Assembly: GCA_964626855.1 (NCBI GenBank)
Contig: CAZVKJ010000002.1
Coordinates: forward strand, 101,852 to 165,851
DNA: 64,000 nucleotides
Direction of reading: 5' to 3'
Source of the DNA: an uncultured Bacteroidales bacterium
GTDB taxonomy: Bacteria > Bacteroidota > Bacteroidia > Bacteroidales > CAIWKO01
In this document: positions 1 to 64,000 of the stretch, in pieces
How the letters are laid out: each line of letters begins with the position of its first letter
Numbering within the stretch: position 1 is the first letter of the stretch
Translations under genes and position numbers: made by a program
Notes under the pieces: generated by a model
What the model was told of the DNA's origin: nothing
Database searches by the model: none
The model's input: the letters and a program-made list of their open reading frames with translations, nothing else

Positions 1-2488
1 GCTGAAACTGGTCTTCAACGGGTTTGCGTGATTTTTTTTCTTTATGTGAAATTTCTTCCCCGCTGTGATTTTTTTCAAGAAGGTGGAGCATTTCATTGGC
101 CCGGTCAACGACTACCTGAGGGATGCCTGCCATTTTTGCCACGTGTATACCAAAACTGTGCTCTGTGCCTCCCGGTACTAATTTGCGGAGGAAAATAATT
201 TTATTGGCAATCTCCTTAACACTGACATGAAAGTTTTTTATCCCCGGCATTGTTTTGGCCATTTCATTAAGTTCATGGTAGTGGGTTGCAAACAACACCT
301 TGGGTTTATATACTTTGTTTTCGTGGAGGTATTCAGCAATAGCCCATGCAATGGAAATTCCATCATAAGTGCTGGTTCCCCTGCCGATTTCATCGAGCAG
401 TACCAGGCTTCTTGCCGAGATATTGTTCAAAATACTTGCAGTTTCGTTCATTTCAACCATGAAGGTTGATTCGCCTGATGAAATATTATCTGATGCTCCA
501 ACGCGGGTAAAGATCTTATCCACAAGGCCGATGGCTGCTTTTTCAGCAGGAACATAACATCCTGCCTGTGCCAGCAGTACAATCAGTGCAGTCTGCCTTA
601 AAAGTGCCGATTTCCCTGACATGTTTGGCCCGGTAATAATAATTATTTGCTGATTATTATTATCAAGAAAGATATCATTCGCAATATATTTTTCACCTGC
701 CGGAAGGTTCTGTTCAATGACCGGATGCCGGCCATTTTTTATGTCAATGGCCAGCGAATCGTTGATTTCGGGTCGGACATAATTGTTGCGTGTGGCAACA
801 GTGGTAAATGATAACAGGCAATCGATCCGCGAGATGAGTGAGGCATTGAGCTGTATGGGCTTAATATAATCGAACAGAGCTACAATAAGGTCATTGTATA
901 ATTTAGATTCCAGTGAAAGAATTTTTTCTTCGGCCCCTAAAATCTTATCCTCATATTCTTTTAATTCTTCTGTGATATACCGTTCGCAATTGGCAAGGGT
1001 TTGCTTGCGGGTCCAGTCAGCCGGGACTTTGTTTTTATGTGTATTGGTAACTTCAATATAATAGCCGAATACATTGTTGAAAGCTATTTTCAAGGAAGGA
1101 ATACCGGTTTTTTCACTTTCGCGTTGTTGTATTTGCAACAGGTAATCTTTGCCTGAATAAGCCAGCTTTCTTAATTCATCCAGTTCGTCAGAAACCCCGT
1201 CTTTTATTACATTGCCTTTATTTGCCAGGGCAGGTGGATCAGATTGTATATCATGTTCGATACGGTCGCGGATAAGTTTACAGCCATTCAGTTGTTCGCC
1301 AATTTTGTTCAGGGCCGGATTTTGGGTTTCTTCAAAACTCTTTTTTACACATTCTATCGCGGATAATGCTCTTTTGATCTGAACGATCTCGCGGGGATTG
1401 ATTTTTCCGATAGCAACCTTTGAAATCAGGCGTTCCAGGTCGCCTATGTTTTTTACGTTTTTTCGGAGTTCTTCTGTGAACTCCGCATCGGCAAGAAAAA
1501 AACCGACAATATCCAAGCGTTCGTCAATCAGCTGTTTGTCTTTTAAAGGCATCACAATCCAGCGTTTCAGCATGCGGCTGCCCATGGGAGTCAGGGTCTG
1601 GTCAATTACATCAACCAGCGTTGTTGCTTTTTCGTTGGATGAATGCAATAATTCCAGGTTTCGTACCGTAAATTTGTCGATCCATACATAATGGTCTTCC
1701 TCAATACGGCTCAGCTTTGAGATATGGCTTATTTTGTCGTGCTGCGTTTCTGCAAGATAATGCATAGCTGCACCGGCTGCTATGATGCCAAATTCGAGAT
1801 CCTCCACCCCGAATCCTTTAAGTGATGCTGTCTGAAAATGATTTTGCAAAATGTTGTTGGCAAAATCAGGTGTAAAGACCCAGTCGTCGAAAGTGGAAGT
1901 GTAAAATTTATCCCCATATGTTTCAACAAATTCGCGCTGTTTGTTTTTCTGGACAACGACCTCGTTGGGGTGGAAGCCCTGCAGCAGGTTGTCGATGTAT
2001 TCTTTACTTCCCTGGGCCAGGTAAAACTCACCGGTAGAAATATCAAGAAAGGCCACGCCGTTGATGCGGGGGCCTAAATGTATACTGGCAAGAAAATTAT
2101 TCTCTTTGTGTTCAAGAACCTTATCGTTGTATGCGACACCCGGAGTTACAATTTCTGTAATTCCGCGTTTTACAATTTTCTTTGTTAGTTTCGGGTCTTC
2201 AAGCTGGTCACAGATGGCAACACGCAATCCCGCCTTCACAAGTTTGGGCAGGTACGTGTCGAGAGCATGGTGAGGAAAGCCCGCCAGGTCAATGTACGAA
2301 GCCGAACCATTGGCACGTTTTGTCAACACTATTCCTAAAATTGATGAAGCCCTGATGGCATCGTCTCCGAAAGTTTCGTAAAAGTCTCCCACGCGAAATA
2401 ACAACAATGCATCAGGATATTTTGCCTTGATAGCATTGTGCTGCTTCATCAGCGGGGTTTCAACGATATCTTTTTTACTTTCGGACAA
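1..2488 (-). CDS. mutS: DNA mismatch repair protein MutS, N-terminal ~829 codons (3' end lies beyond the window start)
   Basis: Absent from the ORF track because its stop is off-window. The reverse strand from TTG at 2488 (in-frame TAA two codons upstream) reads [27 protein letters not shown], a MutS N-terminal signature. The same frame encodes the Walker A motif [11 protein letters not shown] at about 608-640. Confidence 0.85.
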
Positions 2489-2572
2489 GTGGGGTTTATT
2501 TTAAAGCAAATTTAGGCTTTTTAGCGAAAAAAGGGTTTTAATGCAAAAGATTTGATGTGGTGCAACAACATT

Positions 2573-2938
2573 TCATTCTTCTTTTACTTTTTTATTGATC
2601 ACAAGAAAATAGAAATCATTATCCAATTCCAGATACCCCTGTTCATAACAAAAATGGTATATCGAGCCTTTCTGCGTTTTATAAATACTGGTGAAATAGT
2701 TGAAATCGAATCCTTTTTCGAGCAGTTTCTTCTTATGTACCTTGGTTTTTTCCTGCTGGTTAAGGTCTTCCAATATTCTCCGGTTTTTTCGCAGGATGTT
2801 ATTGATGTTCCTGACCAGGTTGGTGTTATCTCTGTTCAGCTTGTTGTTGTATGCATTACGGCACATATCCGAGCAGAATTTTTTATCGATTCGCCCGTTG
2901 AATTCTTCGCCGCATTCGAGGCATTGACGTTTTTCCAT
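2573..2938 (-). CDS. small zinc-ribbon protein, conserved hypothetical (121 aa)
   Basis: The ORF has an N-terminal CxxC...CxxxC pattern (CLECGEEF...FCSDMCRNAY) followed by a basic, helical-looking region. Composition is protein-like, and the overlapping plus-strand ORFs look like antisense artefacts. Confidence 0.6.
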   Translation of the reverse strand: MEKRQCLECGEEFNGRIDKKFCSDMCRNAYNNKLNRDNTNLVRNINNILRKNRRILEDLNQQEKTKVHKKKLLEKGFDFNYFTSIYKTQKGSIYHFCYEQGYLELDNDFYFLVINKKVKEE

Positions 2939-3370
2939 GTGGTGGGATTTTAGGCTGCTTGGTTGATTAAACTATTAGGAAGGAAGCTGTTTGGGTTGTT
3001 TAGATATTTATGTGTTTATTATGTGAAACGGGCTTAAAAAAAAAGTATTAAGGTGAATTAAAGGCATGTTTTTACAATAATGATGTATAACTTAAATAAA
3101 CCATTTCCCCGTTCTTAAAATCTTCTACTTATTAATCCTTTACAATCAGTCATCAGCCTACCTAAGCGCCTAATAGTCAAAACAACTAATAATCTTCTTC
3201 TTTCCCGAAATTCTCCCCAAATATACAAAAAATATCCGCTTACAAACGACTACAAACGACTTTATCCGAATACAAGTATTTAATAACCGAATAAGTTTTT
3301 TGGGTGGTGGTTACTTTGCATCGTCAAATTTTTTATGACAAAAATGTTTAACCTTTAAATACAAATTAAA

Positions 3371-3757
3371 ATGGAAAAATCAGTTAACAAAGTAGAATTA
3401 AGCGGATTCGCAGGTATGAATCCTGAAGTAAAAACCATGAGCAACGGTGCGCAGATGCTTCGCTTTTCGCTGGCCACAAGCAGCAGTTATAAAAACAAAA
3501 ATGACGAATGGGTGCGCGATACCACATGGCATAATATCGTTATGTGGGATAAAGTTGCTGAACTGGCTCTTGACAAAATCAAAAAAGGAACGTTTGTTAG
3601 CCTCAGCGGTAAAATAGTGAACAGACAATTTACAGATAAAAACGGTGTAAAGCAAAATGTGGTTGAAATCAGGGCAATAACATTTGAAGCCACCGAAATT
3701 GCTAAAAAAGCCGACGAAGAGCCTGTGAAAAAATCTCCTGAAAAGAAAAAAGCGTAA
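3371..3757 (+). CDS. ssb: single-stranded DNA-binding protein paralog (OB fold) lacking the canonical acidic C-terminal tip
   Basis: The sequence NKVELSGFAG...LRFSLATSSSYKNKNDEWVRDTTWHNIVMWDKVAE...GKIVNRQFTDKNG has an SSB-type OB-fold pattern. The C-terminus is lysine-rich (EEPVKKSPEKKKA) rather than D-D-D-I/L-P-F. A strong terminator follows. Confidence 0.75.
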   Translation: MEKSVNKVELSGFAGMNPEVKTMSNGAQMLRFSLATSSSYKNKNDEWVRDTTWHNIVMWDKVAELALDKIKKGTFVSLSGKIVNRQFTDKNGVKQNVVEIRAITFEATEIAKKADEEPVKKSPEKKKA

Positions 3758-3780
3758 AGCTAATTTCAAAAAACAGAAAA

Positions 3781-3811
3781 GCCCCGCCAAAACATTGGCG
3801 GGGCTTTTTTT
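3781..3811 (+). terminator. rho-independent terminator after ssb
   Basis: Perfect 8-bp GC stem gccccgcc/ggcggggc with an 8-nt loop, followed by a T7 run. Confidence 0.75.
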
Positions 3812-3988
3812 ATCGTATAAAAAAAGAAAACCCGAAGAGTTAACGATTAAACGAGTTTTTTTAATCTAAAAATACTATTTTCCAATGAACAGCAAATCTT
3901 GTAAAACTAAAAGGATATAGTTTCCTGCAATGCCGATGTTACGGATTGAATAGCGTCTGCCAATAATTGAAGCAATGGCAAAATTTAT

Positions 3989-3996
3989 TAGTTTTG
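3989..3996 (+). promoter_or_regulatory. candidate Bacteroidota -7 promoter box (TAnnTTTG) for topB
   Basis: TAGTTTTG lies 44 nt upstream of the ATG at 4040. Confidence 0.35.
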
Positions 3997-4039
3997 TTTT
4001 CTTTAACGGAAAATTGGATAGTGCCAAAAGAAAAAATCT

Positions 4040-6202
4040 ATGAAAGTTTGCATAGCTGAAAAACCCAGTGTAGCCAAAGAAATCGCAAGGATATTGAAAG
4101 CCAATACCCGTAAAGACGGCTATTTTGAGGGGAATGGCTATCAGATCACCTGGACATTTGGGCATTTATGCACGCTCAAAAACCCCGATGATTATACTCC
4201 CGATTGGAAACTCTGGCGAATGAATGCCTTGCCAATGATTCCGCCTCGCTTTGGCATTAAACTCATAGAAAACGATGGCGTAAAAAAACAGTTTAATACC
4301 ATAAAAAAACTGGTTACAGAATGCAATGAAGTCATAAATTGCGGTGATGCCGGAATTGAAGGAGAACTTATTCAACGCTGGGTGCTTACAAAAGCTGAAT
4401 ATTCAAAACCCATGAAGCGTTTATGGATATCATCGATGACCGATGAGGCCATAAAAGAAGGGTTTGAAAAACTGAAAGACGGAAAGGATTTTGACCGCCT
4501 GTACTCTGCTGGAAACGCACGCGCTATTGGTGACTGGTTGCTAGGCATGAATGCCAGCCGATTATATACATTAAAATATGCCGGTGGAAAAGGTGTTTTA
4601 TCCATTGGAAGAGTTCAAACGCCTACGCTTGCTCTTATCGTTCGCCGTTTTGAAGAGATACAAAACTTTGTTTCAAAACCTTTTTGGGAAATAAAAACAA
4701 ATTACCGGGACGTGATTTTTAACTCTACCAATGGCCGATTTAATACAGTGGAGGAAGCAGCCCGGATCATCGAAGAAATAAAGACAAATCTTTTCGAAGT
4801 TGTATCGTTTGAACAAAAAAAAGGAAATGAAGCCCCTCCAAAATTGTTTGATCTTACGGCATTACAAGTTGAGTGTAACAGAAAGTTTAGTTATACTGCC
4901 GAAGATACCTTGAAATATATCCAAAGTCTGTATGAGAAAAAAATGGTAACGTATCCCCGTGTTGATACCACTTTTTTGCCAAATGACATGTATCCAAAGA
5001 TAGAGGGTATTTTAAAGAATATGGAGCCCTATGCCAACTTTACCGTGCCTTTGCTTGGGAAGACGATCAGAAAAAGTAAAAAAGTGTTCGACGATAATAA
5101 AATCACCGATCACCATGCTATAATTCCTACAGGTATAAAGCCTTCCGGACTGATGCTGGAGGAAAAAAAAGTTTATGACATGATCGCCCGCAGATTTATT
5201 GCAGCATTTTATCCCGACTGTATTGTATCGAATACCACCGTGATGGGGCAGGTTTGTACCCATGAATTTAAAGCCACAGGGAAAGTAATTCTGGAAGATG
5301 GATGGCGCGTGTTGTATCCTAAAAAAGAAAACGACAAGGAAGGTGAATCCGATGCCAACGAAGAACAAATTATGCCTGTTTTTGTGAAAGGAGAAAAGGG
5401 TGAACATATTCCCGACCTGCTGGAGAAGCAAACGCAGCCTCCCAAGATGCTTACCGAGGCCACCTTACTCAGGGCCATGGAAACAGCCGGCAAACAGGTG
5501 GAAGATGAAGAACTTCGTGAACTAATGAAGGAAAATGGTATCGGACGGCCATCAACCCGTGCCAATATTATAGAAACCTTGTTCAAACGGAAATTTATTA
5601 CCCGCGAAAAGAAAAACCTGGTACCCACGCAAACCGGAATTCAATTAATTCATACCATTCAGAACGAGTTGCTGAAATCGGCTGAGTTAACAGGAATGTG
5701 GGAAAAGAAATTACGCCAGATTGAAAAAGGGGATTACGATCCTAAAACCTTTCTGGATGAAATGAAAGAAATGGTTAAACAATTGGTTACAGAAGTTAAA
5801 CGCGAGACCAACAAAACAATTGTCATCGAACAGGAGGCGACTCCTGAAGAAAAAAAGTCAGAAAAGACGGAAAAGCCTTTATCATCTGAAAATGAAAAAC
5901 CGGAATCTAAGAAAACTGTTGAAAAAGTAATTGATATGGCTGCGGTTACTTGTCCGAAATGTAAAAAAGGTACGATACTCAAAGGCAAGACAGCTTATGG
6001 ATGCAGCGAATACAAGAGCGGGTGTAATTTTAAAGTTCTGTTTGAACAGTATGGGAAAGTGCTTAATGAAAAACAGATGTTTTCTTTGATCCAAAAAGGA
6101 AAGACGTCGAAGATAAAAGGCTTACAAGTAGATGGTCAAACGATAGAATCTGGTTTAGCTTTCGACTCTTCGTTTAATGTTGTTGCTGTATTAAAAAAGT
6201 AG
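4040..6202 (+). CDS. topB: DNA topoisomerase III (type IA) with C-terminal zinc-ribbon
   Basis: Toprim start MKVCIAEKPSVAKEIA, then ITWTFGHL and GRVQTPTLALIV, and the active-site region ITYPRVDT-like MVTYPRVDTTFL. Also GIGRPSTRANIIETL and a C-terminal CPKCKKG...CSEYKSGC ribbon. Confidence 0.85.
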   Translation: MKVCIAEKPSVAKEIARILKANTRKDGYFEGNGYQITWTFGHLCTLKNPDDYTPDWKLWRMNALPMIPPRFGIKLIENDGVKKQFNTIKKLVTECNEVINCGDAGIEGELIQRWVLTKAEYSKPMKRLWISSMTDEAIKEGFEKLKDGKDFDRLYSAGNARAIGDWLLGMNASRLYTLKYAGGKGVLSIGRVQTPTLALIVRRFEEIQNFVSKPFWEIKTNYRDVIFNSTNGRFNTVEEAARIIEEIKTNLFEVVSFEQKKGNEAPPKLFDLTALQVECNRKFSYTAEDTLKYIQSLYEKKMVTYPRVDTTFLPNDMYPKIEGILKNMEPYANFTVPLLGKTIRKSKKVFDDNKITDHHAIIPTGIKPSGLMLEEKKVYDMIARRFIAAFYPDCIVSNTTVMGQVCTHEFKATGKVILEDGWRVLYPKKENDKEGESDANEEQIMPVFVKGEKGEHIPDLLEKQTQPPKMLTEATLLRAMETAGKQVEDEELRELMKENGIGRPSTRANIIETLFKRKFITREKKNLVPTQTGIQLIHTIQNELLKSAELTGMWEKKLRQIEKGDYDPKTFLDEMKEMVKQLVTEVKRETNKTIVIEQEATPEEKKSEKTEKPLSSENEKPESKKTVEKVIDMAAVTCPKCKKGTILKGKTAYGCSEYKSGCNFKVLFEQYGKVLNEKQMFSLIQKGKTSKIKGLQVDGQTIESGLAFDSSFNVVAVLKK

Positions 6203-6381
6203 AAAATGGGTTTGCAAGTGCTGGTATGACTGCCATATGCGAGACGCGACGGGAAACCAAGCTGTCATTACGTATGTGCGCATATCGGGTTTTATCGTTC
6301 TATTCTCTGTCCATGAAACCTTACAACGTGCGCATTATCAAAGATGTTATTTGCCTTAACGCAACAAAATCTTAATAAATT

Positions 6382-8457
6382 CTAATCTTTTGCATGCCGT
6401 TTTTTAAACTCATCTACCCCCTGCTGCAGGAATTTTACGAAGTTTTCAGGATTCAGGTCATAGGCTTTTGGCTTGCCAAGCTCTGCTTTTTGAACATCTG
6501 CCTTATCTTTTAAATCAACAAAGGGGTCTAATAAAACATAATACGGTTGTGCATTTACATTGAAAAAATAAACCTGAAAATCAGCATATTTTTTTCCGAT
6601 AGTCTTTTTTACCTGTCCGTCATATTTAGAGGTAACCCAATCTGATTTTTCCATTTCTTTTTTGTCATCCACATAAAGCGTGATAATAAGGTAGTTTTCT
6701 CTTAATATCTTTAACACTTCCGGGTCAGACCAGACATTGGCCTCCATTTCGCGGCAATTGACACAACCATGCCCGGTAAAATCTATGAAAACCGGTTTGG
6801 TTTGCGCACGGGCACAAGCAATGCCTTGTTCAAAATCAAAATAACCTTTCAGGCCATGGGGCAGATGAAGAAATTCCCCGTATTTGGGATTATCGCAAAG
6901 ACCCTTAATCTCGCCTTTATTTTCCCTCACTATTTTATTTATGTCAAAATCCATTGATTCTTGTGGCGGAATATAACCAGATAACACTTTCAGGGGGGCT
7001 CCAAACATCCCCGGAATCATGTAGGCAACAAAAGAAAAAGTAATTATTGCAAGCATCAGACGAATAACACCCACATGCTTCACATCGCTGTCATGAACAA
7101 ATTTAATTTTTCCAAGCAAATAAAAACCCATCAAAGCAAAAATCACAATCCACAAAGCCAGATAAACTTCGCGGTCGAGGATGCCCCAATGATAGGTTTG
7201 ATCTGCAATGCTCAGGAATTTAAGTCCAAACGCCAATTCAATAAAACCCAAAACCACTTTTACCGAATTCAGCCACCCGCCTGATTTTGGCAACCGGCTT
7301 AGCCATGAAGGGAAAAATGCAAATAATGTAAATGGCAGGGCGAATGCCACTGAAAACCCCAACATTCCAACAATAGGCTCAAGCACCTGTCCGCTGGCCG
7401 ATTTTACCAGGATTGCCCCCACCAATGGGCCTGTGCAGGAAAAAGAAACAAGCACCAGGGTAAACGCCATAAAAAAGGAACCCAAAATACCCCCTTTGTC
7501 GGCCTGTTTGTCGGATTTATTAATCATCCATCCCGGCAGGGTAATTTCAAACATTCCGAAAAATGATGCGGCAAAAACAACAAAAATGATAAAAAACAAC
7601 ACATTCGGGAACCAGTGTGTGCTAAGAAAATTAGCAAAATTTACACCCAGGGTAATCGCGACAATAGTACCTATGACTGTGTAAATCAGAATGATAGAAA
7701 AACCGAAAATGATGGCTTTTATTATGGATTTGGCACGACTTTCACCTTCATGCATAAAAAAGGAAACTGTCATCGGAATCATCGGGAATACACATGGGGT
7801 TAATATAGCGGCCAGGCCTGCCAGGAATGCAAAAATGAATAAGCCCCACAAACTCTCAAAGTCGGAGTTTTTGTCATCATTGCTCAATGTGCCTTTGTTG
7901 ATAGTGTCGTTTATTGTCTTAGCACTACTGTCAACGCTTGTTGTGGCAACAGAGTCAGAAATTACTGTATCTGCATTGTTTATTTCGGCCGAAGCACCTT
8001 CCACGTTGATCGCAAACGGAACATCTGATGGTGGCAAACAACTTTCATTGTTACAACACATAAAGGTTACCGCCCCTTTCACCGTAAAAGGCTTGTTTTT
8101 CAATAATTGTATTTTTTGTTTGAATACAGCTTTTGTGGAAAAGTATTTAACAAGCATATTGTCAAAGTTCGGATCCTTTTCAACAATGGGCTTGGGTTCT
8201 GTTACTTTGCCGGTAAGACGATAAAAATTGCTTTTCTCAAAAACAAATTCTGTAGGAATCGGGCCATTTTCAGGAATATCCTGTGAGTAAAGATGCCAGC
8301 CCTTGTCGATGGTTGCCGTAAATATCAGTTCAGCCTGATCGGCTGAAACCTTTTTTGAGGAAAATGCCCATGTAACGGGTTTCAGTATCTGCGCCCCGGC
8401 AAAAGAATAACTTAAAAGCAAGAGTATAAAAATCCAAAAACTTTTTTTTAAAGTCAT
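6382..8457 (-). CDS. dsbD: thiol:disulfide interchange protein DsbD (DsbD-alpha, CcdA-type TM core, thioredoxin domain)
   Basis: A signal peptide is followed by a periplasmic N-domain containing CCNNESC. The polytopic core has LTPCVFPMIP and FSCTGP. The C-terminal thioredoxin fold has FTGHGCVNCREME (CXXC). Confidence 0.85.
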   Translation of the reverse strand: MTLKKSFWIFILLLLSYSFAGAQILKPVTWAFSSKKVSADQAELIFTATIDKGWHLYSQDIPENGPIPTEFVFEKSNFYRLTGKVTEPKPIVEKDPNFDNMLVKYFSTKAVFKQKIQLLKNKPFTVKGAVTFMCCNNESCLPPSDVPFAINVEGASAEINNADTVISDSVATTSVDSSAKTINDTINKGTLSNDDKNSDFESLWGLFIFAFLAGLAAILTPCVFPMIPMTVSFFMHEGESRAKSIIKAIIFGFSIILIYTVIGTIVAITLGVNFANFLSTHWFPNVLFFIIFVVFAASFFGMFEITLPGWMINKSDKQADKGGILGSFFMAFTLVLVSFSCTGPLVGAILVKSASGQVLEPIVGMLGFSVAFALPFTLFAFFPSWLSRLPKSGGWLNSVKVVLGFIELAFGLKFLSIADQTYHWGILDREVYLALWIVIFALMGFYLLGKIKFVHDSDVKHVGVIRLMLAIITFSFVAYMIPGMFGAPLKVLSGYIPPQESMDFDINKIVRENKGEIKGLCDNPKYGEFLHLPHGLKGYFDFEQGIACARAQTKPVFIDFTGHGCVNCREMEANVWSDPEVLKILRENYLIITLYVDDKKEMEKSDWVTSKYDGQVKKTIGKKYADFQVYFFNVNAQPYYVLLDPFVDLKDKADVQKAELGKPKAYDLNPENFVKFLQQGVDEFKKRHAKD

Positions 8458-8503
8458 AAAGGTTCGTTTAGTTTTTTGTGACGGTTTATTTATATGCTAT
8501 AAA

Positions 8504-8511
8504 CAAATATA
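8504..8511 (-). promoter_or_regulatory. candidate -7 promoter box for dsbD
   Basis: The plus strand reads caaatata, so the coding strand reads TATATTTG. It lies 47-54 nt upstream of the ATG at 8457. Confidence 0.35.
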
Positions 8512-8517
8512 ATCATT

Positions 8518-9846
8518 TTATTCTAACAATTTTACCTGCAAAATAGTATGTGTCCCCTTTTTAATTTTGAACCGATCGTCAATTCTCATGCCGATAACCC
8601 AGACGATTTTGTTTTCGGAGCAAAGCAGCCATATACTTGATTTTTCGATCACCGACAATTTGTCATTGCTGAAAAAATCACTTAGCTTTTTTTTACCTTT
8701 CATTCCATATGGATAAAAAATATCGCCTTTTTTCCATTTACGCAACGTTAATGGATATTTGAGCAAATCACGGTTAAGCAGGGCTGTTTTATCATCTGTA
8801 ATAAAGCTTTTTAATTCAGCAGGACCTTTCAATGTAAACGTAAGTTTAACCGGCTCATCGATCTGTTTGGTTTCTTCCGTTAAGATATATTCGTCAGTAA
8901 ATTTCGTGGCATTGAGTTCTTCAATGAGCAGGTGCTCACGGTCTTTAACAAGGCGGTGCGTTTTTGAAAAAAAAGTTTTTCCGGAAATATTTTCAAGGGC
9001 ACTGCAAATATCTTCACAAACATGCTTATTGAATCCGTATGGTGAAATAAATTCAAAAAGGTAAGATGATGTGGGCGTCAGCTTGATTAGCTCTTTTATG
9101 GAAATGGTCAACAAGCCGTTCCGGCCCGGTTTCAGTGGGGAAATATTTTCCAGATGATTACGATATATCGTATCCGTATTTTTCAGGTTTCCGATGGCAG
9201 ATTGGATTGATTGCCTGTAATTGGGGTACAGTTGTTCCATCAATGGCAGCAAATTGTTCCTGATCTTGTTTCTCAGGTATTTGTTTTCATTGTTGGATGA
9301 ATCGGTGCGGTATTTTAGATTATAGTTTTTTACAAATGATTCTATATCTTTTCTGAAAGCAAAAAGCATTGGCCGAATAATATTTCCGTGTTTTACGGGA
9401 ATTCCGGAAAGCCCGGTTATGCCGCTTCCCCGAAGAAGGTTGATAAAAAATGTTTCGATCTGGTCATCGGCATGATGTGCCGTTGCAATTGAATCAAAGC
9501 CTTCTTTTGCCAGAGTTTCTTCAAAAAAATTATACCGGAGTTCACGTGCAGCTTCCTGAACAGTAAGTTTTTTTTGCCGGGCATATTTTTTTGTATCAAA
9601 GTGAGCAACAAAGCAACGGGTTTTGTATTTTTTTGATGCAAGCTCCCTTACGAAAAATTCATCTGCATCAGACTCGGTGTCCCGAAGGTGAAAATTACAA
9701 TGTGTTATAGCAAACTTATAGCCGGCCATGTGAAAAAGTTCAGCCATTACAACCGAATCCATCCCACCGCTTACAGCCAGAAGTATGTTGTCTGATTTTG
9801 AACACAAGGCATATTTTTCAATATGTTCACTAAATTTTCCGATCAT
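8518..9846 (-). CDS. tilS: tRNA(Ile)-lysidine synthetase TilS
   Basis: PP-loop motif LLAVSGGMDSVVM is followed by a TilS-like body and a C-terminal domain. The start is set at the internal Met (MIGKFSEH...) because the longer track ORF (to 9921) runs through a terminator hairpin and into the tRNA-Phe gene. Confidence 0.85.
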   Translation of the reverse strand: MIGKFSEHIEKYALCSKSDNILLAVSGGMDSVVMAELFHMAGYKFAITHCNFHLRDTESDADEFFVRELASKKYKTRCFVAHFDTKKYARQKKLTVQEAARELRYNFFEETLAKEGFDSIATAHHADDQIETFFINLLRGSGITGLSGIPVKHGNIIRPMLFAFRKDIESFVKNYNLKYRTDSSNNENKYLRNKIRNNLLPLMEQLYPNYRQSIQSAIGNLKNTDTIYRNHLENISPLKPGRNGLLTISIKELIKLTPTSSYLFEFISPYGFNKHVCEDICSALENISGKTFFSKTHRLVKDREHLLIEELNATKFTDEYILTEETKQIDEPVKLTFTLKGPAELKSFITDDKTALLNRDLLKYPLTLRKWKKGDIFYPYGMKGKKKLSDFFSNDKLSVIEKSSIWLLCSENKIVWVIGMRIDDRFKIKKGTHTILQVKLLE

Positions 9847-9858
9847 TGATACAAAGGT

Positions 9859-9887
9859 AAAAAAAAAGCACATCGGATGATGTGCTT
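9859..9887 (-). terminator. rho-independent terminator downstream of tRNA-Phe
   Basis: On the minus strand the stem aagcacatc/gatgtgctt has a 4-nt loop and is followed by a T-run of about 8. It starts 5 nt past the tRNA 3' end. Confidence 0.6.
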
Positions 9888-9891
9888 TCTG

Positions 9892-9964
<73 letters not shown>

Positions 9965-9982
9965 TCCCGTTAAAAAGGATTG

Positions 9983-9990
9983 CAAAGATA
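9983..9990 (-). promoter_or_regulatory. candidate -7 promoter box for tRNA-Phe
   Basis: The coding strand reads TATCTTTG (perfect TAnnTTTG), 19 nt upstream of the tRNA 5' end. Confidence 0.45.
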
Positions 9991-10166
9991 CAATCTTTTT
10001 TTATTTTCAAAGAAATATGGACGAAAAAAGTAAAATCTTTTTGGAATGACCGAATATTATTTAAAACATTATTTTACCAAGAATCAATCCTAACACACAA
10101 GATTTTCCTGTTGTTTTGAACTCCAAACATGTACTTTTTATGAAAAAAGTAAAGACTAAAATAATG

Positions 10167-11357
10167 CTATAAAGTGTCTTTTATTATTCGTTTTGAAACT
10201 TCATTTATATAATATAAATTTAGTTTTTTTGTAGGATGCTGATCATTTTTAATGACATAGGATGTGTAATTTTCATAATAGTCATCAGGGGGCGGGATAA
10301 ATAGCACCTTGATATCTGGATTCAAATATTTTATCCATAATGTGTCGGCAATACATTCTTTTTTGGGATATAATCCGATATAAAAATTGCCATGAGGTTT
10401 AATGTCATGGTATTTTTTTGCTGAATAATTAATTATGTCAGCAAATCTTTTATAAAAAGCTTCTGTTTTCGGGTAAGAAAAATTAAGATGAAAATATTGT
10501 TTTATGCCTGAATTATTAAGAAACCAATATATGTAAGCCGATTTCATTTTGCGAATAAGCTTATTTTTGCTAATAAATATATCGGGATTTCCATACTTAT
10601 TTGCAACATTTCCGCCATGTCCGTAAACCCTGTTCATGTGATCGTCGATATATGTGTACAGGCAAAAACCGCTATCTTCAGGAACTGATTCCTTGTTTAT
10701 TGTATTTATGCCTTCATCAAATAGTAGGCATATTTGATGTGGCCCATATCCCCCTACACCATAATTGTAAACCTGATAATCCGTATGAGTTGATCCATAT
10801 AAGCATGGAAAAGTAGAGGTGTCGTTAAGCCCAACCCCAAATGTAAAAGAGCAACCCACAAAAATTGCATGTTTTGTTGTTGTAAATGGATGATATACAG
10901 GGTTTTTACAAAAGTTTGAAGTTATTCTCCTGCCCAATGAATCGGTTGAATAATATACATCATACACCGTATCTTTTCCTATTCCAAGTGTACATCGTTC
11001 ATCTTTTGCATTTGGTGCGTTTTTCCAGCCGATGATAGAATCCCCAATGATAAAATACTTGGCATTAAACTGTATTATCGTGTTGTTTTGGTTTTTTACA
11101 GCAAAAAATATTTCAACGATCAGAAAAATCAATATAAGTAGGCGGGAAAGGTATAGAAAATAGCTTCTTTTGATTAAAAAGATGCTCTGCAAAATATACA
11201 AAAAATAGCAAAAAAAGAACAAGGGAATAAGCAGATATTTTATAATTCCCACTGCAGTCAATTCAAAAAGTAAAACAGATATGATAAAAAGAAAGAAATA
11301 AGCAAATCTGTTTTTGTATAAAATTTCATTAAATTTTTGCAGGTATTTCCTCACCAT
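10167..11357 (-). CDS. membrane-anchored SGNH/GDSL-like hydrolase paralog A (396 aa)
   Basis: Three N-terminal TM helices are followed by a C-terminal domain. It has block I-like HAIFVGCSFTFGVG, block II-like NYGVGGYGP and block V-like KNDQHPT. It is collinear with the next gene over its full length. Confidence 0.6.
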   Translation of the reverse strand: MVRKYLQKFNEILYKNRFAYFFLFIISVLLFELTAVGIIKYLLIPLFFFCYFLYILQSIFLIKRSYFLYLSRLLILIFLIVEIFFAVKNQNNTIIQFNAKYFIIGDSIIGWKNAPNAKDERCTLGIGKDTVYDVYYSTDSLGRRITSNFCKNPVYHPFTTTKHAIFVGCSFTFGVGLNDTSTFPCLYGSTHTDYQVYNYGVGGYGPHQICLLFDEGINTINKESVPEDSGFCLYTYIDDHMNRVYGHGGNVANKYGNPDIFISKNKLIRKMKSAYIYWFLNNSGIKQYFHLNFSYPKTEAFYKRFADIINYSAKKYHDIKPHGNFYIGLYPKKECIADTLWIKYLNPDIKVLFIPPPDDYYENYTSYVIKNDQHPTKKLNLYYINEVSKRIIKDTL

Positions 11358-11426
11358 AAATGTCTCATTAATAATTTTTAACCATTATACTCCTATCCCA
11401 GCTTGTTGAATCTAAAAGCGAAAATC

Positions 11427-12608
11427 TCAGTTATCATTAACTATTAGTTTTGAAAAATTCCTGACATAGAATAAATTTAATTTTTTTGTAGGGTGCCCGT
11501 CATTTTTAATGACATAAGATGGATTATAACGAAAATCAACAGGCGGAGGAATGTTTAAAACTTTAATTTTTGGATCTAAAAACCTGATCCATGTAGTGTC
11601 TGAAATGTAGTTGCCGGGATACAGGCCAACATAAAATCTGCCACATGGTTTAATTTCCCAGTATTTCTGGGCGGTATAATTTATAATGCCGGCAAATCTC
11701 TTGTAAAACGCTTCGGTTTTTGGATATGTGAAATTAATTTTGAAAATCTGTTTAACCTCTGAATTATTGAAAAACCAGTAAAACCTTTCTGACTTCATTT
11801 TACGGGTCAGTTTATTATTGTTTACATAGACATCCGGATATCCATATTTATATGCGCCGCCCGTGTGCCCATAAACTCTGTTCAAATGATGGCCGATATA
11901 AGAATACAAACAAAAGCCACTATCCTCTGGAACTGTATTGTTATTAATAGTATTTATTCCTTCATCAAATAAAAGGCAATTGTGATTTGGTCCATACCCA
12001 TGAACTCCATAATTATATGATTTAAAATTTGGATACATGTGTTCAAACAGTGCGGGGAACGTAGAATTGTATGAGAGGCCCGATCCGAAAGTAAAAGAGC
12101 ATCCAAGGAATATAGCATGTTTGTTTTTTACGGATTCCGGGGATAATGTGTCGTCAACGTCATTAGTAGAAGGGATTCTTCTTCCTAATCCGTCAGTCGA
12201 GTAGTAAACATCATATACCGTGTCTTTTCCAATTCCTAAAGTACATCTTTCATTTACACTATTTGGCCTGTTTCTCCAGCCAATAATAGAATCACTTATA
12301 ATAAAATACTTGGCATTGAACTGAATGAATGATTTGTTTTCATTTAGTATGGCGAAAAAAAGTTCGACGCATAAAAAAATCATTAAAAGAATACGGGTAA
12401 TATATAAAATATAGTTTTTTTTAATGAGTAAAATACTTTGAATTATATAGGAGAAATAGCAGAAAAAGAAAATTAGTATAAGCAGATATTTTATATTACC
12501 CTGAGCTGTTAATTTAAAAAGGACAAGAGACATCGTCAGAAGTATAATATAGGCAAATCTGTTCTTGTATAAAATTTTATTGAATTTATCTATGTATTTA
12601 TTTGCCAT
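11427..12608 (-). CDS. membrane-anchored SGNH/GDSL-like hydrolase paralog B (393 aa)
   Basis: Same architecture as 10167..11357, with HAIFLGCSFTFGSG, NYGVHGYGP and KNDGHPT. Both begin M..KY..KFN.ILYKNRFAY. Confidence 0.6.
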   Translation of the reverse strand: MANKYIDKFNKILYKNRFAYIILLTMSLVLFKLTAQGNIKYLLILIFFFCYFSYIIQSILLIKKNYILYITRILLMIFLCVELFFAILNENKSFIQFNAKYFIISDSIIGWRNRPNSVNERCTLGIGKDTVYDVYYSTDGLGRRIPSTNDVDDTLSPESVKNKHAIFLGCSFTFGSGLSYNSTFPALFEHMYPNFKSYNYGVHGYGPNHNCLLFDEGINTINNNTVPEDSGFCLYSYIGHHLNRVYGHTGGAYKYGYPDVYVNNNKLTRKMKSERFYWFFNNSEVKQIFKINFTYPKTEAFYKRFAGIINYTAQKYWEIKPCGRFYVGLYPGNYISDTTWIRFLDPKIKVLNIPPPVDFRYNPSYVIKNDGHPTKKLNLFYVRNFSKLIVNDN

Positions 12609-12672
12609 AACTATTCAATGATATACTGTTTTTCAAATTACTCAACTCTCAATTTTGTGTTGTTTGTAAATC

Positions 12673-12680
12673 CAAAAATA
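12673..12680 (-). promoter_or_regulatory. candidate -7 promoter box for the SGNH paralog pair
   Basis: The coding strand reads TATTTTTG, 65-72 nt upstream of the ATG at 12608. Confidence 0.3.
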
Positions 12681-12981
12681 ATTCAAAGATTTGATTTGTT
12701 CTGAAAAAATTAATATCTCGTTTTTTGCGGATATTGCGGGAGCCAATAAAATAAACAATATAAACAGACGAGCATAATGCTTTTTCTATTGACAAAGTAT
12801 TAAAGGTGTTTAAATAATATTAACGGACAATAATTTTATGTCCGTCACTGTGTAAGATGATAAAGATTATGAGCATCCAAACGAAATACGAGTCGGTACT
12901 TATCTTATTGGAAAACAAATATATTTTCGTGGCTAGAATCCATTTTTAATCAAAAACACCAAGAATATATTTGCAATTTAC

Positions 12982-12989
12982 TATCTTTG
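12982..12989 (+). promoter_or_regulatory. candidate -7 promoter box upstream of the TMTC-like gene
   Basis: TATCTTTG lies about 105 nt upstream of the ATG at 13094. Confidence 0.3.
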
Positions 12990-13093
12990 AAATTTATGAA
13001 ATCTTGGGATTTTTGCTGATTCCTGACTTTGCAAATATCCGTCAGCGTTCAGATTCTTATGGTTAATAAATTTAAAATGTGTATAATTAAAAA

Positions 13094-15163
13094 ATGAAGA
13101 AACTGCCACATCAAAAAATACCTGTAAAAAAGGGAAATACAAAACACATCCCTAAGCAGGGACAGTATTTCGAATACCCCAGATATTTTAACATTATAGG
13201 GTTGGCAACAGTTATTATTCTTGGAATCATTATTTATTCTAATACTTTTAAGAGCCCGTTCATTTTTGATGACAATGTTCAGATCGTTGACAATACTGCT
13301 ATAAGGAATATTTCGGATGTAAATACCTGGTGGAATTATAGCACTGCCCGTCCTGTCAGTATGTTCACCTTTGTGCTTAATTATCATTTCAACCAGTTTG
13401 ATGTACGTTATTATCATCTGGTCAACCTGATCATTCACCTCATTAATGCCTGCCTGGTCTGGTGGCTTACTTTATTGATATTTTCCACCCCGGCGCTAAA
13501 AAATTATTCCATTATCAGGTATAAAAGACTTCTTGCTTTTTTTACCGCATTGCTTTTTGTTTCGCATCCCTTAGCAACACAGTCAGTAACATACATCATT
13601 CAACGGCAAACAGCCATGGCTGCCATGTTTTATTTCCTTTCCCTGGCGCTATACACTAAAGGTCGATTATCGGATAACTCCGGTAACATAAAATATGTTT
13701 TTTTTCTTTTAGCGCTGCTGTCTGCAATTTTATCAATCTTTTCAAAAGAAAACGGGTATACAATTCCGCTTACGATTTTACTTTTTGAAATCTTTTTATT
13801 CCGAAAGAAGATTTTTTCATTCAGTAAAAAAGAGCTCCGGATTATTTTAATGCTTATGGGATCGGTCGGGTTGCTGGTCCTCTTTATGTATATATTTTCC
13901 TTGAGTATTTTCAGCCCTAAATTCAAGTTAAATATTTTTGATCCCATACCGGCGATCAACGGGAATACACATATTGTTACCCCGTACAATTATTTTATCA
14001 CCCAATTCAGTGTGGTGATAAAATACCTGCAACTTTTGATGCTGCCAATAAATCAAAATCTTGATTATGATTACCCGTTGGCAAAAAATTTCTTTGAATT
14101 AAAAACATTAATTAGTTTCCTGTTTCTGTTGGCAATCATTGTCGCGGCTTTGATTTTATTTAAAAAGCACAGGTTTTTTTCATTCGGTATATTCTGGTTT
14201 TTCATTACGCTGTCAATTGAATCAACCATCATTCCTTTGGCAGATCTGATTTATGAACATCGTACATATATTCCGTCATTTGGTTTTTTTCTGGCGCTTA
14301 CTTCCGTTGTTTATTTGCTACTTGGGAAAAAGCATAAATATTTGCCTTTTGTGATTCTTATATTTATCGTATTGTGCAATTCAGTAATGACTTTTCAAAG
14401 AAACAAAGTATGGAAAAGCGAATTGAGCCTATGGGACGATGTGGTTTCTAAATCGCCCGACAAAGCCAGGCCTCACCTCAGCCGGGGATTTGCATATAAT
14501 CATCTGGGGCAGTATTACAAAGCAATAGATGATTATTCCAGAGCTATTGAGATAGCGCCAAATTATTATGACGCCTATTATAATCGTGGCGTTAATTATG
14601 GAAATACCAGTCAATGGGCGAATGCGGCGAGTGACTTTACAAAGGTCATTGAACACGAACCTGGGAATTTTTTAGCCTATTCAAACAGAGGTGTGGCATA
14701 CGGAAACCTTGGCCAATGGGATAAATCAATAGCTGACAATGATATGATCATCAAGCTTGATCCGGGATTTGCCGTTGGTTATTACAACAGGGGTCTTTCA
14801 TATAAAAATGCCGGGCAGTATGAAAAAGCGATTGCTGATTTTACGGAAGCTACGCTGCATGATTTGAAATATACCCAGGCATATTATAACCGTGGAGTAA
14901 TTAACAAAGATATCGGGTTTCCATACAAGGCAAAATGGGATTTTACCAAAACACTGGAATTAGATCCAAAACACATCGGTGCTTATAACAACAGGGGAAT
15001 AATTTTTATGCAGCTTGAGAACTGGGATAGTGCTTATATTGACTTTTCAAAAGCCGTTGAACTTGATCCTGATTTCGCTGATGCCCTCCAAAACCGTGAT
15101 ATAGCCTATAAAAAGATTAAGCAAAAAGATCCAAAATGGCTTAAATCGGCATTGCCATTTTAA
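13094..15163 (+). CDS. TMTC-like polytopic membrane protein with C-terminal TPR array (putative GT-C protein O-glycosyltransferase)
   Basis: There are about 10-11 TM helices, with an early luminal FIFDDNVQIVDN motif typical of the DUF1736/TMTC family. Then come about 7 TPR units with recurring A-Y-Y-N-R-G (AYYNRGVNYGN, AYSNRGVAYGN, GYYNRGLSYKN, AYYNRGVINKD, AYNNRGIIFMQ). Confidence 0.7.
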   Translation: MKKLPHQKIPVKKGNTKHIPKQGQYFEYPRYFNIIGLATVIILGIIIYSNTFKSPFIFDDNVQIVDNTAIRNISDVNTWWNYSTARPVSMFTFVLNYHFNQFDVRYYHLVNLIIHLINACLVWWLTLLIFSTPALKNYSIIRYKRLLAFFTALLFVSHPLATQSVTYIIQRQTAMAAMFYFLSLALYTKGRLSDNSGNIKYVFFLLALLSAILSIFSKENGYTIPLTILLFEIFLFRKKIFSFSKKELRIILMLMGSVGLLVLFMYIFSLSIFSPKFKLNIFDPIPAINGNTHIVTPYNYFITQFSVVIKYLQLLMLPINQNLDYDYPLAKNFFELKTLISFLFLLAIIVAALILFKKHRFFSFGIFWFFITLSIESTIIPLADLIYEHRTYIPSFGFFLALTSVVYLLLGKKHKYLPFVILIFIVLCNSVMTFQRNKVWKSELSLWDDVVSKSPDKARPHLSRGFAYNHLGQYYKAIDDYSRAIEIAPNYYDAYYNRGVNYGNTSQWANAASDFTKVIEHEPGNFLAYSNRGVAYGNLGQWDKSIADNDMIIKLDPGFAVGYYNRGLSYKNAGQYEKAIADFTEATLHDLKYTQAYYNRGVINKDIGFPYKAKWDFTKTLELDPKHIGAYNNRGIIFMQLENWDSAYIDFSKAVELDPDFADALQNRDIAYKKIKQKDPKWLKSALPF

Positions 15164-15243
15164 AATTTGAATGGAATAATTGTAAGTGGTTGAATATGAG
15201 AACAAATCGTATTTTTTAAAGAAATATTTAATAAAATTGAATT

Positions 15244-15251
15244 ATCTTTGT
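15244..15251 (+). promoter_or_regulatory. candidate -7 promoter box for the GT2 / GT9 / GT-C gene string
   Basis: TATCTTTG lies 28 nt upstream of the ATG at 15279. Confidence 0.45.
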
Positions 15252-15278
15252 TAGAAAAATAAAATAAAACAGACCTCA

Positions 15279-16163
15279 ATGGAAGAAAATCATAGTTTAA
15301 CGGTTATTATTCCGGCATTTAACGAGGCAGATAATTTAAAGACAGTACTACCTCCTCTTATAGAACTCAGTAATAAAAATCATTGGAAAATTATTGTTGT
15401 AAATGATGGGTCGGTTGATAAAACCGGGACGGTGCTGAATGATTTCCAGGATGAAGCATGTTTTAGCATAATTAAACATAAGATCAACAGGGGTTATGGC
15501 GCTGCCATCAAAAGCGGGATACTGGCTTCGAAAACCGAATTTATTATTACAATTGATGCCGATGGCCAGCATAGTGTGGAAGATGTTGAGAAACTTTACA
15601 ATAGTATCATCATCAAAGATGCCGATATGATTGTGGGTTCAAGAAGAGGCTCCCAGTCGTCATCTTTTTTCCGCGGCATCGGGAAGTGGTTGATCAGAAT
15701 GATTGCTAAAATTCTTATGAGCGTTCCGGTTCATGATATTAATTCGGGCATGAAAATATACCGTACCGACCTGGCCCGTAAATATATAAACCTTACCCCG
15801 AATACGATGTCATACAGTGATATTATTACGCTGATCTTTCTGAACAACCGGCACGTAGTGCTTGAAGAACCGATTACTGTGACAAAAAGGTTAAAGGGTG
15901 AAAGCACTATAAGTATTGAAACCGCTTTTAACACAGTAATGGAGATCATTAACATTGTAATACTATTTAATCCAGCCAAAATTTTTATTCCTTTATCGAT
16001 AATATCGTTAATATTGGGTTTTGGCCTGGGATTGCCAATTCTAATAACCGGAAGAGGGATATCAATTGGTTGCCTGCTAGGCGTAGTTGCCGGAATTATC
16101 TTTTTTCTGCTGGGGTTAATTGCAGAACAACTTTCGCTGATAAGCCGAAAAAACATCAACTAA
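15279..16163 (+). CDS. family 2 glycosyltransferase, polyprenyl-phosphate sugar synthase type (DPM1/ArnC-like) with C-terminal TM helices
   Basis: LTVIIPAFNEADNL, VVNDGSVDKT, RGYGAAIKSG and ITIDADGQH (DXD) are followed by two C-terminal TM helices. Confidence 0.75.
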   Translation: MEENHSLTVIIPAFNEADNLKTVLPPLIELSNKNHWKIIVVNDGSVDKTGTVLNDFQDEACFSIIKHKINRGYGAAIKSGILASKTEFIITIDADGQHSVEDVEKLYNSIIIKDADMIVGSRRGSQSSSFFRGIGKWLIRMIAKILMSVPVHDINSGMKIYRTDLARKYINLTPNTMSYSDIITLIFLNNRHVVLEEPITVTKRLKGESTISIETAFNTVMEIINIVILFNPAKIFIPLSIISLILGFGLGLPILITGRGISIGCLLGVVAGIIFFLLGLIAEQLSLISRKNIN

Positions 16164-16167
16164 TCAA

Positions 16168-17262
16168 GTGATAATGGTCCGGGTACTTAGGGTAATTGAT
16201 AAATATGCTGGGATTATTATAATCTTTTTTCTTTCATTTTTCAGGCACATTAATAAAACGGACAACGCCGGAAAGCGATTTCTGGTGATAAAATTATGGG
16301 CAATGGGTGATTCCATTGTTACTCTGTCTTTGATCAAAGGTATCAGGGAATCTTTTCAGGATTGTACAATTGATGTTCTGCTGAGAAATCGTGTAATAGA
16401 TGTTTATGAGAGTTATCCTGTGGATCATATTTATAATATTGATTTTTTTTCAGACATTGTAAAAATATTAAAATTGACAAGAAAGTATGATGTCGTTTTT
16501 GATTGTGAACCCTATTTTAATTTGAGTGCAATTCTGTCGTTTTTTTTAGGAAAAGAAAGAATAGGATTTGCAAATCAGTACCGTTCGCACCTTTATACTA
16601 AAACAACAGTTTTCAGAAAAGACCAGCACATGGTGCAAAATTACCTGGATATGCTTAGGGTTTTGGGTAAACAATATAATGCAAAATCCTTGGAAAAATT
16701 AGATGTGAGTCCAAATGATAAAGTAAAAGTTGATGAGTTTTTTGCGCGTAATTTTCATGACAAACCAGTTATTGGCCTGACTCCCGGTGTTGCAGAATCT
16801 TCCAAAAACAGGATGTGGTTTGAAGATAGGTTTGCGGAATTGGCTGACAGGCTGATTGACGTTTCAGGTTGCGATGTGATCATCATTGATCACAAGGATA
16901 ATAAGGAAATTGTCGAAAAAATTATTTCGTTAATGAAGCGGGAAGCAATCAACGCGATGGGTATTTTTAGCTTAAAAGAAACTTTTTACCTGATCTCAAA
17001 ATGTAATATCTTTATAAGCAATGATACCGGCCCCATGCATATCGCAGCAGCACAGGGATGCAGGACGATAGGGCTTTTTGGGCCTAATACCCCTGTGCTT
17101 TGGGCGCCTTATGGAGAAGGAAATATTTCTATTTACAAAACGGTATTACAACCTGCCATTCAAAATGATAAAGGAATATTTAAAGATGGTGATCGTAATG
17201 GATATATGGGGCCAATTACGGTTGACGATGTTTTTGAAGCGGTAGAAAAATGTCTGTCATGA
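16168..17262 (+). CDS. family 9 glycosyltransferase (heptosyltransferase-like)
   Basis: FLVIKLWAMGDSIVTLSL at the N-terminus and ISNDTGPMHIAAAQG...GLFGP near the C-terminus are GT9 hallmarks. The start could be GTG at 16168 or ATG at 16174. Confidence 0.75.
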   Translation: MIMVRVLRVIDKYAGIIIIFFLSFFRHINKTDNAGKRFLVIKLWAMGDSIVTLSLIKGIRESFQDCTIDVLLRNRVIDVYESYPVDHIYNIDFFSDIVKILKLTRKYDVVFDCEPYFNLSAILSFFLGKERIGFANQYRSHLYTKTTVFRKDQHMVQNYLDMLRVLGKQYNAKSLEKLDVSPNDKVKVDEFFARNFHDKPVIGLTPGVAESSKNRMWFEDRFAELADRLIDVSGCDVIIIDHKDNKEIVEKIISLMKREAINAMGIFSLKETFYLISKCNIFISNDTGPMHIAAAQGCRTIGLFGPNTPVLWAPYGEGNISIYKTVLQPAIQNDKGIFKDGDRNGYMGPITVDDVFEAVEKCLS

Positions 17263-17369
17263 TGAAAACTAATAATATAAAAGGAGTTACTGTCCATGGT
17301 TTAATTTTCTTTGCCATGTTTTTTCTCATACTTTTTTATTCAGCAATAATGTGGTCAACAAGCGAATAA
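17259..17369 (+). CDS. possible 36-aa single-TM micro-protein (below ORF-track cutoff)
   Basis: Its ATG overlaps the GT9 TGA stop (ATGA). It reads MMKTNNIKGVTVHGLIFFAMFFLILFYSAIMWSTSE, with one clear hydrophobic helix. It fills the otherwise empty gap before 17374. Confidence 0.3.
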   Translation: MMKTNNIKGVTVHGLIFFAMFFLILFYSAIMWSTSE

Positions 17370-17373
17370 TGTT

Positions 17374-17838
17374 ATGCATATATCACCTATGAAAAAAGTA
17401 TTGTCTGTTTGTCTGTTTATTTTGCTGATGATTTCAGCGCTTCCGTTCTTTATTACTTATGTTGACCGACAGTATACAGGCATTGATTCTTTACAAAGTA
17501 CTTTACAAAAGTTTGAGCAAATTGTTCCGAAATCTGCAACAGTATACTATTTTTCAGGAGATAAGGATTGCGCAGGCATTACTTCCGGTCAGAATATCAT
17601 ATACCCACAGTCTGAGTATAAAACTTCTTTTATGATTCAATTTATTTTGGCGCCGAGAATTGTCACCATTATGAACTATCAGGATATTCCTCCTGAAAGC
17701 TTTATCCTTATTGATCAACAAAAGGACTCTATAGTTAATACCAAACGAAATACAGGGCAAATATTTGATAGCTCGGACTCCTTGCTTTCAGTTTGTGATG
17801 GTAAATACTATTTTACACTCTTAAAGAAAAAAAGATGA
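17374..17838 (+). CDS. hypothetical N-terminally anchored/secreted protein (154 aa)
   Basis: The ORF has a signal/anchor helix MKKVLSVCLFILLMISALPFF. Its stop overlaps the next gene's ATG (ATGA at 17835-17838). Confidence 0.5.
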   Translation: MHISPMKKVLSVCLFILLMISALPFFITYVDRQYTGIDSLQSTLQKFEQIVPKSATVYYFSGDKDCAGITSGQNIIYPQSEYKTSFMIQFILAPRIVTIMNYQDIPPESFILIDQQKDSIVNTKRNTGQIFDSSDSLLSVCDGKYYFTLLKKKR

Positions 17839-19148
17839 TACTTATAGCAGTTTTACTTTGCATATTGTCTTTCTATATTTTGATTGATAAACATTTGTCT
17901 GTCGGGAATGTTTTGTTAAAATTATCCCTGGCTTATTTTTTCTGCTTTTCATTATTATCGCTACTTTATATATGCATCCTTTTTTTGGGGATAAACTTCA
18001 TTGTTTTCCAGATAATATTAATAATAATCCCTATAATTTTCCTGCTAAATCAAATTAGGAAAAAAGCATTCAGAAAGCCCAGGATTCCTGATTTAAGCGG
18101 GCTGTCATTCCCACTATTGATCATCATCTTTTTATGTATTCTGATTTTTACGGTCATTTTCTTTTTATCAACTAAACGCTGGGGAGCCGGAGATGCCTGG
18201 CAAATCTGGACACTGCATGCGAAATTTCTTGTATATAAGGTTGAGTTTGCAAATTTGTTTGGAAAGGATATGATATTTTCACATGCGGATTATCCCCTGA
18301 TGTTGCCAGGTTTCATTGCCATGGTATGGCGTTCATTGGGAACTTTTTCCTCTGCGGTTCCCATGATGGTTGCATATATAAACGGAGCACTACTGATACT
18401 GATGCTGTTTGCATCCTTTTATGAAAAAAAATTCACGATGCTGAGCGTTATTGTAATGGCCATCCTGACTTGTCCGCCTGTGTTGTTTCCATACCTAAGC
18501 TCACAATATTCCGATACCTTGTTAGCCGTTTTCATTCTGGTCACATTTATTTTGATGGAACATATTCCTGAGAAAAAACAAGGATTATCATTATTTATGA
18601 TCGGCTTTTTTTCTGCTTCATGCGGATGGATTAAGAATGAGGGGCTCGCTTTTTTTGTCATCTTCACCTTGTTTTTTATTATAAAACATTTCAGAAATAT
18701 CAATAAAATAAAGTTTTATCTGGCGGGAATAGTATTCCCTTTATTGGTAGTGGTAATATTTAAAATAGTTTATGCCCCGTCAAATGATTTAATAGCCGGG
18801 CAGTCAGGAAATTATCTGGCTAAACTTTTTGATGTAAGCAGATATATAACGATAATGAAGTTTTTAATAAACGTTACAGTTGCGCTCCATTGCCAGATGA
18901 TGTACATTTTATTGGCGTCCATTCTTATCATAAATTACAGGTATTTTTATTCTTTTAGTTTTGCTGTCATTTTTATATTATTGACGGTGTACTTTTTTGT
19001 TTACGTTTTTACACCCCTCAATTTGAATTATCATTTATATAGTTCATATGACAGGTTGCTTCATCATGTTTTTCCGGCATTGATGTACACAGTATTTTTG
19101 AGCGCTGCAGAAAAGTTTAAAAAGAAGAATGTTTTGATGACTTCATAA
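17835..19148 (+). CDS. polytopic membrane protein, GT-C (ArnT/PMT)-like by architecture (437 aa)
   Basis: It has about 11-12 TM helices, is translationally coupled to the upstream gene, and sits downstream of a polyprenyl-P sugar synthase. No catalytic motif could be verified by eye. Confidence 0.5.
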   Translation: MILIAVLLCILSFYILIDKHLSVGNVLLKLSLAYFFCFSLLSLLYICILFLGINFIVFQIILIIIPIIFLLNQIRKKAFRKPRIPDLSGLSFPLLIIIFLCILIFTVIFFLSTKRWGAGDAWQIWTLHAKFLVYKVEFANLFGKDMIFSHADYPLMLPGFIAMVWRSLGTFSSAVPMMVAYINGALLILMLFASFYEKKFTMLSVIVMAILTCPPVLFPYLSSQYSDTLLAVFILVTFILMEHIPEKKQGLSLFMIGFFSASCGWIKNEGLAFFVIFTLFFIIKHFRNINKIKFYLAGIVFPLLVVVIFKIVYAPSNDLIAGQSGNYLAKLFDVSRYITIMKFLINVTVALHCQMMYILLASILIINYRYFYSFSFAVIFILLTVYFFVYVFTPLNLNYHLYSSYDRLLHHVFPALMYTVFLSAAEKFKKKNVLMTS

Positions 19149-19185
19149 TCAGAGCATTGTATTGTAACACAAAAATCAGGGTATA

Positions 19186-20370
19186 ATGTTTAACCGGCAA
19201 AACAAATCAAAGACCTTGCATCAGTTTAAATACCATAGAAGCCTGTGGCTTAATGTCATAATTACACTTGGGGTTGCAATAATGATTTTTTTGATTTTTC
19301 TTTTTGCCGGTTTTAAGGGTGACATAACAGGATTTTATTGTATAGGAAGTGATATAAAATGTTCTCCTTTACTGGAAAAACAAAATGTGAGAGTTGTGCA
19401 GGGCAATGGTAATGACGGACAGTTATTTCTTAGTCTGGCATTAGATCCGCTGTTGCTTAATCCCGCCACCAAAGATGCTTTAGGCGGCAACCCTTACTAC
19501 AGGGCAAAAAGAATAATGTTTCCCGTGTTGGGTTATATATTTGGCTCGGGGAATCCTCAGATGATAATATATTCTTTAGCAATAATAAACTTTATCGGGC
19601 TTGTTTTCCTTGTGATAATGGCTTCATGTTGGCTGAAGCAGCATTTTAAGCCGTTAAAATGGGCATTGGTCATCTTAGCCATACCCTCTATATGGACAAT
19701 TCTCTCTATGAGTACATCTGAAATATATTGCATATTGTTTTCATTATCGGCTCTTTATTTTTTCAGAAAAAACAACACTTTTTTAACAATTGTATTCCTG
19801 ACAGTTGCAATATTCACCAGGGAAACAGCGGTCTTTGCATTTCTTGCAATATTATTACAGGTCATTTTTAAGAAAAATTACCATTACATTTTTTATTTGA
19901 TAATACCCTTTATTTTATTCGCACTTTGGAATATATATTTAAACAATGTTATAAATGATGGCGTAGCAAACAGTGCTTTTTTTGAAATTATTTCTGTTCC
20001 ATTTGTAGGAATATTTCAAAAGATTCTGTCTTTTTTTAGTAATCCGACTTTCAGTATAAACTATTTTTTTGATTTGGGTTGTTTTATACTGTTGATGTTG
20101 GTTGCTTTTACCGGAGCCACCACCGCTTGGAAAAACTTTAAGGAAATACCCGAGATAGCAATAATGCTTTTTACCAACATGTTACTATTAGTCATGTTTA
20201 CTAAAAAAATTCTGGGAGATTCGTTTGATTATTTGCGTGTAGGCGGGGAAGTATACTTTTATAGTTTTATCATATTACCCTGGGCGAGCCGGTTTGTAAA
20301 AATAATTCTAATTGTTGCCTCCGTGGTAATCAGTTTGGGGTATATTATTGGGTTTTGCCTGAACACATAA
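19186..20370 (+). CDS. polytopic membrane protein, possible second GT-C-like/glycan-assembly protein (394 aa)
   Basis: It has about 10 TM helices. The early loop GNGNDGQLFLSLALDPLL resembles loop motifs of membrane mannosyltransferase-like families. Function is inferred only. Confidence 0.45.
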   Translation: MFNRQNKSKTLHQFKYHRSLWLNVIITLGVAIMIFLIFLFAGFKGDITGFYCIGSDIKCSPLLEKQNVRVVQGNGNDGQLFLSLALDPLLLNPATKDALGGNPYYRAKRIMFPVLGYIFGSGNPQMIIYSLAIINFIGLVFLVIMASCWLKQHFKPLKWALVILAIPSIWTILSMSTSEIYCILFSLSALYFFRKNNTFLTIVFLTVAIFTRETAVFAFLAILLQVIFKKNYHYIFYLIIPFILFALWNIYLNNVINDGVANSAFFEIISVPFVGIFQKILSFFSNPTFSINYFFDLGCFILLMLVAFTGATTAWKNFKEIPEIAIMLFTNMLLLVMFTKKILGDSFDYLRVGGEVYFYSFIILPWASRFVKIILIVASVVISLGYIIGFCLNT

Positions 20371-20540
20371 ATTAAAGTTTTTGCTTTTTGTCAGAAAATA
20401 TGCGTGTTTGATGTGGAAAATATATGAATAAATACAAGATTGTTGGGAGTTAATGAAGATTTAATGAATTATTAAAAAAATTTGCATTAACCATTAAAAA
20501 CTATTTTCTTTGTACATAATAATAATTAAAAACACTTTTT

Positions 20541-20891
20541 ATGGAAGAAAACATGAACACCCAGACACCAACCACCCCCACCGGACAACCAACATCCGTT
20601 CCCGGAGCTATTATTGCCTTTGTATTTGGCATAATCTCCATAGGTACTTTTTATATCGGATGGCTTTTTGTTGTTCCCGGTCTTATTCCACTGATTTTTG
20701 GAATTATCGGTTGGTCAAAAGGAAAAAAAGCTGAGAAAATTTATAATGAAAATCCTGGTAATTATGTAAAAGCACATGGTACATTTGCTAAAATCGGAAA
20801 AATATTAGGGCTTATCGGCTGGATTTTAGCAATACTTTTCATGATTATTGGTTTAATCGTAGTTTTGGTTGCCGGCTCACAAATGTTTTAA
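20541..20891 (+). CDS. small 3-4 TM membrane protein, tandem paralog 1 (116 aa)
   Basis: A hydrophobic hairpin is followed by a basic loop GWSKGKKAEKIYNENPGNY and a C-terminal TM helix. The two following ORFs share this pattern. Confidence 0.6.
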   Translation: MEENMNTQTPTTPTGQPTSVPGAIIAFVFGIISIGTFYIGWLFVVPGLIPLIFGIIGWSKGKKAEKIYNENPGNYVKAHGTFAKIGKILGLIGWILAILFMIIGLIVVLVAGSQMF

Positions 20892-20921
20892 TTTAAACAC
20901 AGGGGCAACTTATAATTACAT

Positions 20922-21233
20922 ATGTTAAATCCCAAACACAGCGTCACTACTGCCATAATAGCAGGTACAATTTCATTGTGTATTTGTTGGTTTTTCTGGT
21001 ACCCTGTGTTTGGGATTTTATTTTCATTAATCTCATTTATTGCTGCAATTATTGCGACAATATCCGGTAAAAAAACCAAAAAGTACTATACGCTTAACAC
21101 AGAGTCTTTGAATAAGGATTATTTTCGTAAAGCTAAACTTGGGTTTAACCTGGGTGTTGCCGGAATTTTTATTTCTTTTATTTGCCTGATCATGGCAATT
21201 ATATTTACTATGTTTTACAGAAATTTGGTTTAG
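20922..21233 (+). CDS. small membrane protein, tandem paralog 2 (103 aa)
   Basis: Same layout, with loop SGKKTKKYYTLNTESLNKDY. Confidence 0.55.
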   Translation: MLNPKHSVTTAIIAGTISLCICWFFWYPVFGILFSLISFIAAIIATISGKKTKKYYTLNTESLNKDYFRKAKLGFNLGVAGIFISFICLIMAIIFTMFYRNLV

Positions 21234-21584
21234 ATGGAAGAAATGCCGGTAACTGAATTTCCTGAAAATGATTTCATGCTCAAATCATCCAGGGCGTTAA
21301 CCTATAGTATCTGGGGCAACGCCCTGAGCTTTTCATTTTTTATACCCGTGCTTGGGATTATTACCAGTATCGCCGGACTTATATTATCTATCATTGGTAT
21401 CACAAGGGGGCGAAAGGGTATGGAAAAATATAAGACAGATAAGCGAAAATACAACAAAGGTTCATTTGTGAAAACACTCATTGCCTTTATCCTTGGAATT
21501 GTGGGAACGGTTCAGGCAGGAATTCTGATAATATACGCTGTTATTTTGACAATTTTAATTTTGAGCGAAAGCAGAATATTCTGA
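21234..21584 (+). CDS. small membrane protein, tandem paralog 3 (116 aa)
   Basis: Same layout, with loop TRGRKGMEKYKTDKRKYNKGSF. It starts immediately after the stop of paralog 2. Confidence 0.55.
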   Translation: MEEMPVTEFPENDFMLKSSRALTYSIWGNALSFSFFIPVLGIITSIAGLILSIIGITRGRKGMEKYKTDKRKYNKGSFVKTLIAFILGIVGTVQAGILIIYAVILTILILSESRIF

Positions 21585-21707
21585 AATTATGAAGGGTTAA
21601 AAAGGCAGATCATTATTCAGGTCGTTATCCCACGGTAAATCCGTATTTTCTGTATTGTTTTTTGGTGAACTTTCTGTTATCGGATTTTGGCCTTCTGCTT
21701 CTATTTT

Positions 21708-21953
21708 TCAGGGTTTGATATCAGTAAACCATCTTCCATTGTATTCACGGCTTTCGATATCAAAAAATATTTTAACAACTTTGCCTTTGTAATCGGGCTT
21801 TATATCAATTTTATCATTCCAGTTTGCCATAATAATTTTTTTGGGATACTGGGCTTGTGTTTCAAAAAGAAACTCTTGTTTTTTCCATTCTCCTTTAGCT
21901 GATGTTCCGGTTTGTGCCGGGAAAATTTCAACAATTTTTCCTGTGATTTCCAT
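21708..21953 (-). CDS. DUF3127-family protein (82 aa)
   Basis: From the internal Met it reads MEITGKIVEIFPAQTGTSAKGEWKKQEFLFETQAQYPKKIIMANWNDKID...FDIESREYNGRWFTDIKP. That matches the characteristic DUF3127 pattern (GKI..v.p.q.G.s..G.W.KQe.v.ET...YPKk......DIeSREyNGRWfTdi). The longer track ORF adds an implausible N-extension. Confidence 0.75.
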   Translation of the reverse strand: MEITGKIVEIFPAQTGTSAKGEWKKQEFLFETQAQYPKKIIMANWNDKIDIKPDYKGKVVKIFFDIESREYNGRWFTDIKP

Positions 21954-22174
21954 GTTGCTGTTTTTAATTTCTATGGTAAAAATAATATTTTTCGATGGTA
22001 TTGACCCATATCTTTGATAAAATAAAATTGTATAAAAACCCCGGACAAGCATATGATACGGTATTACTAAGAAGTCAGAATGATTATCATGATCATACAA
22101 CATAAGGAAAGACGGTAATGTTTTGATAACCGTGCTTTGGCTTATACAATAAAAACTCCAACGAAAATCATTTG

Positions 22175-22182
22175 TATATTTG
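22175..22182 (+). promoter_or_regulatory. candidate -7 promoter box
   Basis: TATATTTG lies 18 nt upstream of the ATG at 22200, which supports that start. Confidence 0.45.
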
Positions 22183-22199
22183 TAGAAAATAAAATTATT

Positions 22200-22790
22200 A
22201 TGACGGAAAAACCAAAAACACCGGAAAAAACCGGAACTGCTTCCGGAAAAAAACTAAGCGCCCAGGCCATTGTTTCTATAATTATCCTGGTTTTAATGAT
22301 TATTATTCCACTGGTAATATATTTATGGAAACAATCTGAAATTAATAATATTAGAAAGGACTGCGATAAGCGTATATTGGAAATTACAGCACAGGCCAAC
22401 AAGACCGTGGAAGAAAATAATAGTAAAAATATGGATATGTTAACCCGGGTTTTCTTATGGGCTGTCCGTTCCGAATTGCTGCGCAACAATCTTGAACAGA
22501 TTGAACAATATATGACAGACCTTGTTAAATCGGCAGATTTAAACAATATTTCTCTTATTAAAGCAGATGGAATTGTGATATTATCTACTGATAAAAAATA
22601 TGAAGGGAATGCATATCCAGGAACTATTGCAAGGGAATTTGCCCAGATCAATTCTGTTATTACAAAAACCGGCGAAAATGGCGACTTAATTTCAATATGC
22701 CCGGTTATGGGACTCGACAATCGCCTTGGCACTATTGTGATCACCCATACTCCGAAGAAAAATATTTTTGTTGCTAAGGAAAATAAATAG
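22200..22790 (+). CDS. hypothetical N-terminally anchored periplasmic protein, PDC/Cache-like by pattern (196 aa)
   Basis: MTEKPKTPEK is followed by a single TM helix and then a soluble domain (…ISLIKADGIVILSTDKKYEGNAYPG…). The 200-aa ORF on the opposite strand has antisense-like Ser/Ile/Leu-rich composition. Confidence 0.55.
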   Translation: MTEKPKTPEKTGTASGKKLSAQAIVSIIILVLMIIIPLVIYLWKQSEINNIRKDCDKRILEITAQANKTVEENNSKNMDMLTRVFLWAVRSELLRNNLEQIEQYMTDLVKSADLNNISLIKADGIVILSTDKKYEGNAYPGTIAREFAQINSVITKTGENGDLISICPVMGLDNRLGTIVITHTPKKNIFVAKENK

Positions 22791-22797
22791 GTCTGTT

Positions 22798-23988
22798 ATG
22801 TTTTTTTGGAAAAAAATCAGAATATACTGGTTTTGTTTAATTTCAATCACCGTGGTGTTGCTGAGCAGTTGCGGCAATCATAAAGCGGTTGATTATTTTA
22901 CCATTCATGGGAAATTAAAAAATTCTCTGGGTGAAAAAATAGTTTTGCAACAGCTTAAAATTGACAGCATAAAAGCTATTGATTCTGTAAAGGTTGACGA
23001 GAATGGTGAATTTACATTTAAGTACACTCCGGAAAATATTGGTTTTTATGTTGTCAAAATAAGTGATGATAATTTCATAACAATATTAGCTGATAAAGGA
23101 GAACAAATTGAAATAAGCGCCAATGCAAGACAATTGGCCGGCGATTATACCATTTCAGGTTCATCAGGATCGGCCCTGATTTGCGAATTAAACAATCATA
23201 CAAGAAAGAACTTTCATAAAACGGATTCTCTATATGAATTGCAGATTCAGTATCAGGAAAGCGACAGTTTCCCCCGGATAAAAAAGGGGCTTGATTCTGT
23301 TTATGAGATTATTTTTACAGACCAACAAAAATATGTTCAATGGTTTATTGAAAAAAATAAAACCTCGTTGGCCTCACTAATGGCTTTATACCAGTTTTTC
23401 GGAAGGCAAAAACTTTTAAACGAACGGGATCATTTTAAATATTTTAAATTGCTTGACAGTACATTGTTTTTGATTTATCCGCAAAACGATTATGTATTGG
23501 AATTACATGAACGGGTAAAAGAAATAAAACACTCTGTTATTGAAAAAGAAAAGAATCTTTCCAGGCTTAAACCCGGGATGCCGGCTCCGGAAATAAGAAT
23601 GAAAAACATCGGCGGAAATGCTCAATATTTATCCTCGGTAAATGGTAAAAATACCCTTGTTCTTTTTTGGGCAGCGTCAGGCAAAACAAATGACCCAGCC
23701 ATTGAATGGTATAATTCAATTTTTAAAAAATATCGCGACAAAGGTTTTCAGATTTATGCCATTTCACTTGATCAGGAAAGAAGAGATTGGGAATATGCCA
23801 TAAGAGAAAAAAAGCTGAACTGGATACATGTAAACGATTTATTGGGCTGGGATTCGCCCGCGGTAAAGGATTATTGTATCGACAGCATCCCTTGTGCGGT
23901 ACTAATTGATAAAGATGGAGCCATCGTAAAATGGGGAATAAATAATGAGGAATTGCAGGACTGGTTATCTGAAAACTACAAATTCTGA
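22798..23988 (+). CDS. TlpA/AhpC-like thioredoxin-fold lipoprotein lacking the CXXC motif
   Basis: A lipobox is present (VVLLSSCGN). The C-terminal thioredoxin-like domain reads GKNTLVLFWAASGKTNDPAIEWYN...KGFQIYAISLDQ...WIHVNDLLGWDSPAVKDY.IDSIP.AVLIDKDG. The usual FWASWCxPC position reads FWAASGKTN. Confidence 0.7.
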   Translation: MFFWKKIRIYWFCLISITVVLLSSCGNHKAVDYFTIHGKLKNSLGEKIVLQQLKIDSIKAIDSVKVDENGEFTFKYTPENIGFYVVKISDDNFITILADKGEQIEISANARQLAGDYTISGSSGSALICELNNHTRKNFHKTDSLYELQIQYQESDSFPRIKKGLDSVYEIIFTDQQKYVQWFIEKNKTSLASLMALYQFFGRQKLLNERDHFKYFKLLDSTLFLIYPQNDYVLELHERVKEIKHSVIEKEKNLSRLKPGMPAPEIRMKNIGGNAQYLSSVNGKNTLVLFWAASGKTNDPAIEWYNSIFKKYRDKGFQIYAISLDQERRDWEYAIREKKLNWIHVNDLLGWDSPAVKDYCIDSIPCAVLIDKDGAIVKWGINNEELQDWLSENYKF

Positions 23989-24061
23989 CTTGATCAACGG
24001 CAGTTATTATAGCAGATAAGAAAAAGGTTTTTATTATTTTTACAATCACAAACAACCCATT

Positions 24062-24811
24062 TTGACAGGTACAAATCATAAAATATATTTTGTTTCGGAT
24101 TGCCATTTTGGTATTCCTGATTATCAGAGCAGCCTTATCCGTGAAAAAAAATTTATTGAATGGCTGGAAATGATAAGAAAAGATGCGGCCGAGATTTATA
24201 TTTTAGGAGATCTTTTTGATTTTTGGTTTGAGTATAAACACGTTGTCCCAAAGGGATACACAAGGCTGCTTGGGAAATTGGCGGAGCTGAGTGATGATGG
24301 TATTAAGATTTTTATGTTCACCGGGAACCACGATATGTGGATGTTTGATTATTTCCCGGCAGAACTTGGCGTTGAACTGGTACGGCATGCTGTTGTTAAA
24401 GAAATTAACGGGCTAAAAATGATGATAGGGCATGGAGATGGACTGGGAGATGGCGATCATGGGTATAAATTCATAAAAAAACTTTTTGCAGGCAAAATAA
24501 GTCAATGGCTTTTTGCACGGCTTCACCCGAATTTTGCAATCAGGCTGGGATTGTTTTTTTCGCGCCGTAGCCGGATAGCCCGCGGCGACAGCGATTTGAT
24601 ATATTCCGGAGAGGAATGTGAACGACTGGTGTGTTACGCTAGAGAGATAAACAAGGAAGAACATTTTGATCTGTTTGTATTTGGCCATCGCCACCTTCCT
24701 ATTGATATTAAAATTGCTGAAAACACACGATATATAAATCTTGGGGACTGGTTGGTTCATTTTTCCTATGGTGAGCTAAATGGAAATGATTTCGTTTTGA
24801 AAAGATTTTAG
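24062..24811 (+). CDS. lpxH: UDP-2,3-diacylglucosamine pyrophosphatase LpxH
   Basis: Metallophosphoesterase motifs appear in LpxH order: YFVSDCHFG, ILGDLFDFWFEY, TGNHDMW, GHGD and FGHRH. The start is TTG at 24062. Confidence 0.8.
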   Translation: MTGTNHKIYFVSDCHFGIPDYQSSLIREKKFIEWLEMIRKDAAEIYILGDLFDFWFEYKHVVPKGYTRLLGKLAELSDDGIKIFMFTGNHDMWMFDYFPAELGVELVRHAVVKEINGLKMMIGHGDGLGDGDHGYKFIKKLFAGKISQWLFARLHPNFAIRLGLFFSRRSRIARGDSDLIYSGEECERLVCYAREINKEEHFDLFVFGHRHLPIDIKIAENTRYINLGDWLVHFSYGELNGNDFVLKRF

Positions 24812-24847
24812 CCGCTGAGGGTTATTCCTGTTTCAAGAATCCTATCA

Positions 24848-25384
24848 ATGATGAAAAAATGGTATTATCTATTGCTGAATAGTCTTATTAAAAGCATTGT
24901 TTTTGTTGCTAAAAAGGCAATAATACCTATTCAAATAATTACCCCAGGGCTTCCGGTTTCGGGCCAGAGGTTAATATTTAAAATTTCCAGACATTATTTA
25001 CGGTTTCATGATTTGCCGATTAGAAAAATATGTATTCCTGAAAATGAAAAGGCAATAATCTTTTTGCCCCATATGGGCTGGTATAATATGAAACAACGCC
25101 CGCGCCATCTGGCCAGGGCATTTGCAAAAGCAGGAATGACGGTTTTTTTCTTAACCCAGAATGTTGATGATAATATTAGCGGTGTAAAAAAAATTAGTGA
25201 GAATCTTTATATCTGCTCAAATGTAAGATGTCTGCAAAAAATAGAAATGATTTTGTTTCAGAAATCAAGAAAGCCATTTTATTAAAAGACGATGTAACAT
25301 ATCAATCATTAATAAAGAAGGAGCTTTCCCGTAATACATGGGATTATTATTGTAACATGATTATAAGCAGAATGGTTGATTAAA
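24848..25384 (+). pseudogene. glycosyltransferase remnant (N-terminal ~145 codons, in-frame TAA, then ~33 C-terminal codons)
   Basis: IIFLPHMGWYNMKQRPRHLARAFAKAGMTVFF is the N-terminal motif of GT-B (group 1-like) transferases, but the ORF stops at 25285. The same frame continues as KDDVTYQSLIKKELSRNTWDYYCNMIISRMVD*, a typical GT C-terminal end. The whole catalytic middle part is missing. Confidence 0.45.
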
Positions 25385-25410
25385 TATATGTATGATTTAA
25401 AGCATGAAAA

Positions 25411-27243
25411 ATGAGAAAGAATAAAGGACTTATAGTTTTTATTGCGGTATGCCTGTTCTTATTGCTGCTGATCTTACCTGTTTACAATTATATTGACAAT
25501 ATAAATATTTATCAGGATTTTTCGATCAGAATAGAAGGAGTAACACCCGATAATGCTTCTGCTATCAATGTAAGTGGGATTACACCGATGAATAAAAAAA
25601 GGCAGATCGTTTTTTATAAATATAATTGCCAATGGATATCGGTTGATAACTACTTTTTAAAGTCTATAGAGATTACTATTCCGGACTCTCTGATAGATAA
25701 GGTCGCTGGCGTTTGGGTACATATTAATAACGGGGATTTTTGGATTGCAGCAGAAGATTTAAAGGAAAAGGAGTCATTGCAGGATCATCATAGCTATTAT
25801 TTGCCTGCAACGATCAAAAATTCATTTTCATTGCGTAAAGTGATTTCACTTATTATACGCTGGCCTTCTGTTCAAAAAGCCGGCTTTGTTTTATTTATTG
25901 GAAGCGCCATTGTTTTATTATTAATGTCTTTATCGTGGTTGAAAAAACAAATTAAACAATTTTTATCATTTTTTAGATTCAAATCAAATGAAGATAAATG
26001 GAATAGATATATTAAGGCTAATTTTTTAATGACCCGGAAATATTGGATATTTATTCTTTCTGTTTATCTAATCACAGAGCTTTTATTTCATGTGCTTTTT
26101 TATTTTGAAACGGGTTGGTATTTAACAACATCAGGTGTTCTTTTAATTATTTTGCTCAGCATTTTTCTCTATTATATTTTGTTGGGAATAAAAGGTGTTT
26201 TTCATTTAAATTATTGCGTGACAAATAGCCTGCCTATGATCATTACGATCGCCATTTTTTTAATTTTTATTGAAATTGTTTTAGTTCTCTATAATTATAA
26301 AACTGCAAGTAAATTTGAGTACCAAAAACTATACTATCAATCACAGTATATTCCACAGGAAAAAAACTGGTTTCATCTTTACCATTATAATCATTATTTG
26401 CAAACCAGCGAATTCAGTTACTTCAGAAAGGATAATTCAGACACACTGTCGGATATTGAACATAAGGTTCCTAAGAATGAAAACGAATACCGGATTATGG
26501 GCATGGGAGATTCTTTTACGGAGGGCTCAGGCGCTGATGTGGATTCTACGTGGCTCAGATTTCTGGAAAGAAGCTTAAAAAAACAACCCTTAAAAAAACA
26601 GCTTACGTTTTTTAATGCCGGTGTTGGTGGAAGCGATCCGTTTTTTGAATATATTTTACTAAAAGAGAGATTGTTAAAATACAAACCTGATTTGGTGTTG
26701 TTGGCGCTGAATTGTTCCGATTTGGTGGATATTTCTCTTCGCGGGGGGATGGAGCGTTTTCTTCCCGATGGAAAGGTGCAGTATAATCCCGAACCATGGT
26801 GGGAACCAATTTATGCACTAAGTCATATTTCAAGATTGTATTTTGAAATAATTGGATATAAGGAGGGCTATTTTCGATATAAAAAGGGGGATTTTGCAAA
26901 AGAAAAAAAGGAAACCATTAATGCGATTGGGTTGTTTAATAAACTATCACAGGAATACGGTTTTAAATTATTGGTAATTTTTCATCCTTCAAAAGAGGAA
27001 TTATTGATTGATGCCTCCACAATGGATGATGTTTATATGAATGTTTCAAAAACAGGCAGACCTGCTTGTTTTAATTTAAGGACATTTTTTATAAAGGAAA
27101 TTAAGATGAATTCTTTTAATTATTTGGATTATTACTGGAAATATGACGGGCATCATAATGCAAAGGGATACGAAGCTTTTGCAAGAGGCGTGGAATGGAA
27201 GTTAAAAGATATGGGAATCATTGATTCTCTAATAGCAAAATAA
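25411..27243 (+). CDS. membrane protein with C-terminal canonical SGNH/GDSL hydrolase domain (610 aa)
   Basis: An N-terminal anchor is followed by about 5 TM helices. The C-terminal domain has block I IMGMGDSFTEGSG, block II NAGVGGSDP and block V YDGHHNAKGY. Confidence 0.7.
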   Translation: MRKNKGLIVFIAVCLFLLLLILPVYNYIDNINIYQDFSIRIEGVTPDNASAINVSGITPMNKKRQIVFYKYNCQWISVDNYFLKSIEITIPDSLIDKVAGVWVHINNGDFWIAAEDLKEKESLQDHHSYYLPATIKNSFSLRKVISLIIRWPSVQKAGFVLFIGSAIVLLLMSLSWLKKQIKQFLSFFRFKSNEDKWNRYIKANFLMTRKYWIFILSVYLITELLFHVLFYFETGWYLTTSGVLLIILLSIFLYYILLGIKGVFHLNYCVTNSLPMIITIAIFLIFIEIVLVLYNYKTASKFEYQKLYYQSQYIPQEKNWFHLYHYNHYLQTSEFSYFRKDNSDTLSDIEHKVPKNENEYRIMGMGDSFTEGSGADVDSTWLRFLERSLKKQPLKKQLTFFNAGVGGSDPFFEYILLKERLLKYKPDLVLLALNCSDLVDISLRGGMERFLPDGKVQYNPEPWWEPIYALSHISRLYFEIIGYKEGYFRYKKGDFAKEKKETINAIGLFNKLSQEYGFKLLVIFHPSKEELLIDASTMDDVYMNVSKTGRPACFNLRTFFIKEIKMNSFNYLDYYWKYDGHHNAKGYEAFARGVEWKLKDMGIIDSLIAK

Positions 27244-27275
27244 TTATTCAGGGCGGTTATAACTTACTATGCATT

Positions 27276-28463
27276 TTATATCTTACCAAGATAACACTTC
27301 AATGGAATTTCTTCAACGGCAATGCCGCAATAATTACAATCAATGCATTTTGATTTGGTTTGAGATCGGTCTTTAAATTTTTTCACAATATTCGGTTCAA
27401 TGATGAATGGCCTGCACATTGAAACAAAATCTGCCATACCCTCCGAAATAATTTTATTTATATCATCAATTGATTTAATTCCGCCCACCGCAATTACCGG
27501 AATTTTTACATGTTTTTTTAGTTCTTTTGAATATTCGACATTATAGTTTTCGTACGGTTTTATTTTTTTTGTAATTAACGGCACAATAAATTTTGCGATG
27601 CTTCTTATCAAAGGTGAGAATGATTTATAATGAAAACTATATTTAAAAACAGCATCAAGAGGCAATTTCTTACCACGTATTGTGTACAACCCGTCTTCAT
27701 GGGTGCCGCATGACACCTCAATCCCGGCGCATCCTTCTTTTTCAAGCATTTTGGCAATCTCAACAGATTCAGCCATTGCCATACCACCTTTTCTGTTATC
27801 ATGGGTGTTTAGCTTGACAAGGATAGGATAATTGCCAACAACCTGCTTGGCCTGCGAAAAAATTTCTTTGATAATTCTGAATTTATTTTCAGTTGATCCA
27901 CCCCATTTATCTTTGCGTTTATTCGAATATGATGATAAAAAATCAGACAATAAAAATCCATGTGCAATATGCAGCTGCACACCGTCAAATCCCGCCTCCC
28001 TGGCCCGAACAATTGCATGCACAAAATTCCCGATCACGTCATAGATTTCATCTTCAGTCAGCTCGTGGGGTATCTCTTCATTAAAAGATTTATTTCTTAT
28101 TGCCGATGGCGCAACAGTTGGCAGGCCTGTTATTTTTGATCTGGTTTGCCTTCCGCAATGAACTATCTGAAGAATAATGGGTGTCTGATACTCATGAATT
28201 TTTTGAGTCATTCTGGCGTAAGGGGCAATAAATGAATTATTGTGGATCATCAGCATATTAAGCGAGCTGCTTTTACCATTTTGCATTACAGCAGCAAAAC
28301 CTGTAATAATACATCCCACATCATTTTTTGCCAGGACTTCATATTTTTTTATTAATGCCTCGGTGGGATAACCGTATTCATCGGCAAGGCCTTCGTGGGT
28401 GGCTGAACGTAGAATTTTATTTTTAAGTACAATGGATCCTAAATCAGATTTTTCGAAAATCAT
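27276..28463 (-). CDS. NADH:flavin oxidoreductase, Old Yellow Enzyme family, with C-terminal Cys cluster
   Basis: LKNKILRSATHEG, QIVHCGRQ, GFDGVQLHIAHGFLLSDFLS, KWGGS and VIAVGGI are OYE TIM-barrel motifs. The C-terminal CIDCNYC...C resembles the Fe-S motif of dienoyl-CoA-reductase-type members. Confidence 0.75.
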   Translation of the reverse strand: MIFEKSDLGSIVLKNKILRSATHEGLADEYGYPTEALIKKYEVLAKNDVGCIITGFAAVMQNGKSSSLNMLMIHNNSFIAPYARMTQKIHEYQTPIILQIVHCGRQTRSKITGLPTVAPSAIRNKSFNEEIPHELTEDEIYDVIGNFVHAIVRAREAGFDGVQLHIAHGFLLSDFLSSYSNKRKDKWGGSTENKFRIIKEIFSQAKQVVGNYPILVKLNTHDNRKGGMAMAESVEIAKMLEKEGCAGIEVSCGTHEDGLYTIRGKKLPLDAVFKYSFHYKSFSPLIRSIAKFIVPLITKKIKPYENYNVEYSKELKKHVKIPVIAVGGIKSIDDINKIISEGMADFVSMCRPFIIEPNIVKKFKDRSQTKSKCIDCNYCGIAVEEIPLKCYLGKI

Positions 28464-28490
28464 AATGCTTTTTTGTAAACGAAAGGTACA

Positions 28491-29705
28491 TTAATTCAAT
28501 ATTTCCTGGATTTTATCAAAAACATACTGAGGTAGTATCTCTTTCATACACACATTGTTTTTGCATGGGGAGAATCTGTGGTTAAAAACATTCACACAGG
28601 GACTGCAGGCTAAATTTGTATAAACAATGTGCGTGTTGTCGCTGACAGGTCCGAAAAGAACGGGTGTTTCAGGTCCGAACAATACAATGTTGTGAATATT
28701 TGTTAATGAGGCAAAATGGCCAGGCCCGCTGTCGTTGGTAACCAGAATGTCGGACATTGTATATAAAACCAATAGCTCTCTTAATTTTAATTTTCCTGCA
28801 AGATTAACGACAATAGGGGATTGGGATTTTGCACTGATGTTCTCGGTTGATACAAAATCCGTCTTCATGCCGGTCAGAACAATTATGATATCATTATATT
28901 TCTGCGTTAAAAATTCAATAAGTTGAATGAAATATTCCTGTGGCCATTTTCGGTAGGGTATAATATCGCTGGCATTCGGATTAAGAATTATTATTTTGTT
29001 GAATTTGACCGTGCTTGCCTCAGTAATCAGGTTATAAACATACTTTCTTTCCTCTTCTGTCGAGATAAAGGCCGGTTTTTTTATTTGAATTTCTGAAGTG
29101 TTAACTTTCGGCAACGGAATTACAGACTTGTCTAACTTTGCAGTTTCAACCAGCAATTCATATCCTATGGTCAGGTGGAGGTAGGGATTATACTGAACCC
29201 TGTGTGTAAATAAGTTGCCACGATACGAAAATTCGCTGTTAAAGCGATGGTTCCCGATTCTTTTTTTTGCACCACATAAGTAGCCAATAATTGCCGAAGA
29301 CCGGGAGAAAAACTCCATATCAATGACCGTATCAATTTTTAATTTTCTGATTTTAAAAAGTGTTTTTAAAAGATCACTGCCGGTTTGAAATAAGCCCTTA
29401 TTGCGAATTACAAGAATGTTTTCTTCAGGAAGAATATTTAAAATATCAAGGATTGGCCTGTTTTCTTCAAGAACTAAAAAAAATACATTTTTCAGGCCGT
29501 ATTCCTCAATGGCATTTTTGATGGCGCTATATGCAATTACGGTTGCCCCCTGTTCAATAAGTTTTATAAATAATACTTTTTCGGAAGGAACCTGTTTTTT
29601 CTTATTACCGGAAAATATTTCCAGTAATGATTTGTACAAGGTTAAAATGTAACATACCGGTATTCCTAGGTATTTGTCAAATCTTCTGATCGTATTGATT
29701 TTCAT
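28491..29705 (-). CDS. family 9 glycosyltransferase (heptosyltransferase-like), second copy in the window
   Basis: VLFIKLIEQGATV at the N-terminus and LVTNDSGPGHFASL...VLFGP near the C-terminus. It lies 27 nt upstream of the OYE gene on the same strand. Confidence 0.7.
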   Translation of the reverse strand: MKINTIRRFDKYLGIPVCYILTLYKSLLEIFSGNKKKQVPSEKVLFIKLIEQGATVIAYSAIKNAIEEYGLKNVFFLVLEENRPILDILNILPEENILVIRNKGLFQTGSDLLKTLFKIRKLKIDTVIDMEFFSRSSAIIGYLCGAKKRIGNHRFNSEFSYRGNLFTHRVQYNPYLHLTIGYELLVETAKLDKSVIPLPKVNTSEIQIKKPAFISTEEERKYVYNLITEASTVKFNKIIILNPNASDIIPYRKWPQEYFIQLIEFLTQKYNDIIIVLTGMKTDFVSTENISAKSQSPIVVNLAGKLKLRELLVLYTMSDILVTNDSGPGHFASLTNIHNIVLFGPETPVLFGPVSDNTHIVYTNLACSPCVNVFNHRFSPCKNNVCMKEILPQYVFDKIQEILN

Positions 29706-29741
29706 ATCCCTTTGGTAGTATGATTAGTTAAAAGACAGTTC

Positions 29742-29749
29742 CAAAGATA
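29742..29749 (-). promoter_or_regulatory. candidate -7 promoter box for the GT9-OYE pair
   Basis: The coding strand reads TATCTTTG, 37-44 nt upstream of the ATG at 29705. Confidence 0.4.
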
Positions 29750-29796
29750 CGAGTTTTGCTTTTGAAATAATTAATTTATTTGCAATGAAAACAAGA

Positions 29797-29821
29797 AAGG
29801 CTGCCATGAACCGGCAGCCTT
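29797..29821 (-). terminator. rho-independent terminator after the 1204-aa T9SS gene
   Basis: Stem aaggctgcc/ggcagcctt with a 7-nt loop. On the minus strand it is followed by a T-rich tract. Confidence 0.6.
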
Positions 29822-29847
29822 CCGCATTTTATTCAGTCATAAAGATT

Positions 29848-32800
29848 TTAATGCGCCAGTTTCAGAACCATGCATTTTGATTTGTCGGGACCTAAATAAT
29901 CAAAGCGCAATGTGTATATTCCTGCCGGTAAATTCTTCGACCGGAATATGACTGTGTGTTTTCCCGATGTTTGCGGTTCATTTAACAGTTCACTAACCCG
30001 TTCGCCGATTGCATTATATATATTAATTTTTACATCACCATTTTCAGGAAGATCATAACATAATGTTGTCTGATCATTAAATGGATTGGGATAAGCTGTA
30101 AACTCAAAACCGGCATCATTTTGATTGCCCTGAAACAAAACTTTTGGCATAATCAGATAAGCATCATCACTTTCTTCTCCATACATATTGCCAATTACGC
30201 CAGGACCTTCCAACGAGAAATCTGATAAATTCCTGCCGGACCCTGGTTTTGCCTGGAATCCGAAACGGATCAATTCCTCATTAGCTGTTACATCGAAATG
30301 TTTTGTTGTTGCAAAAACAACACGGATAATACCATCCTCATCAGTTACCAAAAGATCATTGTTATCAGCCAGTATTTCATTAAATGAAGGATTTATCTTT
30401 AAAGGAGCGTTCTGGTTTTCGATGCCGGGCATAGATACTCCTACCAACCTGAAATCTTTATCGGGATATTTCAGCTCAAGCCCCAGGGCCGAAAAATCTT
30501 TTACTTTGGTACTGATAAGCAGAGGTACTTCAAAATATGAAGGATCGCTTATTGTTGTGTAATCCTCAGAATTTACAACAATATTTTCCGGTAATGATTT
30601 CGCCAGGCTCCATGTAGTTGTCGAATCTCTGTACTTGGTACTTGCAGCATTGTAATCACCATAACAAATTGTTTTAAGTGTAATGTTCAGGTTTGAATTG
30701 GAAACGGTAACCACGGTATCAAAAGCGACCCAGTTGCCTCTTGGAAAATTTTTGGCAGGATCATATGGAGAACCTACCTTTGCCTTAATTCGTGCAACAT
30801 CTATAGCATTAATTGTGGAATTGTTGTCAACATTGGCCGCCTTTTTATATTTGGATGAAAAGCATCTTGATGGGTCAACCGTGGTGTCGCTGCCAATATA
30901 ATATTTTATCAGGGCCACATCAATTGCATTAACGTCGCTGCCGGTCTGCATTGTGTCGGGAGTGTACTTATCATATGACAATTTATAAGTTCCGTTTGAA
31001 ATATTTGAAAAAAGATAAGCTCCTGCAGCGTCGCTTGTATCCCTGGCTATTTCTGTACCCGATGGATAATTTTTTAGTATCACAATTACATGGTCGATGT
31101 CGTAAATAACAGAATTATATGTGGGAGGATTGGGGACAGGACTCCCCACATTTGCCTTGCCGGTATAACGTGTTTTTCCATTGATGACATAGCCGCTGCC
31201 GCAATTATTAACAGTAACAATTCTTGTTATTGTTGGTGATGGGGCGCTACAGCCATACGCATAAACCTGGATTGTTACCGTGCCGGAAAACCCAATCGTC
31301 CAAGTCATGACTCCAGTGGCTGAATCTATTATCCCTGCAGCAGAATTATTTATTGACCAATGAAACCCCATATTATTTGTCGCTGTAGTTGAGTATGTTG
31401 TTGTGGTATTGTTTGTCGGAGAGCAGACAGGTTCTGTTCCCGAGGATATGTTGATAGGCGAAGGAGGGGAGACTTCAGGTATTACGGTTACGTTAAACAC
31501 GGAAGTGGAAGCCGTACCGCAGGTGTTTGTTACAACACAATAAAATCCATTACTGGCAATCATAACCCCGGGGTTGTAAGTGCTGTTGGTAGCGCCATTG
31601 ACTAATCCCGATGAGGTTTTGTACCATTGGTAGGTATAGGCACCTGTTCCTCCAACCCCAACCGCGGTTAGTATTCCGGGGTTGGTTTTGTCACAGATGG
31701 GAGACGTCCCCCCGGTGATATTGGCTGATAAAACTGCAGAAACGGTTATGTTAACGACACTGCTGTTTGATGAAGTACAGGCATCGGACACGGCACAATA
31801 ATACCCTGAGCTTGATACAATATTTCCCGGGTTGTAAGTGCTGTTGGTTGCATTTGAAATTAATGTCGATGGTGTTTTATACCACTGATAGGTGTATGTG
31901 CCTGTTCCGCCCGATCCGGCAGCCTGAAGTGTTCCCGGATTTGTATTATAACAAATTGGCGAATTTCCGCCATTGATGGTAGCAATAACCGGAGTGGTTG
32001 TTGTTGCTGAATGCACTGACGTGGCAGGAGCATTACATCCCGTTGCCGTTGCTGTAATGGTAGATGTTCCGCTCCATCCGGGACTGTATGTTACAGCGCC
32101 CGTCGCAGGATCAATGGTGTTGCCGCCTGCAAGGCTTGTCGGATCCAGACTATAGGTAATATTGCTGCTGTTTGCGGCTGTGGCGGAATATGTCACGCTG
32201 CCGATGCCCTGGCATCGTGATGATGTTGGCCCCATAGAAAAAACAGGAATTCCAGCGGAAGGCGAAACGGTTAAACTGCAATTGGTTGTGGCTGTAATCC
32301 CGTTACCGTCCGTAATGGTAACAGTATATGTTGTGGTACCATTGGTTCCTGTAGGCGGATTTGCTGTAGGGTTAGTGCCCAGGCCACTTGACCATGAGTA
32401 TACCACTGAAGGATCAGCATTTGCCGGCACTGCAGTCAAAGTTACAGCATCTCCCTGGCAAACAGTAACATTTCCGCCGGTAATACTTACTGTAGGATCA
32501 GGCCCTGAAATGCCCGTAAACGCTGATATTACTCCGGCTGTAAGTGTTGCCCCTGCCGCAGTTAATGTGTTTGATCCTAAAAATGTATATTTTATCCAGG
32601 GATTGGTCATTTGATTAAAAATACCATTTAACTGGGCGCTTTTTATACTCGTTTCAGTTCCGTAAATATCAGCATTTACATAATTACCGGTAATTGTAGC
32701 AATGCAGGATGTAATGCCCGATTGAGTAACACTCCAGTAACGCCTGAGATAATTAATTGAGCTGTAATTGTCGGGATGTTTGATGTCATTTACTTTTATT

Positions 32801-33462
32801 CCAACATAGGCATTGCTAAATCCCGAACCAGAAGTAACATTTACCGTAATGGGTGAATACTCTGACGTTCCGGAGTTGTCGCCGACAGGAAATAAATACG
32901 AGCCTGTACCGGAAAAGTTTTTTCTCAATTCACCACCCTGGTTGGCAATAACCATTTTGCCGGCAGAAAAAGGGCTTCCGGCAACGGATGTGGCTGAGGT
33001 TGCCAATGTTAATATGCGTGTCGAAACATTGAAATTTCCCGTTGTAAGGGTTAATGTATTGTTGACATTAGCATCTATATTGCTTAGGGCAACACCATTG
33101 CTGGAATTATTTACTGTAAGGTTATAGAATGTTGTTAATGCGGTTCCGCTTATTGTTTGTAAAGAAGAACCATTAAATTCAACACTGCCCGTACCTGAAG
33201 AGAACACGGCATTATTTATCCAGTTGCCGGCCAGATAATAAGCACCGTTGCCACCGGCTGTGGCATTATTGGTAAAATTTCCGGTTATGGTCATCGTCCC
33301 GGAATTGTCCAAATTACCGGAAGATGCATTATCTGCATTTCCGTTTACTTTAACTATTCCTCCCGTTTTAATCGCGACAACAGCCCCGTTGTTGTAAAAT
33401 GTCTGGGATTGGACTGTTGTCACGGTAATTAAGAGAAATGCTAATAACAAATATTTTTTCAT
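29848..33462 (-). CDS. 1204-aa secreted adhesin-like protein with T9SS C-terminal sorting domain
   Basis: Signal peptide MKKYLLLAFLLITVTTVQSQ. Two Ig-like units carry GTGTYTYQWYKT / GTGAYTYQWYKT. Then a CarboxypepD_reg-like segment, dockerin-like loops (DVNAIDVALIKYY, VDNNSTINAIDVARIKAKV) and a cohesin-like segment (YFEVPLLISTKVKDFSALGLELKYPDKDFRLVGV). The T9SS tail reads FTAYPNPFNDQTTL...INIYNAIGERV...LPAGIYTLRF. Confidence 0.85.
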   Translation of the reverse strand: MKKYLLLAFLLITVTTVQSQTFYNNGAVVAIKTGGIVKVNGNADNASSGNLDNSGTMTITGNFTNNATAGGNGAYYLAGNWINNAVFSSGTGSVEFNGSSLQTISGTALTTFYNLTVNNSSNGVALSNIDANVNNTLTLTTGNFNVSTRILTLATSATSVAGSPFSAGKMVIANQGGELRKNFSGTGSYLFPVGDNSGTSEYSPITVNVTSGSGFSNAYVGIKVNDIKHPDNYSSINYLRRYWSVTQSGITSCIATITGNYVNADIYGTETSIKSAQLNGIFNQMTNPWIKYTFLGSNTLTAAGATLTAGVISAFTGISGPDPTVSITGGNVTVCQGDAVTLTAVPANADPSVVYSWSSGLGTNPTANPPTGTNGTTTYTVTITDGNGITATTNCSLTVSPSAGIPVFSMGPTSSRCQGIGSVTYSATAANSSNITYSLDPTSLAGGNTIDPATGAVTYSPGWSGTSTITATATGCNAPATSVHSATTTTPVIATINGGNSPICYNTNPGTLQAAGSGGTGTYTYQWYKTPSTLISNATNSTYNPGNIVSSSGYYCAVSDACTSSNSSVVNITVSAVLSANITGGTSPICDKTNPGILTAVGVGGTGAYTYQWYKTSSGLVNGATNSTYNPGVMIASNGFYCVVTNTCGTASTSVFNVTVIPEVSPPSPINISSGTEPVCSPTNNTTTTYSTTATNNMGFHWSINNSAAGIIDSATGVMTWTIGFSGTVTIQVYAYGCSAPSPTITRIVTVNNCGSGYVINGKTRYTGKANVGSPVPNPPTYNSVIYDIDHVIVILKNYPSGTEIARDTSDAAGAYLFSNISNGTYKLSYDKYTPDTMQTGSDVNAIDVALIKYYIGSDTTVDPSRCFSSKYKKAANVDNNSTINAIDVARIKAKVGSPYDPAKNFPRGNWVAFDTVVTVSNSNLNITLKTICYGDYNAASTKYRDSTTTWSLAKSLPENIVVNSEDYTTISDPSYFEVPLLISTKVKDFSALGLELKYPDKDFRLVGVSMPGIENQNAPLKINPSFNEILADNNDLLVTDEDGIIRVVFATTKHFDVTANEELIRFGFQAKPGSGRNLSDFSLEGPGVIGNMYGEESDDAYLIMPKVLFQGNQNDAGFEFTAYPNPFNDQTTLCYDLPENGDVKINIYNAIGERVSELLNEPQTSGKHTVIFRSKNLPAGIYTLRFDYLGPDKSKCMVLKLAH

Positions 33463-33473
33463 GCTGATAGCAA

Positions 33474-34943
33474 TTATTTGTTAATAGAATTCATTTCGGA
33501 TTGATTGAATTTTGATTTTGGAACAAGCAGTTTCCCCTTGCCTGTTTTAGGACATCCGTTATATATGCCCTTAGATTCGGGTTGTCCCCAGATTTCGGGA
33601 ATAATATATGTATCTGGTTTTTTCTTTGCGACTACTACCTTTTTAGCTTCTGGATATTTTTGCATATACATATCATTACGTTCGGCATATACTGTCCATG
33701 ACACTTTAGAGTTGGGGACTCCTCCTGCAATTACAAAACTTCCATCCTTGATTTCCTGTTTGATATACAATCCGGGGGCGGGGGCGCCTACCGGGGTTAA
33801 CTGATAAGAGAAGTTGATGTTGATCGCAGTAAAATAATCGGGAAGACTGATAAGTGCTTCGCCGTTATTATCAAGTTGGGTGTTTCCCCTGTATAAGTTT
33901 AACACTTCAGGAGATTCAATGGAAAAGTGTTTTAATATTTTATTTCCCGGATCAAGCGGATGATCAATCACAAATGCTTTAGTGCCAGATGCGCCAAAAT
34001 TCCCATTACTATATAATCCATATCCATAAGTGTAATCATTAGTTTCTCCCAAAACGCCGATAAATCCAACACCCCAGATACCAACATTGTTGTCAACAAG
34101 GCTGGCGCTTACATTTTGTCCATAAACGCCTGCGGCAGGGCCATCATCTGTTTCACCCCATACACCCACATAACCCTGGCCAATAGTTCCAACCGCATTA
34201 CCAAGAGAAGCTGTTCCGTGATTCAATCCGAACACACCAAACCCGGTCTCATAATTGGTTTCACCTACCGTGCCGTTAAATCCTTTACCCAAAACACCAT
34301 GTCCTCCTGTTGTACGCAGGTTGTTGCCAAAAATTCCGGCTTCGCCGGTTGCCGTTGATAAAATTTGTCCGCTCACGCCAAAAGCTTTACCACTTGAAGT
34401 TCCAAGAACGGCGGTGGTAGGGATTGGGGATCCGCCCACTGTACCATAGTTTGATGCAGTAGTTGCCTGCATGGCAGCATATTGCACACTGGTGGAAGTA
34501 TTGTCAGCCACAATGGAAGAACCATTACCGCTGTGTGACGATTTCAGGCCGATGGATAATGCATTGGCATCAGTAATGTTGACCGAACTTGTTCCGGTAA
34601 TTACTATATTTCTACCCAGGCCCGGGCCGCCGCAATCGTAAGCTTGCTGTAACGTACTACAGCCACCGCCACCACCCGTAATGGCGACCCATTGTGTCCC
34701 GTTAAAATACCAGAATTGTTGTAAAGAAGTGTCATACACAAGCAATCCGGTTGCGGGAGACGTGATCGCGGTTCTTTGAGCCGTAGTCATCCTGGGCACC
34801 AATATCCCTTTACTTGTTGATGTTAAATCAAGAAGTGATGAGTTGTCCGGAGTGTTTGTACCAATACCGACATTTTGTTGTGCAAAAATTTGTTGGTAAA
34901 AAACTACAATAAATGTAATAAAAATAAGAATAGCCTTTTTCAT
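33474..34943 (-). CDS. secreted Gly-rich repeat protein, fibre-like (489 aa), no T9SS tail
   Basis: Signal peptide, then the N-terminal motif NVGIGT...GILVPRMTTAQRTAITSPATGLLVYDT...QFWYFNGTQW. The core has recurring G[VI][FWY]G units. The C-terminal domain reads KAFVIDHPLDPGNKILKHFSIESPEVLNLYRG. It ends 11 nt upstream of the next gene. Confidence 0.75.
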   Translation of the reverse strand: MKKAILIFITFIVVFYQQIFAQQNVGIGTNTPDNSSLLDLTSTSKGILVPRMTTAQRTAITSPATGLLVYDTSLQQFWYFNGTQWVAITGGGGGCSTLQQAYDCGGPGLGRNIVITGTSSVNITDANALSIGLKSSHSGNGSSIVADNTSTSVQYAAMQATTASNYGTVGGSPIPTTAVLGTSSGKAFGVSGQILSTATGEAGIFGNNLRTTGGHGVLGKGFNGTVGETNYETGFGVFGLNHGTASLGNAVGTIGQGYVGVWGETDDGPAAGVYGQNVSASLVDNNVGIWGVGFIGVLGETNDYTYGYGLYSNGNFGASGTKAFVIDHPLDPGNKILKHFSIESPEVLNLYRGNTQLDNNGEALISLPDYFTAININFSYQLTPVGAPAPGLYIKQEIKDGSFVIAGGVPNSKVSWTVYAERNDMYMQKYPEAKKVVVAKKKPDTYIIPEIWGQPESKGIYNGCPKTGKGKLLVPKSKFNQSEMNSINK

Positions 34944-35247
34944 TTTTGAAAATTGTTTAATTGTTTCTGATTTATTTTTTTACGAAAATACGTTTATTTT
35001 TTTGAAAAGTAAAGAGGTAGTCAATAATTAATGGGTGAAAATTGACAGATTATCGGTGTTTTTCGCTCATTTAAATAAAAATTTCCTATTTGTAACTAAT
35101 TAATTATTAACTACATATATCTGAAAAACGATATTTTATTTTTAAATATTTTTTTTTGTCTTTTTTTTAGTATATTCGTACCGAAATAGTTGAACTGATG
35201 GTCAAAAAGTCAGGAAAAACAATTTTGTCTATAAAACCCCCTAAATT

Positions 35248-37389
35248 ATGAGAAAAAATATTATTGCCATTCGTGCCATTCTTGGCGGTTTTTCACTTTT
35301 GCAAAAAAAAGTATTGATTTTTTTATTTAAGAGTCTTGCGGTTTCCTTTATTCTTATTTGCCTTTTTGGCGCAAAGGGAAGTTATGCGGATACGCATACA
35401 TGGATTGGAACTGCTGCCTCAAGTGCATGGACAACAACAACGAACTGGTCTCCTACAGGTACGCCTGCTGCTGGAGATGCTGTAATTATTGGAGGGACAG
35501 CAACAACGATAATTACAGCGGTTCCTAGTATTTCACTTGTTTCAATGACCGTAAATTCAGGTGGAGGTGGAAGTGTTACCCTTCAGTCTTCATCTGCTGT
35601 AACGATAACCTTATCAGGGACAGGAAGCGGGGTACTTGTGATTAATAATAATTTAACGCTTGGACCCTATGTGAGTATTTCCAAAAGTAGCACATTAAGT
35701 GCAACTGGCTCTGTTGCCTCTGGTAAAACATTTACAGTTGGTAATGGTACAAATGCCAGCACTTTTTCATGGATTTCGGGAGGCAATTTCACGGTCAGCG
35801 GCTCTATGATTTGTTCAAATGCTTCAACAATAAATTTTACATATGCAGGGTCTCAGGTTATACCAAGCAATATTACTGTAAATTCAGGCGGCACTTTAGT
35901 ATTAGGTGGCAGCGGCATTAAATCCTGGAATAGCGGAATCAGTGTTACAATAAATGGAACATTACAATGGGCGGGGACAGCAACAACGGCATCAAGTGGC
36001 GTTGCACCTGGTTTTAATTCCGGTAGCACATTGTCTTTTGCAGGAACTTCCGCAATGACATTATCCTCTTATTATATATCTCTTTCAGAATCTACAACAA
36101 ATTTGGTGCTTAATGATGCAGCGGGATTGACGTTAGATGCCGACAGAACGTTTGTTAATTATACAGCAACATCTGGTAAACTATCCATAGGCGCAACAAC
36201 CCTTACACTTACGGGAACTATAAGTTCAATGTCAGCAACCAATTCTTTTACAGGATCGGCAAGTTCGAATTTAGTGATTAACGGAACCGGTGCTGCCGGT
36301 ACAATTTATTTTAACCAGACTACCCTGGGCACCACCAATCAGCTTAATAGTTTAACAATAAACAGAACTTCAAGCGGAACAGTAACGTTAGGTAACCCTT
36401 TAGTTATGGGGACTGGTGGTACACTTACCATGACTGCTGGCGAGCTCATATTGCCGTCATCGGCTGCCGAAGTCCTTACAATAAATGGGGCTGTAGCATA
36501 CACTGCGGGAACAATCCGTGGTAATACATCTGCCTATATGACCGTAGGCGGGACCGGCGATGCAGGAGGTGCCATATATTTTTCTGCATCGTATCAAAAT
36601 TTATCCAAACTTACCATCAACCGCTCATCTGGCGGTATTTTCAGGCTGGGAAGCGCACTTACCCTTAATTACTCTGGTACAAATGCCCTGACTTTGACAG
36701 ATGGAGTAATCAATTGTGGTAGTAATGTTCTTACCATAAACAGCGGAACCCTTCCCCGCATCAGCGGCGGCTCCGCATCATCATATGTTGCCGGACCTCT
36801 TGCTATTCAGGTTCCGGCCAATACCAGTGCAAAATCCATTACCTGGCCTGTCGGAAAAGGCGCATATCAGGCTTTTGCAACCCCGGTAACGACAACAAGT
36901 TCTGCCAGTCTGGCAATAATAAAAGTGGAGGCCTTCGATGCTAATTGCGGTGGAACTTTTAATGGATCGATGAGCGGAATAAATACTGATAATTACTGGA
37001 GCGCTTCAGTGACGGCTAATGCAACAAGCATAACCTCTTTTGACGTCCTTAGTTTAACAGATGATGATCCAACATTGACCTCCGGCAATGTTATTGGTTA
37101 TTGTGCCACAGCGGCCAGCGGAACGTATACCTCTTTAGGTGGAAGTGTTTCTGTGCCAACTGTTACTTCAACGATGGTTGCCCCTAATGCACTTGGCTAT
37201 TTTGTTATCGGAACAGCAAACAGCGATCCTCTTTGCGGTACATATAAAATAGGCCCCACAGGTGATTTTGCAACGGTTTCTGATGCTGTAGCCTCATTAA
37301 ATGCCCGCCCGGTAACCTGCGATGTTATTTTTGAATTGCAAAGTACATATACCGGATCGGGAGAAACATTTCCGATAAATATTTATTAG
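35248..37389 (+). CDS. N-terminal 713 codons (with signal peptide) of a giant surface protein, ending at an in-frame TAG
   Basis: A signal/anchor region is followed by a Thr/Ser/Gly-rich beta-type repeat region. It is in the same reading frame as 37411..48948, and only the TAG at 37387-37389 separates them. Confidence 0.8.
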   Translation: MRKNIIAIRAILGGFSLLQKKVLIFLFKSLAVSFILICLFGAKGSYADTHTWIGTAASSAWTTTTNWSPTGTPAAGDAVIIGGTATTIITAVPSISLVSMTVNSGGGGSVTLQSSSAVTITLSGTGSGVLVINNNLTLGPYVSISKSSTLSATGSVASGKTFTVGNGTNASTFSWISGGNFTVSGSMICSNASTINFTYAGSQVIPSNITVNSGGTLVLGGSGIKSWNSGISVTINGTLQWAGTATTASSGVAPGFNSGSTLSFAGTSAMTLSSYYISLSESTTNLVLNDAAGLTLDADRTFVNYTATSGKLSIGATTLTLTGTISSMSATNSFTGSASSNLVINGTGAAGTIYFNQTTLGTTNQLNSLTINRTSSGTVTLGNPLVMGTGGTLTMTAGELILPSSAAEVLTINGAVAYTAGTIRGNTSAYMTVGGTGDAGGAIYFSASYQNLSKLTINRSSGGIFRLGSALTLNYSGTNALTLTDGVINCGSNVLTINSGTLPRISGGSASSYVAGPLAIQVPANTSAKSITWPVGKGAYQAFATPVTTTSSASLAIIKVEAFDANCGGTFNGSMSGINTDNYWSASVTANATSITSFDVLSLTDDDPTLTSGNVIGYCATAASGTYTSLGGSVSVPTVTSTMVAPNALGYFVIGTANSDPLCGTYKIGPTGDFATVSDAVASLNARPVTCDVIFELQSTYTGSGETFPINIY

Positions 37390-37410
37390 TATTCCTCAGA
37401 TGTTTACAAA

Positions 37411-40400
37411 GTGACATTTCGGCCTGAGTTAGGTGCGGGAATGCTTGTTACATCCGGTGATCCCGGCTCAGGAAATGCCCTGATAAAATTAACGGGCGTA
37501 GGTAATGCAACAGGATACATCATATTTGATGGAAGAGCCGGTGGTACGGGAAGTACAGTCGGATGGACAATAAGGAATACCAGGACAACATCAATAGTTG
37601 GCCCGGCTTTCCAGTTTACCAATGGTTGCGCTTACGATATTTTGCAGTATTGTCAGCTTGAAAGTTATAATACCACAGCTACCAGTGGCACAGTGTATCT
37701 TTATAATAGTTCTACCGGGCCGGCAAACAACCACCTGACTATTCAGAATTGTAATATCGGGCCTTACAGCACCTATTATCCTGTTAATGGTATTTGTGCA
37801 TACGGATATAGCACTACGTATCCAAACAGTTATATCAGTGTTCTGGACAATAATATCTATAATTTCCTACCGGGATCAACCGCTGTTGGAAGTGCTGTTT
37901 GTGTGACAGGCACAAGCACAAATACTAATTATGGCGATAACTGGACCATATCGGGGAACAGTATTTATAACAGCGTAACACAGGTTAACGGATATTATGT
38001 ATATCCTATTTATTTTATACCGGGGACCGGTTCAACAAACAATACCATTTCTAATAATTACATAGGGGGACAGTCTGCATTATGCGGCGGTACCGGCAGT
38101 CCCTGGGTATGTAAATCAACATCTTCTTCCGGTATTACCGTTCCAGCCTTTGCCGGGATGTTTATTAAAGCCGGATCTGCAACGATTACAGGTAATACCA
38201 TCAGTAATATTCAGATAAACAATACAAATCAGAACGGCCATGCTTTTGGAATAGATGTAGATGGCACATCGGGAAGTTCTGGCTTTATTATTACAGGAAA
38301 TACTATCGGGAATCCCAGCCCGTCAGGTAGCGCTGTGGGATTTCAAAATACCGGGGCAGCTGCGAATGGTGGAAGCGTTTGTGGAATTGTAAACCAGGCA
38401 GCGGGCAATATTACAATAGGTGCCGCAGGGTCAGGTAATGGTAATATCATTGCCAACCTTTCAAATGTGGGTTCAAGCGTCAATACTCCGGTTGCAGGGA
38501 TTGTTACTACTACAGGGGTTAATAGTATTGTGAATAATACAATTTTTAACCTTACTGCTGCGACACTTAATACTGCTACACAGGTGAACAGTATTCCTTT
38601 CGACGGATGTGTCGTTGGTATCCTTTCTTCTACTGCGGTAACGGGCCAGTTGAATATCAATGACAATACTATTTACAACCTGATAAGTTCTGGCACTTCT
38701 GCAGCAGCAACAAGGGCGGTCGGAATAAATGTTAATGGAATTCCGCCCTACGCTCTGGCTAATGGATCCCATTCTGTTGATGGTAATAAGATATATAATA
38801 TCTCAACTACAAATACAAATACATCTGCAATTATTGCCGGTATCAGGTTGTCGGGGTCCAGCAGTTCATCGGCGGTAAACTTTACCATCAGCAATAATAT
38901 GGTGATGCTGGGTTACCGCGGTGATGGGACCACAATAACCGGTTCGGCCCAAATATCCGGAATATTTGATAACTCAAGCGGTTATTCCGGAAATCCAACT
39001 TCATATGATAATAACATCAGGGTTTGGCATAACACTGTATATATAGGTGGAACAGGGGTTACAGGCGGAGCTGTGAATACGTATGCATTTTATAGGTATA
39101 ATACAAACTCCAGCCCGAAAAATGTTGAAAAGATTTACAATAACATATTCGTAAATGACAGGTCATATTCTGTAAGCGGAACCGGGTTTAACGCGGGAAT
39201 AGGACTGGACAATAACCTTACTTATTCACCCAATCTTTTAAGTACCGATTACAACCTGGTTTATGGAACAGGAGTGCAGTACCGATTCGGATATATTACA
39301 TCAACATCCTATGCCACAAAAGCAGCCTGGGTAGCAGCAAATGCTACATTTGATCCGAACAGCCAGACAACCAATCCCCAATTAATAGATCCAACCTCCA
39401 CCTCAGCGCCCGACCTGCATGTAAATACATCTGTTGTTACTCCCGTGGAAGGGGCAGGAACAGGAAGTTATACGATGACTTATGATTTTGATGGAGATAC
39501 CAGGGCTTCATTGACGCCTACAGATATTGTTGCCGATGCAGGAGATTTTCAGGGAGCCCCCAATATTTCCTATACTGCCCTGGCAAATACAAGCAGCCTT
39601 TCCAATGCACCTCATACAGCAACGATCACATCAGCAAATGGCATTAACGTTACATCTGGAACAAAGCCAAGAATTTATTTTAAGCGCACATATGAAGCAA
39701 ATACATTTGTTGATAATACCAATGCTACAGATGGATGGAAATATACTGAGGCAACAAACAGCTCTTCTCCGTTCACTTTTTTAATCGATTATTCTTTGCT
39801 GTATAACAGTGGTAGTATCCCTGTAGCAGCAGGTGATTACATCCAGTATTTTGTAGTAGCACAGGACAATAACGGAACACCTACCATTGGTATTAATTCT
39901 GGCGTATTTAATGCAACACCGTCAAGCGTGGATGATTATGCTAATATATTTCCTTTGGGTTCGCCGATCAACCAGTATTGGATATTACCTTCACAGGGTA
40001 GTTATACCATTGGTGTCACAGGCCGCCCGACAAACAATTACACATCCCTTACAAGAAACGATGGGTTCTTTGCGGGAATGGACGATCCTAATACACTTAT
40101 TTCCGGTGATATTACAATGAGCATAACAGCTGATATTTCTATTGAAGATGGCGCCAATGGCTTAAATCAATGGACAGAATCTCCACCAAACAATGTTTTT
40201 ACTGTTACTGTTCAGCCGGATGCGAGCGCCAACAGAAACGTATACGGTACTTATGCCGGTGGATTGTTCCGCCTGAACGGATGCGAAAGGGTAATATTCG
40301 ACGGAAGCAACGGTACCACCAGTAGGTATCTGACATTCTACAACAGCACTGCAGCTCAGCCAACATTTGTTTTTATCAACGATGCTACCGGCAATACACT

Positions 40401-43400
40401 GAATTATTGCAATATTTATAGCAGCAACACAAGTTCTTCCAGTGGAACAATTCTTTTCAGTACAGGAACATCGGCAGGAAATGATAATAATACAATAAGC
40501 AATTGTGATATTTATCAGGGATCCAGCGTTCCTTACAATGCCATTTATTCGCTTGGAAGTGCATCATACACAAATTCCGGAAATACGATAAAAGGTAATT
40601 TAATAAGAAATTTCACTAATTATGGTATTAATATATCCTCCACCGGTAATGGCGATGGTTGGACAATCGGTGGCGCCAATGCCCCGGACGGCAATAGTAT
40701 TTATAATGAATCTGCCAGAAGTACTGCGCTGGTTAATATTTATTTTGCGGCAGGCAGTAATCATACAATAAGGAATAACAGTATTTTCCATAATGCAGCA
40801 GCAAACACCAGTACATTTACAGGGATTCAGATAGCCGGCAGTGGTAATGGTATAACCATCAGGGATAATTATATAGGCGGCACTCAGGCACAATGTGGCG
40901 GAACAGCCTTATTAAGCAGCTATTCAGGAGCAGGCGCATTTATCGGAATTACTGCTGCTGTAGGAACAACAACCGATGCAGAAATTCATAATAATACAAT
41001 AAAAAATATTACCAACTCAGGAGCAGCATCGTCGTTCACGGGTATCGCTGTTACAGCAGGTATTGCAAATATTGGTACATCAGCAGGAAATACCATTGGA
41101 GATGTTTCTATTGCAAACAGCATCTCACTTTCGGGTTCCGGCGCAACGTCGCCCATAACGATCACCGGGGCGGGTAATGGCTCTGATATAAGCAACAATA
41201 CCATTGCCGGATTTACTACTTCTTCAAACAATGCCTTTGTTGGTATCACTCTCACCGTTGGGACAACAACCGCCACATCGGTACAGGGAAACACCATAAA
41301 GGAAATTACAATGAATGGTAATGTTGCCTCGTCTTTTAAAGGAATATATGTTACTGCCGGGAAAGTAAATATTGGTGATGTATCATCAAACAATATAGGT
41401 GATGCCAGTTTAACAGATTATAGCAGTATTACGTATGCCGGTACTTTAACCTGTTATGGTATTTATAGTGCGGCATCAGCAGCCTCGGTGATTTCAAATA
41501 ATTATATTGCAAATATCTATGCAAGCTATAATTCTTCTGGCACAGCTGTAATTCTATGCGGAATATATCATGTTACCAATGCCGTAGCTTTAACCATTAC
41601 TGGCAACACTATTAAATATCTCAAATCAAACTATGGTAATACTAATGCGCTGGGCGCAACTTCATCCGTTGAAGGAATTTCTGTCGCTACTTCTGCCGCC
41701 GGCAGCACAATATCTCAAAATACTATTCATACGCTTCAAAATACTTATGCAACAGGGGCAGCAAACCATATTGCAGGAATATATGCCAATTTGGCGACAT
41801 CAGGAACAAATATAGTCAGCAAAAATTTTGTTCATAGCTTAAAATCAACAAATGCTACTACTGCCGGTAGCTTATGCGGAATCTACCTGGCCGCAGGATT
41901 ATACACCTGCGATAATAATATGATACGCCTGGGCGTGGATGATGCGGGCGCCGATATTAATAACAATTATCTGATATATGGAATCTATCAGGCAAGCGCT
42001 GCGGTTAATTCAAATATTTATTTTAATTCGGTATATATAGGCGGCAGTGCAGTTGCTCCTGCTGGTGCCATCAATACTTATGGATTATTCCGCAACAATA
42101 CGATTGCAACAAATGTGAAAAATAATATTTTCATGAATGCCCGCTCTAACAATACAGGAACGGGGACACATTATAGTATTTCTATTTCGGCAATAACCGG
42201 GTATACCGGTGATAATAATCTTTTTTATACGCCCGGAACAGGCGGAAAAGTAGGTAAAGTGAGCACGACGGATTATGCCGACCTTACAGCATGGAAATCA
42301 GGTTCAACTCAGGACGCACTCAGTGTAAGCGGGGATCCTCATTTTTTGTATCCGGCTAATGATAATACAAGTTTAGACCTTCATATTGATGCTGCTTCCG
42401 GCACACAGGTCGAAAGCGGAGGTATTGAAATATCGGGAATTACATACGATTTTGATGCCGCAGGAACACGCCCCTCGGGCGGATATCCGCTTAGCGGTCA
42501 AACAAATGGAGGTGGCAATGCTCCTGATATAGGCGCCGATGAAGGCGATTTTGTCGGGGTTGATCTTACACCTCCAATGATTTCATACACCCCATTGAGC
42601 AGTTCGGTTGTCGCTACAGGCAGATCCTTTACTGATGTGGGCATAACTGACGCTTCAGGTGTAAATATAACCAATGGTACAAAATCAAGATGTTATTATA
42701 AAAAGTCAACCGATGCCAATACATACGCCGGCAATACCAGTTCTGACGATGGATGGAAGTACGTGGAGGCCAGCGGAACCACATCTCCGTTTAGTTTCTA
42801 CATAGATTATTCTATCCTTAACGGGGGATCGGTTGTTGCTAATGATATCATACAGTATTTTGTTGTGGCACAAGACCTGGCTCCTGCCATAAACGTTGGA
42901 ATTAATTCCGGGACATTTACATCCTATCCTGCAAGTGTTGATCTTGCCTCCGGCAATTTTCCGCTGACAGGAACAATAAATCAGTATACTATATTGCCTG
43001 GCGTCAATGCTGAGTATTATGTGGGAGCATCAAGCTGCAACGGGAATTCCCCGAATTATGCGACACTTACCGGAGCCTCCGGATTCTTTGCCTTTATGAA
43101 TACATCCGGCACATCAATGGTGATCGATAAGAATATTACAGTGTATATTACTTCAGATATTACCGAAACTGGTGTTAATGCATTAAATCAATGGACTGAG
43201 GATGGCAATGGACCATATACTCTTACCATTGTTCCTTGCGATGCTACCCTGAAAACGCTTTCGGGCAGTGTTTCAAGTAATGGACTAATTCCTATAAACG
43301 GCGCCGACAGAGTTATCTTTGATGGAAGATATGCAGGTTCCGGAAAATACCTGAAATTTAAAAACACATATGCAACAGCCGGTACGGCCGCTCCGACTTT

Positions 43401-46400
43401 TAAGCTTTATAATAATTCGACCTATAATACAATCGAATATTGCTATGTGGAAGGGCAACTGCAATATAGTGATACCTACAATCCGTCGAGTGGTGTTATT
43501 ATGCTGGGCACAAGTACGGCAGGCGGTGACGGCAATAGTTATAATACAGTATCAGACTGTGATGTTTATGGGGGCGGATCATCATGGTATGCTTCCACAT
43601 TAATTTATTCCTGTGGCCTTGCCGGAACACCCAATCATGATAATGCTATTTCAAATAACAATCTTTATAATTTCTGTTATGGGGGTGGCGGAACGACAAC
43701 AAGGGCGCACGCTATTAATATTACCGCAACAGGCAACGGAAGCAACTGGACCATTTCGGGAAACAGCATTTACAATACTTTTGTTAATGGCACCAATGTA
43801 CAAAGCGCAATAACATTCCTACCCGGCTCTTCATCAACCGGAAATATTATTTCAAATAACTGGATTGGCGGCAAAGCTCCTTTATGCGGAGCTGCCGGCA
43901 CACCATGGGAAAACAGTTATGATCCATATAACACAACAGAGACTATTTTATACGGGATGCAAATAAACGTAGGAACGATTACTATTGATGGAAATAATAT
44001 AACAAACATCAAAGCTTCTTCACCTGATTATACCGGTATTCAGTTGATAAAAATTGTAGGTTCGACGGTGGCTACAATTACAAATAATGTATTTGGAAGC
44101 GGCACAAACGGAACTCCGGATAATAGCAAAATCATTCAATGTTCGGGAGGTGCAGGCACATCATATGGCCCAGGGTATATTTATGGGATCTGGAACACGA
44201 GTAACACAACTTCAATGACTACATACGACAATAATGATTTTTATTATTTGTGGCAGAGTGGTGCGGGTTATGGCGGTTCAGTACAATGCATTGTTCACCA
44301 AACGGCTGGCCCGGCGACTATTACCAACAACCAAATTAACGGTCCGCAGGCTGTGGGTAGTGCTGATTATGGCGCAGGGTATAATAGTTTTGGTATTCGT
44401 GTTGAACCTACAGCATCTAACACTGGAAATATAATCAGAAATAATCGTGTTGCAGGTCCATATCTCAATAATACAAGTGCGCTTACCTATGAATCAGCCA
44501 ACTATGGAATACGGGTGTTTGTCAGTTCATATACAGTAAGTGGAACAATTGATAATAACGTGATCTGGGATATGCGCAATGCTGACCGCGCCGGTTATAC
44601 TGAAGGAATTTATATTTATTCAACTACAGGCGGCAACGGAAACTGGGATATCTATAACAATCAGATCACTCTGAAAAACAACGGAAGCACTTCAAATTGT
44701 GTGGGACTTTATGGTATTGATATCGCATTAAATTCAGCATCAACGACCACGATAAGGCACAACACTGTTTATATTGGCGGGTCTAATGGCGGGTCTCCTG
44801 TCGCCGGGCATGATTTTAGTTCATATTGTTACCTCCGCTTGCCCAATAGTTCGGGAACGGTGGTTGGCGATGCCGTTACTGTTCAGAACAATATTTTTAT
44901 TAATTCACGTTTAGTTGGTAATGGCTATGTTGCAGGGCATTTTGCAATAGCGAACCAGGGCACGTCAAACTATGCAACCAACTGGAATGTCAGCGATAAT
45001 AATTTCCTGTTTACAAATAATGGAACATATAACAAAATAGGTTGCTGGGGTTCAACAGCTCAGGCAACATTAGCAAACTGGCGCACCGCTTCATCAAAAG
45101 ATGCCAACAGCTATACTGCCACCGTCACCACGGGAGCTTCCAATTTTGCTTCCGGATTGCTCAACCCTGATAACTCATCATACCTGTTTAATAATCCTTT
45201 ATCTGATTTACATATTTCGATCAGCGACGGACAAAGCTATCAGTTTGTTGCCGACAGGGGCACAACAACTTCTATAACTACGGACTTTGACGGAGAGTCC
45301 AGGCCGATGGATGCTGCTCCTGATTTAGGCGCTGATGAGTTTACAGCAACTTGCACTAATCCTACCTTGTCGGGAGCTTCGCAGGCCGCCGAAGTATGTG
45401 GCAGTGGACCGGCAATCATAAATTTAACGGGACTTGTAGCCAGCAGCACTGACAATGCAATAGATTATACAATTAATGGAGTGCAGCAAACACAGGTCAC
45501 CGGTATTGATGCGGACGGATCGGGTAATGCCAGTTTTACAACCACATCACTGACAACCGGAAATAACGGCCACCAACTGGTGATTACAAAAATTACAAAT
45601 GGCGCCTGTTTTACTAATTTTTCACAAAGCGTTGTATTGCAGGTTACGGCAACTCCAACATTAACGGGGGCTTCGCAAGCATCTGCCGTTTGTGGCAGCG
45701 GCACAGCAACCATAAATATGACAGGCCTTGTCGCCAGCAGTACCGGTAATGCCATCGATTATACGATTAATGGTGTGCCACAAACACAGGTGACAGGTGT
45801 AAGCGCTGATGGTTCGGGTAATGCCAGCTTTACAACAACCTCACTGACCACGGGGAATAACGGCCAGCAATTAGTAATTACTGCGATCACAAACAACAGC
45901 TGTTCTTCTAATTTTTCACAAAGTGTTGTTTTGCAGGTATCAGCATTGCCAACTTTGACAGGCGCATCTCAGTCTGCAGTGGTTTGTGGTAGTGGTACCG
46001 CCACAATTGATATGACCGGCCTGGTTGCCGGCAGTACTGGCAATGCTATAGACTATACAATAAACAGTGTTCCGCAAACCCAGGTAACGGGAGTTAATGC
46101 TGACGGATCTGGTAATGCAAGTTTTGTAACTTCGGCTTTGACTACGGGAAATAACGGCCAGCAATTGGTTATTACAAAAATCACGAATGGCACCTGCTAT
46201 ACTGATTTTACCCAGTCTGTTGTTTTGCAGGTTGAAGTTTCACCAACCTTAACCGGGGCATCTCAGGCCTCATTGGTTTGCGGCAGTGGTGAGGCTACAA
46301 TAAACATGTCGGGTCTGGTGGCCGGCAGTACGGGTAATGCTATTGATTATACGATCAACGGCGTTCCACAAACACAAATCACCGGAATTAATGCAAATGG

Positions 46401-48948
46401 ATCGGGCAATGCCAGTTTCAACACATCCTCATTAACCACGGCTAATAATGGCCAGCAATTAGTAATAACAAGAATCACCAATGGGAACTGCTATACAGAT
46501 CTCACACAGAGTGTATCGTTACAGGTAACAGCTGCTCCTACGCTGACCGGGGCATCACAGGCAACAGTGGTGTGTGGCAGTGGCTCTGCAACAATAAATC
46601 TGACCGGGATGGTTGCAAATAGTACAGGCAATGCAATTAATTATTCTATTAATGGAGTGCCACAGACACAGGTTACGGGTGTAAATGTGAATGGGTCCGG
46701 TGATGCCGGTTTTAATACCAGCACGCTTACAAACGGTAATAATGGCCAGCAATTAGTGATAACCCGTATTACGAATGGCTCATGTTATACCGATTTCACC
46801 CAGGGATTATTGCTGGGTGTTGAAGATGCACCAACATTAACAGGGGCCTCACAAGCCGCTGCAGTCTGTGGAAGTGGCTCGGCCACCATTAATCTTTCGG
46901 GTTTGGTCGCAAATAGTATAGGAAACGTAATAAATTATTCAATTAACAGTGTTCCACAAACACCTGTTATTGGTGTAAATGCCAATGGTTCTGGCAACGC
47001 TAGTTTTACCACACCATCGTTAACTACTGCCAACAACGGTCAAATTCTGCAGATTACGGGAATAACAAATGGTAATTGTACATCATCATTTTCGCAAAAT
47101 GTTATCCTGAACGTTACAACAACATATACCTGGACAGGAACAGTAAGTACGAATTGGGATGTTGACGGCAACTGGTCCTGTGGTATTGCCCCCACCAGTG
47201 TTAATGATGTTATCATCCCGGTGGTGGCGAACCTTCCTGTTGTAAGTTCAACAGGAGTTTCCGCATGCCATAATATTACTATTAATGCCAATGCATCGGT
47301 TACGGTCAGCAGTACAAAAGATTTATCTGTGTATGGCAACTGGACTAATAATGGCGTGAGTACAGTAGGAAGCGGTACGGTCATATTTACAGGAGGCTCG
47401 GCACAAACAGTCAGTGGTGTTACAAAATTTGGAAATCTTACAATAAATAATCTGAGCGGAGTAACATTATCAGGAAATACTCAATTAACAGGAGTTTTAA
47501 CGCCTACACAGGGGAATCTTGCCAGTAATGGCTACCTGACATTACTCTCTACGGCCTCACAGACAGCATTGATAGCAGGAACAGGAACCGGTAATGTTAC
47601 AGGCGATGTTACCATGCAGCGGTATATGCCCAACAAGCGAGGTTATCATTACTATTCTTCACCATTCAATGGTGCCCCCATTACGGAGTTTACAGATGAG
47701 CTCGGAACAATAATTACGGGAGATCCTTATGTTAATAATGATACAACCCATACCGTTACGCCGTTCCCCAATTTCTTCATCTATGATGAAACGCCGCCTT
47801 ATACCATGTCGATTGGATGGACAGGGGCAAGTTCCACGTTGGAAACGATGAGAGGTTATTGTATTAACTTTGGTTCGTCAACAGCCGCGATTACTACTGA
47901 TGTTACCGGTGTGGTCAATAATGGCCCGTTAAGCTATGGTGTAACAAGAACAACATCTACGCACCCATCGGCTGATGGATGGAACCTTGTTGGAAACCCC
48001 TATCCATCGCCAATTAACTGGCAAGCCTCCGGTTGGACCAAAACCAATATCAGCAACGGCATTTACTATTTTAAACCTAATGCGCAATATACCGGTACAT
48101 ACAGCTCTTTTGTCAACGGAATAGGTGTAAATGGCGGATCCGGAATTATTTCTTCAATGCAGGGCTTTTTGATCAGGGCAACAGCAAACGGAACACTGGG
48201 TGTGACTAATTCCGTCAGGGTAAATAATCTGACCACAACTTTCTATAAGGCACAGCAGGTTATTCCCTTATTAAGACTTAAAGGATATCCGTCAGCCAAT
48301 CAGTCATACGGTGATGAAACCGTAATCTATTTTGATTCCCTTGCAACATCGTGGTTTGATAATGATATGGATGCCTACAAGATGATGAACAATGATCCAA
48401 ACTATCCGAATATCTTTACAAAGGATAGTTCCAATAGTACATTATCAATAGATGCATTACCTCCACTAACAAATATGGATGTTGTCATTCCCCTGGGATA
48501 TGTAACAAAGACCAGCGGAAGCTTTAAAATCAAGGCTACAGAAATTTTGAACTTTGACCCGACAGTACACATTTACCTCGAAGACAATAGTACCTCTACA
48601 AGCCAGGATTTGACCATAAATCCGGAATACACCTTTAATATTACTGCTAATGAACCGCTTTACAGGTTTTTCATCAGGTTTTCGCCAACTATTATTACGG
48701 AAATTCCTGAAAACACAAGTACATATATTGATGCATGGTCATCAGGAAAGGACATCTACATAAGCTGTAATACCTCAAAACAGCAACAGCTTGAGGTGTC
48801 GGTATATGATATGCTTGGCAGGAAAATCATTTACCAGCAGCAGGATGGAAGCGGAATGTTGCATTATACACTGGAAAAGCCCGGATGTTATGTGGTGGAT
48901 GTTGTAAGCGGAAATAAAACATATCAGAAAAAAGTTATCATAATGTAA
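37411..48948 (+). CDS. giant (3845 codons) parallel-beta-helix repeat adhesin-like protein with T9SS C-terminal sorting domain; likely continuation of 35248..37389
   Basis: It has no signal peptide of its own. Dozens of PbH1-like units are present (ISGNSIYN, ISNNYIGG, ITGNTISNI, IHNNTIKNI). There are three modules ending in DFDG..R....GADE, six 98-aa tandem repeats, and a T9SS tail LEVSVYDMLGRKI...KPGCYVVDVVSGNKTYQKKVIIM. Confidence 0.85.
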   Translation: MTFRPELGAGMLVTSGDPGSGNALIKLTGVGNATGYIIFDGRAGGTGSTVGWTIRNTRTTSIVGPAFQFTNGCAYDILQYCQLESYNTTATSGTVYLYNSSTGPANNHLTIQNCNIGPYSTYYPVNGICAYGYSTTYPNSYISVLDNNIYNFLPGSTAVGSAVCVTGTSTNTNYGDNWTISGNSIYNSVTQVNGYYVYPIYFIPGTGSTNNTISNNYIGGQSALCGGTGSPWVCKSTSSSGITVPAFAGMFIKAGSATITGNTISNIQINNTNQNGHAFGIDVDGTSGSSGFIITGNTIGNPSPSGSAVGFQNTGAAANGGSVCGIVNQAAGNITIGAAGSGNGNIIANLSNVGSSVNTPVAGIVTTTGVNSIVNNTIFNLTAATLNTATQVNSIPFDGCVVGILSSTAVTGQLNINDNTIYNLISSGTSAAATRAVGINVNGIPPYALANGSHSVDGNKIYNISTTNTNTSAIIAGIRLSGSSSSSAVNFTISNNMVMLGYRGDGTTITGSAQISGIFDNSSGYSGNPTSYDNNIRVWHNTVYIGGTGVTGGAVNTYAFYRYNTNSSPKNVEKIYNNIFVNDRSYSVSGTGFNAGIGLDNNLTYSPNLLSTDYNLVYGTGVQYRFGYITSTSYATKAAWVAANATFDPNSQTTNPQLIDPTSTSAPDLHVNTSVVTPVEGAGTGSYTMTYDFDGDTRASLTPTDIVADAGDFQGAPNISYTALANTSSLSNAPHTATITSANGINVTSGTKPRIYFKRTYEANTFVDNTNATDGWKYTEATNSSSPFTFLIDYSLLYNSGSIPVAAGDYIQYFVVAQDNNGTPTIGINSGVFNATPSSVDDYANIFPLGSPINQYWILPSQGSYTIGVTGRPTNNYTSLTRNDGFFAGMDDPNTLISGDITMSITADISIEDGANGLNQWTESPPNNVFTVTVQPDASANRNVYGTYAGGLFRLNGCERVIFDGSNGTTSRYLTFYNSTAAQPTFVFINDATGNTLNYCNIYSSNTSSSSGTILFSTGTSAGNDNNTISNCDIYQGSSVPYNAIYSLGSASYTNSGNTIKGNLIRNFTNYGINISSTGNGDGWTIGGANAPDGNSIYNESARSTALVNIYFAAGSNHTIRNNSIFHNAAANTSTFTGIQIAGSGNGITIRDNYIGGTQAQCGGTALLSSYSGAGAFIGITAAVGTTTDAEIHNNTIKNITNSGAASSFTGIAVTAGIANIGTSAGNTIGDVSIANSISLSGSGATSPITITGAGNGSDISNNTIAGFTTSSNNAFVGITLTVGTTTATSVQGNTIKEITMNGNVASSFKGIYVTAGKVNIGDVSSNNIGDASLTDYSSITYAGTLTCYGIYSAASAASVISNNYIANIYASYNSSGTAVILCGIYHVTNAVALTITGNTIKYLKSNYGNTNALGATSSVEGISVATSAAGSTISQNTIHTLQNTYATGAANHIAGIYANLATSGTNIVSKNFVHSLKSTNATTAGSLCGIYLAAGLYTCDNNMIRLGVDDAGADINNNYLIYGIYQASAAVNSNIYFNSVYIGGSAVAPAGAINTYGLFRNNTIATNVKNNIFMNARSNNTGTGTHYSISISAITGYTGDNNLFYTPGTGGKVGKVSTTDYADLTAWKSGSTQDALSVSGDPHFLYPANDNTSLDLHIDAASGTQVESGGIEISGITYDFDAAGTRPSGGYPLSGQTNGGGNAPDIGADEGDFVGVDLTPPMISYTPLSSSVVATGRSFTDVGITDASGVNITNGTKSRCYYKKSTDANTYAGNTSSDDGWKYVEASGTTSPFSFYIDYSILNGGSVVANDIIQYFVVAQDLAPAINVGINSGTFTSYPASVDLASGNFPLTGTINQYTILPGVNAEYYVGASSCNGNSPNYATLTGASGFFAFMNTSGTSMVIDKNITVYITSDITETGVNALNQWTEDGNGPYTLTIVPCDATLKTLSGSVSSNGLIPINGADRVIFDGRYAGSGKYLKFKNTYATAGTAAPTFKLYNNSTYNTIEYCYVEGQLQYSDTYNPSSGVIMLGTSTAGGDGNSYNTVSDCDVYGGGSSWYASTLIYSCGLAGTPNHDNAISNNNLYNFCYGGGGTTTRAHAINITATGNGSNWTISGNSIYNTFVNGTNVQSAITFLPGSSSTGNIISNNWIGGKAPLCGAAGTPWENSYDPYNTTETILYGMQINVGTITIDGNNITNIKASSPDYTGIQLIKIVGSTVATITNNVFGSGTNGTPDNSKIIQCSGGAGTSYGPGYIYGIWNTSNTTSMTTYDNNDFYYLWQSGAGYGGSVQCIVHQTAGPATITNNQINGPQAVGSADYGAGYNSFGIRVEPTASNTGNIIRNNRVAGPYLNNTSALTYESANYGIRVFVSSYTVSGTIDNNVIWDMRNADRAGYTEGIYIYSTTGGNGNWDIYNNQITLKNNGSTSNCVGLYGIDIALNSASTTTIRHNTVYIGGSNGGSPVAGHDFSSYCYLRLPNSSGTVVGDAVTVQNNIFINSRLVGNGYVAGHFAIANQGTSNYATNWNVSDNNFLFTNNGTYNKIGCWGSTAQATLANWRTASSKDANSYTATVTTGASNFASGLLNPDNSSYLFNNPLSDLHISISDGQSYQFVADRGTTTSITTDFDGESRPMDAAPDLGADEFTATCTNPTLSGASQAAEVCGSGPAIINLTGLVASSTDNAIDYTINGVQQTQVTGIDADGSGNASFTTTSLTTGNNGHQLVITKITNGACFTNFSQSVVLQVTATPTLTGASQASAVCGSGTATINMTGLVASSTGNAIDYTINGVPQTQVTGVSADGSGNASFTTTSLTTGNNGQQLVITAITNNSCSSNFSQSVVLQVSALPTLTGASQSAVVCGSGTATIDMTGLVAGSTGNAIDYTINSVPQTQVTGVNADGSGNASFVTSALTTGNNGQQLVITKITNGTCYTDFTQSVVLQVEVSPTLTGASQASLVCGSGEATINMSGLVAGSTGNAIDYTINGVPQTQITGINANGSGNASFNTSSLTTANNGQQLVITRITNGNCYTDLTQSVSLQVTAAPTLTGASQATVVCGSGSATINLTGMVANSTGNAINYSINGVPQTQVTGVNVNGSGDAGFNTSTLTNGNNGQQLVITRITNGSCYTDFTQGLLLGVEDAPTLTGASQAAAVCGSGSATINLSGLVANSIGNVINYSINSVPQTPVIGVNANGSGNASFTTPSLTTANNGQILQITGITNGNCTSSFSQNVILNVTTTYTWTGTVSTNWDVDGNWSCGIAPTSVNDVIIPVVANLPVVSSTGVSACHNITINANASVTVSSTKDLSVYGNWTNNGVSTVGSGTVIFTGGSAQTVSGVTKFGNLTINNLSGVTLSGNTQLTGVLTPTQGNLASNGYLTLLSTASQTALIAGTGTGNVTGDVTMQRYMPNKRGYHYYSSPFNGAPITEFTDELGTIITGDPYVNNDTTHTVTPFPNFFIYDETPPYTMSIGWTGASSTLETMRGYCINFGSSTAAITTDVTGVVNNGPLSYGVTRTTSTHPSADGWNLVGNPYPSPINWQASGWTKTNISNGIYYFKPNAQYTGTYSSFVNGIGVNGGSGIISSMQGFLIRATANGTLGVTNSVRVNNLTTTFYKAQQVIPLLRLKGYPSANQSYGDETVIYFDSLATSWFDNDMDAYKMMNNDPNYPNIFTKDSSNSTLSIDALPPLTNMDVVIPLGYVTKTSGSFKIKATEILNFDPTVHIYLEDNSTSTSQDLTINPEYTFNITANEPLYRFFIRFSPTIITEIPENTSTYIDAWSSGKDIYISCNTSKQQQLEVSVYDMLGRKIIYQQQDGSGMLHYTLEKPGCYVVDVVSGNKTYQKKVIIM
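45361..47124 (+). repeat. six tandem 294-nt (98-aa) coding repeats inside the giant gene
   Basis: PTL(T/S)GASQ codons recur at 45361, 45655, 45949, 46243, 46537 and 46831. Each unit reads PTLTGASQ..VCGSG.ATIN.TGLVA.STGNAIDYTING VPQTQVTGV.A.GSGNASF.T..LTTGNNGQQLVIT.ITNG.C...F.QSV.LQV. Confidence 0.95.
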
Positions 48949-48970
48949 GATTATCATAAAGGAGGACTAT

Positions 48971-49204
48971 ATGAGAAACAGAATCATTTATCGAACATTG
49001 CCGGAAATTAATTTAAGAAGGATCAGCATTAAGGCTATTTTAATAAATGGCTTTTTATTGTTCCCGATATTCATTAATGAGGCGCTGGCACAGGTTCCGC
49101 CACCTCAACCAAGTGAGGAATTTGTGCCTATCAAAGGCTTGGGCATACTGGCCATCGCCGGTATTGTTTATGGCGTATGGAAGCTGATTCGTAAAAAGAA
49201 GTAG
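48971..49204 (+). CDS. 77-aa pre-protein: signal peptide, short Pro/Glu spacer, PEP-CTERM-style tail (motif, TM helix, KKK)
   Basis: A perfect AAGGAGG (48959-48965) lies 5 nt upstream of the ATG. The signal peptide reads ...FLLFPIFINEALA/Q. The mature part is only QVPPPQPSEEF plus VPIKGLGILAIAGIVYGVWKLIRKKK. It starts 22 nt after the giant gene and ends 47 nt before the exosortase-like gene. Confidence 0.5.
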   Translation: MRNRIIYRTLPEINLRRISIKAILINGFLLFPIFINEALAQVPPPQPSEEFVPIKGLGILAIAGIVYGVWKLIRKKK

Positions 49205-49251
49205 CTATAATGTGATTTATAATCAACACTGAATATCAAGGATACTTTCAA

Positions 49252-49839
49252 ATGCTGGCACTGACGTCTAAAATAAAAAATTTTTCGCGTTCAAATAAGA
49301 TTCCCGTTTTCTTTATTGAACTACTGTTGTTTTATCTTTTATGGAATTTTTTAGACGGATACCTGATTGCACACAGCCATTTATTTGACAGGATTTGGAT
49401 GGGTATGTACCATATACTTTTAAAGAGTGTGATGTTTATGAGTGTACTGATCACCAAAATCTTTACGGATGTACAAATCACAACCACTTACAGGCATATT
49501 ATACTTGGGGATTTTGGAAGTATAGGGATTTCAAATTACTGCCTTTGTGCAAATCTTATGTTTTTATTCGGGGCCTTTATTATTGCATATCCCGGAAAAT
49601 GGAAGATAAAGTTATGGTTTATACCCCTTGGCATTGTAATAATACATTTGTTGAATACATTTAGAATTTCAGCCTTATGCCTGTTGAAAATTTATTCGCC
49701 GGAAACGCTGGAAATAAATCATCATTATATTTTTAATATTATTCTTTACGCCTTTGTTTTTATTATGTGGATGATTTGGATTACCCGTTTATCGGGTGAG
49801 GGAATATTAAAAAGGAAACTCTCAGAAGGAAAAGAATAA
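49252..49839 (+). CDS. xrtF: exosortase family protein, XrtF-like (195 aa)
   Basis: Small polytopic protein with the ordered exosortase/archaeosortase triad context. The Cys is in GISNYCLCANLMFLFGAFIIAYPG. The Asn/Arg motif is IIHLLNTFRISALCLL. The His is in SPETLEINHHYIFNIILYAFVF. Size and phylum context fit the XrtF class. The call is from memory of the family pattern, not a search. Confidence 0.62.
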   Translation: MLALTSKIKNFSRSNKIPVFFIELLLFYLLWNFLDGYLIAHSHLFDRIWMGMYHILLKSVMFMSVLITKIFTDVQITTTYRHIILGDFGSIGISNYCLCANLMFLFGAFIIAYPGKWKIKLWFIPLGIVIIHLLNTFRISALCLLKIYSPETLEINHHYIFNIILYAFVFIMWMIWITRLSGEGILKRKLSEGKE

Positions 49840-49865
49840 CAAAAAAAATGGGAATTTTATAATAG

Positions 49866-49891
49866 AAAAGGCTGCCCCAGGGCAGCCTTTT
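49866..49891. terminator. bidirectional rho-independent terminator between convergent genes
   Basis: aaaaggctgcc-ccag-ggcagcctttt forms an 11-bp stem including the A/T arms, so it is usable on both strands. It lies between the gene ends at 49839 and 49913. Confidence 0.75.
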
Positions 49892-49912
49892 CTATTATAT
49901 TATGGAGTCGAA

Positions 49913-52900
49913 TCAATGCACAAGTTTTAATACCATGCAGTTTGATTTTTCAGCCCCGAGAAAATCAAGGCGGAAGGTATATATACCCGCCGGCAGGTCT
50001 TTTGGTGAGAAAGCAATAGTATGCGTTCCTCCGGTTTGATTTTCATTTTGAAGTTCGCTTACAAGTTCTCCTGTTGCATTATAAATATTTATCGTTACCA
50101 TTCCGTTTTCCGGGATGTTGTAAGTTAATTTTACATTGTCATCAAATGGATTGGGGTAAGCTGTAAAGTCAAAACCATTTTCGCTGTTACTGGCTTGAAA
50201 GAATATTTTGGGCATAAGCAGGTATGTTCCATCGTTTTCTTCACCAAACCGGTTTGCGGCAACACCTGTACCAGATAGCGAAAAATTGATCTCGCCTGGC
50301 TCAGGATCTTTTAATGTGCGGAATCCGAGAACAAGAATCTGATCATTAGGGTTCACATCAAAATGGTGTGTAGTGGCATAAACAACCCGTATAACTCCAT
50401 TCTCATCAGTAACAAGTAAATCATTATCACTTGTCATTATTTCATCCAGCGAAGGATTGATTTTTATTTCCGGGCTGTTTTTACCTGTACCACTAACATA
50501 AGCAGAAATAAGCCTGAAATCTGATTCGGGATATTTAGCTTCAAGGCCGAGTGCCGAAAAATCATCTATTTTTGAACTTATCCTCAATGGTACTTCAAAA
50601 TATGAAGGATTGGTGATCACCTGGTATTCATCAGATGAAACAATAAAATCCTGTGGCAATGATTTAAGCCCGCTCCAGTTTGTGGTAGAATCGCGGTATT
50701 TGGTGCTTGAAGCATTAAAATCACCATAGCTGATCGTTTTAAGCGTGATGCTTAAATTAGAACCGGCAACAGTTACCATTGTATCCAGAGCTGCCCAGTT
50801 GCCTTTTGGGAAATTTTTCGTAACATTATATGGTGCTCCGATTTTCGCCTTTATTCTGGCAATATCAACGGCATTAATAGACGTGTTATTATCAACACTT
50901 CCTGCATTTTTATATTTTGCAGAGAAATTTCTGGACGGATCCACCATGGTGTCTACACCAATATAATATTTCAACAGCGCTATATCAACAGCGTTGACGT
51001 CGTTACACCATTGCATGGTATCTGCTGCATATTTATCATATGAAAGGATATAATTTCCGTCGGCAACATTAGTAAACTGATAATTCCCCTGTAAATCACT
51101 GGTATCTCTTGCCACTTCTGTTCCCGCGGGATAGTTTTTCAGGATGACCACTACATTATCGATATCATAAATAACAGCATTGTAGGTAGGTGGATTTGGC
51201 ACCGTGCCCACATTGGCTTTACCGGTATAACGTGTTTTTCCGCTGATGACATGGCCACTGCCTCCCACGTAAACCGTAACCACATCCGTGGCTGTGCAAT
51301 TGTTATTACTAACGGTCAGGGTGTAGGTTGTTGTTATTGATGGTGATGCTGTTGGCTGGGCAATGGCCGGATTATTTAATCCCGAAGTGGGTTGCCAGCT
51401 AATGGTTCCGGGCCCGTTATCGGGATCGCCAATAGAAACAGGGGCGCCTGTATATGTTGCAGATGTCCCCGCTTCGGCTATGGGAACCGCATAAACCTGC
51501 ACGTCCTTTATCGTTGCCGAAGATGCTGCACAATCATAACCATTGGAATAGTTTACTGTTACTGTTTGTAATCCAACGGTGGTCCAGGATACAGTAATAG
51601 TGTTAGTGCCTGTTCCCGCTGTGATATTTCCTCCGGCAGAAACATTCCAGGTATATCCCGTCATGGAACTTTCTGTGGTGTATGTTACGCCTGTGGCGCC
51701 TGCACACACGGAGGGAAGCCCTGTAATTGTTGGAACGGGCCTGGGGTTTACTGTAATAGTATATGCTGACGGTGTCCCTGTGCAGTTGTTTACTGTTGGT
51801 GTTACCGTAATGGTAGCAATGATGGGCGAAGTTCCTGTATTAGTTGCAGTAAACGAAGGAATATTTCCGGTGCCGCTGAAAGCCAGTCCCAATGCCGAGT
51901 TTGAGTTAGTCCACGTATAGGTGCCTCCTGCCGGGGTGCTTAAAAAGTTTGTAGCAGTGACAGTGCCGCCACTACAAACAGTTATATTCGATGGAACGGT
52001 TACGGTTGGTGTCGGATTAACGGTAATTACAAAATAAACCGGTGATCCCTGGCAGCCATTCAATGTTGGTGTGACAAGAATCGTAGCTAAAATTGGTGAT
52101 GTGCCCGTATTATGGGCTGTAAAAGAAGCAATGCTTCCGGTACCGCTCGCGGCCAGGCCTATGGTAGTATTGGAATTGGTCCATGAAAATGTTGCGCCCG
52201 CAGGTGTACTGGTGAAGTTTACCGCCGGGACAATCCCGTTATTACAAACAGTTATGTTGGATGGGGCCGTGACTACCGGGGTAGGTTTTACAGTAATTGT
52301 ATACGAGGAAGGTGTCCCCACACAACTGTTAACTGTGGGTGTAACGGTAATGGTGGCAGATATTGAGGCGGTACCCGTATTAGTTGCTGTGAAAGAGGGA
52401 ATATTTCCGCTACCACTTGAAGTCAAGCCGATGGCTGTATTTGAATTTGTCCAGGAAAACGTGCCGCCGGCCGGAGTGCTGGTAAAGGATGTGGCAGACA
52501 CCGTGCTTCCATTACAAACGCTGATGTTTGAAGGAACAGTTACCGTTGGTGTGGGTTTGACAGTAATCGTATACGAGGAAGAGGTTCCCACACAACTATT
52601 CACTGTCGGAGTAACAGTTAGGGTTGCTGTAATATTTGAAGTTCCTGAATTGGTTGCGGTAAATGAAGGAACATTGCCTGTGCCGCTTGATGTCAAACCA
52701 ATTGCAGTATTTGAATTCGTCCAGGAAAATGTGCCGCCGGCCGGAGTGCTGGTAAAGGATGTGGCAGACACCATGCCTCCATTACAAACGCTGATGTTTG
52801 AAGGAACAGTTACCGTTGGTGTGGGTTTGACAGTAATCGTATACGAGGAAGAGGTTCCCACACAACTATTCACTGTCGGAGTAACAGTTAGGGTTGCTGT

Positions 52901-55900
52901 AATATTTGAAGTTCCTGAATTGGTTGCGGTAAATGAAGGAACATTGCCTGTGCCGCTTGATGTCAAACCAATTGCAGTATTTGAGTTCGTCCAGGAAAAT
53001 GTGCCGCCGGCCGGGGTGCTGGTAAAGGATGTAGCAGACACCGTGCCTCCATTACAAACGCTGATGTTTGAAGGAACAGTTACCGTAGGCGTCGGGTTTA
53101 CCGTGATAGTGTATGAAGAAGGGGATCCTGCACAACCGGATAAAGTCGGGGTGACAGCAATCGTTGCAGTAATGGGTGATGTTCCAGTGTTATGTGCAGT
53201 AAAGGACGCAATGTTTCCCGTGCCGCTGGCAGCAAGCCCGATGGCGGTGTTTGTATTTGTCCATGTGTAGGTAGCACCGGCAGGTGTGCTGGTAAAATTT
53301 GTCGCCGCAACGGTGCCGTTATTACATACTGCAAAATTTGATGGCACTGTTACCGTCGGTGTTACATTAACAGTGACAGGATAATTTGCAGATACAGTGC
53401 CATTGCCGCATGAATTCGTTCCCATTACAGTGAGGTTCCCTGATGTAGCCGATGATGAGAAATTAATTGTTACAGCATTAGTTGTCCCTGAAATGGTTGC
53501 CCCAGTACCGGAATAAGCCCATGTATAATTTGTAGCTCCTGTTATTGCAGGAACAGAGTAGGAAACATTGTTTTGTCCCTGGCAAACAGCAGTCGATCCT
53601 GTAATAGTTCCGGCTGCGCCGGGAAGTGTGCAAGCCGTGCACACAATAGGAGATACATATATGGCAGAATAAAGCTGGTTGCTTGATAATGCAGGAAAAG
53701 AATTCCATGTTGTTCCGTATTTTACAAACCCGGAATTGACCAGGCTTGTTCTGGATACTGCCTGATAAACGGCAAATGTATCAGCAGGGGTGTTATAGTA
53801 TACTTTATAGCCGACATATACATCGGAACCCGTAAAAGTAACAGGGGTGTCGAACTGAACATAGTTAATTGCATTTGGTGTTAATGCGCTCAGATAAATA
53901 TCTTTGGATCCCAGAACGGTTCCAGGCGTGGAACCTCCGCCCTGGTATACGTTGAATGTTATTTTATGATTTCCTCCTGTACCACCGCTATATGCTTTTG
54001 CAACGCCAACTTCCAGCCCGGTTATATTCTGGGTGGTAACACCTGTATAATATTCTGCAAATTCGCTGAATGAATAATAATTATGTCCTGTCCAGGATCC
54101 CCATTGATTGGTAAAGCCGTACAGCGCAAGATTGTCAGATTGAAGCAGGTTGGTTAATGTATCGCAGGTAGATCCTCCTGACCCTGTAGTGGTAGCATTA
54201 CCTGTAAGTGCCGGTGTCAGGTAACAGTAACCCGTGCTGGTATATTCAAATATTGCATAATGATATGCGATTCCGGATAATAAACCGGTCACATTTACAG
54301 AAGTTCCGGTACCGGAATAAACAACATAGTTTCCGGTTCCGAGTTGTGTGCCGATGCCGAATGTTGCATTGGCAGTATATGATGTTCCGTTTACCGGAGA
54401 TGCATTCACTGCGCTGCCTGCTCTTGCCACCACAATGACACCGCCTGTTCCGTTACCGCGCGTCCATCCAACAGTCATTGAATTATTGGTTATGGATGAT
54501 GAAGTGAAAGAAGTGGCCTGGGTGGTGGGCGGAGTGCATGAAGAGCAGGTTGAAATTCCTGCTAATGTTGTCGCCCCTGTATTTGTCGGGTCCAGCCAGT
54601 CCTTTAATCTTTTATCTGCCGTGGTGCCGTTTTGATCCCAGTGATAATATACTTTACCATAATAGTCCGGCGAATTAGGGGAAGTACAATACGACGTACC
54701 ACCTGTCAAAGTGCCGACAATTTTTCCGGTGCTGTTAAATATCGGCGATCCCGATGAACCACCTTCGGTAACACCATGGCCGTTAGTTGTTGCAGCCCAA
54801 TATACAAGCCAATGAGTGCCTGTTCCTCCAACGTTTACAGATGATAATGCAGTTGTGTATGTCGAAATTTTCATGATATCACCGTCAGGATGATGAATTC
54901 CGACTCCGCTTGAGCTTGCTGTATTATTGCGGTCCCATCCGTTATAATAGACATTATATGAGCTTGAGATGGCGCTGTTTATCTGAACAAGGCAGAAGTC
55001 GGAACCATCGTCGTTTGAACCATAAGTATCATGGGCTTTGAGCGTACAGCCTGTTTTTGTGAGCGTCCCGGATGAAGAAGTACCTGAGCATGTGGATGCC
55101 TCATAATGAAAATAAAAAATCCAGGAGTTATAATCAGAAGATGATGAATAAGATCCATTGTAATAGTGGCAATGATCGGCCAGTAGTACATATGGAGTGC
55201 AGTCCTGGCTTGTATTGTTCACCAATGAACCGGTACAGTTAAACCAATTTGACCCGTTTTTGATGTCTATTTTGCATACACCTTTTTTCTCATCCTGCCA
55301 GTTGTCTCCTTCGGGTGAACATATAACATTCACTTCGCATGTCCCGGCACTTTTATTAACGCTGCCTTCTTCTGCACGATAGAAAAAGTAAAGTTCAGTA
55401 ATGTGCAACAAGGGTGATTCTTGTATATTATCCGGAATAAACATTTCGAGCGTAATTTCATCACCCTGTAATTTTTCGTTGGCGAAAAAATTATTGCTTG
55501 TATTGTTTATCGATGTATAAGCCCCAAGAATTCCGGTTTTGTCTTTATTATACAGGAAGAGTTTTACTCCTTCAGGCAAATGAAAGTAAGAATATCCAAA
55601 ACCTATAGCTTTTGCCCCCTCCGACTTTACTGTTAATCGCCAGATCCTTGCATGCTGATCAGGGATATCCGTCCATGTCCCGGAGTTTGTGAGACTAAAA
55701 TCAGCAGGTAGAGTGACCCCAATCCTGTATGGCTCGCTTTTCGATGCCCGGTCATGATCTTCGGCAGCAAGCTGAACCAGATCCGGCGGTTGTACCATGA
55801 CTAAATCAATATTATTTGAAATGTTTTTCATTCCAAAACTGGGTGGGATTCCACCTTGGCTATCTTGTGAATACCCTACTGTTATTCCGTAAATGAACAG

Positions 55901-55933
55901 AAAAACAATAAATAACAGTTTTTTCATAATCAT
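49913..55933 (-). CDS. 2006-aa T9SS-secreted lysyl-endopeptidase-like S1 serine protease fused to FN3, PKD/Ig-like repeats, dockerin-like and cohesin-like modules
   Basis: Signal peptide, then a pro-region. The catalytic triad context is of Achromobacter-protease-I type: YVLLADHCHY (His), SDFCLVQIN (Asp) and GGSSGSPIF (Ser). Then an FN3-like segment (MTVGWTRGNGTGGVIVVAR...YHYAIFEY), six 90-aa repeats, the same C-terminal cassette as 29848..31200, and a T9SS tail. Confidence 0.85.
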   Translation of the reverse strand: MIMKKLLFIVFLFIYGITVGYSQDSQGGIPPSFGMKNISNNIDLVMVQPPDLVQLAAEDHDRASKSEPYRIGVTLPADFSLTNSGTWTDIPDQHARIWRLTVKSEGAKAIGFGYSYFHLPEGVKLFLYNKDKTGILGAYTSINNTSNNFFANEKLQGDEITLEMFIPDNIQESPLLHITELYFFYRAEEGSVNKSAGTCEVNVICSPEGDNWQDEKKGVCKIDIKNGSNWFNCTGSLVNNTSQDCTPYVLLADHCHYYNGSYSSSSDYNSWIFYFHYEASTCSGTSSSGTLTKTGCTLKAHDTYGSNDDGSDFCLVQINSAISSSYNVYYNGWDRNNTASSSGVGIHHPDGDIMKISTYTTALSSVNVGGTGTHWLVYWAATTNGHGVTEGGSSGSPIFNSTGKIVGTLTGGTSYCTSPNSPDYYGKVYYHWDQNGTTADKRLKDWLDPTNTGATTLAGISTCSSCTPPTTQATSFTSSSITNNSMTVGWTRGNGTGGVIVVARAGSAVNASPVNGTSYTANATFGIGTQLGTGNYVVYSGTGTSVNVTGLLSGIAYHYAIFEYTSTGYCYLTPALTGNATTTGSGGSTCDTLTNLLQSDNLALYGFTNQWGSWTGHNYYSFSEFAEYYTGVTTQNITGLEVGVAKAYSGGTGGNHKITFNVYQGGGSTPGTVLGSKDIYLSALTPNAINYVQFDTPVTFTGSDVYVGYKVYYNTPADTFAVYQAVSRTSLVNSGFVKYGTTWNSFPALSSNQLYSAIYVSPIVCTACTLPGAAGTITGSTAVCQGQNNVSYSVPAITGATNYTWAYSGTGATISGTTNAVTINFSSSATSGNLTVMGTNSCGNGTVSANYPVTVNVTPTVTVPSNFAVCNNGTVAATNFTSTPAGATYTWTNTNTAIGLAASGTGNIASFTAHNTGTSPITATIAVTPTLSGCAGSPSSYTITVNPTPTVTVPSNISVCNGGTVSATSFTSTPAGGTFSWTNSNTAIGLTSSGTGNVPSFTATNSGTSNITATLTVTPTVNSCVGTSSSYTITVKPTPTVTVPSNISVCNGGMVSATSFTSTPAGGTFSWTNSNTAIGLTSSGTGNVPSFTATNSGTSNITATLTVTPTVNSCVGTSSSYTITVKPTPTVTVPSNISVCNGSTVSATSFTSTPAGGTFSWTNSNTAIGLTSSGSGNIPSFTATNTGTASISATITVTPTVNSCVGTPSSYTITVKPTPVVTAPSNITVCNNGIVPAVNFTSTPAGATFSWTNSNTTIGLAASGTGSIASFTAHNTGTSPILATILVTPTLNGCQGSPVYFVITVNPTPTVTVPSNITVCSGGTVTATNFLSTPAGGTYTWTNSNSALGLAFSGTGNIPSFTATNTGTSPIIATITVTPTVNNCTGTPSAYTITVNPRPVPTITGLPSVCAGATGVTYTTESSMTGYTWNVSAGGNITAGTGTNTITVSWTTVGLQTVTVNYSNGYDCAASSATIKDVQVYAVPIAEAGTSATYTGAPVSIGDPDNGPGTISWQPTSGLNNPAIAQPTASPSITTTYTLTVSNNNCTATDVVTVYVGGSGHVISGKTRYTGKANVGTVPNPPTYNAVIYDIDNVVVILKNYPAGTEVARDTSDLQGNYQFTNVADGNYILSYDKYAADTMQWCNDVNAVDIALLKYYIGVDTMVDPSRNFSAKYKNAGSVDNNTSINAVDIARIKAKIGAPYNVTKNFPKGNWAALDTMVTVAGSNLSITLKTISYGDFNASSTKYRDSTTNWSGLKSLPQDFIVSSDEYQVITNPSYFEVPLRISSKIDDFSALGLEAKYPESDFRLISAYVSGTGKNSPEIKINPSLDEIMTSDNDLLVTDENGVIRVVYATTHHFDVNPNDQILVLGFRTLKDPEPGEINFSLSGTGVAANRFGEENDGTYLLMPKIFFQASNSENGFDFTAYPNPFDDNVKLTYNIPENGMVTINIYNATGELVSELQNENQTGGTHTIAFSPKDLPAGIYTFRLDFLGAEKSNCMVLKLVH
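51740..53359 (-). repeat. six tandem 270-nt (90-aa) PKD/Ig-like coding repeats; units 2 and 3 nearly identical at the DNA level
   Basis: attacaaac-type anchors recur at 51971, 52241, 52511, 52781, 53051 and 53321. Only about 4 mismatches were seen in the aligned stretches of 52550-52819 versus 52820-53089. The unit reads PT(P)TVTVPSNISVCNGGTVSATSFTSTPAGGTFSWTNSNTAIGL.SSGTGN.PSFTATN.GTS.ITAT.TVTPTVNSC.GT.SSYTITVK. Confidence 0.95.
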
Positions 55934-56076
55934 TAATTTGAATTTTTTTAGTAAAGTTATTTTATTTTTGTGTAATAATATACGAAAATATTATAATCTT
56001 TATTGGGATTTTGCTTTAAAATGAAAAATCAATCAACACGGGTTTGTTTATAATACGAATATTGAGAATAACAAAA

Positions 56077-56107
56077 AAAGCTCTGCAAGGTTTTATTGCA
56101 GAGCTTT
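56077..56107 (-). terminator. rho-independent terminator after the 852-aa protease gene
   Basis: Stem aaagctctgcaa/ttgcagagcttt with a 7-nt loop and A/T-rich flanks. Confidence 0.65.
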
Positions 56108-56171
56108 TTAATAGTTTAAAGTCTAAAGTAAGGATTCCCTGATAAGATGTTTTGTAAACAAACTAAAGAAT

Positions 56172-58730
56172 TTATTTTTTAATGAATTTTTTTACTTCGG
56201 AAGATTTTCCGTTATTGAATTTTATAAAATAAAGCCCGGGAGTGTATCCGGAAGTTTTCACCGACGTTTTCTGTAATAAATTGCCTTTGTAGATTACAGC
56301 TCCAATAGTGTTATAAATTTCAAAATCAATTACATCATTATTGTCATTGCTTTCAATAAGCAATTCATCGGTCACGGGGTTCGGATAAATGCTAACCGGT
56401 AAGGCCTGGCCATTTTCGGTAACAGAAGTAATTGTTCCGGAACAAATCATCGGGTCGACTACAATGGAAGTATACAAATCAGGATTGGTTAAATCAGGAT
56501 AGGAATACCAAGTGCCATTATATTTGAGGTACCCGGTGTTTATCGCACTTGTTCTGGTTTCTGCCTGGGCAACATTAAAAGTATCCGTTGGCGTATTATA
56601 ATAAATGGCATAGCCCACATAAAAATTAGTTCCGGTAAATGTTATGGGACTTGTAAATGTAATATAATTCAATGCGTATGGTGTAAGTGAACTAATATAA
56701 ACATCTTTGTATCCCAGAACATTTCCGGGCATAGAGCCTCCACCCTGGTACACATTAAATGTAACTTTGTGATTTCCACCGGTTCCGCCACTAAAAGCCT
56801 TGCCAACATATACTTCAAGTCCGGTGATAACCGGATTGGTTATGGTTGTAGTATAATATTCGGCAAAATCCGAGAAAGAATAAGAGTTATGCCCCGTCCA
56901 TGTTCCCCAGGTGCCTACGCTATAAAGTGTAAGATTATCGGTGGGTAGAATGTTTGTGAGGGTATCACAACCTGAAAGTACTGCCCCTGTTGTTGTCGCG
57001 TTGCCGATTAAAGCAGGTATTTTATAGCAGGTTCCTGTTGAATTATATTCATAAACAGCATAAAAATAAGCGGTACCTGCACTCAGGCCGGTAACATTTA
57101 CAGAGGTTCCGGTTCCCATATACACTACATAATTTCCGGTGCCGATCTGGGTACCATTACCAAAAGCAGCATTTGCGGTATATGAAGTCCCGCTTACAGG
57201 GTCAGAATTTACAGCACTTCCTGCCTTCGCAAGAACAATAACTCCAGCGGTACCGTTACCACGTGACCAGCCAACAGTCATTGATGTGTTTGTTATGGAG
57301 GTGCTGGTAAATGATGTTGCCTGGGTGGTTGGTTGTGTGCATGTTGTTCCGCATGAAGCTGCTCCTGCTAATGATGTTACGCCCGTATTGGTAGGATCAA
57401 GCCAGTCTTTTAATCGCTTTGCACTGGTGCTTCCGTTTTGGTCCCAATGATAATACATTTTACCAAAATAGTCCGGCTGATTTGGGGATGAACAATATGA
57501 GTTGCCACCGGTCAATGTTCCAATAATTTTTCCGGAGCTATTGAACAGGGAAGACCCTGATGAGCCTTGTTCGGTTACTCCATGTCCGTTGGTTGTTGCT
57601 GCCCAATATGTTAACCAGTGGGTTCCTGTACCACCGACATTATAGGATGTCGGGGTAGAGGTAAAAGTTGAAATTTTCATAATATCGCCAGCGGGATGGT
57701 GAATGCATACACCACTGGAGGTGGCTGTATTTGTACGATCCCATCCATTGTAATATACGTTATAAGAGGTTGCTATAGCGCTGTTGATTTGAACAAGGCA
57801 GAAGTCTGAGCCCGTACTGTTTGAACCATAAGTGTCATGAGCCTTTAGCGTACAACCTGTTTTTGATTGGGTGCCTGAGGCAGACGTTCCCGAACAGGTT
57901 GATGCTTCGTAATGGAAATAAAACACCCAGGAATTGTAATCTGATGTGGAAGCATAACCTCCATCATAATGGCAATGGTCGGCCAATAAAACATAGGGTG
58001 TGCAATCCTGGCTGGTATTATTGACAAGGGATCCTGAACAGTTAAACCAGTTTGAACCTATTTTTATATCCAGTTTGCAGATTCCTTTTTTCTGATTTTG
58101 CCAATTGTCTCCTTCGGGTGAGCAAATTACATTGACTTCACAAGAACCGGAACTTTTGTTAATTTCAGATTCATCGGTACGGTAAAAATAATATAATTCA
58201 GTTATATGCAACGAAACGGAGTTTTTAACCTTATTTGGGACAAAAAGCTCAAGCGTTATTTCATCACCTTTTACTTTTTCATTAGCGAAAAAATGATTAT
58301 CAGTATTGTTAATGGATGTAAATGCTCCAAGCACCATCGACCTGTCTTTATTATATAAAAAGAGCCTGGCACCATCAGGCATAAAGAATGAAGAATATCC
58401 AAAGCCAATCGCTTTTGCACTTTCTGATTTCACAGTCAATCGCCATAAACTGGCATTTTGCAAGGGCAGATCTGTCCATGTACCTGAATTCAGCAGGCTG
58501 AAATCAGCCGAAAGAGTGATCCCGATTCTGTATGGTTCGCTTTTTGAAGCACGATCAGCGTCCTCCATAGCAAGTTTTGCTAAATCCGGAGGTTGAACGT
58601 TAACAAGATCAACATCACCTGAAATGTTTTTCAAATCGAAACTTAAAGGAGTTCCTCCCTGGCTGTCTTGCGCATATGCCATGGTTATTGCCGAACAGCA
58701 TATCACAGCAATTAATATTAATCTTTTCAT
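56172..58730 (-). CDS. 852-aa T9SS-secreted lysyl-endopeptidase-like S1 serine protease (short paralog)
   Basis: Collinear with the first ~760 residues of the 2006-aa protein (YVLLADHCHY, SDFCLVQIN, QGSSGSSLF, FN3-like MTVGWSRGNGTAGVIVLAK). It then goes directly to a T9SS tail VSIYPNPVTDELLIES...FEIYNTIGAVIY...TPGLYFIKF. Confidence 0.85.
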   Translation of the reverse strand: MKRLILIAVICCSAITMAYAQDSQGGTPLSFDLKNISGDVDLVNVQPPDLAKLAMEDADRASKSEPYRIGITLSADFSLLNSGTWTDLPLQNASLWRLTVKSESAKAIGFGYSSFFMPDGARLFLYNKDRSMVLGAFTSINNTDNHFFANEKVKGDEITLELFVPNKVKNSVSLHITELYYFYRTDESEINKSSGSCEVNVICSPEGDNWQNQKKGICKLDIKIGSNWFNCSGSLVNNTSQDCTPYVLLADHCHYDGGYASTSDYNSWVFYFHYEASTCSGTSASGTQSKTGCTLKAHDTYGSNSTGSDFCLVQINSAIATSYNVYYNGWDRTNTATSSGVCIHHPAGDIMKISTFTSTPTSYNVGGTGTHWLTYWAATTNGHGVTEQGSSGSSLFNSSGKIIGTLTGGNSYCSSPNQPDYFGKMYYHWDQNGSTSAKRLKDWLDPTNTGVTSLAGAASCGTTCTQPTTQATSFTSTSITNTSMTVGWSRGNGTAGVIVLAKAGSAVNSDPVSGTSYTANAAFGNGTQIGTGNYVVYMGTGTSVNVTGLSAGTAYFYAVYEYNSTGTCYKIPALIGNATTTGAVLSGCDTLTNILPTDNLTLYSVGTWGTWTGHNSYSFSDFAEYYTTTITNPVITGLEVYVGKAFSGGTGGNHKVTFNVYQGGGSMPGNVLGYKDVYISSLTPYALNYITFTSPITFTGTNFYVGYAIYYNTPTDTFNVAQAETRTSAINTGYLKYNGTWYSYPDLTNPDLYTSIVVDPMICSGTITSVTENGQALPVSIYPNPVTDELLIESNDNNDVIDFEIYNTIGAVIYKGNLLQKTSVKTSGYTPGLYFIKFNNGKSSEVKKFIKK

Positions 58731-59035
58731 GACAAATTGGTTAAAAAATTGGATAAAAATAGCATTTTATAAGATATAAAATTTAAACAATGATATTATT
58801 TTTACAAATAAATGTACTAGGGTATGATTTTTAAAATCAAATTTTTACGTGATAATAAGGTGTTTTTCCTGTGTTTTTATCTACATTTTGATTTTTTTTA
58901 TCGACCATAAGATCAAATGAGTAATCTATGCCGCATTGTACAAAATATTCATTTTATACAGCATCAGAAAAAACATTATGATTGCATATTTCCAGGCAAC
59001 GAAAAAACTTCAAATAAAAGAGAATCCCTGCAAGA

Positions 59036-60058
59036 TTACTGCTTGATAAAACTTCTGGAAACGGAGGATTTGCCTTCACCCAGCCTGATTATATATAAAC
59101 CGGAAGCAAAATTTCGGGTATCTACGATGGTCTGTTGTTTTACAACACCGCTATAAACAATTTTTCCGCAATTATTGTATATGCTGAAGTCAACAGGCAG
59201 GTTATTGTTTTTGGATAAAACCAGTTCTCCTTTTACAGGATTGGGTTTTATTTCGATATTGGGGGCAATACTTTCATCAGAAACCGATGTAATCAAAATG
59301 CTGATAACATTGGAGGCTTCTGATGCACAACCGAAATTGTCATAAGCGACGACATAATAATTTCCTGATGTTATTGGAGTATAGGATGATGATGTTGCTC
59401 CGGCAACAGGCCCGTTGTCATCGTACCACTGATTGCCTGAAGGTACAGAAGAGAATAGTGTGTTGCCATTTTGATTAATTACCGGTGTAATCGTCGGGAC
59501 ATATATAGATCCTGTGATATTTTGCAAATATGTTTCTCCGGAAAGTGTCTGAAAAGAATTGTCATATGTTAAACCGGGAGGGTTATAGTCTGGGGTTCGC
59601 GAGGGTGAAGGATCATTATTTTCAAAAAGCCTTACACTGGCAGGGCAAATATTTGAGGGTAAACTAAATGTAAAAAGAAGAATATCAGAACCTAATACCA
59701 GCGGCTCATTAAAGGGGGCTCCGGTTGTTGCAAATTTGTGATAATCTTTTTGCCCGTCAAATGTCAATGTGTTGAAATATGGTGAATTATCATTCCAGCC
59801 TGCATTTGAGGGATTGATGGATGTGCACGATATAACTGAATTGGGGGCAGCCTCGGGTAGAACAATGCAAAAACCCGACGGACCAACAAAATTATTCCAT
59901 CCGTTGGAAGAAAGCGCCCCGCCAACATGTAAGTGAGCTTCGTACATGTTTATGGCAGGATTATAACGGAGTTCATATGTTGACTCCATTCGGTTTTGTG
60001 CCTTTAAATAAGACATAACAGCAAAAATGCTGAAAATTAAAAAAATATAAGTTTTCAT
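59036..60058 (-). CDS. 340-aa secreted protein of unknown function with T9SS C-terminal sorting domain
   Basis: The start is set at MKTYIFLIFSIFAVMSYLKAQ (signal peptide). The longer track ORF adds 40 non-signal residues. The tail reads IEIKPNPVKGELVL...FSIYNNCGKIVY...ASGLYIIRL. Confidence 0.75.
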   Translation of the reverse strand: MKTYIFLIFSIFAVMSYLKAQNRMESTYELRYNPAINMYEAHLHVGGALSSNGWNNFVGPSGFCIVLPEAAPNSVISCTSINPSNAGWNDNSPYFNTLTFDGQKDYHKFATTGAPFNEPLVLGSDILLFTFSLPSNICPASVRLFENNDPSPSRTPDYNPPGLTYDNSFQTLSGETYLQNITGSIYVPTITPVINQNGNTLFSSVPSGNQWYDDNGPVAGATSSSYTPITSGNYYVVAYDNFGCASEASNVISILITSVSDESIAPNIEIKPNPVKGELVLSKNNNLPVDFSIYNNCGKIVYSGVVKQQTIVDTRNFASGLYIIRLGEGKSSVSRSFIKQ

Positions 60059-60106
60059 AAAATACAGCATTAATATTTTAAAAAAAAATTCTTTATACTT
60101 ATTATA

Positions 60107-60114
60107 CAAATATA
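60107..60114 (-). promoter_or_regulatory. candidate -7 promoter box for the 340-aa T9SS cargo gene
   Basis: The coding strand reads TATATTTG, 49-56 nt upstream of the ATG at 60058. This supports the shorter start. Confidence 0.4.
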
Positions 60115-60665
60115 AGCAATTTTTATGAAAAAAACATCTTTTTTGGGATGTTTTTTTTATGTTTTCTTTAAAGGACACATGAACCTTTGTTTATACCGGA
60201 TTTTTCAACCTGATGAGTACTTCGCATCATGTGTAAAATGTGCCATAGAAATCATCCCGGCACCTCACAAATTAAAATATTGCTTAAGCTGGTTTTTATA
60301 AAACAGATCAATATGGGCTGCAATAAAAATGTATCCATAGCAAACGCCCGAAAACAAAGCATTTGGAACACCTTAACGATTGAAAGCTTTTTTCACCGGA
60401 ATAACATTGAACAAATCATGCCGGTGGTTTCTGTATATCTGTTTGCAAAATTAGAATGTACAAAAGCCAATTGCCGATGACTTTTTACATTATACTTTCA
60501 CGAACCACCCACATCACAGAACAGAAAAAAGTTTTAACTATATCTGAAAATCAGTTTGTCCTTTTACGGACTTTCAAATTCCGGTTTCAGGCCTAATCAA
60601 CCATCGCAATATCAAGGGATATGAGAAGTTTTTCATTTATTTTGTGAATGATTCATGATAATTCA

Positions 60666-61448
60666 TTACAAGAAAACATCAAAAATATATTTGAAATTTA
60701 TCAGGTCAAAAAGATGGAGCACCGTAATGACAATGACAACGATTATGACATACCTGATGAAATTGGCGCCCCAGGAAGCGGCGTAACGCGAAGCTATAAA
60801 TGCCCCGATAATATTACCTGTTGACAATACCAATCCAAATTCCCAGTTAACCTGGCCGTATAAAATAAATACGATAAGCGAAAATGGCGTATATGCCATG
60901 ACCAGTAGATTTTTCAGGACGTTCGCTTTAAGTAAATCATATCCTGAAAGCAGTACCAACACAGCTATCAGAAAAAATCCCACACCAATGTGGATAAATC
61001 CCCCATAAAAACCTATGGCGGTATATGCAATATATTCATACCATTTTACAGGTTGTTGAATGAGGTGTGCTTGTTGTTTAAGCCATTTTTCCGGTTTGTA
61101 AATAATAAAGAACAGCATTACAAACATAACAACAGCGATAACCTTTTCAATCACCGATTCATTGAGATTGGCTGCTGTCATTGACCCGGCGACAGAACCT
61201 ATTATGGTTGGGATACAAAGGATCAATCCTTTTTTCAGGTCAAGAAGCTTTTGTTTTTTAAACGTAAAAACCGCGACGATCGTCTGAAGCATCACCGCAA
61301 TACGGTTTGTGCCGTTAGCAACAGTGGCCGGTAAACCCAGAAAAATAAGTAATGATACGGTAATAATTGTTCCGCCACCGGCAAGGGTATTGATAAAGCC
61401 TACCAGGACTCCTGACAAAATCAAAACGATTGCTTCCGCCCAGCTCAC
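60666..61448 (-). CDS. TauE/SafE (TSUP, DUF81) family anion exporter/permease
   Basis: About 8 TM helices, with the family N-terminal pattern LSGVLVGFINTLAGGGTIITVSLLIFLGLP...ANGTNRIAV and an internal repeat. Confidence 0.75.
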   Translation of the reverse strand: MSWAEAIVLILSGVLVGFINTLAGGGTIITVSLLIFLGLPATVANGTNRIAVMLQTIVAVFTFKKQKLLDLKKGLILCIPTIIGSVAGSMTAANLNESVIEKVIAVVMFVMLFFIIYKPEKWLKQQAHLIQQPVKWYEYIAYTAIGFYGGFIHIGVGFFLIAVLVLLSGYDLLKANVLKNLLVMAYTPFSLIVFILYGQVNWEFGLVLSTGNIIGAFIASRYAASWGANFIRYVIIVVIVITVLHLFDLINFKYIFDVFL

Positions 61449-61503
61449 AAAAAAATTTTTACAAAAATAGTGGAATTATAAAGGTGAAATAATACTGAAA
61501 TGA

Positions 61504-62112
61504 TTAGAAATTGTTTTGAATAATCTTTTCTGCTTTTTCCAGCCATTGCAAAGCCAGGTTGCCGGCAGCCTGCATGTTTTCGGCCATGGACACAAAGCCA
61601 TGATCTTTAATGACAATAAAATTATTGCCGCTTAAAATTTCAAGTACACTATCGGCAAGGGCAACAGACCCGTAGTCTGTTTTGTAGCGTGTTTCAGGGA
61701 TACCCAGGCGGGTTGCATTTTGGGTGAGCAGGGCATTGTGCCCGTGAAAGACTGCATATACATCCGGCCTGTTTTTATAAATGAGATGATGCATGAAACT
61801 TTCCGATGAAGGTTCCCGTACCCCCTTTATATAAACGTTTTTGCCAGGCATGTTGCAATAAGTAACTTCCACAAAACTTGCATTTTTATGAGCATCCTGC
61901 AAAGCAATGCTTGTTCCGGTAATAATAAAAGAATTGTTTTGTGTCCTGAAACTGAGATTGCCATATGAGCCTCCGGGATAGGGCGGTGTAAGTCCTCTTT
62001 CATGAAAAACGGCACACCATTTTTTTAAATCTTCGAGTAACGGATGATGAGGAAGATGTTTGAGAACAAACACCGGTTTAAACTTGACTCCGCTGTAAAC
62101 TTCCCCGGCCAT
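61504..62112 (-). CDS. class II aldolase/adducin-family protein (MtnB-like dehydratase or MTRu-1-P aldolase)
   Basis: GNLSFR, ITGTS, PSSESFMHHLIY, AVFHGHN and DHGFVSMA match class II aldolase metal and phosphate motifs. Its ATG overlaps the mtnA stop by 1 nt (TAATG). Confidence 0.65.
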   Translation of the reverse strand: MAGEVYSGVKFKPVFVLKHLPHHPLLEDLKKWCAVFHERGLTPPYPGGSYGNLSFRTQNNSFIITGTSIALQDAHKNASFVEVTYCNMPGKNVYIKGVREPSSESFMHHLIYKNRPDVYAVFHGHNALLTQNATRLGIPETRYKTDYGSVALADSVLEILSGNNFIVIKDHGFVSMAENMQAAGNLALQWLEKAEKIIQNNF

Positions 62113-63155
62113 TATGAAAACAATTTTTTTATTTCTTCTTTGTCAGCATCTATAACACCTTTTTCAGTAATGATTTTTGTGATGAGTTTTGCCGGTGTTA
62201 CGTCGAATGCCGGGTTTAATGCTTCAGACCCCGGAGAGCAAACGAGAACTTCGTGCATTATGCCGTTTTTATCGGGGCCGTTCTGATATAATACTTCATC
62301 CTGGCTTCTTTCTTCAATAGGGATGTGTTTTCCGTCGGGGCAATTCACATCAAACGTGGATGTCGGGGCTGCCACATAAAATGGAATTCCATATTCTTTT
62401 GCGGCAATAGCCTTTTCGAGGGTTCCGATTTTATTGGCCACATCGCCGTTGGCGGCAATGCGGTCGGCTCCCACGATGATCATATCAATTTTTCCCTGAG
62501 CCATCAGGTATGCTCCGGCATTATCTGGTATTATTACATGAGGAATATTTTCGTTTTTCAGTTCCCATGCTGTAAGTCTGGCTCCCTGGCTTCGCGGGCG
62601 GGTTTCATCAGCATAAACAAAGATTTTCTTTCCCGAATTGGCGGCAACATAAACCGGGGATAAGGCAGTGCCATAATCGGTAAAAGCCAGCCAGCCTGCA
62701 TTGCAGTGGGTTTCTATATTGAACCCGTCTTTAATAAATTCATTACCATAAATTCCGATTTGTCTGCTGGCATCAATATCTTCACGGGCCAGTTCTTCTG
62801 CTGTTTGCAATGCTGCTATTGGATTTTTGATCCCGGCATTGTATACACGTTCAACGGCATAAAAAAGATTTCTGGCTGTTGGCCTGGTTGCTTCAATTTC
62901 TTTTTTTGCGGCAGCCACAAAATCATGGAAATGATCGCGCGGGCTTTCTGTAAATGCCTGTGCCATGGCGTATCCGGCTGTAACACCAATAGCACCGGCA
63001 CCACGAACAATCATGGTTTTTATGGCATGGCAGGTCTGCAAATAAGTTTTTGATTCATAAATTCTGAATTCAAAGGGCAGGAGGTTTTGCTCGATCATAA
63101 AAACAGAGCTGTTCTCCATCCAGACTGTCCTGTAATTTTTTCCGTTAACGTGCAT
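62112..63155 (-). CDS. mtnA: S-methyl-5-thioribose-1-phosphate isomerase
   Basis: eIF-2B alpha/beta/delta-like family: TVWMENSSVFMIEQNLLPFEF, MIVRGAGAIGV, ETHCNAGWLA, DETRP.SQGARLTAWEL, VGADRIAANGD.ANKIGT and FDVTPA.LIT.IITE. Confidence 0.8.
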   Translation of the reverse strand: MHVNGKNYRTVWMENSSVFMIEQNLLPFEFRIYESKTYLQTCHAIKTMIVRGAGAIGVTAGYAMAQAFTESPRDHFHDFVAAAKKEIEATRPTARNLFYAVERVYNAGIKNPIAALQTAEELAREDIDASRQIGIYGNEFIKDGFNIETHCNAGWLAFTDYGTALSPVYVAANSGKKIFVYADETRPRSQGARLTAWELKNENIPHVIIPDNAGAYLMAQGKIDMIIVGADRIAANGDVANKIGTLEKAIAAKEYGIPFYVAAPTSTFDVNCPDGKHIPIEERSQDEVLYQNGPDKNGIMHEVLVCSPGSEALNPAFDVTPAKLITKIITEKGVIDADKEEIKKLFS

Positions 63156-63157
63156 AT

Positions 63158-63679
63158 CTATTCTTCTTTATCGTACCAGCCGGCATACATCATATAATTA
63201 CGTGAGATGCGATTTACCTGGCCTTCCAGTAATGATTTGTCAATACTTTTTATTTTTTTTGCCGGCATACCTGCCCAAACGGTACCCGATTCAACAACTG
63301 TATTTTCTAATACAACAGCCCCTGCAGCGATTATGCAGTTGCTTTCAATTACTACTCCGTCCATGATGATGGCCCCCATGCCCACCAAAACATTATCATG
63401 TATGGTGCATCCATGTATGATGGCACCGTGTGCAACCGAAACATTGTTGCCTATTGAAACCGGCGCTTTCTGGTATGTACAGTGCACAATTGCGCCATCC
63501 TGAATATTTACATTATTCCCGATACGTATGTAATGAACGTCTCCGCGTACGACGGCATTAAACCAAACACTGCAATCATCCCCCATAATTATATCTCCGG
63601 TGAGTGTTGCATTTTCGGCAATGAAGCAGTTTTCGCCCCATTTGGGTTCTATCCCGTTTACTTTTTTTATCAGCGCCAT
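63158..63679 (-). CDS. gamma-class carbonic anhydrase / hexapeptide-repeat (YrdA/PaaY-like) protein
   Basis: Left-handed beta-helix hexapeptide repeats, with CFIAENATLTGDIIMGDDCSVWFNAVVRGD...IRIGNNVNIQDGAIVH. Confidence 0.75.
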   Translation of the reverse strand: MALIKKVNGIEPKWGENCFIAENATLTGDIIMGDDCSVWFNAVVRGDVHYIRIGNNVNIQDGAIVHCTYQKAPVSIGNNVSVAHGAIIHGCTIHDNVLVGMGAIIMDGVVIESNCIIAAGAVVLENTVVESGTVWAGMPAKKIKSIDKSLLEGQVNRISRNYMMYAGWYDKEE

Positions 63680-63683
63680 ATTT

Positions 63684-64000
63684 TTATCTTTTTAAATCGG
63701 GGTAATCGATGGAATAGTGTAATCCGCGGCTTTCTTTACGTTGCGAAGCCATTTTAATGATCAGGTATGCCACATTAATCATATTGCGTAATTCGCATAT
63801 TTTTTCTGTAAGAACTGATCGTTCATAAAGTTCTTCCGTTTCGCGGTAAAGAATATCGAGCCTGTCCATTGCTCTTTTCAGGCGGAGGTTTGAACGAACA
63901 ATACCCACGTAATTGCTCATGATTTCGCGGAGTTCTTTTGTTGTCTGTGTTATTAAAATCATTTCTTCATTCAGCACAGTACCTTCGGCATTCCAGTCAG
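63684..64000 (-). CDS. nadB: L-aspartate oxidase, C-terminal end (5' part lies beyond the window end)
   Basis: The frame stays open to the window edge. The C-terminal helical domain ends ...ELRNMINVAYLIIKMASQRKESRGLHYSIDYPDLKR, matching the NadB ESRG.H...D.P signature. Confidence 0.7.
   Translation of the reverse strand, partial: DWNAEGTVLNEEMILITQTTKELREIMSNYVGIVRSNLRLKRAMDRLDILYRETEELYERSVLTEKICELRNMINVAYLIIKMASQRKESRGLHYSIDYPDLKR

Follow-up and report, generated by a model that had tools for sequence, protein, structure and literature searches.

Cohesin–dockerin assembly is seen as a hallmark of Gram-positive cellulosomes, and polymer breakdown in Bacteroidota is ascribed to PULs and to individually secreted or free T9SS enzymes. 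A putative cellulosome-like complex has been described in Ca. Stygibacter (Cloacimonadota), in which dockerins occur on other proteins than the CTD-anchored scaffoldin (PMC8542988). The KLIKK proteases of Tannerella forsythia, the products of six genes, are conserved only in a 30-residue motif and an 86-residue CTD, flanking variable 140–160 residues without recognisable domains (PMC4404884). Outside these systems, ANME proteins are described that combine a single dockerin with several cohesins (PMC9012536). The present work concerns a C-terminal cassette that brings a dockerin-like segment, a cohesin-like domain and a T9SS sorting domain together in a single polypeptide. Judged from sequence, structure models and analogy, we give an even chance to the reading that this lineage uses it as a specific tail by which type IX secretion cargo is displayed and assembled on the cell surface.

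The window, which is the whole 64-kb stretch of Bacteroidales DNA that was analysed, encodes two proteins bearing the cassette. Their features are as follows, each cassette being read from its N-terminus.

29848..33462, minus strand: protein A, 1204 aa, with signal peptide, beta-rich/Ig_7 cargo and C-terminal cassette
29851..31233, minus strand: cassette copy A, 461 aa, protein A residues 744–1204, coordinates confirmed by translation
30958..31194, minus strand: copy A sandwich, predicted N-terminal five strands, cassette residues 14–92 (sub-threshold Pfam, AF2 strands at pLDDT about 80, Foldseek)
30760..30957, minus strand: copy A dockerin-like F-hand pair, cassette residues 93–158 (Dockerin_1 29.6 bits, GA 22.9)
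30664..30759, minus strand: copy A NFPRGNW motif plus the final strand pair, predicted to close the sandwich, cassette residues 159–190 (AF2)
30595..30663, minus strand: copy A near-invariant linker YGDYNAASTKYRDSTTTWSLAKS (G192, D193, W208 and K212 invariant in 83 paralogues)
30130..30579, minus strand: copy A predicted divergent cohesin-fold beta-sandwich, cassette residues 219–368 (Foldseek TMt 0.66–0.72 to solved cohesins, hhalign)
29851..30105, minus strand: copy A type A T9SS C-terminal sorting domain, ending KSKCMVLKLAH (Por_Secre_tail 36.1 bits, GA 27)
49913..55933, minus strand: protein B, 2006 aa, with signal peptide, lysyl endopeptidase-like S1 protease, PKD-like repeats and C-terminal cassette
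49916..51295, minus strand: cassette copy B, 460 aa, protein B residues 1547–2006
51023..51256, minus strand: copy B sandwich, predicted N-terminal part (SdrD_B 26.2 bits, under cut-off)
50825..51022, minus strand: copy B dockerin-like F-hand pair, loop 2 SVDNNTSINAVD (Dockerin_1 20.0 bits, under GA 22.9)
50729..50824, minus strand: copy B NFPKGNW motif and predicted closing sandwich strands (homology to copy A)
50660..50728, minus strand: copy B near-invariant linker YGDFNASSTKYRDSTTNWSGLKS (conservation in 83 paralogues)
50195..50644, minus strand: copy B predicted divergent cohesin-fold domain (homology to copy A)
49916..50170, minus strand: copy B type A T9SS sorting domain, ending KSNCMVLKLVH (Por_Secre_tail 40.1 bits; TIGR04183 30.6)

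Both open reading frames of the preliminary description are present on the minus strand, and its central observation, that two proteins end in collinear tails about two-thirds identical, holds: residues 744–1204 of A and 1547–2006 of B align by BLASTP with 63% identity, 79% positives, one gap and E = 0. The similarity begins 11 residues further upstream than had been drawn: the earlier coordinates 31200 and 51265 become 31233 and 51295. Since BLASTP returned no other significant segment pair between A and B, their N-terminal parts are unrelated, as had been claimed. The motifs quoted for the tails (ISGKTRYTGKANVG, DVNAIDVALIKYYIG, VDNNSTINAIDVARIKAKVG, YFEVPL..FSALGLE and CMVLKL[AV]H) were all found, and tblastn located exactly two cassette copies within the window. 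The protease label for B is borne out by homology to a lysyl endopeptidase (PDB 4nsy_A, E 3e-42); for A, an Ig_7 domain is the one domain match, and the name adhesin was a guess. Putative Sec signal peptides were recognised by eye in both proteins (MKKYLLLAFLLITVTTVQSQ and MIMKKLLFIVFLFIYGITVGYSQ), and a Q ends or follows each, as is usual in Bacteroidota.

At the DNA level the two copies are 68.8% identical, with pS of 0.71 (synonymous sites saturated), dN of 0.26 and dN/dS well below 1, and their longest run of identical nucleotides is 22 nt. Saturated pS, this dN and the short longest run mark copies A and B as old paralogues under purifying selection. Recent duplication, gene conversion and assembly artefact were considered as causes of their similarity and are ruled out by the same figures.

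The two copies belong to a larger family, of which 83 cassette genes were found in eight Bacteroidales MAGs, with up to 30 per genome; 12–30 dockerin-bearing cassette proteins were found in the four best-sampled MAGs and 1–5 in the other four. Cassettes of related MAGs are 50–64% identical to the window copies. More widely, 1.84 billion representatives yielded 111 clusters (E<=1e-30), and in full-length cluster matches the cassette lies about 90 aa from the C-terminus. Conservation is about equal across all cassette segments in the 83 paralogues, and the cassette is a large, old paralogue family under purifying selection. In its full length the cassette has no curated Pfam or NCBIfam model, and for this reason its proteins bear just the annotations 'T9SS type A sorting domain-containing' or 'hypothetical'. 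Single-linkage clustering of the cargoes was uninformative because common Ig/PKD repeats merged almost everything. Peptidases, Ig/PKD and CUB dominate the 48 cargoes, whose families include Peptidase_M14, M4, C1, Amidase_2 and Ig/PKD, and neither a glycoside hydrolase nor a CBM is among the 25 families listed for them (37 matched).

The four-part domain reading of the tail was right in essence and agrees with the secondary structure of the AF2 model; we refine it in the placement of the dockerin, in Ca loop 1 and in the Pfam score of the cohesin. PDB-chain sequence searches with a single cassette, with the family profile (A1) and with a deeper cohesin profile (A5) gave no match beyond the CTD. 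The first segment had been called CarboxypepD_reg-like. Its beta-sandwich stands, in CnaB/transthyretin-like form, but Pfam scores fall under threshold in both copies: CarboxypepD_reg (PF13620) gave 22.4 (A) and 17.7 (B) bits against 32.3, and SdrD_B 27.3 (A) and 26.2 (B) bits against 29.7. The AF2 model of copy A has five strands before the dockerin and two after it (pLDDT about 70–87), the seven strands of a prealbumin-like fold, and Foldseek matched the sandwich to SdrD B domains, UafA and CnaB2 (probability 1.0, E 1e-4 to 1e-3). The dockerin had been placed as a separate module following the sandwich, a placement that did not survive: AF2 sets two confident strands (cassette residues 173–188) after the helices, and strands 173–177 and 182–188 are confident even when the N-terminal half is modelled alone. 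With the dockerin removed in silico from copy A, the CarboxypepD_reg alignment lengthens to profile positions 16–81 of 82. Because confident strands follow the helices and the deletion construct lengthens this alignment, the dockerin appears to interrupt a seven-stranded CnaB/transthyretin-like sandwich between two of its strands.

The dockerin call itself is supported by Pfam (PF00404) for copy A but not for copy B, which scores under GA; Dockerin_1 matches 30 of 39 family members (E<=1). The match begins at profile position 9 and therefore misses the start of loop 1. In copy A the non-canonical loop 1 is followed by a helix; a linker helix then leads to the canonical loop 2 (NVDNNSTINAID) and a final helix. 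The two repeats (VNAIDVALIKYYIG and INAIDVARIKAKVG) are identical at 9 of 14 positions in both copies, as in a tandem F-hand, and AF2 gives copy A three helices in all, 103–114 and 143–154 with a short one between. Both repeats had been described as Ca-loop pieces, and in the 83 paralogues this stands for loop 2 (N/D at position 1 in 82, D at 3 in 81, N/S at 5 in 81, N at 9 in 76 and D at 12 in 83) but not for loop 1, which is conserved yet non-canonical, with T, Q and G/C at positions 1, 3 and 5, 13-residue spacing, and N/D retained at position 9 (74/83) and D at 12 (83/83). D105 and D145 are invariant or nearly so among the same paralogues, and the helix-surface residues R148 and K152 are conserved both there and in distant relatives. 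Also conserved in the 83 paralogues, and symmetric between both repeats, are the positions that serve recognition in classical dockerins, 10/11 being occupied by A-I and 17 by K. Confidence in the dockerin region of the AF2 models is low to moderate, and Foldseek with the model of the N-terminal half (pLDDT 55.7) found no convincing three-dimensional dockerin match, the best dockerin-related one being 5k39_B at E 0.013.

A near-invariant linker joins the sandwich to the third segment. Its consensus, GDYNASS.KYRDS..W..K, is retained in distant relatives, its AF2 confidence is low, and a conserved D-S-[LATV] O-glycosylation sequon lies inside it; four conserved sequons of the D-[ST]-[AILVMT] type (motif from PMC8550257) are found within the cassette. 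N-glycosylation through the D-Y-N-A-S sequon of the linker was considered and set aside, because N is replaced by D in 32/83 copies.

The third segment had been read as a cohesin, and this holds for its fold and for its collinear homologous tails but not for its Pfam score. Pfam Cohesin (PF00963, GA 24.1) matches neither window copy even at E<=10; it matches 4 of 39 family members at E<=1, among which P0021, 54% identical to A, reaches 25.4 bits, above GA. The AF2 model is a nine-stranded jelly-roll (block-mean pLDDT mostly 80–90, two blocks at 65–69) that Foldseek superposes on solved cohesins at E of about 1e-5 (TMt 0.69 for 6kgf_A, 0.70 for 5nrm_A, 0.72 for 6kgc_A and 0.57 for 2vn6_A), and among the top 50 matches listed every single-domain one with TMt above 0.5 is a cohesin. 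The HMM searches of PDB sequences found no cohesin, and when the word-indexed homologue search was repeated with the cohesin profile it gave 5 family fragments only. A usable hhalign signal came from the deep alignment only, in which distant relatives had been added: 79.6% (E 1.5e-5) against the canonical cohesin of the 'g2' tails and 32% (E 4.8e-4) against tandem cohesins, with negative controls at 0.2%. The shallow alignment gave 1–7%, and 1% against the lineage's tandem cohesins, not above the negative controls. The whole cassette matches collinear tails holding a canonical cohesin at 96.3% (E 2e-9), and in those tails the canonical cohesin occupies the position of the cassette cohesin. By profile–profile comparison, at about 80%, the modelled third segment is probably a divergent cohesin.

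The T9SS tail, formed by the last 85 residues, was upheld in both copies by Por_Secre_tail (PF18962, GA 27) and in B also by TIGR04183 (threshold 23); the family ends in the motif LK[LM][IV]H. No canonical cohesin lies within the 64-kb window. In the family as a whole, 11 cassette proteins carry 3–4 tandem canonical cohesins, in 6/8 genomes, and genes adjacent to the cassette in related MAGs encode signal peptide–cohesin–CTD mini-anchors of about 255 aa as well as collinear Dockerin–Cohesin–CTD tails with a canonical cohesin. Related MAGs hold multi-cohesin scaffoldin-like proteins together with many dockerin-bearing subunits per genome; the carbohydrate-active subunits and CBM-bearing scaffoldin that define a cellulosome do not appear among the families listed for the 48 cargoes.

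In the model that we favour, the cassette runs from a CnaB/transthyretin-like sandwich with an apparently inserted dockerin through the near-invariant linker to the divergent cohesin-fold domain and the type A T9SS sorting domain, the dockerin being an F-hand pair with at least one Ca site, set ahead of the sandwich's last two strands. By analogy with type A CTD cargo of Porphyromonas gingivalis, the protein would be exported by Sec and its CTD would drive passage through the T9SS; by the same analogy, the CTD would then be cleaved off and the C-terminus so created attached to the outer membrane. This would leave the cohesin-fold domain closest to the membrane, topped by the dockerin-bearing sandwich, with the cargo outermost. 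The Ca-loaded dockerin could bind the cohesin of a neighbouring T9SS-anchored protein, the likeliest receptors being the canonical cohesins of scaffoldin-like paralogues (3–4 each) and the small signal peptide–cohesin–CTD anchors, with the cassette's own cohesin as a possible second receptor. The outcome would be a multi-protein coat held on the cell, in which peptidases and adhesin-like proteins abound, cellulosome-like in logic, anchored by the T9SS and loaded mostly with non-carbohydrate cargo. Against this assembly model, the 64-kb window has no canonical cohesin and the candidate receptor proteins are known only from related MAGs, Ca loop 1 is non-canonical and the copy B dockerin is under the Pfam threshold, AF2 confidence in the dockerin region is low to moderate, and both partners would sit on the same membrane, which is unusual for a cohesin–dockerin pair. 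We propose more tentatively, and with some doubt, that an uncultured anaerobic-digester Bacteroidales clade operates a full cohesin–dockerin system on the T9SS, with about 30 dockerin-plus-cohesin surface proteins per cell, mostly peptidases and adhesin-like proteins, and with multi-cohesin scaffoldins and cohesin-only anchors that share their sorting signal, all forming a cross-linked, Ca-dependent proteolytic coat or a cell–cell adhesion layer.

The preliminary description had proposed a self-complementary cassette, in which the dockerin would bind the divergent cassette cohesin of a neighbouring protein and all members could be chained or cross-linked to one another with no need of a scaffoldin. 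Both modules are present in 83/83 paralogues under similar constraint, and the recognition-type dockerin positions are uniform among paralogues, as an any-with-any interaction predicts; the best-conserved stretches of the cohesin fold, SALGLEL and DLLVTD..GVIRVVYATT, seem to align to strands of the dockerin-binding face, which is suggestive only. We nevertheless consider such a self-complementary cassette rather unlikely. Its cohesin has diverged far from the canonical ones encoded in the same genomes (shallow hhalign 1–7%) and may for that reason have a different ligand, and the lineage has kept cohesin-only anchors and multi-cohesin proteins that would be superfluous in a scaffold-free system. 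Cohesin-only neighbour genes would also be left unexplained if the dockerin folded onto the cohesin-fold domain of its own polypeptide, making a rigid, Ca-stabilised stalk that holds the cargo off the membrane with no intermolecular assembly. This intramolecular arrangement, which we judge unlikely, would account for the two modules always occurring in cis at fixed spacing, and the pTM of 0.59 for the four-part chain suggests some fixed inter-domain geometry. Dockerin pLDDT is higher in the full-cassette model (75/62/51/58/77/68 by block) than in the N-terminal half alone (50/50/47/52/49/39), as contact with the C-terminal half would give, although the difference may stem from the differing alignment.

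It is quite improbable, in our view, that the cassette is an inert extension, that is, a conserved and possibly glycosylated spacer or a secretion or folding aid whose dockerin and cohesin parts are structural relics without a partner. A spacer has no need of ~370 residues under uniform purifying selection, and the Ca ligands are invariant and R148/K152 conserved across 83 old paralogues and distant relatives. The same genomes moreover carry canonical cohesins on T9SS-anchored proteins, often encoded by the neighbouring gene. What speaks for relics is that unrelated T9SS proteases with common C-terminal extensions are known (PMC4404884), that there are many non-cellulosomal dockerin- or cohesin-like modules without known partner (discussed in PMC9012536), and that the cassette has four conserved O-glycosylation sequons and a degenerate Ca loop 1.

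The full cohesin–dockerin system proposed above would, if real, represent a protein-directed 'cellulosome' in a Gram-negative phylum. Should the cassette work as modelled, it would organise the outer-membrane surface in a new manner and furnish Gram-negative bacteria with a natural plug-and-display system. The cassette also offers a testable case of diversification of a surface-protein repertoire, with cargo swapped onto a constant base.

The cassette resembles the cellulosomes of Clostridia and Ruminococcus (PF00404/PF00963) in that its dockerin consists of duplicated F-hand repeats and has a canonical Ca loop, in its cohesin-fold jelly roll, and in the multi-cohesin scaffoldin-like proteins, single-cohesin anchors and many dockerin proteins per genome. 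In contrast to those systems, which are anchored by SLH domains or sortase, it is anchored by a T9SS type A CTD; its host is a Gram-negative Bacteroidales, no glycoside hydrolase is among its listed cargo families, Ca loop 1 is non-canonical, and its dockerin appears embedded in a CnaB-like sandwich and always accompanied by its own divergent cohesin. Cohesin/dockerin proteins that archaea and bacteria use apart from cellulosomes (Peer et al. 2009 via PMC9012536) likewise carry both modules in one surface polypeptide outside cellulose degradation; a fixed cassette, a T9SS signal and a dockerin within a sandwich are not reported for them, and their cohesins are Pfam-recognisable. With the KLIKK proteases (PMC4404884) the cassette proteins share unrelated-class T9SS proteases, a conserved C-terminal region and a characteristic end motif, but here conservation extends over the whole 450 residues, the dockerin and cohesin folds are recognisable, and the cargoes number dozens and are not proteases alone. 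Finally, unlike the separate dockerin proteins and scaffoldin of Ca. Stygibacter (PMC8542988), dockerin, cohesin and CTD come together here in one 450-aa cassette, present in up to ~30 copies per genome.

Two proteins with unrelated cargoes end in the same C-terminal cassette:

29848..33462, minus strand, protein A, 1204 aa
49913..55933, minus strand, protein B, 2006 aa

In BLASTP, residues 744-1204 of A align to residues 1547-2006 of B with just one gap, of one residue (63% identity, 79% positives), and the rest of the two proteins shows no similarity, in agreement with the collinear tails, about two-thirds identical, and unrelated N-terminal parts of the preliminary description. That finding as a whole is real and its domain reading largely right, and the system behind the cassette turns out bigger and more organized than that description could show. 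The window holds exactly two copies, with 68.8% DNA identity. Their saturated synonymous sites (pS 0.71), dN of 0.26 and longest identical nucleotide run of 22 nt mark them, at the sequence level, as old paralogues retained under purifying selection; the same values exclude a recent duplication, a conversion tract or an assembly artefact as the origin of the likeness. The cargo of B matches lysyl endopeptidase 4nsy_A (E 3e-42), and PKD-like repeats come next. In A, Ig_7 is the sole cargo domain and a search for a solved relative found none, so the label "adhesin" is a guess.

An AF2 model of the cassette built on 39 family sequences (pLDDT 71.9, pTM 0.59) comprises, in copy A numbering where residue 1 is protein residue 744:

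15-88, strands
103-154, three helices
173-188, two further strands
189-215, low-confidence stretch
219-367, well-predicted sandwich (block-mean pLDDT mostly 80-90)
377-460, CTD sandwich

The proposed T9SS tail was confirmed, Por_Secre_tail passing the Pfam threshold in both copies, and the other domain calls fared unevenly in Pfam: Dockerin_1 lies above its threshold of 22.9 bits in A (29.6) and below it in B (20.0), while CarboxypepD_reg, SdrD_B and SpaA score slightly under theirs. The first segment had been called a carboxypeptidase-regulatory-like sandwich, with the dockerin as a separate second segment. When the N-terminal half was modelled alone, the strands after the helices stayed confident and the structural matches were SdrD B domains, UafA and CnaB2; removing the dockerin of copy A in silico extended the CarboxypepD_reg alignment from positions 16-53 to 16-81 of the 82 in the profile. 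From these models we infer a single unit, a 7-stranded CnaB/transthyretin-like sandwich with the dockerin inserted ahead of the last two strands, which would keep the sandwich and replace the division into segments.

Of the two dockerin-like Ca-loop/helix pieces originally recognized, the second holds up well: in loop 2 (N-V-D-N-N-x-x-I-N-A-I-D), positions 1/3/5/9/12 bear oxygen ligands in 76-83 of 83 paralogues, and in more remote relatives the loop takes the textbook form D-x-N-x-D-G-x-x-N-x-x-D. Loop 1 (D93-T-M-Q-x-G-N-x-V-N-A-I-D105) is conserved in these paralogues but non-canonical: its positions 1/3/5 are T/Q/G and it spans 13 residues. The two repeats are identical at 9/14 positions. 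The recognition positions of classical dockerins are conserved among the 83 paralogues and symmetric between repeats (A-I at 10/11, K at 17), which suggests a single specificity common to cassette dockerins.

The third segment, described as cohesin-like, has no Pfam Cohesin match in either window copy; weak matches occur in 4 of 39 family members, P0021 alone passing the gathering score. However, the sole single-domain Foldseek matches in the PDB with TMt >0.5 were solved cohesins (E ~1e-5), namely CaCohA2 (6kgf/6kgc, TMt 0.69-0.72), A. cellulolyticus ScaB Coh6 (5nrm, 0.70) and C. cellulolyticum 2vn6 (0.57). Against canonical cohesins of the lineage, a shallow family profile gave no match (hhalign 1-7%); a deeper one with distant collinear relatives reached 79.6% against a canonical cohesin (E 1.5e-5), 32% against tandem cohesins and 0.2% against negative controls. 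The strongest evidence for cohesin identity is positional: related genomes encode tails ordered sandwich–dockerin–FPGNKLW–GDxNNSW–canonical cohesin–CTD that are collinear with the cassette, and the whole cassette tail matches them at 96.3% (hhalign, E 2e-9, 346 columns). Taking these tails together with the profile and fold matches, the third segment is best called a divergent cohesin.

Other features lie within the cassette or directly upstream of it:

30595..30663 and 50660..50728, minus strand, linker YGDYNASS.KYRDS..W..K
within 30595..30957 in copy A, same positions in B, four glycosylation sequons
51296..51520, minus strand, ~75-aa domain (AEAG..TYTG.PV.IG...GPG.ISW.P..GL..P..AQP.ASP..TT.YTLTV), also at many other loci

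The linker is the most invariant cassette stretch (G192, D193, W208 and K212 in 83/83) and is retained in distant relatives too, despite pLDDT below 50. The Bacteroidota O-glycosylation sequon D-[ST]-[AILVMT], with a chance rate of ~0.004 per site, occurs at cassette residues 93, 116, 172 and 203 in 83, 70, 53 and 75 of 83 paralogues; one is the invariant D-T-M opening the first dockerin loop, and another falls in the near-invariant linker, disordered in AF2. The ~75-aa domain abuts the cassette in 37 of 76 paralogues, including B but not A. Minimal members of ~520 aa (at L018, L020, L021 and L022, also P0002, P0004, P0011, P0012 and P0017; four such genes in one genome) have just a signal peptide and a ~50-aa motif without a Pfam family (REVISTGGDFQQNS.GS.SFTIGE.VVETF...LTQGFQQ) ahead of the cassette.

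Every cassette homologue belongs to an uncultured Bacteroidales MAG, and several of these MAGs have isolate names of the digester type. A scan of GTDB species representatives returned 94 matches, and the fetched loci yielded 83 distinct cassette genes in 8 genomes (30, 14, 14, 12, 5, 5, 2 and 1). When 1.84 billion representatives were searched exhaustively by HMM, 111 clusters reached E<=1e-30, ~75 of them full-length cassettes whose distance from the C-terminus is always ~90 residues; distant collinear relatives form a second tier and likewise end in a T9SS CTD. Mean cassette identity is 0.62 within and 0.58 between genomes, conservation is about equal across all segments, with a sharp N-terminal boundary. 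The cassette lacks an NCBIfam model, and in the part of the literature covered we found no published description of it or of a T9SS-linked cohesin-dockerin system in Bacteroidales.

Pfam families listed for 48 complete cargoes include Ig_7 (12), PKD (10), Cohesin (9, best E 1e-41), Peptidase_M14 (5), Peptidase_M4 (3), Peptidase_C1, Amidase_2, CUB and others; 37 families matched in all, and the 25 that are listed include no glycoside hydrolase. Three to four tandem canonical cohesins are present on 11 cassette proteins, hereafter scaffoldin-like, in 6 of 8 genomes, and six-frame scans of the loci revealed more cohesins in genes adjoining cassette genes. Some larger neighbouring proteins end in Dockerin–Cohesin–CTD. 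Directly downstream of cassette genes, five loci from five MAGs encode ~255-aa mini-anchors (signal peptide, one canonical cohesin, T9SS CTD), both domains passing Pfam thresholds in 3/3 scanned:

L055:4250-5011, mini-anchor gene
L057:4199-4966, mini-anchor gene
L059:1990-2757, mini-anchor gene
L007:6961-7734, mini-anchor gene
L071:3658-4398, mini-anchor gene

No canonical cohesin was found within the window, whose other genes include:

33474..34943, minus strand, secreted glycine-rich protein, 489 aa, ending 11 bp upstream of A
35248..37389, 713-aa ORF without a family match, just upstream of the next gene
37411..48948, plus strand, giant protein, 3845 aa
49252..49839, plus strand, exosortase-family membrane protein, 195 aa
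56172..58730, minus strand, T9SS cargo, 852 aa (Por_Secre_tail 46 bits)

The 489-aa protein has no Pfam or NCBIfam match; since its homologues lie directly upstream of A orthologues at L079 (74% identity) and L032 (60%), the two genes are a conserved pair, probably an operon. The giant protein combines seven tandem ~90-aa repeats (TLTGASQA..VCGSG.ATIN..IDYTING.PQTQVTG) with beta-helix-like repeats, and its T9SS tail is weak, at 23.9 bits against a GA of 27. The exosortase-family gene is convergent with B, 73 bp from its 3' end, and its product best matches XrtX, at 124 bits where the curated cut-off is 170, then XrtY/XrtF. The 852-aa cargo lacks the cassette and weakly matches a purple acid phosphatase N-domain; related repeats occur at L064.

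What we observe is how the cassette is built and conserved, how its paralogues have multiplied, and that cohesin-bearing T9SS proteins occur alongside it. Once T9SS cargo with a type A CTD has been translocated, it loses the CTD by cleavage and becomes attached to the outer membrane. On these grounds the cohesin-fold domain would form the base of a mature cassette protein, the dockerin-bearing sandwich would lie above it and the cargo would be distal, and by analogy with cohesin-dockerin biology the dockerin would bind a cohesin of a neighbouring anchored protein. As putative receptors, our preference is for canonical cohesins, both those of the scaffoldin-like proteins and those of the mini-anchors. 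The cassette's own cohesin, through which scaffold-free chaining had been proposed, is a possible second receptor. Pairing of dockerin and cohesin-fold domain within one chain is hinted at by the higher dockerin pLDDT in the full cassette model than in the half model. Two findings weaken the null model of an inert glycosylated stalk: constraint is uniform across ~370 residues, and there are cohesin-only neighbours.

Binding to separate canonical cohesins would follow a logic similar to that of cellulosomes and of the putative cellulosome-like complex of Ca. Stygibacter, whose dockerin enzymes are proteins distinct from its CTD-bearing scaffoldin (PMC8542988). The mini-anchors look like a T9SS equivalent of a single-cohesin anchoring scaffoldin. 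Cohesin and dockerin in one protein are known outside cellulosomes (PMC9012536). The KLIKK proteases, like the cassette proteins, have a C-terminal extension common to unrelated T9SS proteases, but just 30 + 86 residues of it are conserved, without recognisable domains (PMC4404884).

Follow-up and report, generated by a model that had tools for sequence, protein, structure and literature searches.

The question raised by this locus is what a small exosortase-like gene and the very short open reading frame (mini-ORF) in front of it are doing directly behind the gene of a giant T9SS adhesin. In the 64-kb stretch of DNA that was analysed (hereafter the window), the ORF list places the mini-ORF of 77 aa at 48971..49204 and the exosortase gene of 195 aa at 49252..49839, both on the + strand and both as claimed in an earlier sequence-only reading, whose gap lengths were also exact: 22 nt between the giant adhesin gene and the mini-ORF, 47 nt between the mini-ORF and the exosortase gene, and 73 nt between the latter and a convergent gene for a 2006-aa protein. 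The last gap holds a G+C-rich hairpin of 19 bp (49858..49899; -31.4 kcal/mol, z -5.25) with A- and T-runs at its flanks, likely the shared bidirectional terminator of the convergent genes that had been suspected there. The short gaps of 22 and 47 nt, the absence of a TAnnTTTG promoter motif in 48300-49260 and the presence of a strong hairpin behind the last gene alone make a single operon of giant, mini-ORF and exosortase gene plausible, in line with the previous proposal. An identical mini-ORF/exosortase pair was found on 6 contigs from several samples. The mini-ORF is preceded, 5 nt before its ATG, by a Shine-Dalgarno-like AAGGAGG (48959..48965, + strand), which was the sole strong site among 33 genes of the window, as had been noticed before. 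No strong Shine-Dalgarno site was present upstream of 47 of the 50 mini-ORFs in other loci, or upstream of the ortholog in locus L093; conserved in neither, it was dropped as a family feature, and by this comparison the AAGGAGG site is lineage-specific.

The 195-aa protein was characterized by HMM scores, alignment and hydropathy. It contains the stretches NYCLCANLMF, HLLNTFRISAL and EINHHYIFN, and the Cys / Asn-x-x-Arg / His triad proposed from them was borne out by an alignment of 36 homologs, in which the catalytic-type residues C97 (49540-49542), N135, R138 (49663-49665) and H157 (49720-49722; all on the + strand) were invariant and in the right order. Five hydrophobic 19-residue segments (Kyte-Doolittle) indicated a polytopic protein, and the exosortase signature TIGR04178 was matched with 49.1 bits against a cutoff of 23, as expected from the family assignment made earlier. 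The protein is thus an exosortase-family enzyme, which by analogy would remove sorting tails. Its best model was XrtX (NF046081) with 124.4 bits, albeit under the cutoff of 170 and under the 183-212 bits of true XrtX members; the XrtY model came second with 63.4 bits, and all 36 homologs also scored best on XrtX. Only two relatives among 1.84 billion representatives had more than 50% identity. In the nearest one, P0003 (55% identity), the exosortase gene is preceded at a distance of 70 nt by a PF28310 gene for an 87-aa protein, and the next-nearest relatives, of the P0002 type (51% identity), are placed in a glycan-synthesis cluster with no mini-ORF. Judged from its sequence, the window's enzyme falls into a separate, rare clade that lies apart from the main XrtX radiation. 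A tetranucleotide comparison did not establish a common organism for L093 and the P0002-type exosortase contigs, and no solved structure related to the exosortase was found. The usual associated membrane protein had been reported missing from the locus; it is indeed absent, but the one in question is the XrtX-associated protein (NF046082) and not that of XrtF, the search covering the whole 64-kb window with an HMM made from 40 partner sequences.

The mini-protein consists of three blocks, which correspond to the signal peptide, short spacer and tripartite tail described previously and were found again by translation and hydropathy. The N-terminal aa 1-40 (48971..49090, + strand) resemble a signal peptide (hydropathy and AxA rule) ending in NEALA|Q, with Ala at -3 and -1, and the A|Q junction is common to other mini-proteins in the alignment. 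It is followed by a Pro-rich mature linker, QVPPPQPSEEF (aa 41-51; 49091..49123, + strand), delimited from the mini-protein alignment, and by a PID-CTERM-like tail (49124..49204, + strand; recognised from NF046080, the tail HMM and the L093 ortholog) composed of VPIKG, the Gly/Ala/Ile-rich TM helix LGILAIAGIVYGVW and KLIRKKK at the extreme C-terminus, directly before the stop. The protein could be aligned block for block with 21 other mini-proteins. In the test for a PEP-CTERM-type domain, the NCBIfam PID-CTERM model NF046080 gave 25.7 bits (E 7e-6) with a cutoff of 26, a value inside the range of the partners of true XrtX, which gave either no hit or scores from 18 up to 52.5 bits. An independent tail HMM, built only from tails of other loci, matched the mini-ORF alone among the 521 window ORFs of at least 30 aa (E 9e-6; next best 1.2), indicating that the tail resemblance is not due to chance. 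The motif itself deviates from the P-[IV]-D signature, being P-I-K with one Gly fewer; in the L093 ortholog it is P-I-N (PIN-G), and some true members have P-V-N. Pfam searches with the mini-protein and the 195-aa protein gave nothing useful, and the labels PF28310 and DUF8202 are used here only as precomputed labels. The L093 ortholog, a 63-aa protein encoded in the same position, is identical in 35/63 residues, with pN 0.30, pS 0.73 and a dN/dS of ~0.14, the differences at codon positions 1/2/3 being 17/21/39. This conservation, which the sequence-only reading had put forward as a check, shows purifying selection, and the 77-aa ORF is, on such comparative grounds, a real gene with a PEP-CTERM-class tail.

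The earlier proposal of an exosortase with a dedicated mini-substrate held as far as the pairing is concerned: in 59 of the 80 loci from the XrtX scan the exosortase gene has a tail-HMM mini-ORF of 60-110 aa immediately before it, and this synteny is conserved across the Bacteroidota. The two genes share a strand, and the distance from the end of the mini-ORF to the exosortase gene varies from a 56 nt overlap to a gap of ~330 nt, mostly staying below 100 nt (distances from the loci with a delimited exosortase ORF, 51/73). The implied novelty, a first substrate for an orphan exosortase class, did not hold, since the trio of exosortase, mini-protein and associated membrane protein is already modelled in NCBIfam (NF046081, NF046080 and NF046082, respectively) and the tail in Pfam (PF28310). 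The associated membrane protein was detected in 64/80 XrtX loci with the HMM from 40 partner sequences. Sub-threshold XrtX-like enzymes with cutoff-passing mini-proteins occur in L050 and L036/L069, and the partner-less XrtX-like clades that keep such mini-proteins are L050 and L036/53/58/69. The window resembles the PID-CTERM/XrtX system in the best-scoring models for both proteins, in the order mini-protein to exosortase on one strand with short gaps, in the succession of a signal peptide ending A|Q, a Pro-rich linker, [VI]-P-[IV]-x-G, a Gly/Ala-rich helix and a Lys-rich end, and in the RemA-like T9SS protein upstream, which is found in a subset of the loci. It differs in having PIK-G instead of PID-GG, in the absence of the CWPPPC pair (missing in several true members as well), in the absence of the XrtX-associated membrane protein, in scores under the cutoffs and in the separate, rare enzyme clade.

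The giant neighbour (37411..48948, + strand; 3845 aa as called) is a type A T9SS cargo or adhesin according to TIGR04183, matched at its extreme C-terminus with 33.7 bits (cutoff 23), and to Pfam Por_Secre_tail PF18962, matched at aa 3781-3844 with 23.9 bits (cutoff 27). The ORF as called has no signal peptide, while a 713-aa ORF with a Sec signal peptide (35248..37389, + strand) lies upstream in the same frame and is separated from it by one TAG (37387-37389; '...PINIY*YSSDVYKVTFRPELGAG...'). The 713-aa ORF probably supplies the genuine N-terminus of the adhesin, and a stop codon may interrupt the giant. Near its C-terminus the giant carries a RemA/RemZ-like module of ~510 aa (aa 3250-3760; 47158..48690, + strand), identified by BLASTP, tblastn and profile search, which matched proteins encoded directly upstream of mini-ORFs elsewhere (BLASTP E 1e-13 to 1e-35; also tblastn). 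The module sequence alone had no PDB match, and the profile of its family, with the window sequence first, matched RemZ (8gl8_D, residues 702-1027, E 2.5e-22) and RemA (8gl6_D, residues 896-1350, E 7e-22). The module is probably Pfam DUF8202, to judge from its match with an L171 protein (E 4e-36) from whose precomputed match the label was taken. RemA has been linked to polysaccharide.

The suggested tie between the sorting pair and T9SS cargo has partial support from synteny, in one direction only. A RemA-like type A T9SS protein is encoded directly upstream in ~17/80 XrtX loci, and a divergent Wzc-like gene is present in ~15 loci and in 3/4 of the loci sampled from the mini-protein side. Reciprocally, when the 80 relatives closest to the giant's module were inspected, an exosortase was found downstream of the module gene in just one locus, and a mini-ORF in 11, nine of them directly after it, so that the idea of module genes generally travelling with exosortases was rejected in favor of a link restricted to a subset. 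No mini-ORF accompanies L091 (68%), the paralog closest to the module. In seven loci (L093, L148, L157, L159, L161, L163 and L171, judged from the flanks) an adhesin gene has a mini-ORF behind it while an exosortase is lacking in the vicinity, indicating that adjacency to the enzyme is not obligatory; in L171 the conserved slot before SHMT contains neither xrtX nor its partner. No further gene was consistently conserved downstream of these exosortase-less mini-ORFs. A ~424-aa gene behind the XrtX cassette, considered as a possible component, turned out to encode serine hydroxymethyltransferase, a lineage-level synteny neighbour.

Several better known systems share single traits with the locus. 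The PEP-CTERM/exosortase (EpsH/XrtA) and PGF-CTERM/archaeosortase A systems have in common with it a motif, TM helix and basic cluster combined with a polytopic Cys/Arg/His enzyme, and a genomic association with polysaccharide export genes, but they usually serve many sizeable cargo proteins per genome, in contrast to the one substrate here with a mature part of ~13-15 residues. XrtJ and its small PExPT-CTERM target (TIGR04200) provide a precedent for a dedicated, very small target modelled whole (57 profile positions), and TIGR04200 was seen as a weak match in the model scan; the exosortase class, motif and taxonomic range are different, however, leaving only the generic tail layout in common.

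Taken together, the locus is probably a two-gene sorting pair of the PID-CTERM/XrtX type, presumably co-transcribed with the preceding giant adhesin gene. By analogy with the PEP-CTERM/exosortase and PGF-CTERM/archaeosortase A systems, the mini-protein would use the Sec pathway and lose its signal peptide to signal peptidase I at ALA|Q, its new N-terminal Gln possibly converting to pyroglutamate, and the C-terminal helix would hold it in the inner membrane, the Lys-rich end facing the cytoplasm. The Cys of the exosortase would then attack at or beside P-I-K on the outer side of that membrane, the helix would be removed and the remaining peptide of ~13-15 residues might be transferred to an acceptor, for instance a lipid or a glycan of the cell surface, giving a product of the form (pyro)Glu-VPPPQPSEEFVP..., free of the helix and with a lipid or glycan adduct. 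With so small a mature part, the product would be no cargo protein but a modified peptide. Its role would most likely be in cell-surface adhesin or polysaccharide display, as suggested by the genomic company of RemA-like T9SS adhesins and Wzc-type polysaccharide export genes. Several observations speak against this explanation: neither protein reaches its curated cutoff (124.4/170 and 25.7/26), the acidic signature residue is replaced (PIK; PIN in the ortholog) with one Gly deleted, an XrtX-associated membrane protein is encoded nowhere in the window, P0002-type relatives have no mini-ORF and some adhesin-linked mini-ORFs no nearby exosortase, and a stop codon may lie inside the giant.

The loci with a mini-ORF directly behind an adhesin gene and no adjacent exosortase, including the L093 ortholog, could also be read the other way round, the mini-protein chiefly assisting type A T9SS adhesins of the RemA/DUF8202 class (for instance, as an escort anchored in the inner membrane or as an anchor precursor) and the exosortase link being secondary or dispensable and the adjacency incidental. 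A parallel exists in type B T9SS adhesin genes, which are followed by a small gene for their own dedicated PorP/SprF-like carrier (PMC12618676); there, however, the adhesin is of another type than the window's, whose CTD is type A, and the window's partner is a 77-aa inner-membrane-type protein and no outer-membrane beta-barrel. We consider such an accessory role unlikely, since ~42/59 mini-ORFs of the XrtX loci have xrtX immediately downstream and no adhesin gene upstream, 69/80 module genes lack a mini-ORF, the tail is laid out as an exosortase sorting signal and the exosortase-less loci were judged from their flanks, with enzymes possible elsewhere in those genomes. A decaying remnant, in which none of the parts works any longer, the exosortase being without its partner, the tail motif drifting and the adhesin gene carrying an in-frame stop, would account for the sub-threshold scores, the missing XrtX-associated protein, the change from PID to PIK and the TAG inside the probable adhesin gene. 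It is nevertheless very improbable given the intact catalytic-type residues, the purifying selection on the mini-ORF, the recovery of the identical pair from several samples, the other partner-less XrtX-like clades with cutoff-passing mini-proteins and the pair retained in P0003.

The assignment to XrtF, made in the sequence-only reading, had to be given up in favor of XrtX. The XrtF system (TIGR04128; Flavobacterium johnsoniae Fjoh_1448/1449) is similar in its short Bacteroidota exosortase of comparable size with the same catalytic-type residues, its model does match the 195-aa protein (62.3 bits, E 6e-17), and XrtF substrates are unknown (bioRxiv 10.1101/2024.12.02.626408; PMC10936215), so that an XrtF-class enzyme which had acquired, or here reveals, the missing substrate might be imagined. 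This is extremely improbable: the match ranks third, at half the XrtX score, under the cutoff of 90 and over residues 92-181 only, XrtX is the best model for 36/36 homologs, the tail matches PID-CTERM, the partner of XrtX, and no small membrane-protein ORF that could be the exosortase F-associated protein is present in the flanks of the exosortase gene; moreover, XrtF has no known substrate family, in contrast to the cognate tail-bearing mini-protein of the window. That the 77-aa ORF arose by chance and is no gene is scarcely credible at all: it is short, and a single-sequence search with its product found only itself, but the 63-aa ortholog with its low dN/dS, the sole tail-HMM match in the window and a PF28310 family of at least 3,432 mini-protein clusters all contradict it.

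Understood as a PID-CTERM/XrtX-type pair, the window represents a minimal two-gene form of that system, with one enzyme and one tiny substrate side by side, and makes it the simplest possible test case for the role of Bacteroidota exosortases. Both genes would be annotated only generically in databases because their scores fall just under the curated cutoffs. The recurrent linkage of PID-CTERM/XrtX with RemA-like T9SS adhesin genes and Wzc-type export genes is apparently unreported. Literature searches on PID-CTERM, XrtX and exosortase X gave nothing relevant, and exosortase was mentioned in none of the top-ranked matches for exosortase/T9SS/Bacteroidota. To our knowledge, there is no Bacteroidota exosortase with a defined substrate or product. 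In the only experimental work known, on F. johnsoniae, surface colonisation and biofilm formation required both XrtF and its partner, with the same phenotypes as in T9SS attachment mutants, and the phenotype profile of XrtF loss equals that of losing PorU and PorZ, two proteins of T9SS attachment (PMC10936215), which sets an indirect precedent for a link between exosortases and T9SS. As a tentative and rather unlikely extension, the PID-CTERM mini-proteins processed by XrtX might be dedicated to the display of type A T9SS adhesins of the RemA/DUF8202 class, the short Pro-rich peptide, linked to lipid or glycan, tethering the adhesin, acting as its attachment acceptor or tethering a Wzc-exported polysaccharide bound by the adhesin. 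If true, this would couple C-terminal sorting at the inner membrane to the outer-membrane T9SS, give the Bacteroidota exosortases a first defined role and help to account for some type A adhesins staying on the cell.

The 77-aa mini-protein ORF (48971..49204) and the 195-aa exosortase ORF (49252..49839), both on the plus strand, were recovered as first described, together with the peptide strings quoted from them, and the spacings around the pair of 22, 47 and 73 nt proved exact. Behind the exosortase gene, where a terminator had been proposed, lies a hairpin of 19 bp (49858-49899; -31.4 kcal/mol, z -5.25). The 195-aa protein passed the generic exosortase/archaeosortase signature TIGR04178 of NCBIfam (49.1 bits, cutoff 23); five hydrophobic segments in the hydropathy scan indicated a polytopic protein, and the Cys, Asn-x-x-Arg and His recognized by the sequence-only reading, i.e., C97 (first Cys of NYCLC), N135, R138 and H157, did not vary in an alignment of 36 homologs. 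Its assignment as XrtF-like had to be rejected: XrtF TIGR04128 reached 62.3 bits, short of its cutoff of 90, and covered only the C-terminal half, while the top specific model was exosortase X (XrtX, NF046081) with 124.4 bits, below its own cutoff of 170. XrtX was also the top model for all 36 homologs, found in a collection of 5.8 billion proteins. True XrtX proteins scored 183-212 bits, and the window exosortase grouped with sub-threshold relatives (100-142 bits), forming in a neighbour-joining tree its own clade outside the main XrtX radiation with the relatives P0003 (55% identity) and P0002 type (51%). The lineage is rare: of 1.84 billion cluster representatives searched exhaustively with phmmer, only two reached E <= 1e-30 (52-53% identity). 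The P0002-type exosortase genes (L007, L011, L012), next nearest to that of the window, lay within a cluster for glycan biosynthesis (GT2, GtrA, radical SAM/SPASM, methyltransferase, NeuB), and no mini-ORF was present within 6 kb of them. One of these contigs shares its metagenome of origin with the window and has a very similar tetranucleotide profile (r ~0.945), so that this type may be a second, paralogous exosortase of the organism from which the window comes.

The mini-protein consists of a signal peptide (aa 1-40, Ala at -3 and -1, predicted cleavage ALA|Q), the linker QVPPPQPSEEF, the motif VPIKG, a helix LGILAIAGIVYGVW apparent from sequence and hydropathy, and the basic end KLIRKKK, in agreement with the tripartite tail initially suspected. 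The best model for its tail (aa 56-75) was the sorting domain PID-CTERM NF046080 of NCBIfam, at 25.7 bits just short of the cutoff of 26. This cutoff was passed by seven of ten sampled mini-proteins, and the other three, although placed beside true XrtX genes, gave 18 bits or no match, which puts the window value inside the family range. A tail HMM made without the window sequence matched only the mini-ORF among 521 window ORFs (E 9e-6; next best 1.2). The mini-protein profile retrieved at least 3,432 clusters, the best 120 of which were all 69-103 aa long and all carried Pfam PF28310, one being named by NCBI 'PID-CTERM protein-sorting domain-containing protein'.

Pairing was surveyed in 80 fetched genome loci encoding exosortase relatives. 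The exosortase ORF could be delimited in 73 of them, and in 51 of these it was preceded on the same strand by an ORF of 40-160 aa that has a tail of the P-[IV]-[DN] type and ends between a 56 nt overlap and ~330 nt before the exosortase gene, mostly at less than 100 nt; counted by the tail HMM, mini-ORFs were present in 59 of the 80 loci. P0003, the closest exosortase relative, had an 87-aa PF28310 gene 70 nt upstream. The mini-proteins shared a signal peptide ending in A|Q, a Pro-rich linker (often CWPPPC), [VI]P[IV]DGG, a Gly/Ala-rich helix and a Lys-rich end, and the window protein could be aligned in every block; it was 40% identical to that of L050, both missing the Cys pair. In most canonical PID-CTERM mini-proteins (L013-L090; e.g., L027 5664-5891, L051 5779-5994) this pair stands right before P-[IV]-D, and it was also missing in L017, L036, L053, L054, L060, L070 and L073. 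In SprF, a carrier of the gliding/T9SS machinery, twin cysteines in the periplasm are important for function (PMC12635249).

Conservation of the mini-ORF was confirmed in L093, the locus with the closest relative of the giant adhesin (70% identity over the best-matching module segment, 63% over the last 500 residues). There, 39 nt past the giant-like gene, a 63-aa ORF (...EVLAQAPPPAPSGNSVPINGLGILAALGIGYGIKKLRGKKK) gave a gapless alignment with residues 15-77 of the mini-protein, 35/63 positions being identical. The differences fell on codon positions as 17, 21 and 39, and pN 0.30 and pS 0.73 gave a dN/dS of ~0.14 (pN 0.22 and pS 0.79 for the C-terminus of the adjacent giant), demonstrating, at the level of sequence comparison, purifying selection on the mini-ORF. 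The same gene pair was found, identical, on six contigs from several samples. Of the 33 window genes, only the mini-ORF has a strong Shine-Dalgarno site, the AAGGAGG at 48959-48965, confirmed 5 nt before its ATG; such sites are generally not used in Bacteroidota. The AAGGAGG was not conserved, being absent upstream of 47 of 50 mini-ORFs elsewhere and in the L093 ortholog.

PID-CTERM/XrtX, defined by NCBIfam and Pfam models and for which the literature search found no paper, is the closest known system. The window pair appears to work like it, but three marks of membership are absent: both HMM scores lie under the cutoffs, the P-[IV]-D signature is lacking, and so is the associated membrane protein. 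At the xrtX end, overlapping or adjoining it, canonical loci have a gene of 155-175 aa, which scored 170 bits with NF046082 ('XrtX-associated membrane protein') in a Hymenobacter example and sub-threshold in others. An HMM built from 40 such proteins detected this partner in 64 of 80 XrtX loci and had no match in the whole 64-kb window, which thus contains a two-gene form of the catalogued three-gene system, nor in the other basal sub-threshold clades (L011/12, L028/42/59/87, L036/53/58/69, L050). In the partner-less L036, L053 and L058, the mini-proteins were above the cutoff and a fatty-acid hydroxylase gene was located upstream; these loci and L069 had a convergent RluD-like gene downstream, a context unlike those with EPS or adhesin genes.

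The C-terminus of the giant (3845 aa, 37411..48948) passed the T9SS type A sorting-domain model TIGR04183 (33.7 bits, cutoff 23). Its last ~600 residues were homologous, well past the ~75-aa sorting domain, to 600-1,065-aa proteins of other XrtX loci (E 1e-13 to 1e-35), whose genes lie 2-42 nt upstream of the mini-ORF and whose products also pass TIGR04183. With the module preceding the sorting domain (aa 3250-3760) as query, matches in the ~1 Mb of fetched loci were almost confined to the gene directly upstream of mini-ORF and xrt (15 loci, plus two weaker BLASTP cases); the full module occurred in none of the other T9SS proteins of the window. Among deposited sequences, its profile matched Flavobacterium johnsoniae RemZ (residues 702-1027 of 1114, E 2.5e-22) and RemA (896-1350 of 1436, E 7e-22), both type A T9SS substrates, RemA being a gliding adhesin (PMC10994853). 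The reciprocal test in metagenomes was mostly negative, with an exosortase downstream in only one of the 80 closest module relatives; a PID-CTERM-like mini-ORF followed in 11, including the L093 ortholog, nine directly after the module gene and two 0.5-0.8 kb further. As called, the giant has no signal peptide; a 713-aa ORF in the same frame (35248..37389) has one and is separated only by a TAG at 37387-37389. The two probably form one adhesin gene of ~4,566 codons, the stop reflecting a genuine nonsense mutation, a codon that is read through, or a fault of the assembly. The region 49913-60178 is unusually rich in T9SS cargo genes, with three successive minus-strand genes (49913..55933, 56172..58730, 59036..60178) each having a Por_Secre_tail match in the precomputed annotation.

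A third recurrent neighbour, in ~15 loci (L015, L021, L022, L025, L031, L037, L038, L040, L041, L047, L081, L083, L084, L086, L090; also L172, L173), was a divergent Wzz/GNVR/AAA_31 (Wzc-like) gene of ~790-825 aa, 50-200 nt from the mini-ORF at the edge of capsule/EPS clusters with NusG/UpxY-like and ABC-transporter genes; the label was Pfam-verified for L021 alone and taken from precomputed matches for L173. Three of four loci sampled from the mini-protein side had the order divergent Wzc-like gene, mini-ORF, xrtX, partner, SHMT at such an edge. In the fourth (L171 1945-6602, on a 3.0-Mb contig), a DUF8202/G8 T9SS protein gene was followed by an intact mini-ORF and, after 72 nt, SHMT, the xrtX and partner genes placed between them in other loci being missing. 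Taken together, the surveys from the XrtX, module and mini-protein sides indicate that the mini-protein gene mostly occurs with XrtX genes and, in a subset of loci, with genes for RemA-like type A T9SS adhesins, sometimes without an adjacent exosortase.

Sequence analysis thus establishes the family identity of both proteins, the conservation of catalytic-type residues, the conserved adjacency and the operon-like spacing. With established knowledge on archaeosortase A as a second basis beside PEP-CTERM/exosortase, the mini-protein would be exported by Sec and cut at ALA|Q, its C-terminal helix would hold it in the inner membrane, Cys97 of the exosortase would attack at the P-I-K motif, and the leftover peptide of ~13-15 residues would be transferred to an acceptor. 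The PEP-CTERM/exosortase knowledge is that of Haft (2006, 2012), as cited in PMC10936215. With so short a mature part, the product is more likely a modified peptide than a cargo protein, and the gene neighbourhoods suggest that it may serve the display of adhesins or polysaccharides. This is supported indirectly by F. johnsoniae, in which mutants without xrtF or its partner gene share their phenotype profile with porU and porZ mutants (PMC10936215). The window pair is best regarded as a variant of the already modelled PID-CTERM/XrtX system, and the linkage of mini-protein genes to RemA-like adhesins has, as far as the searched literature shows, not been described before.
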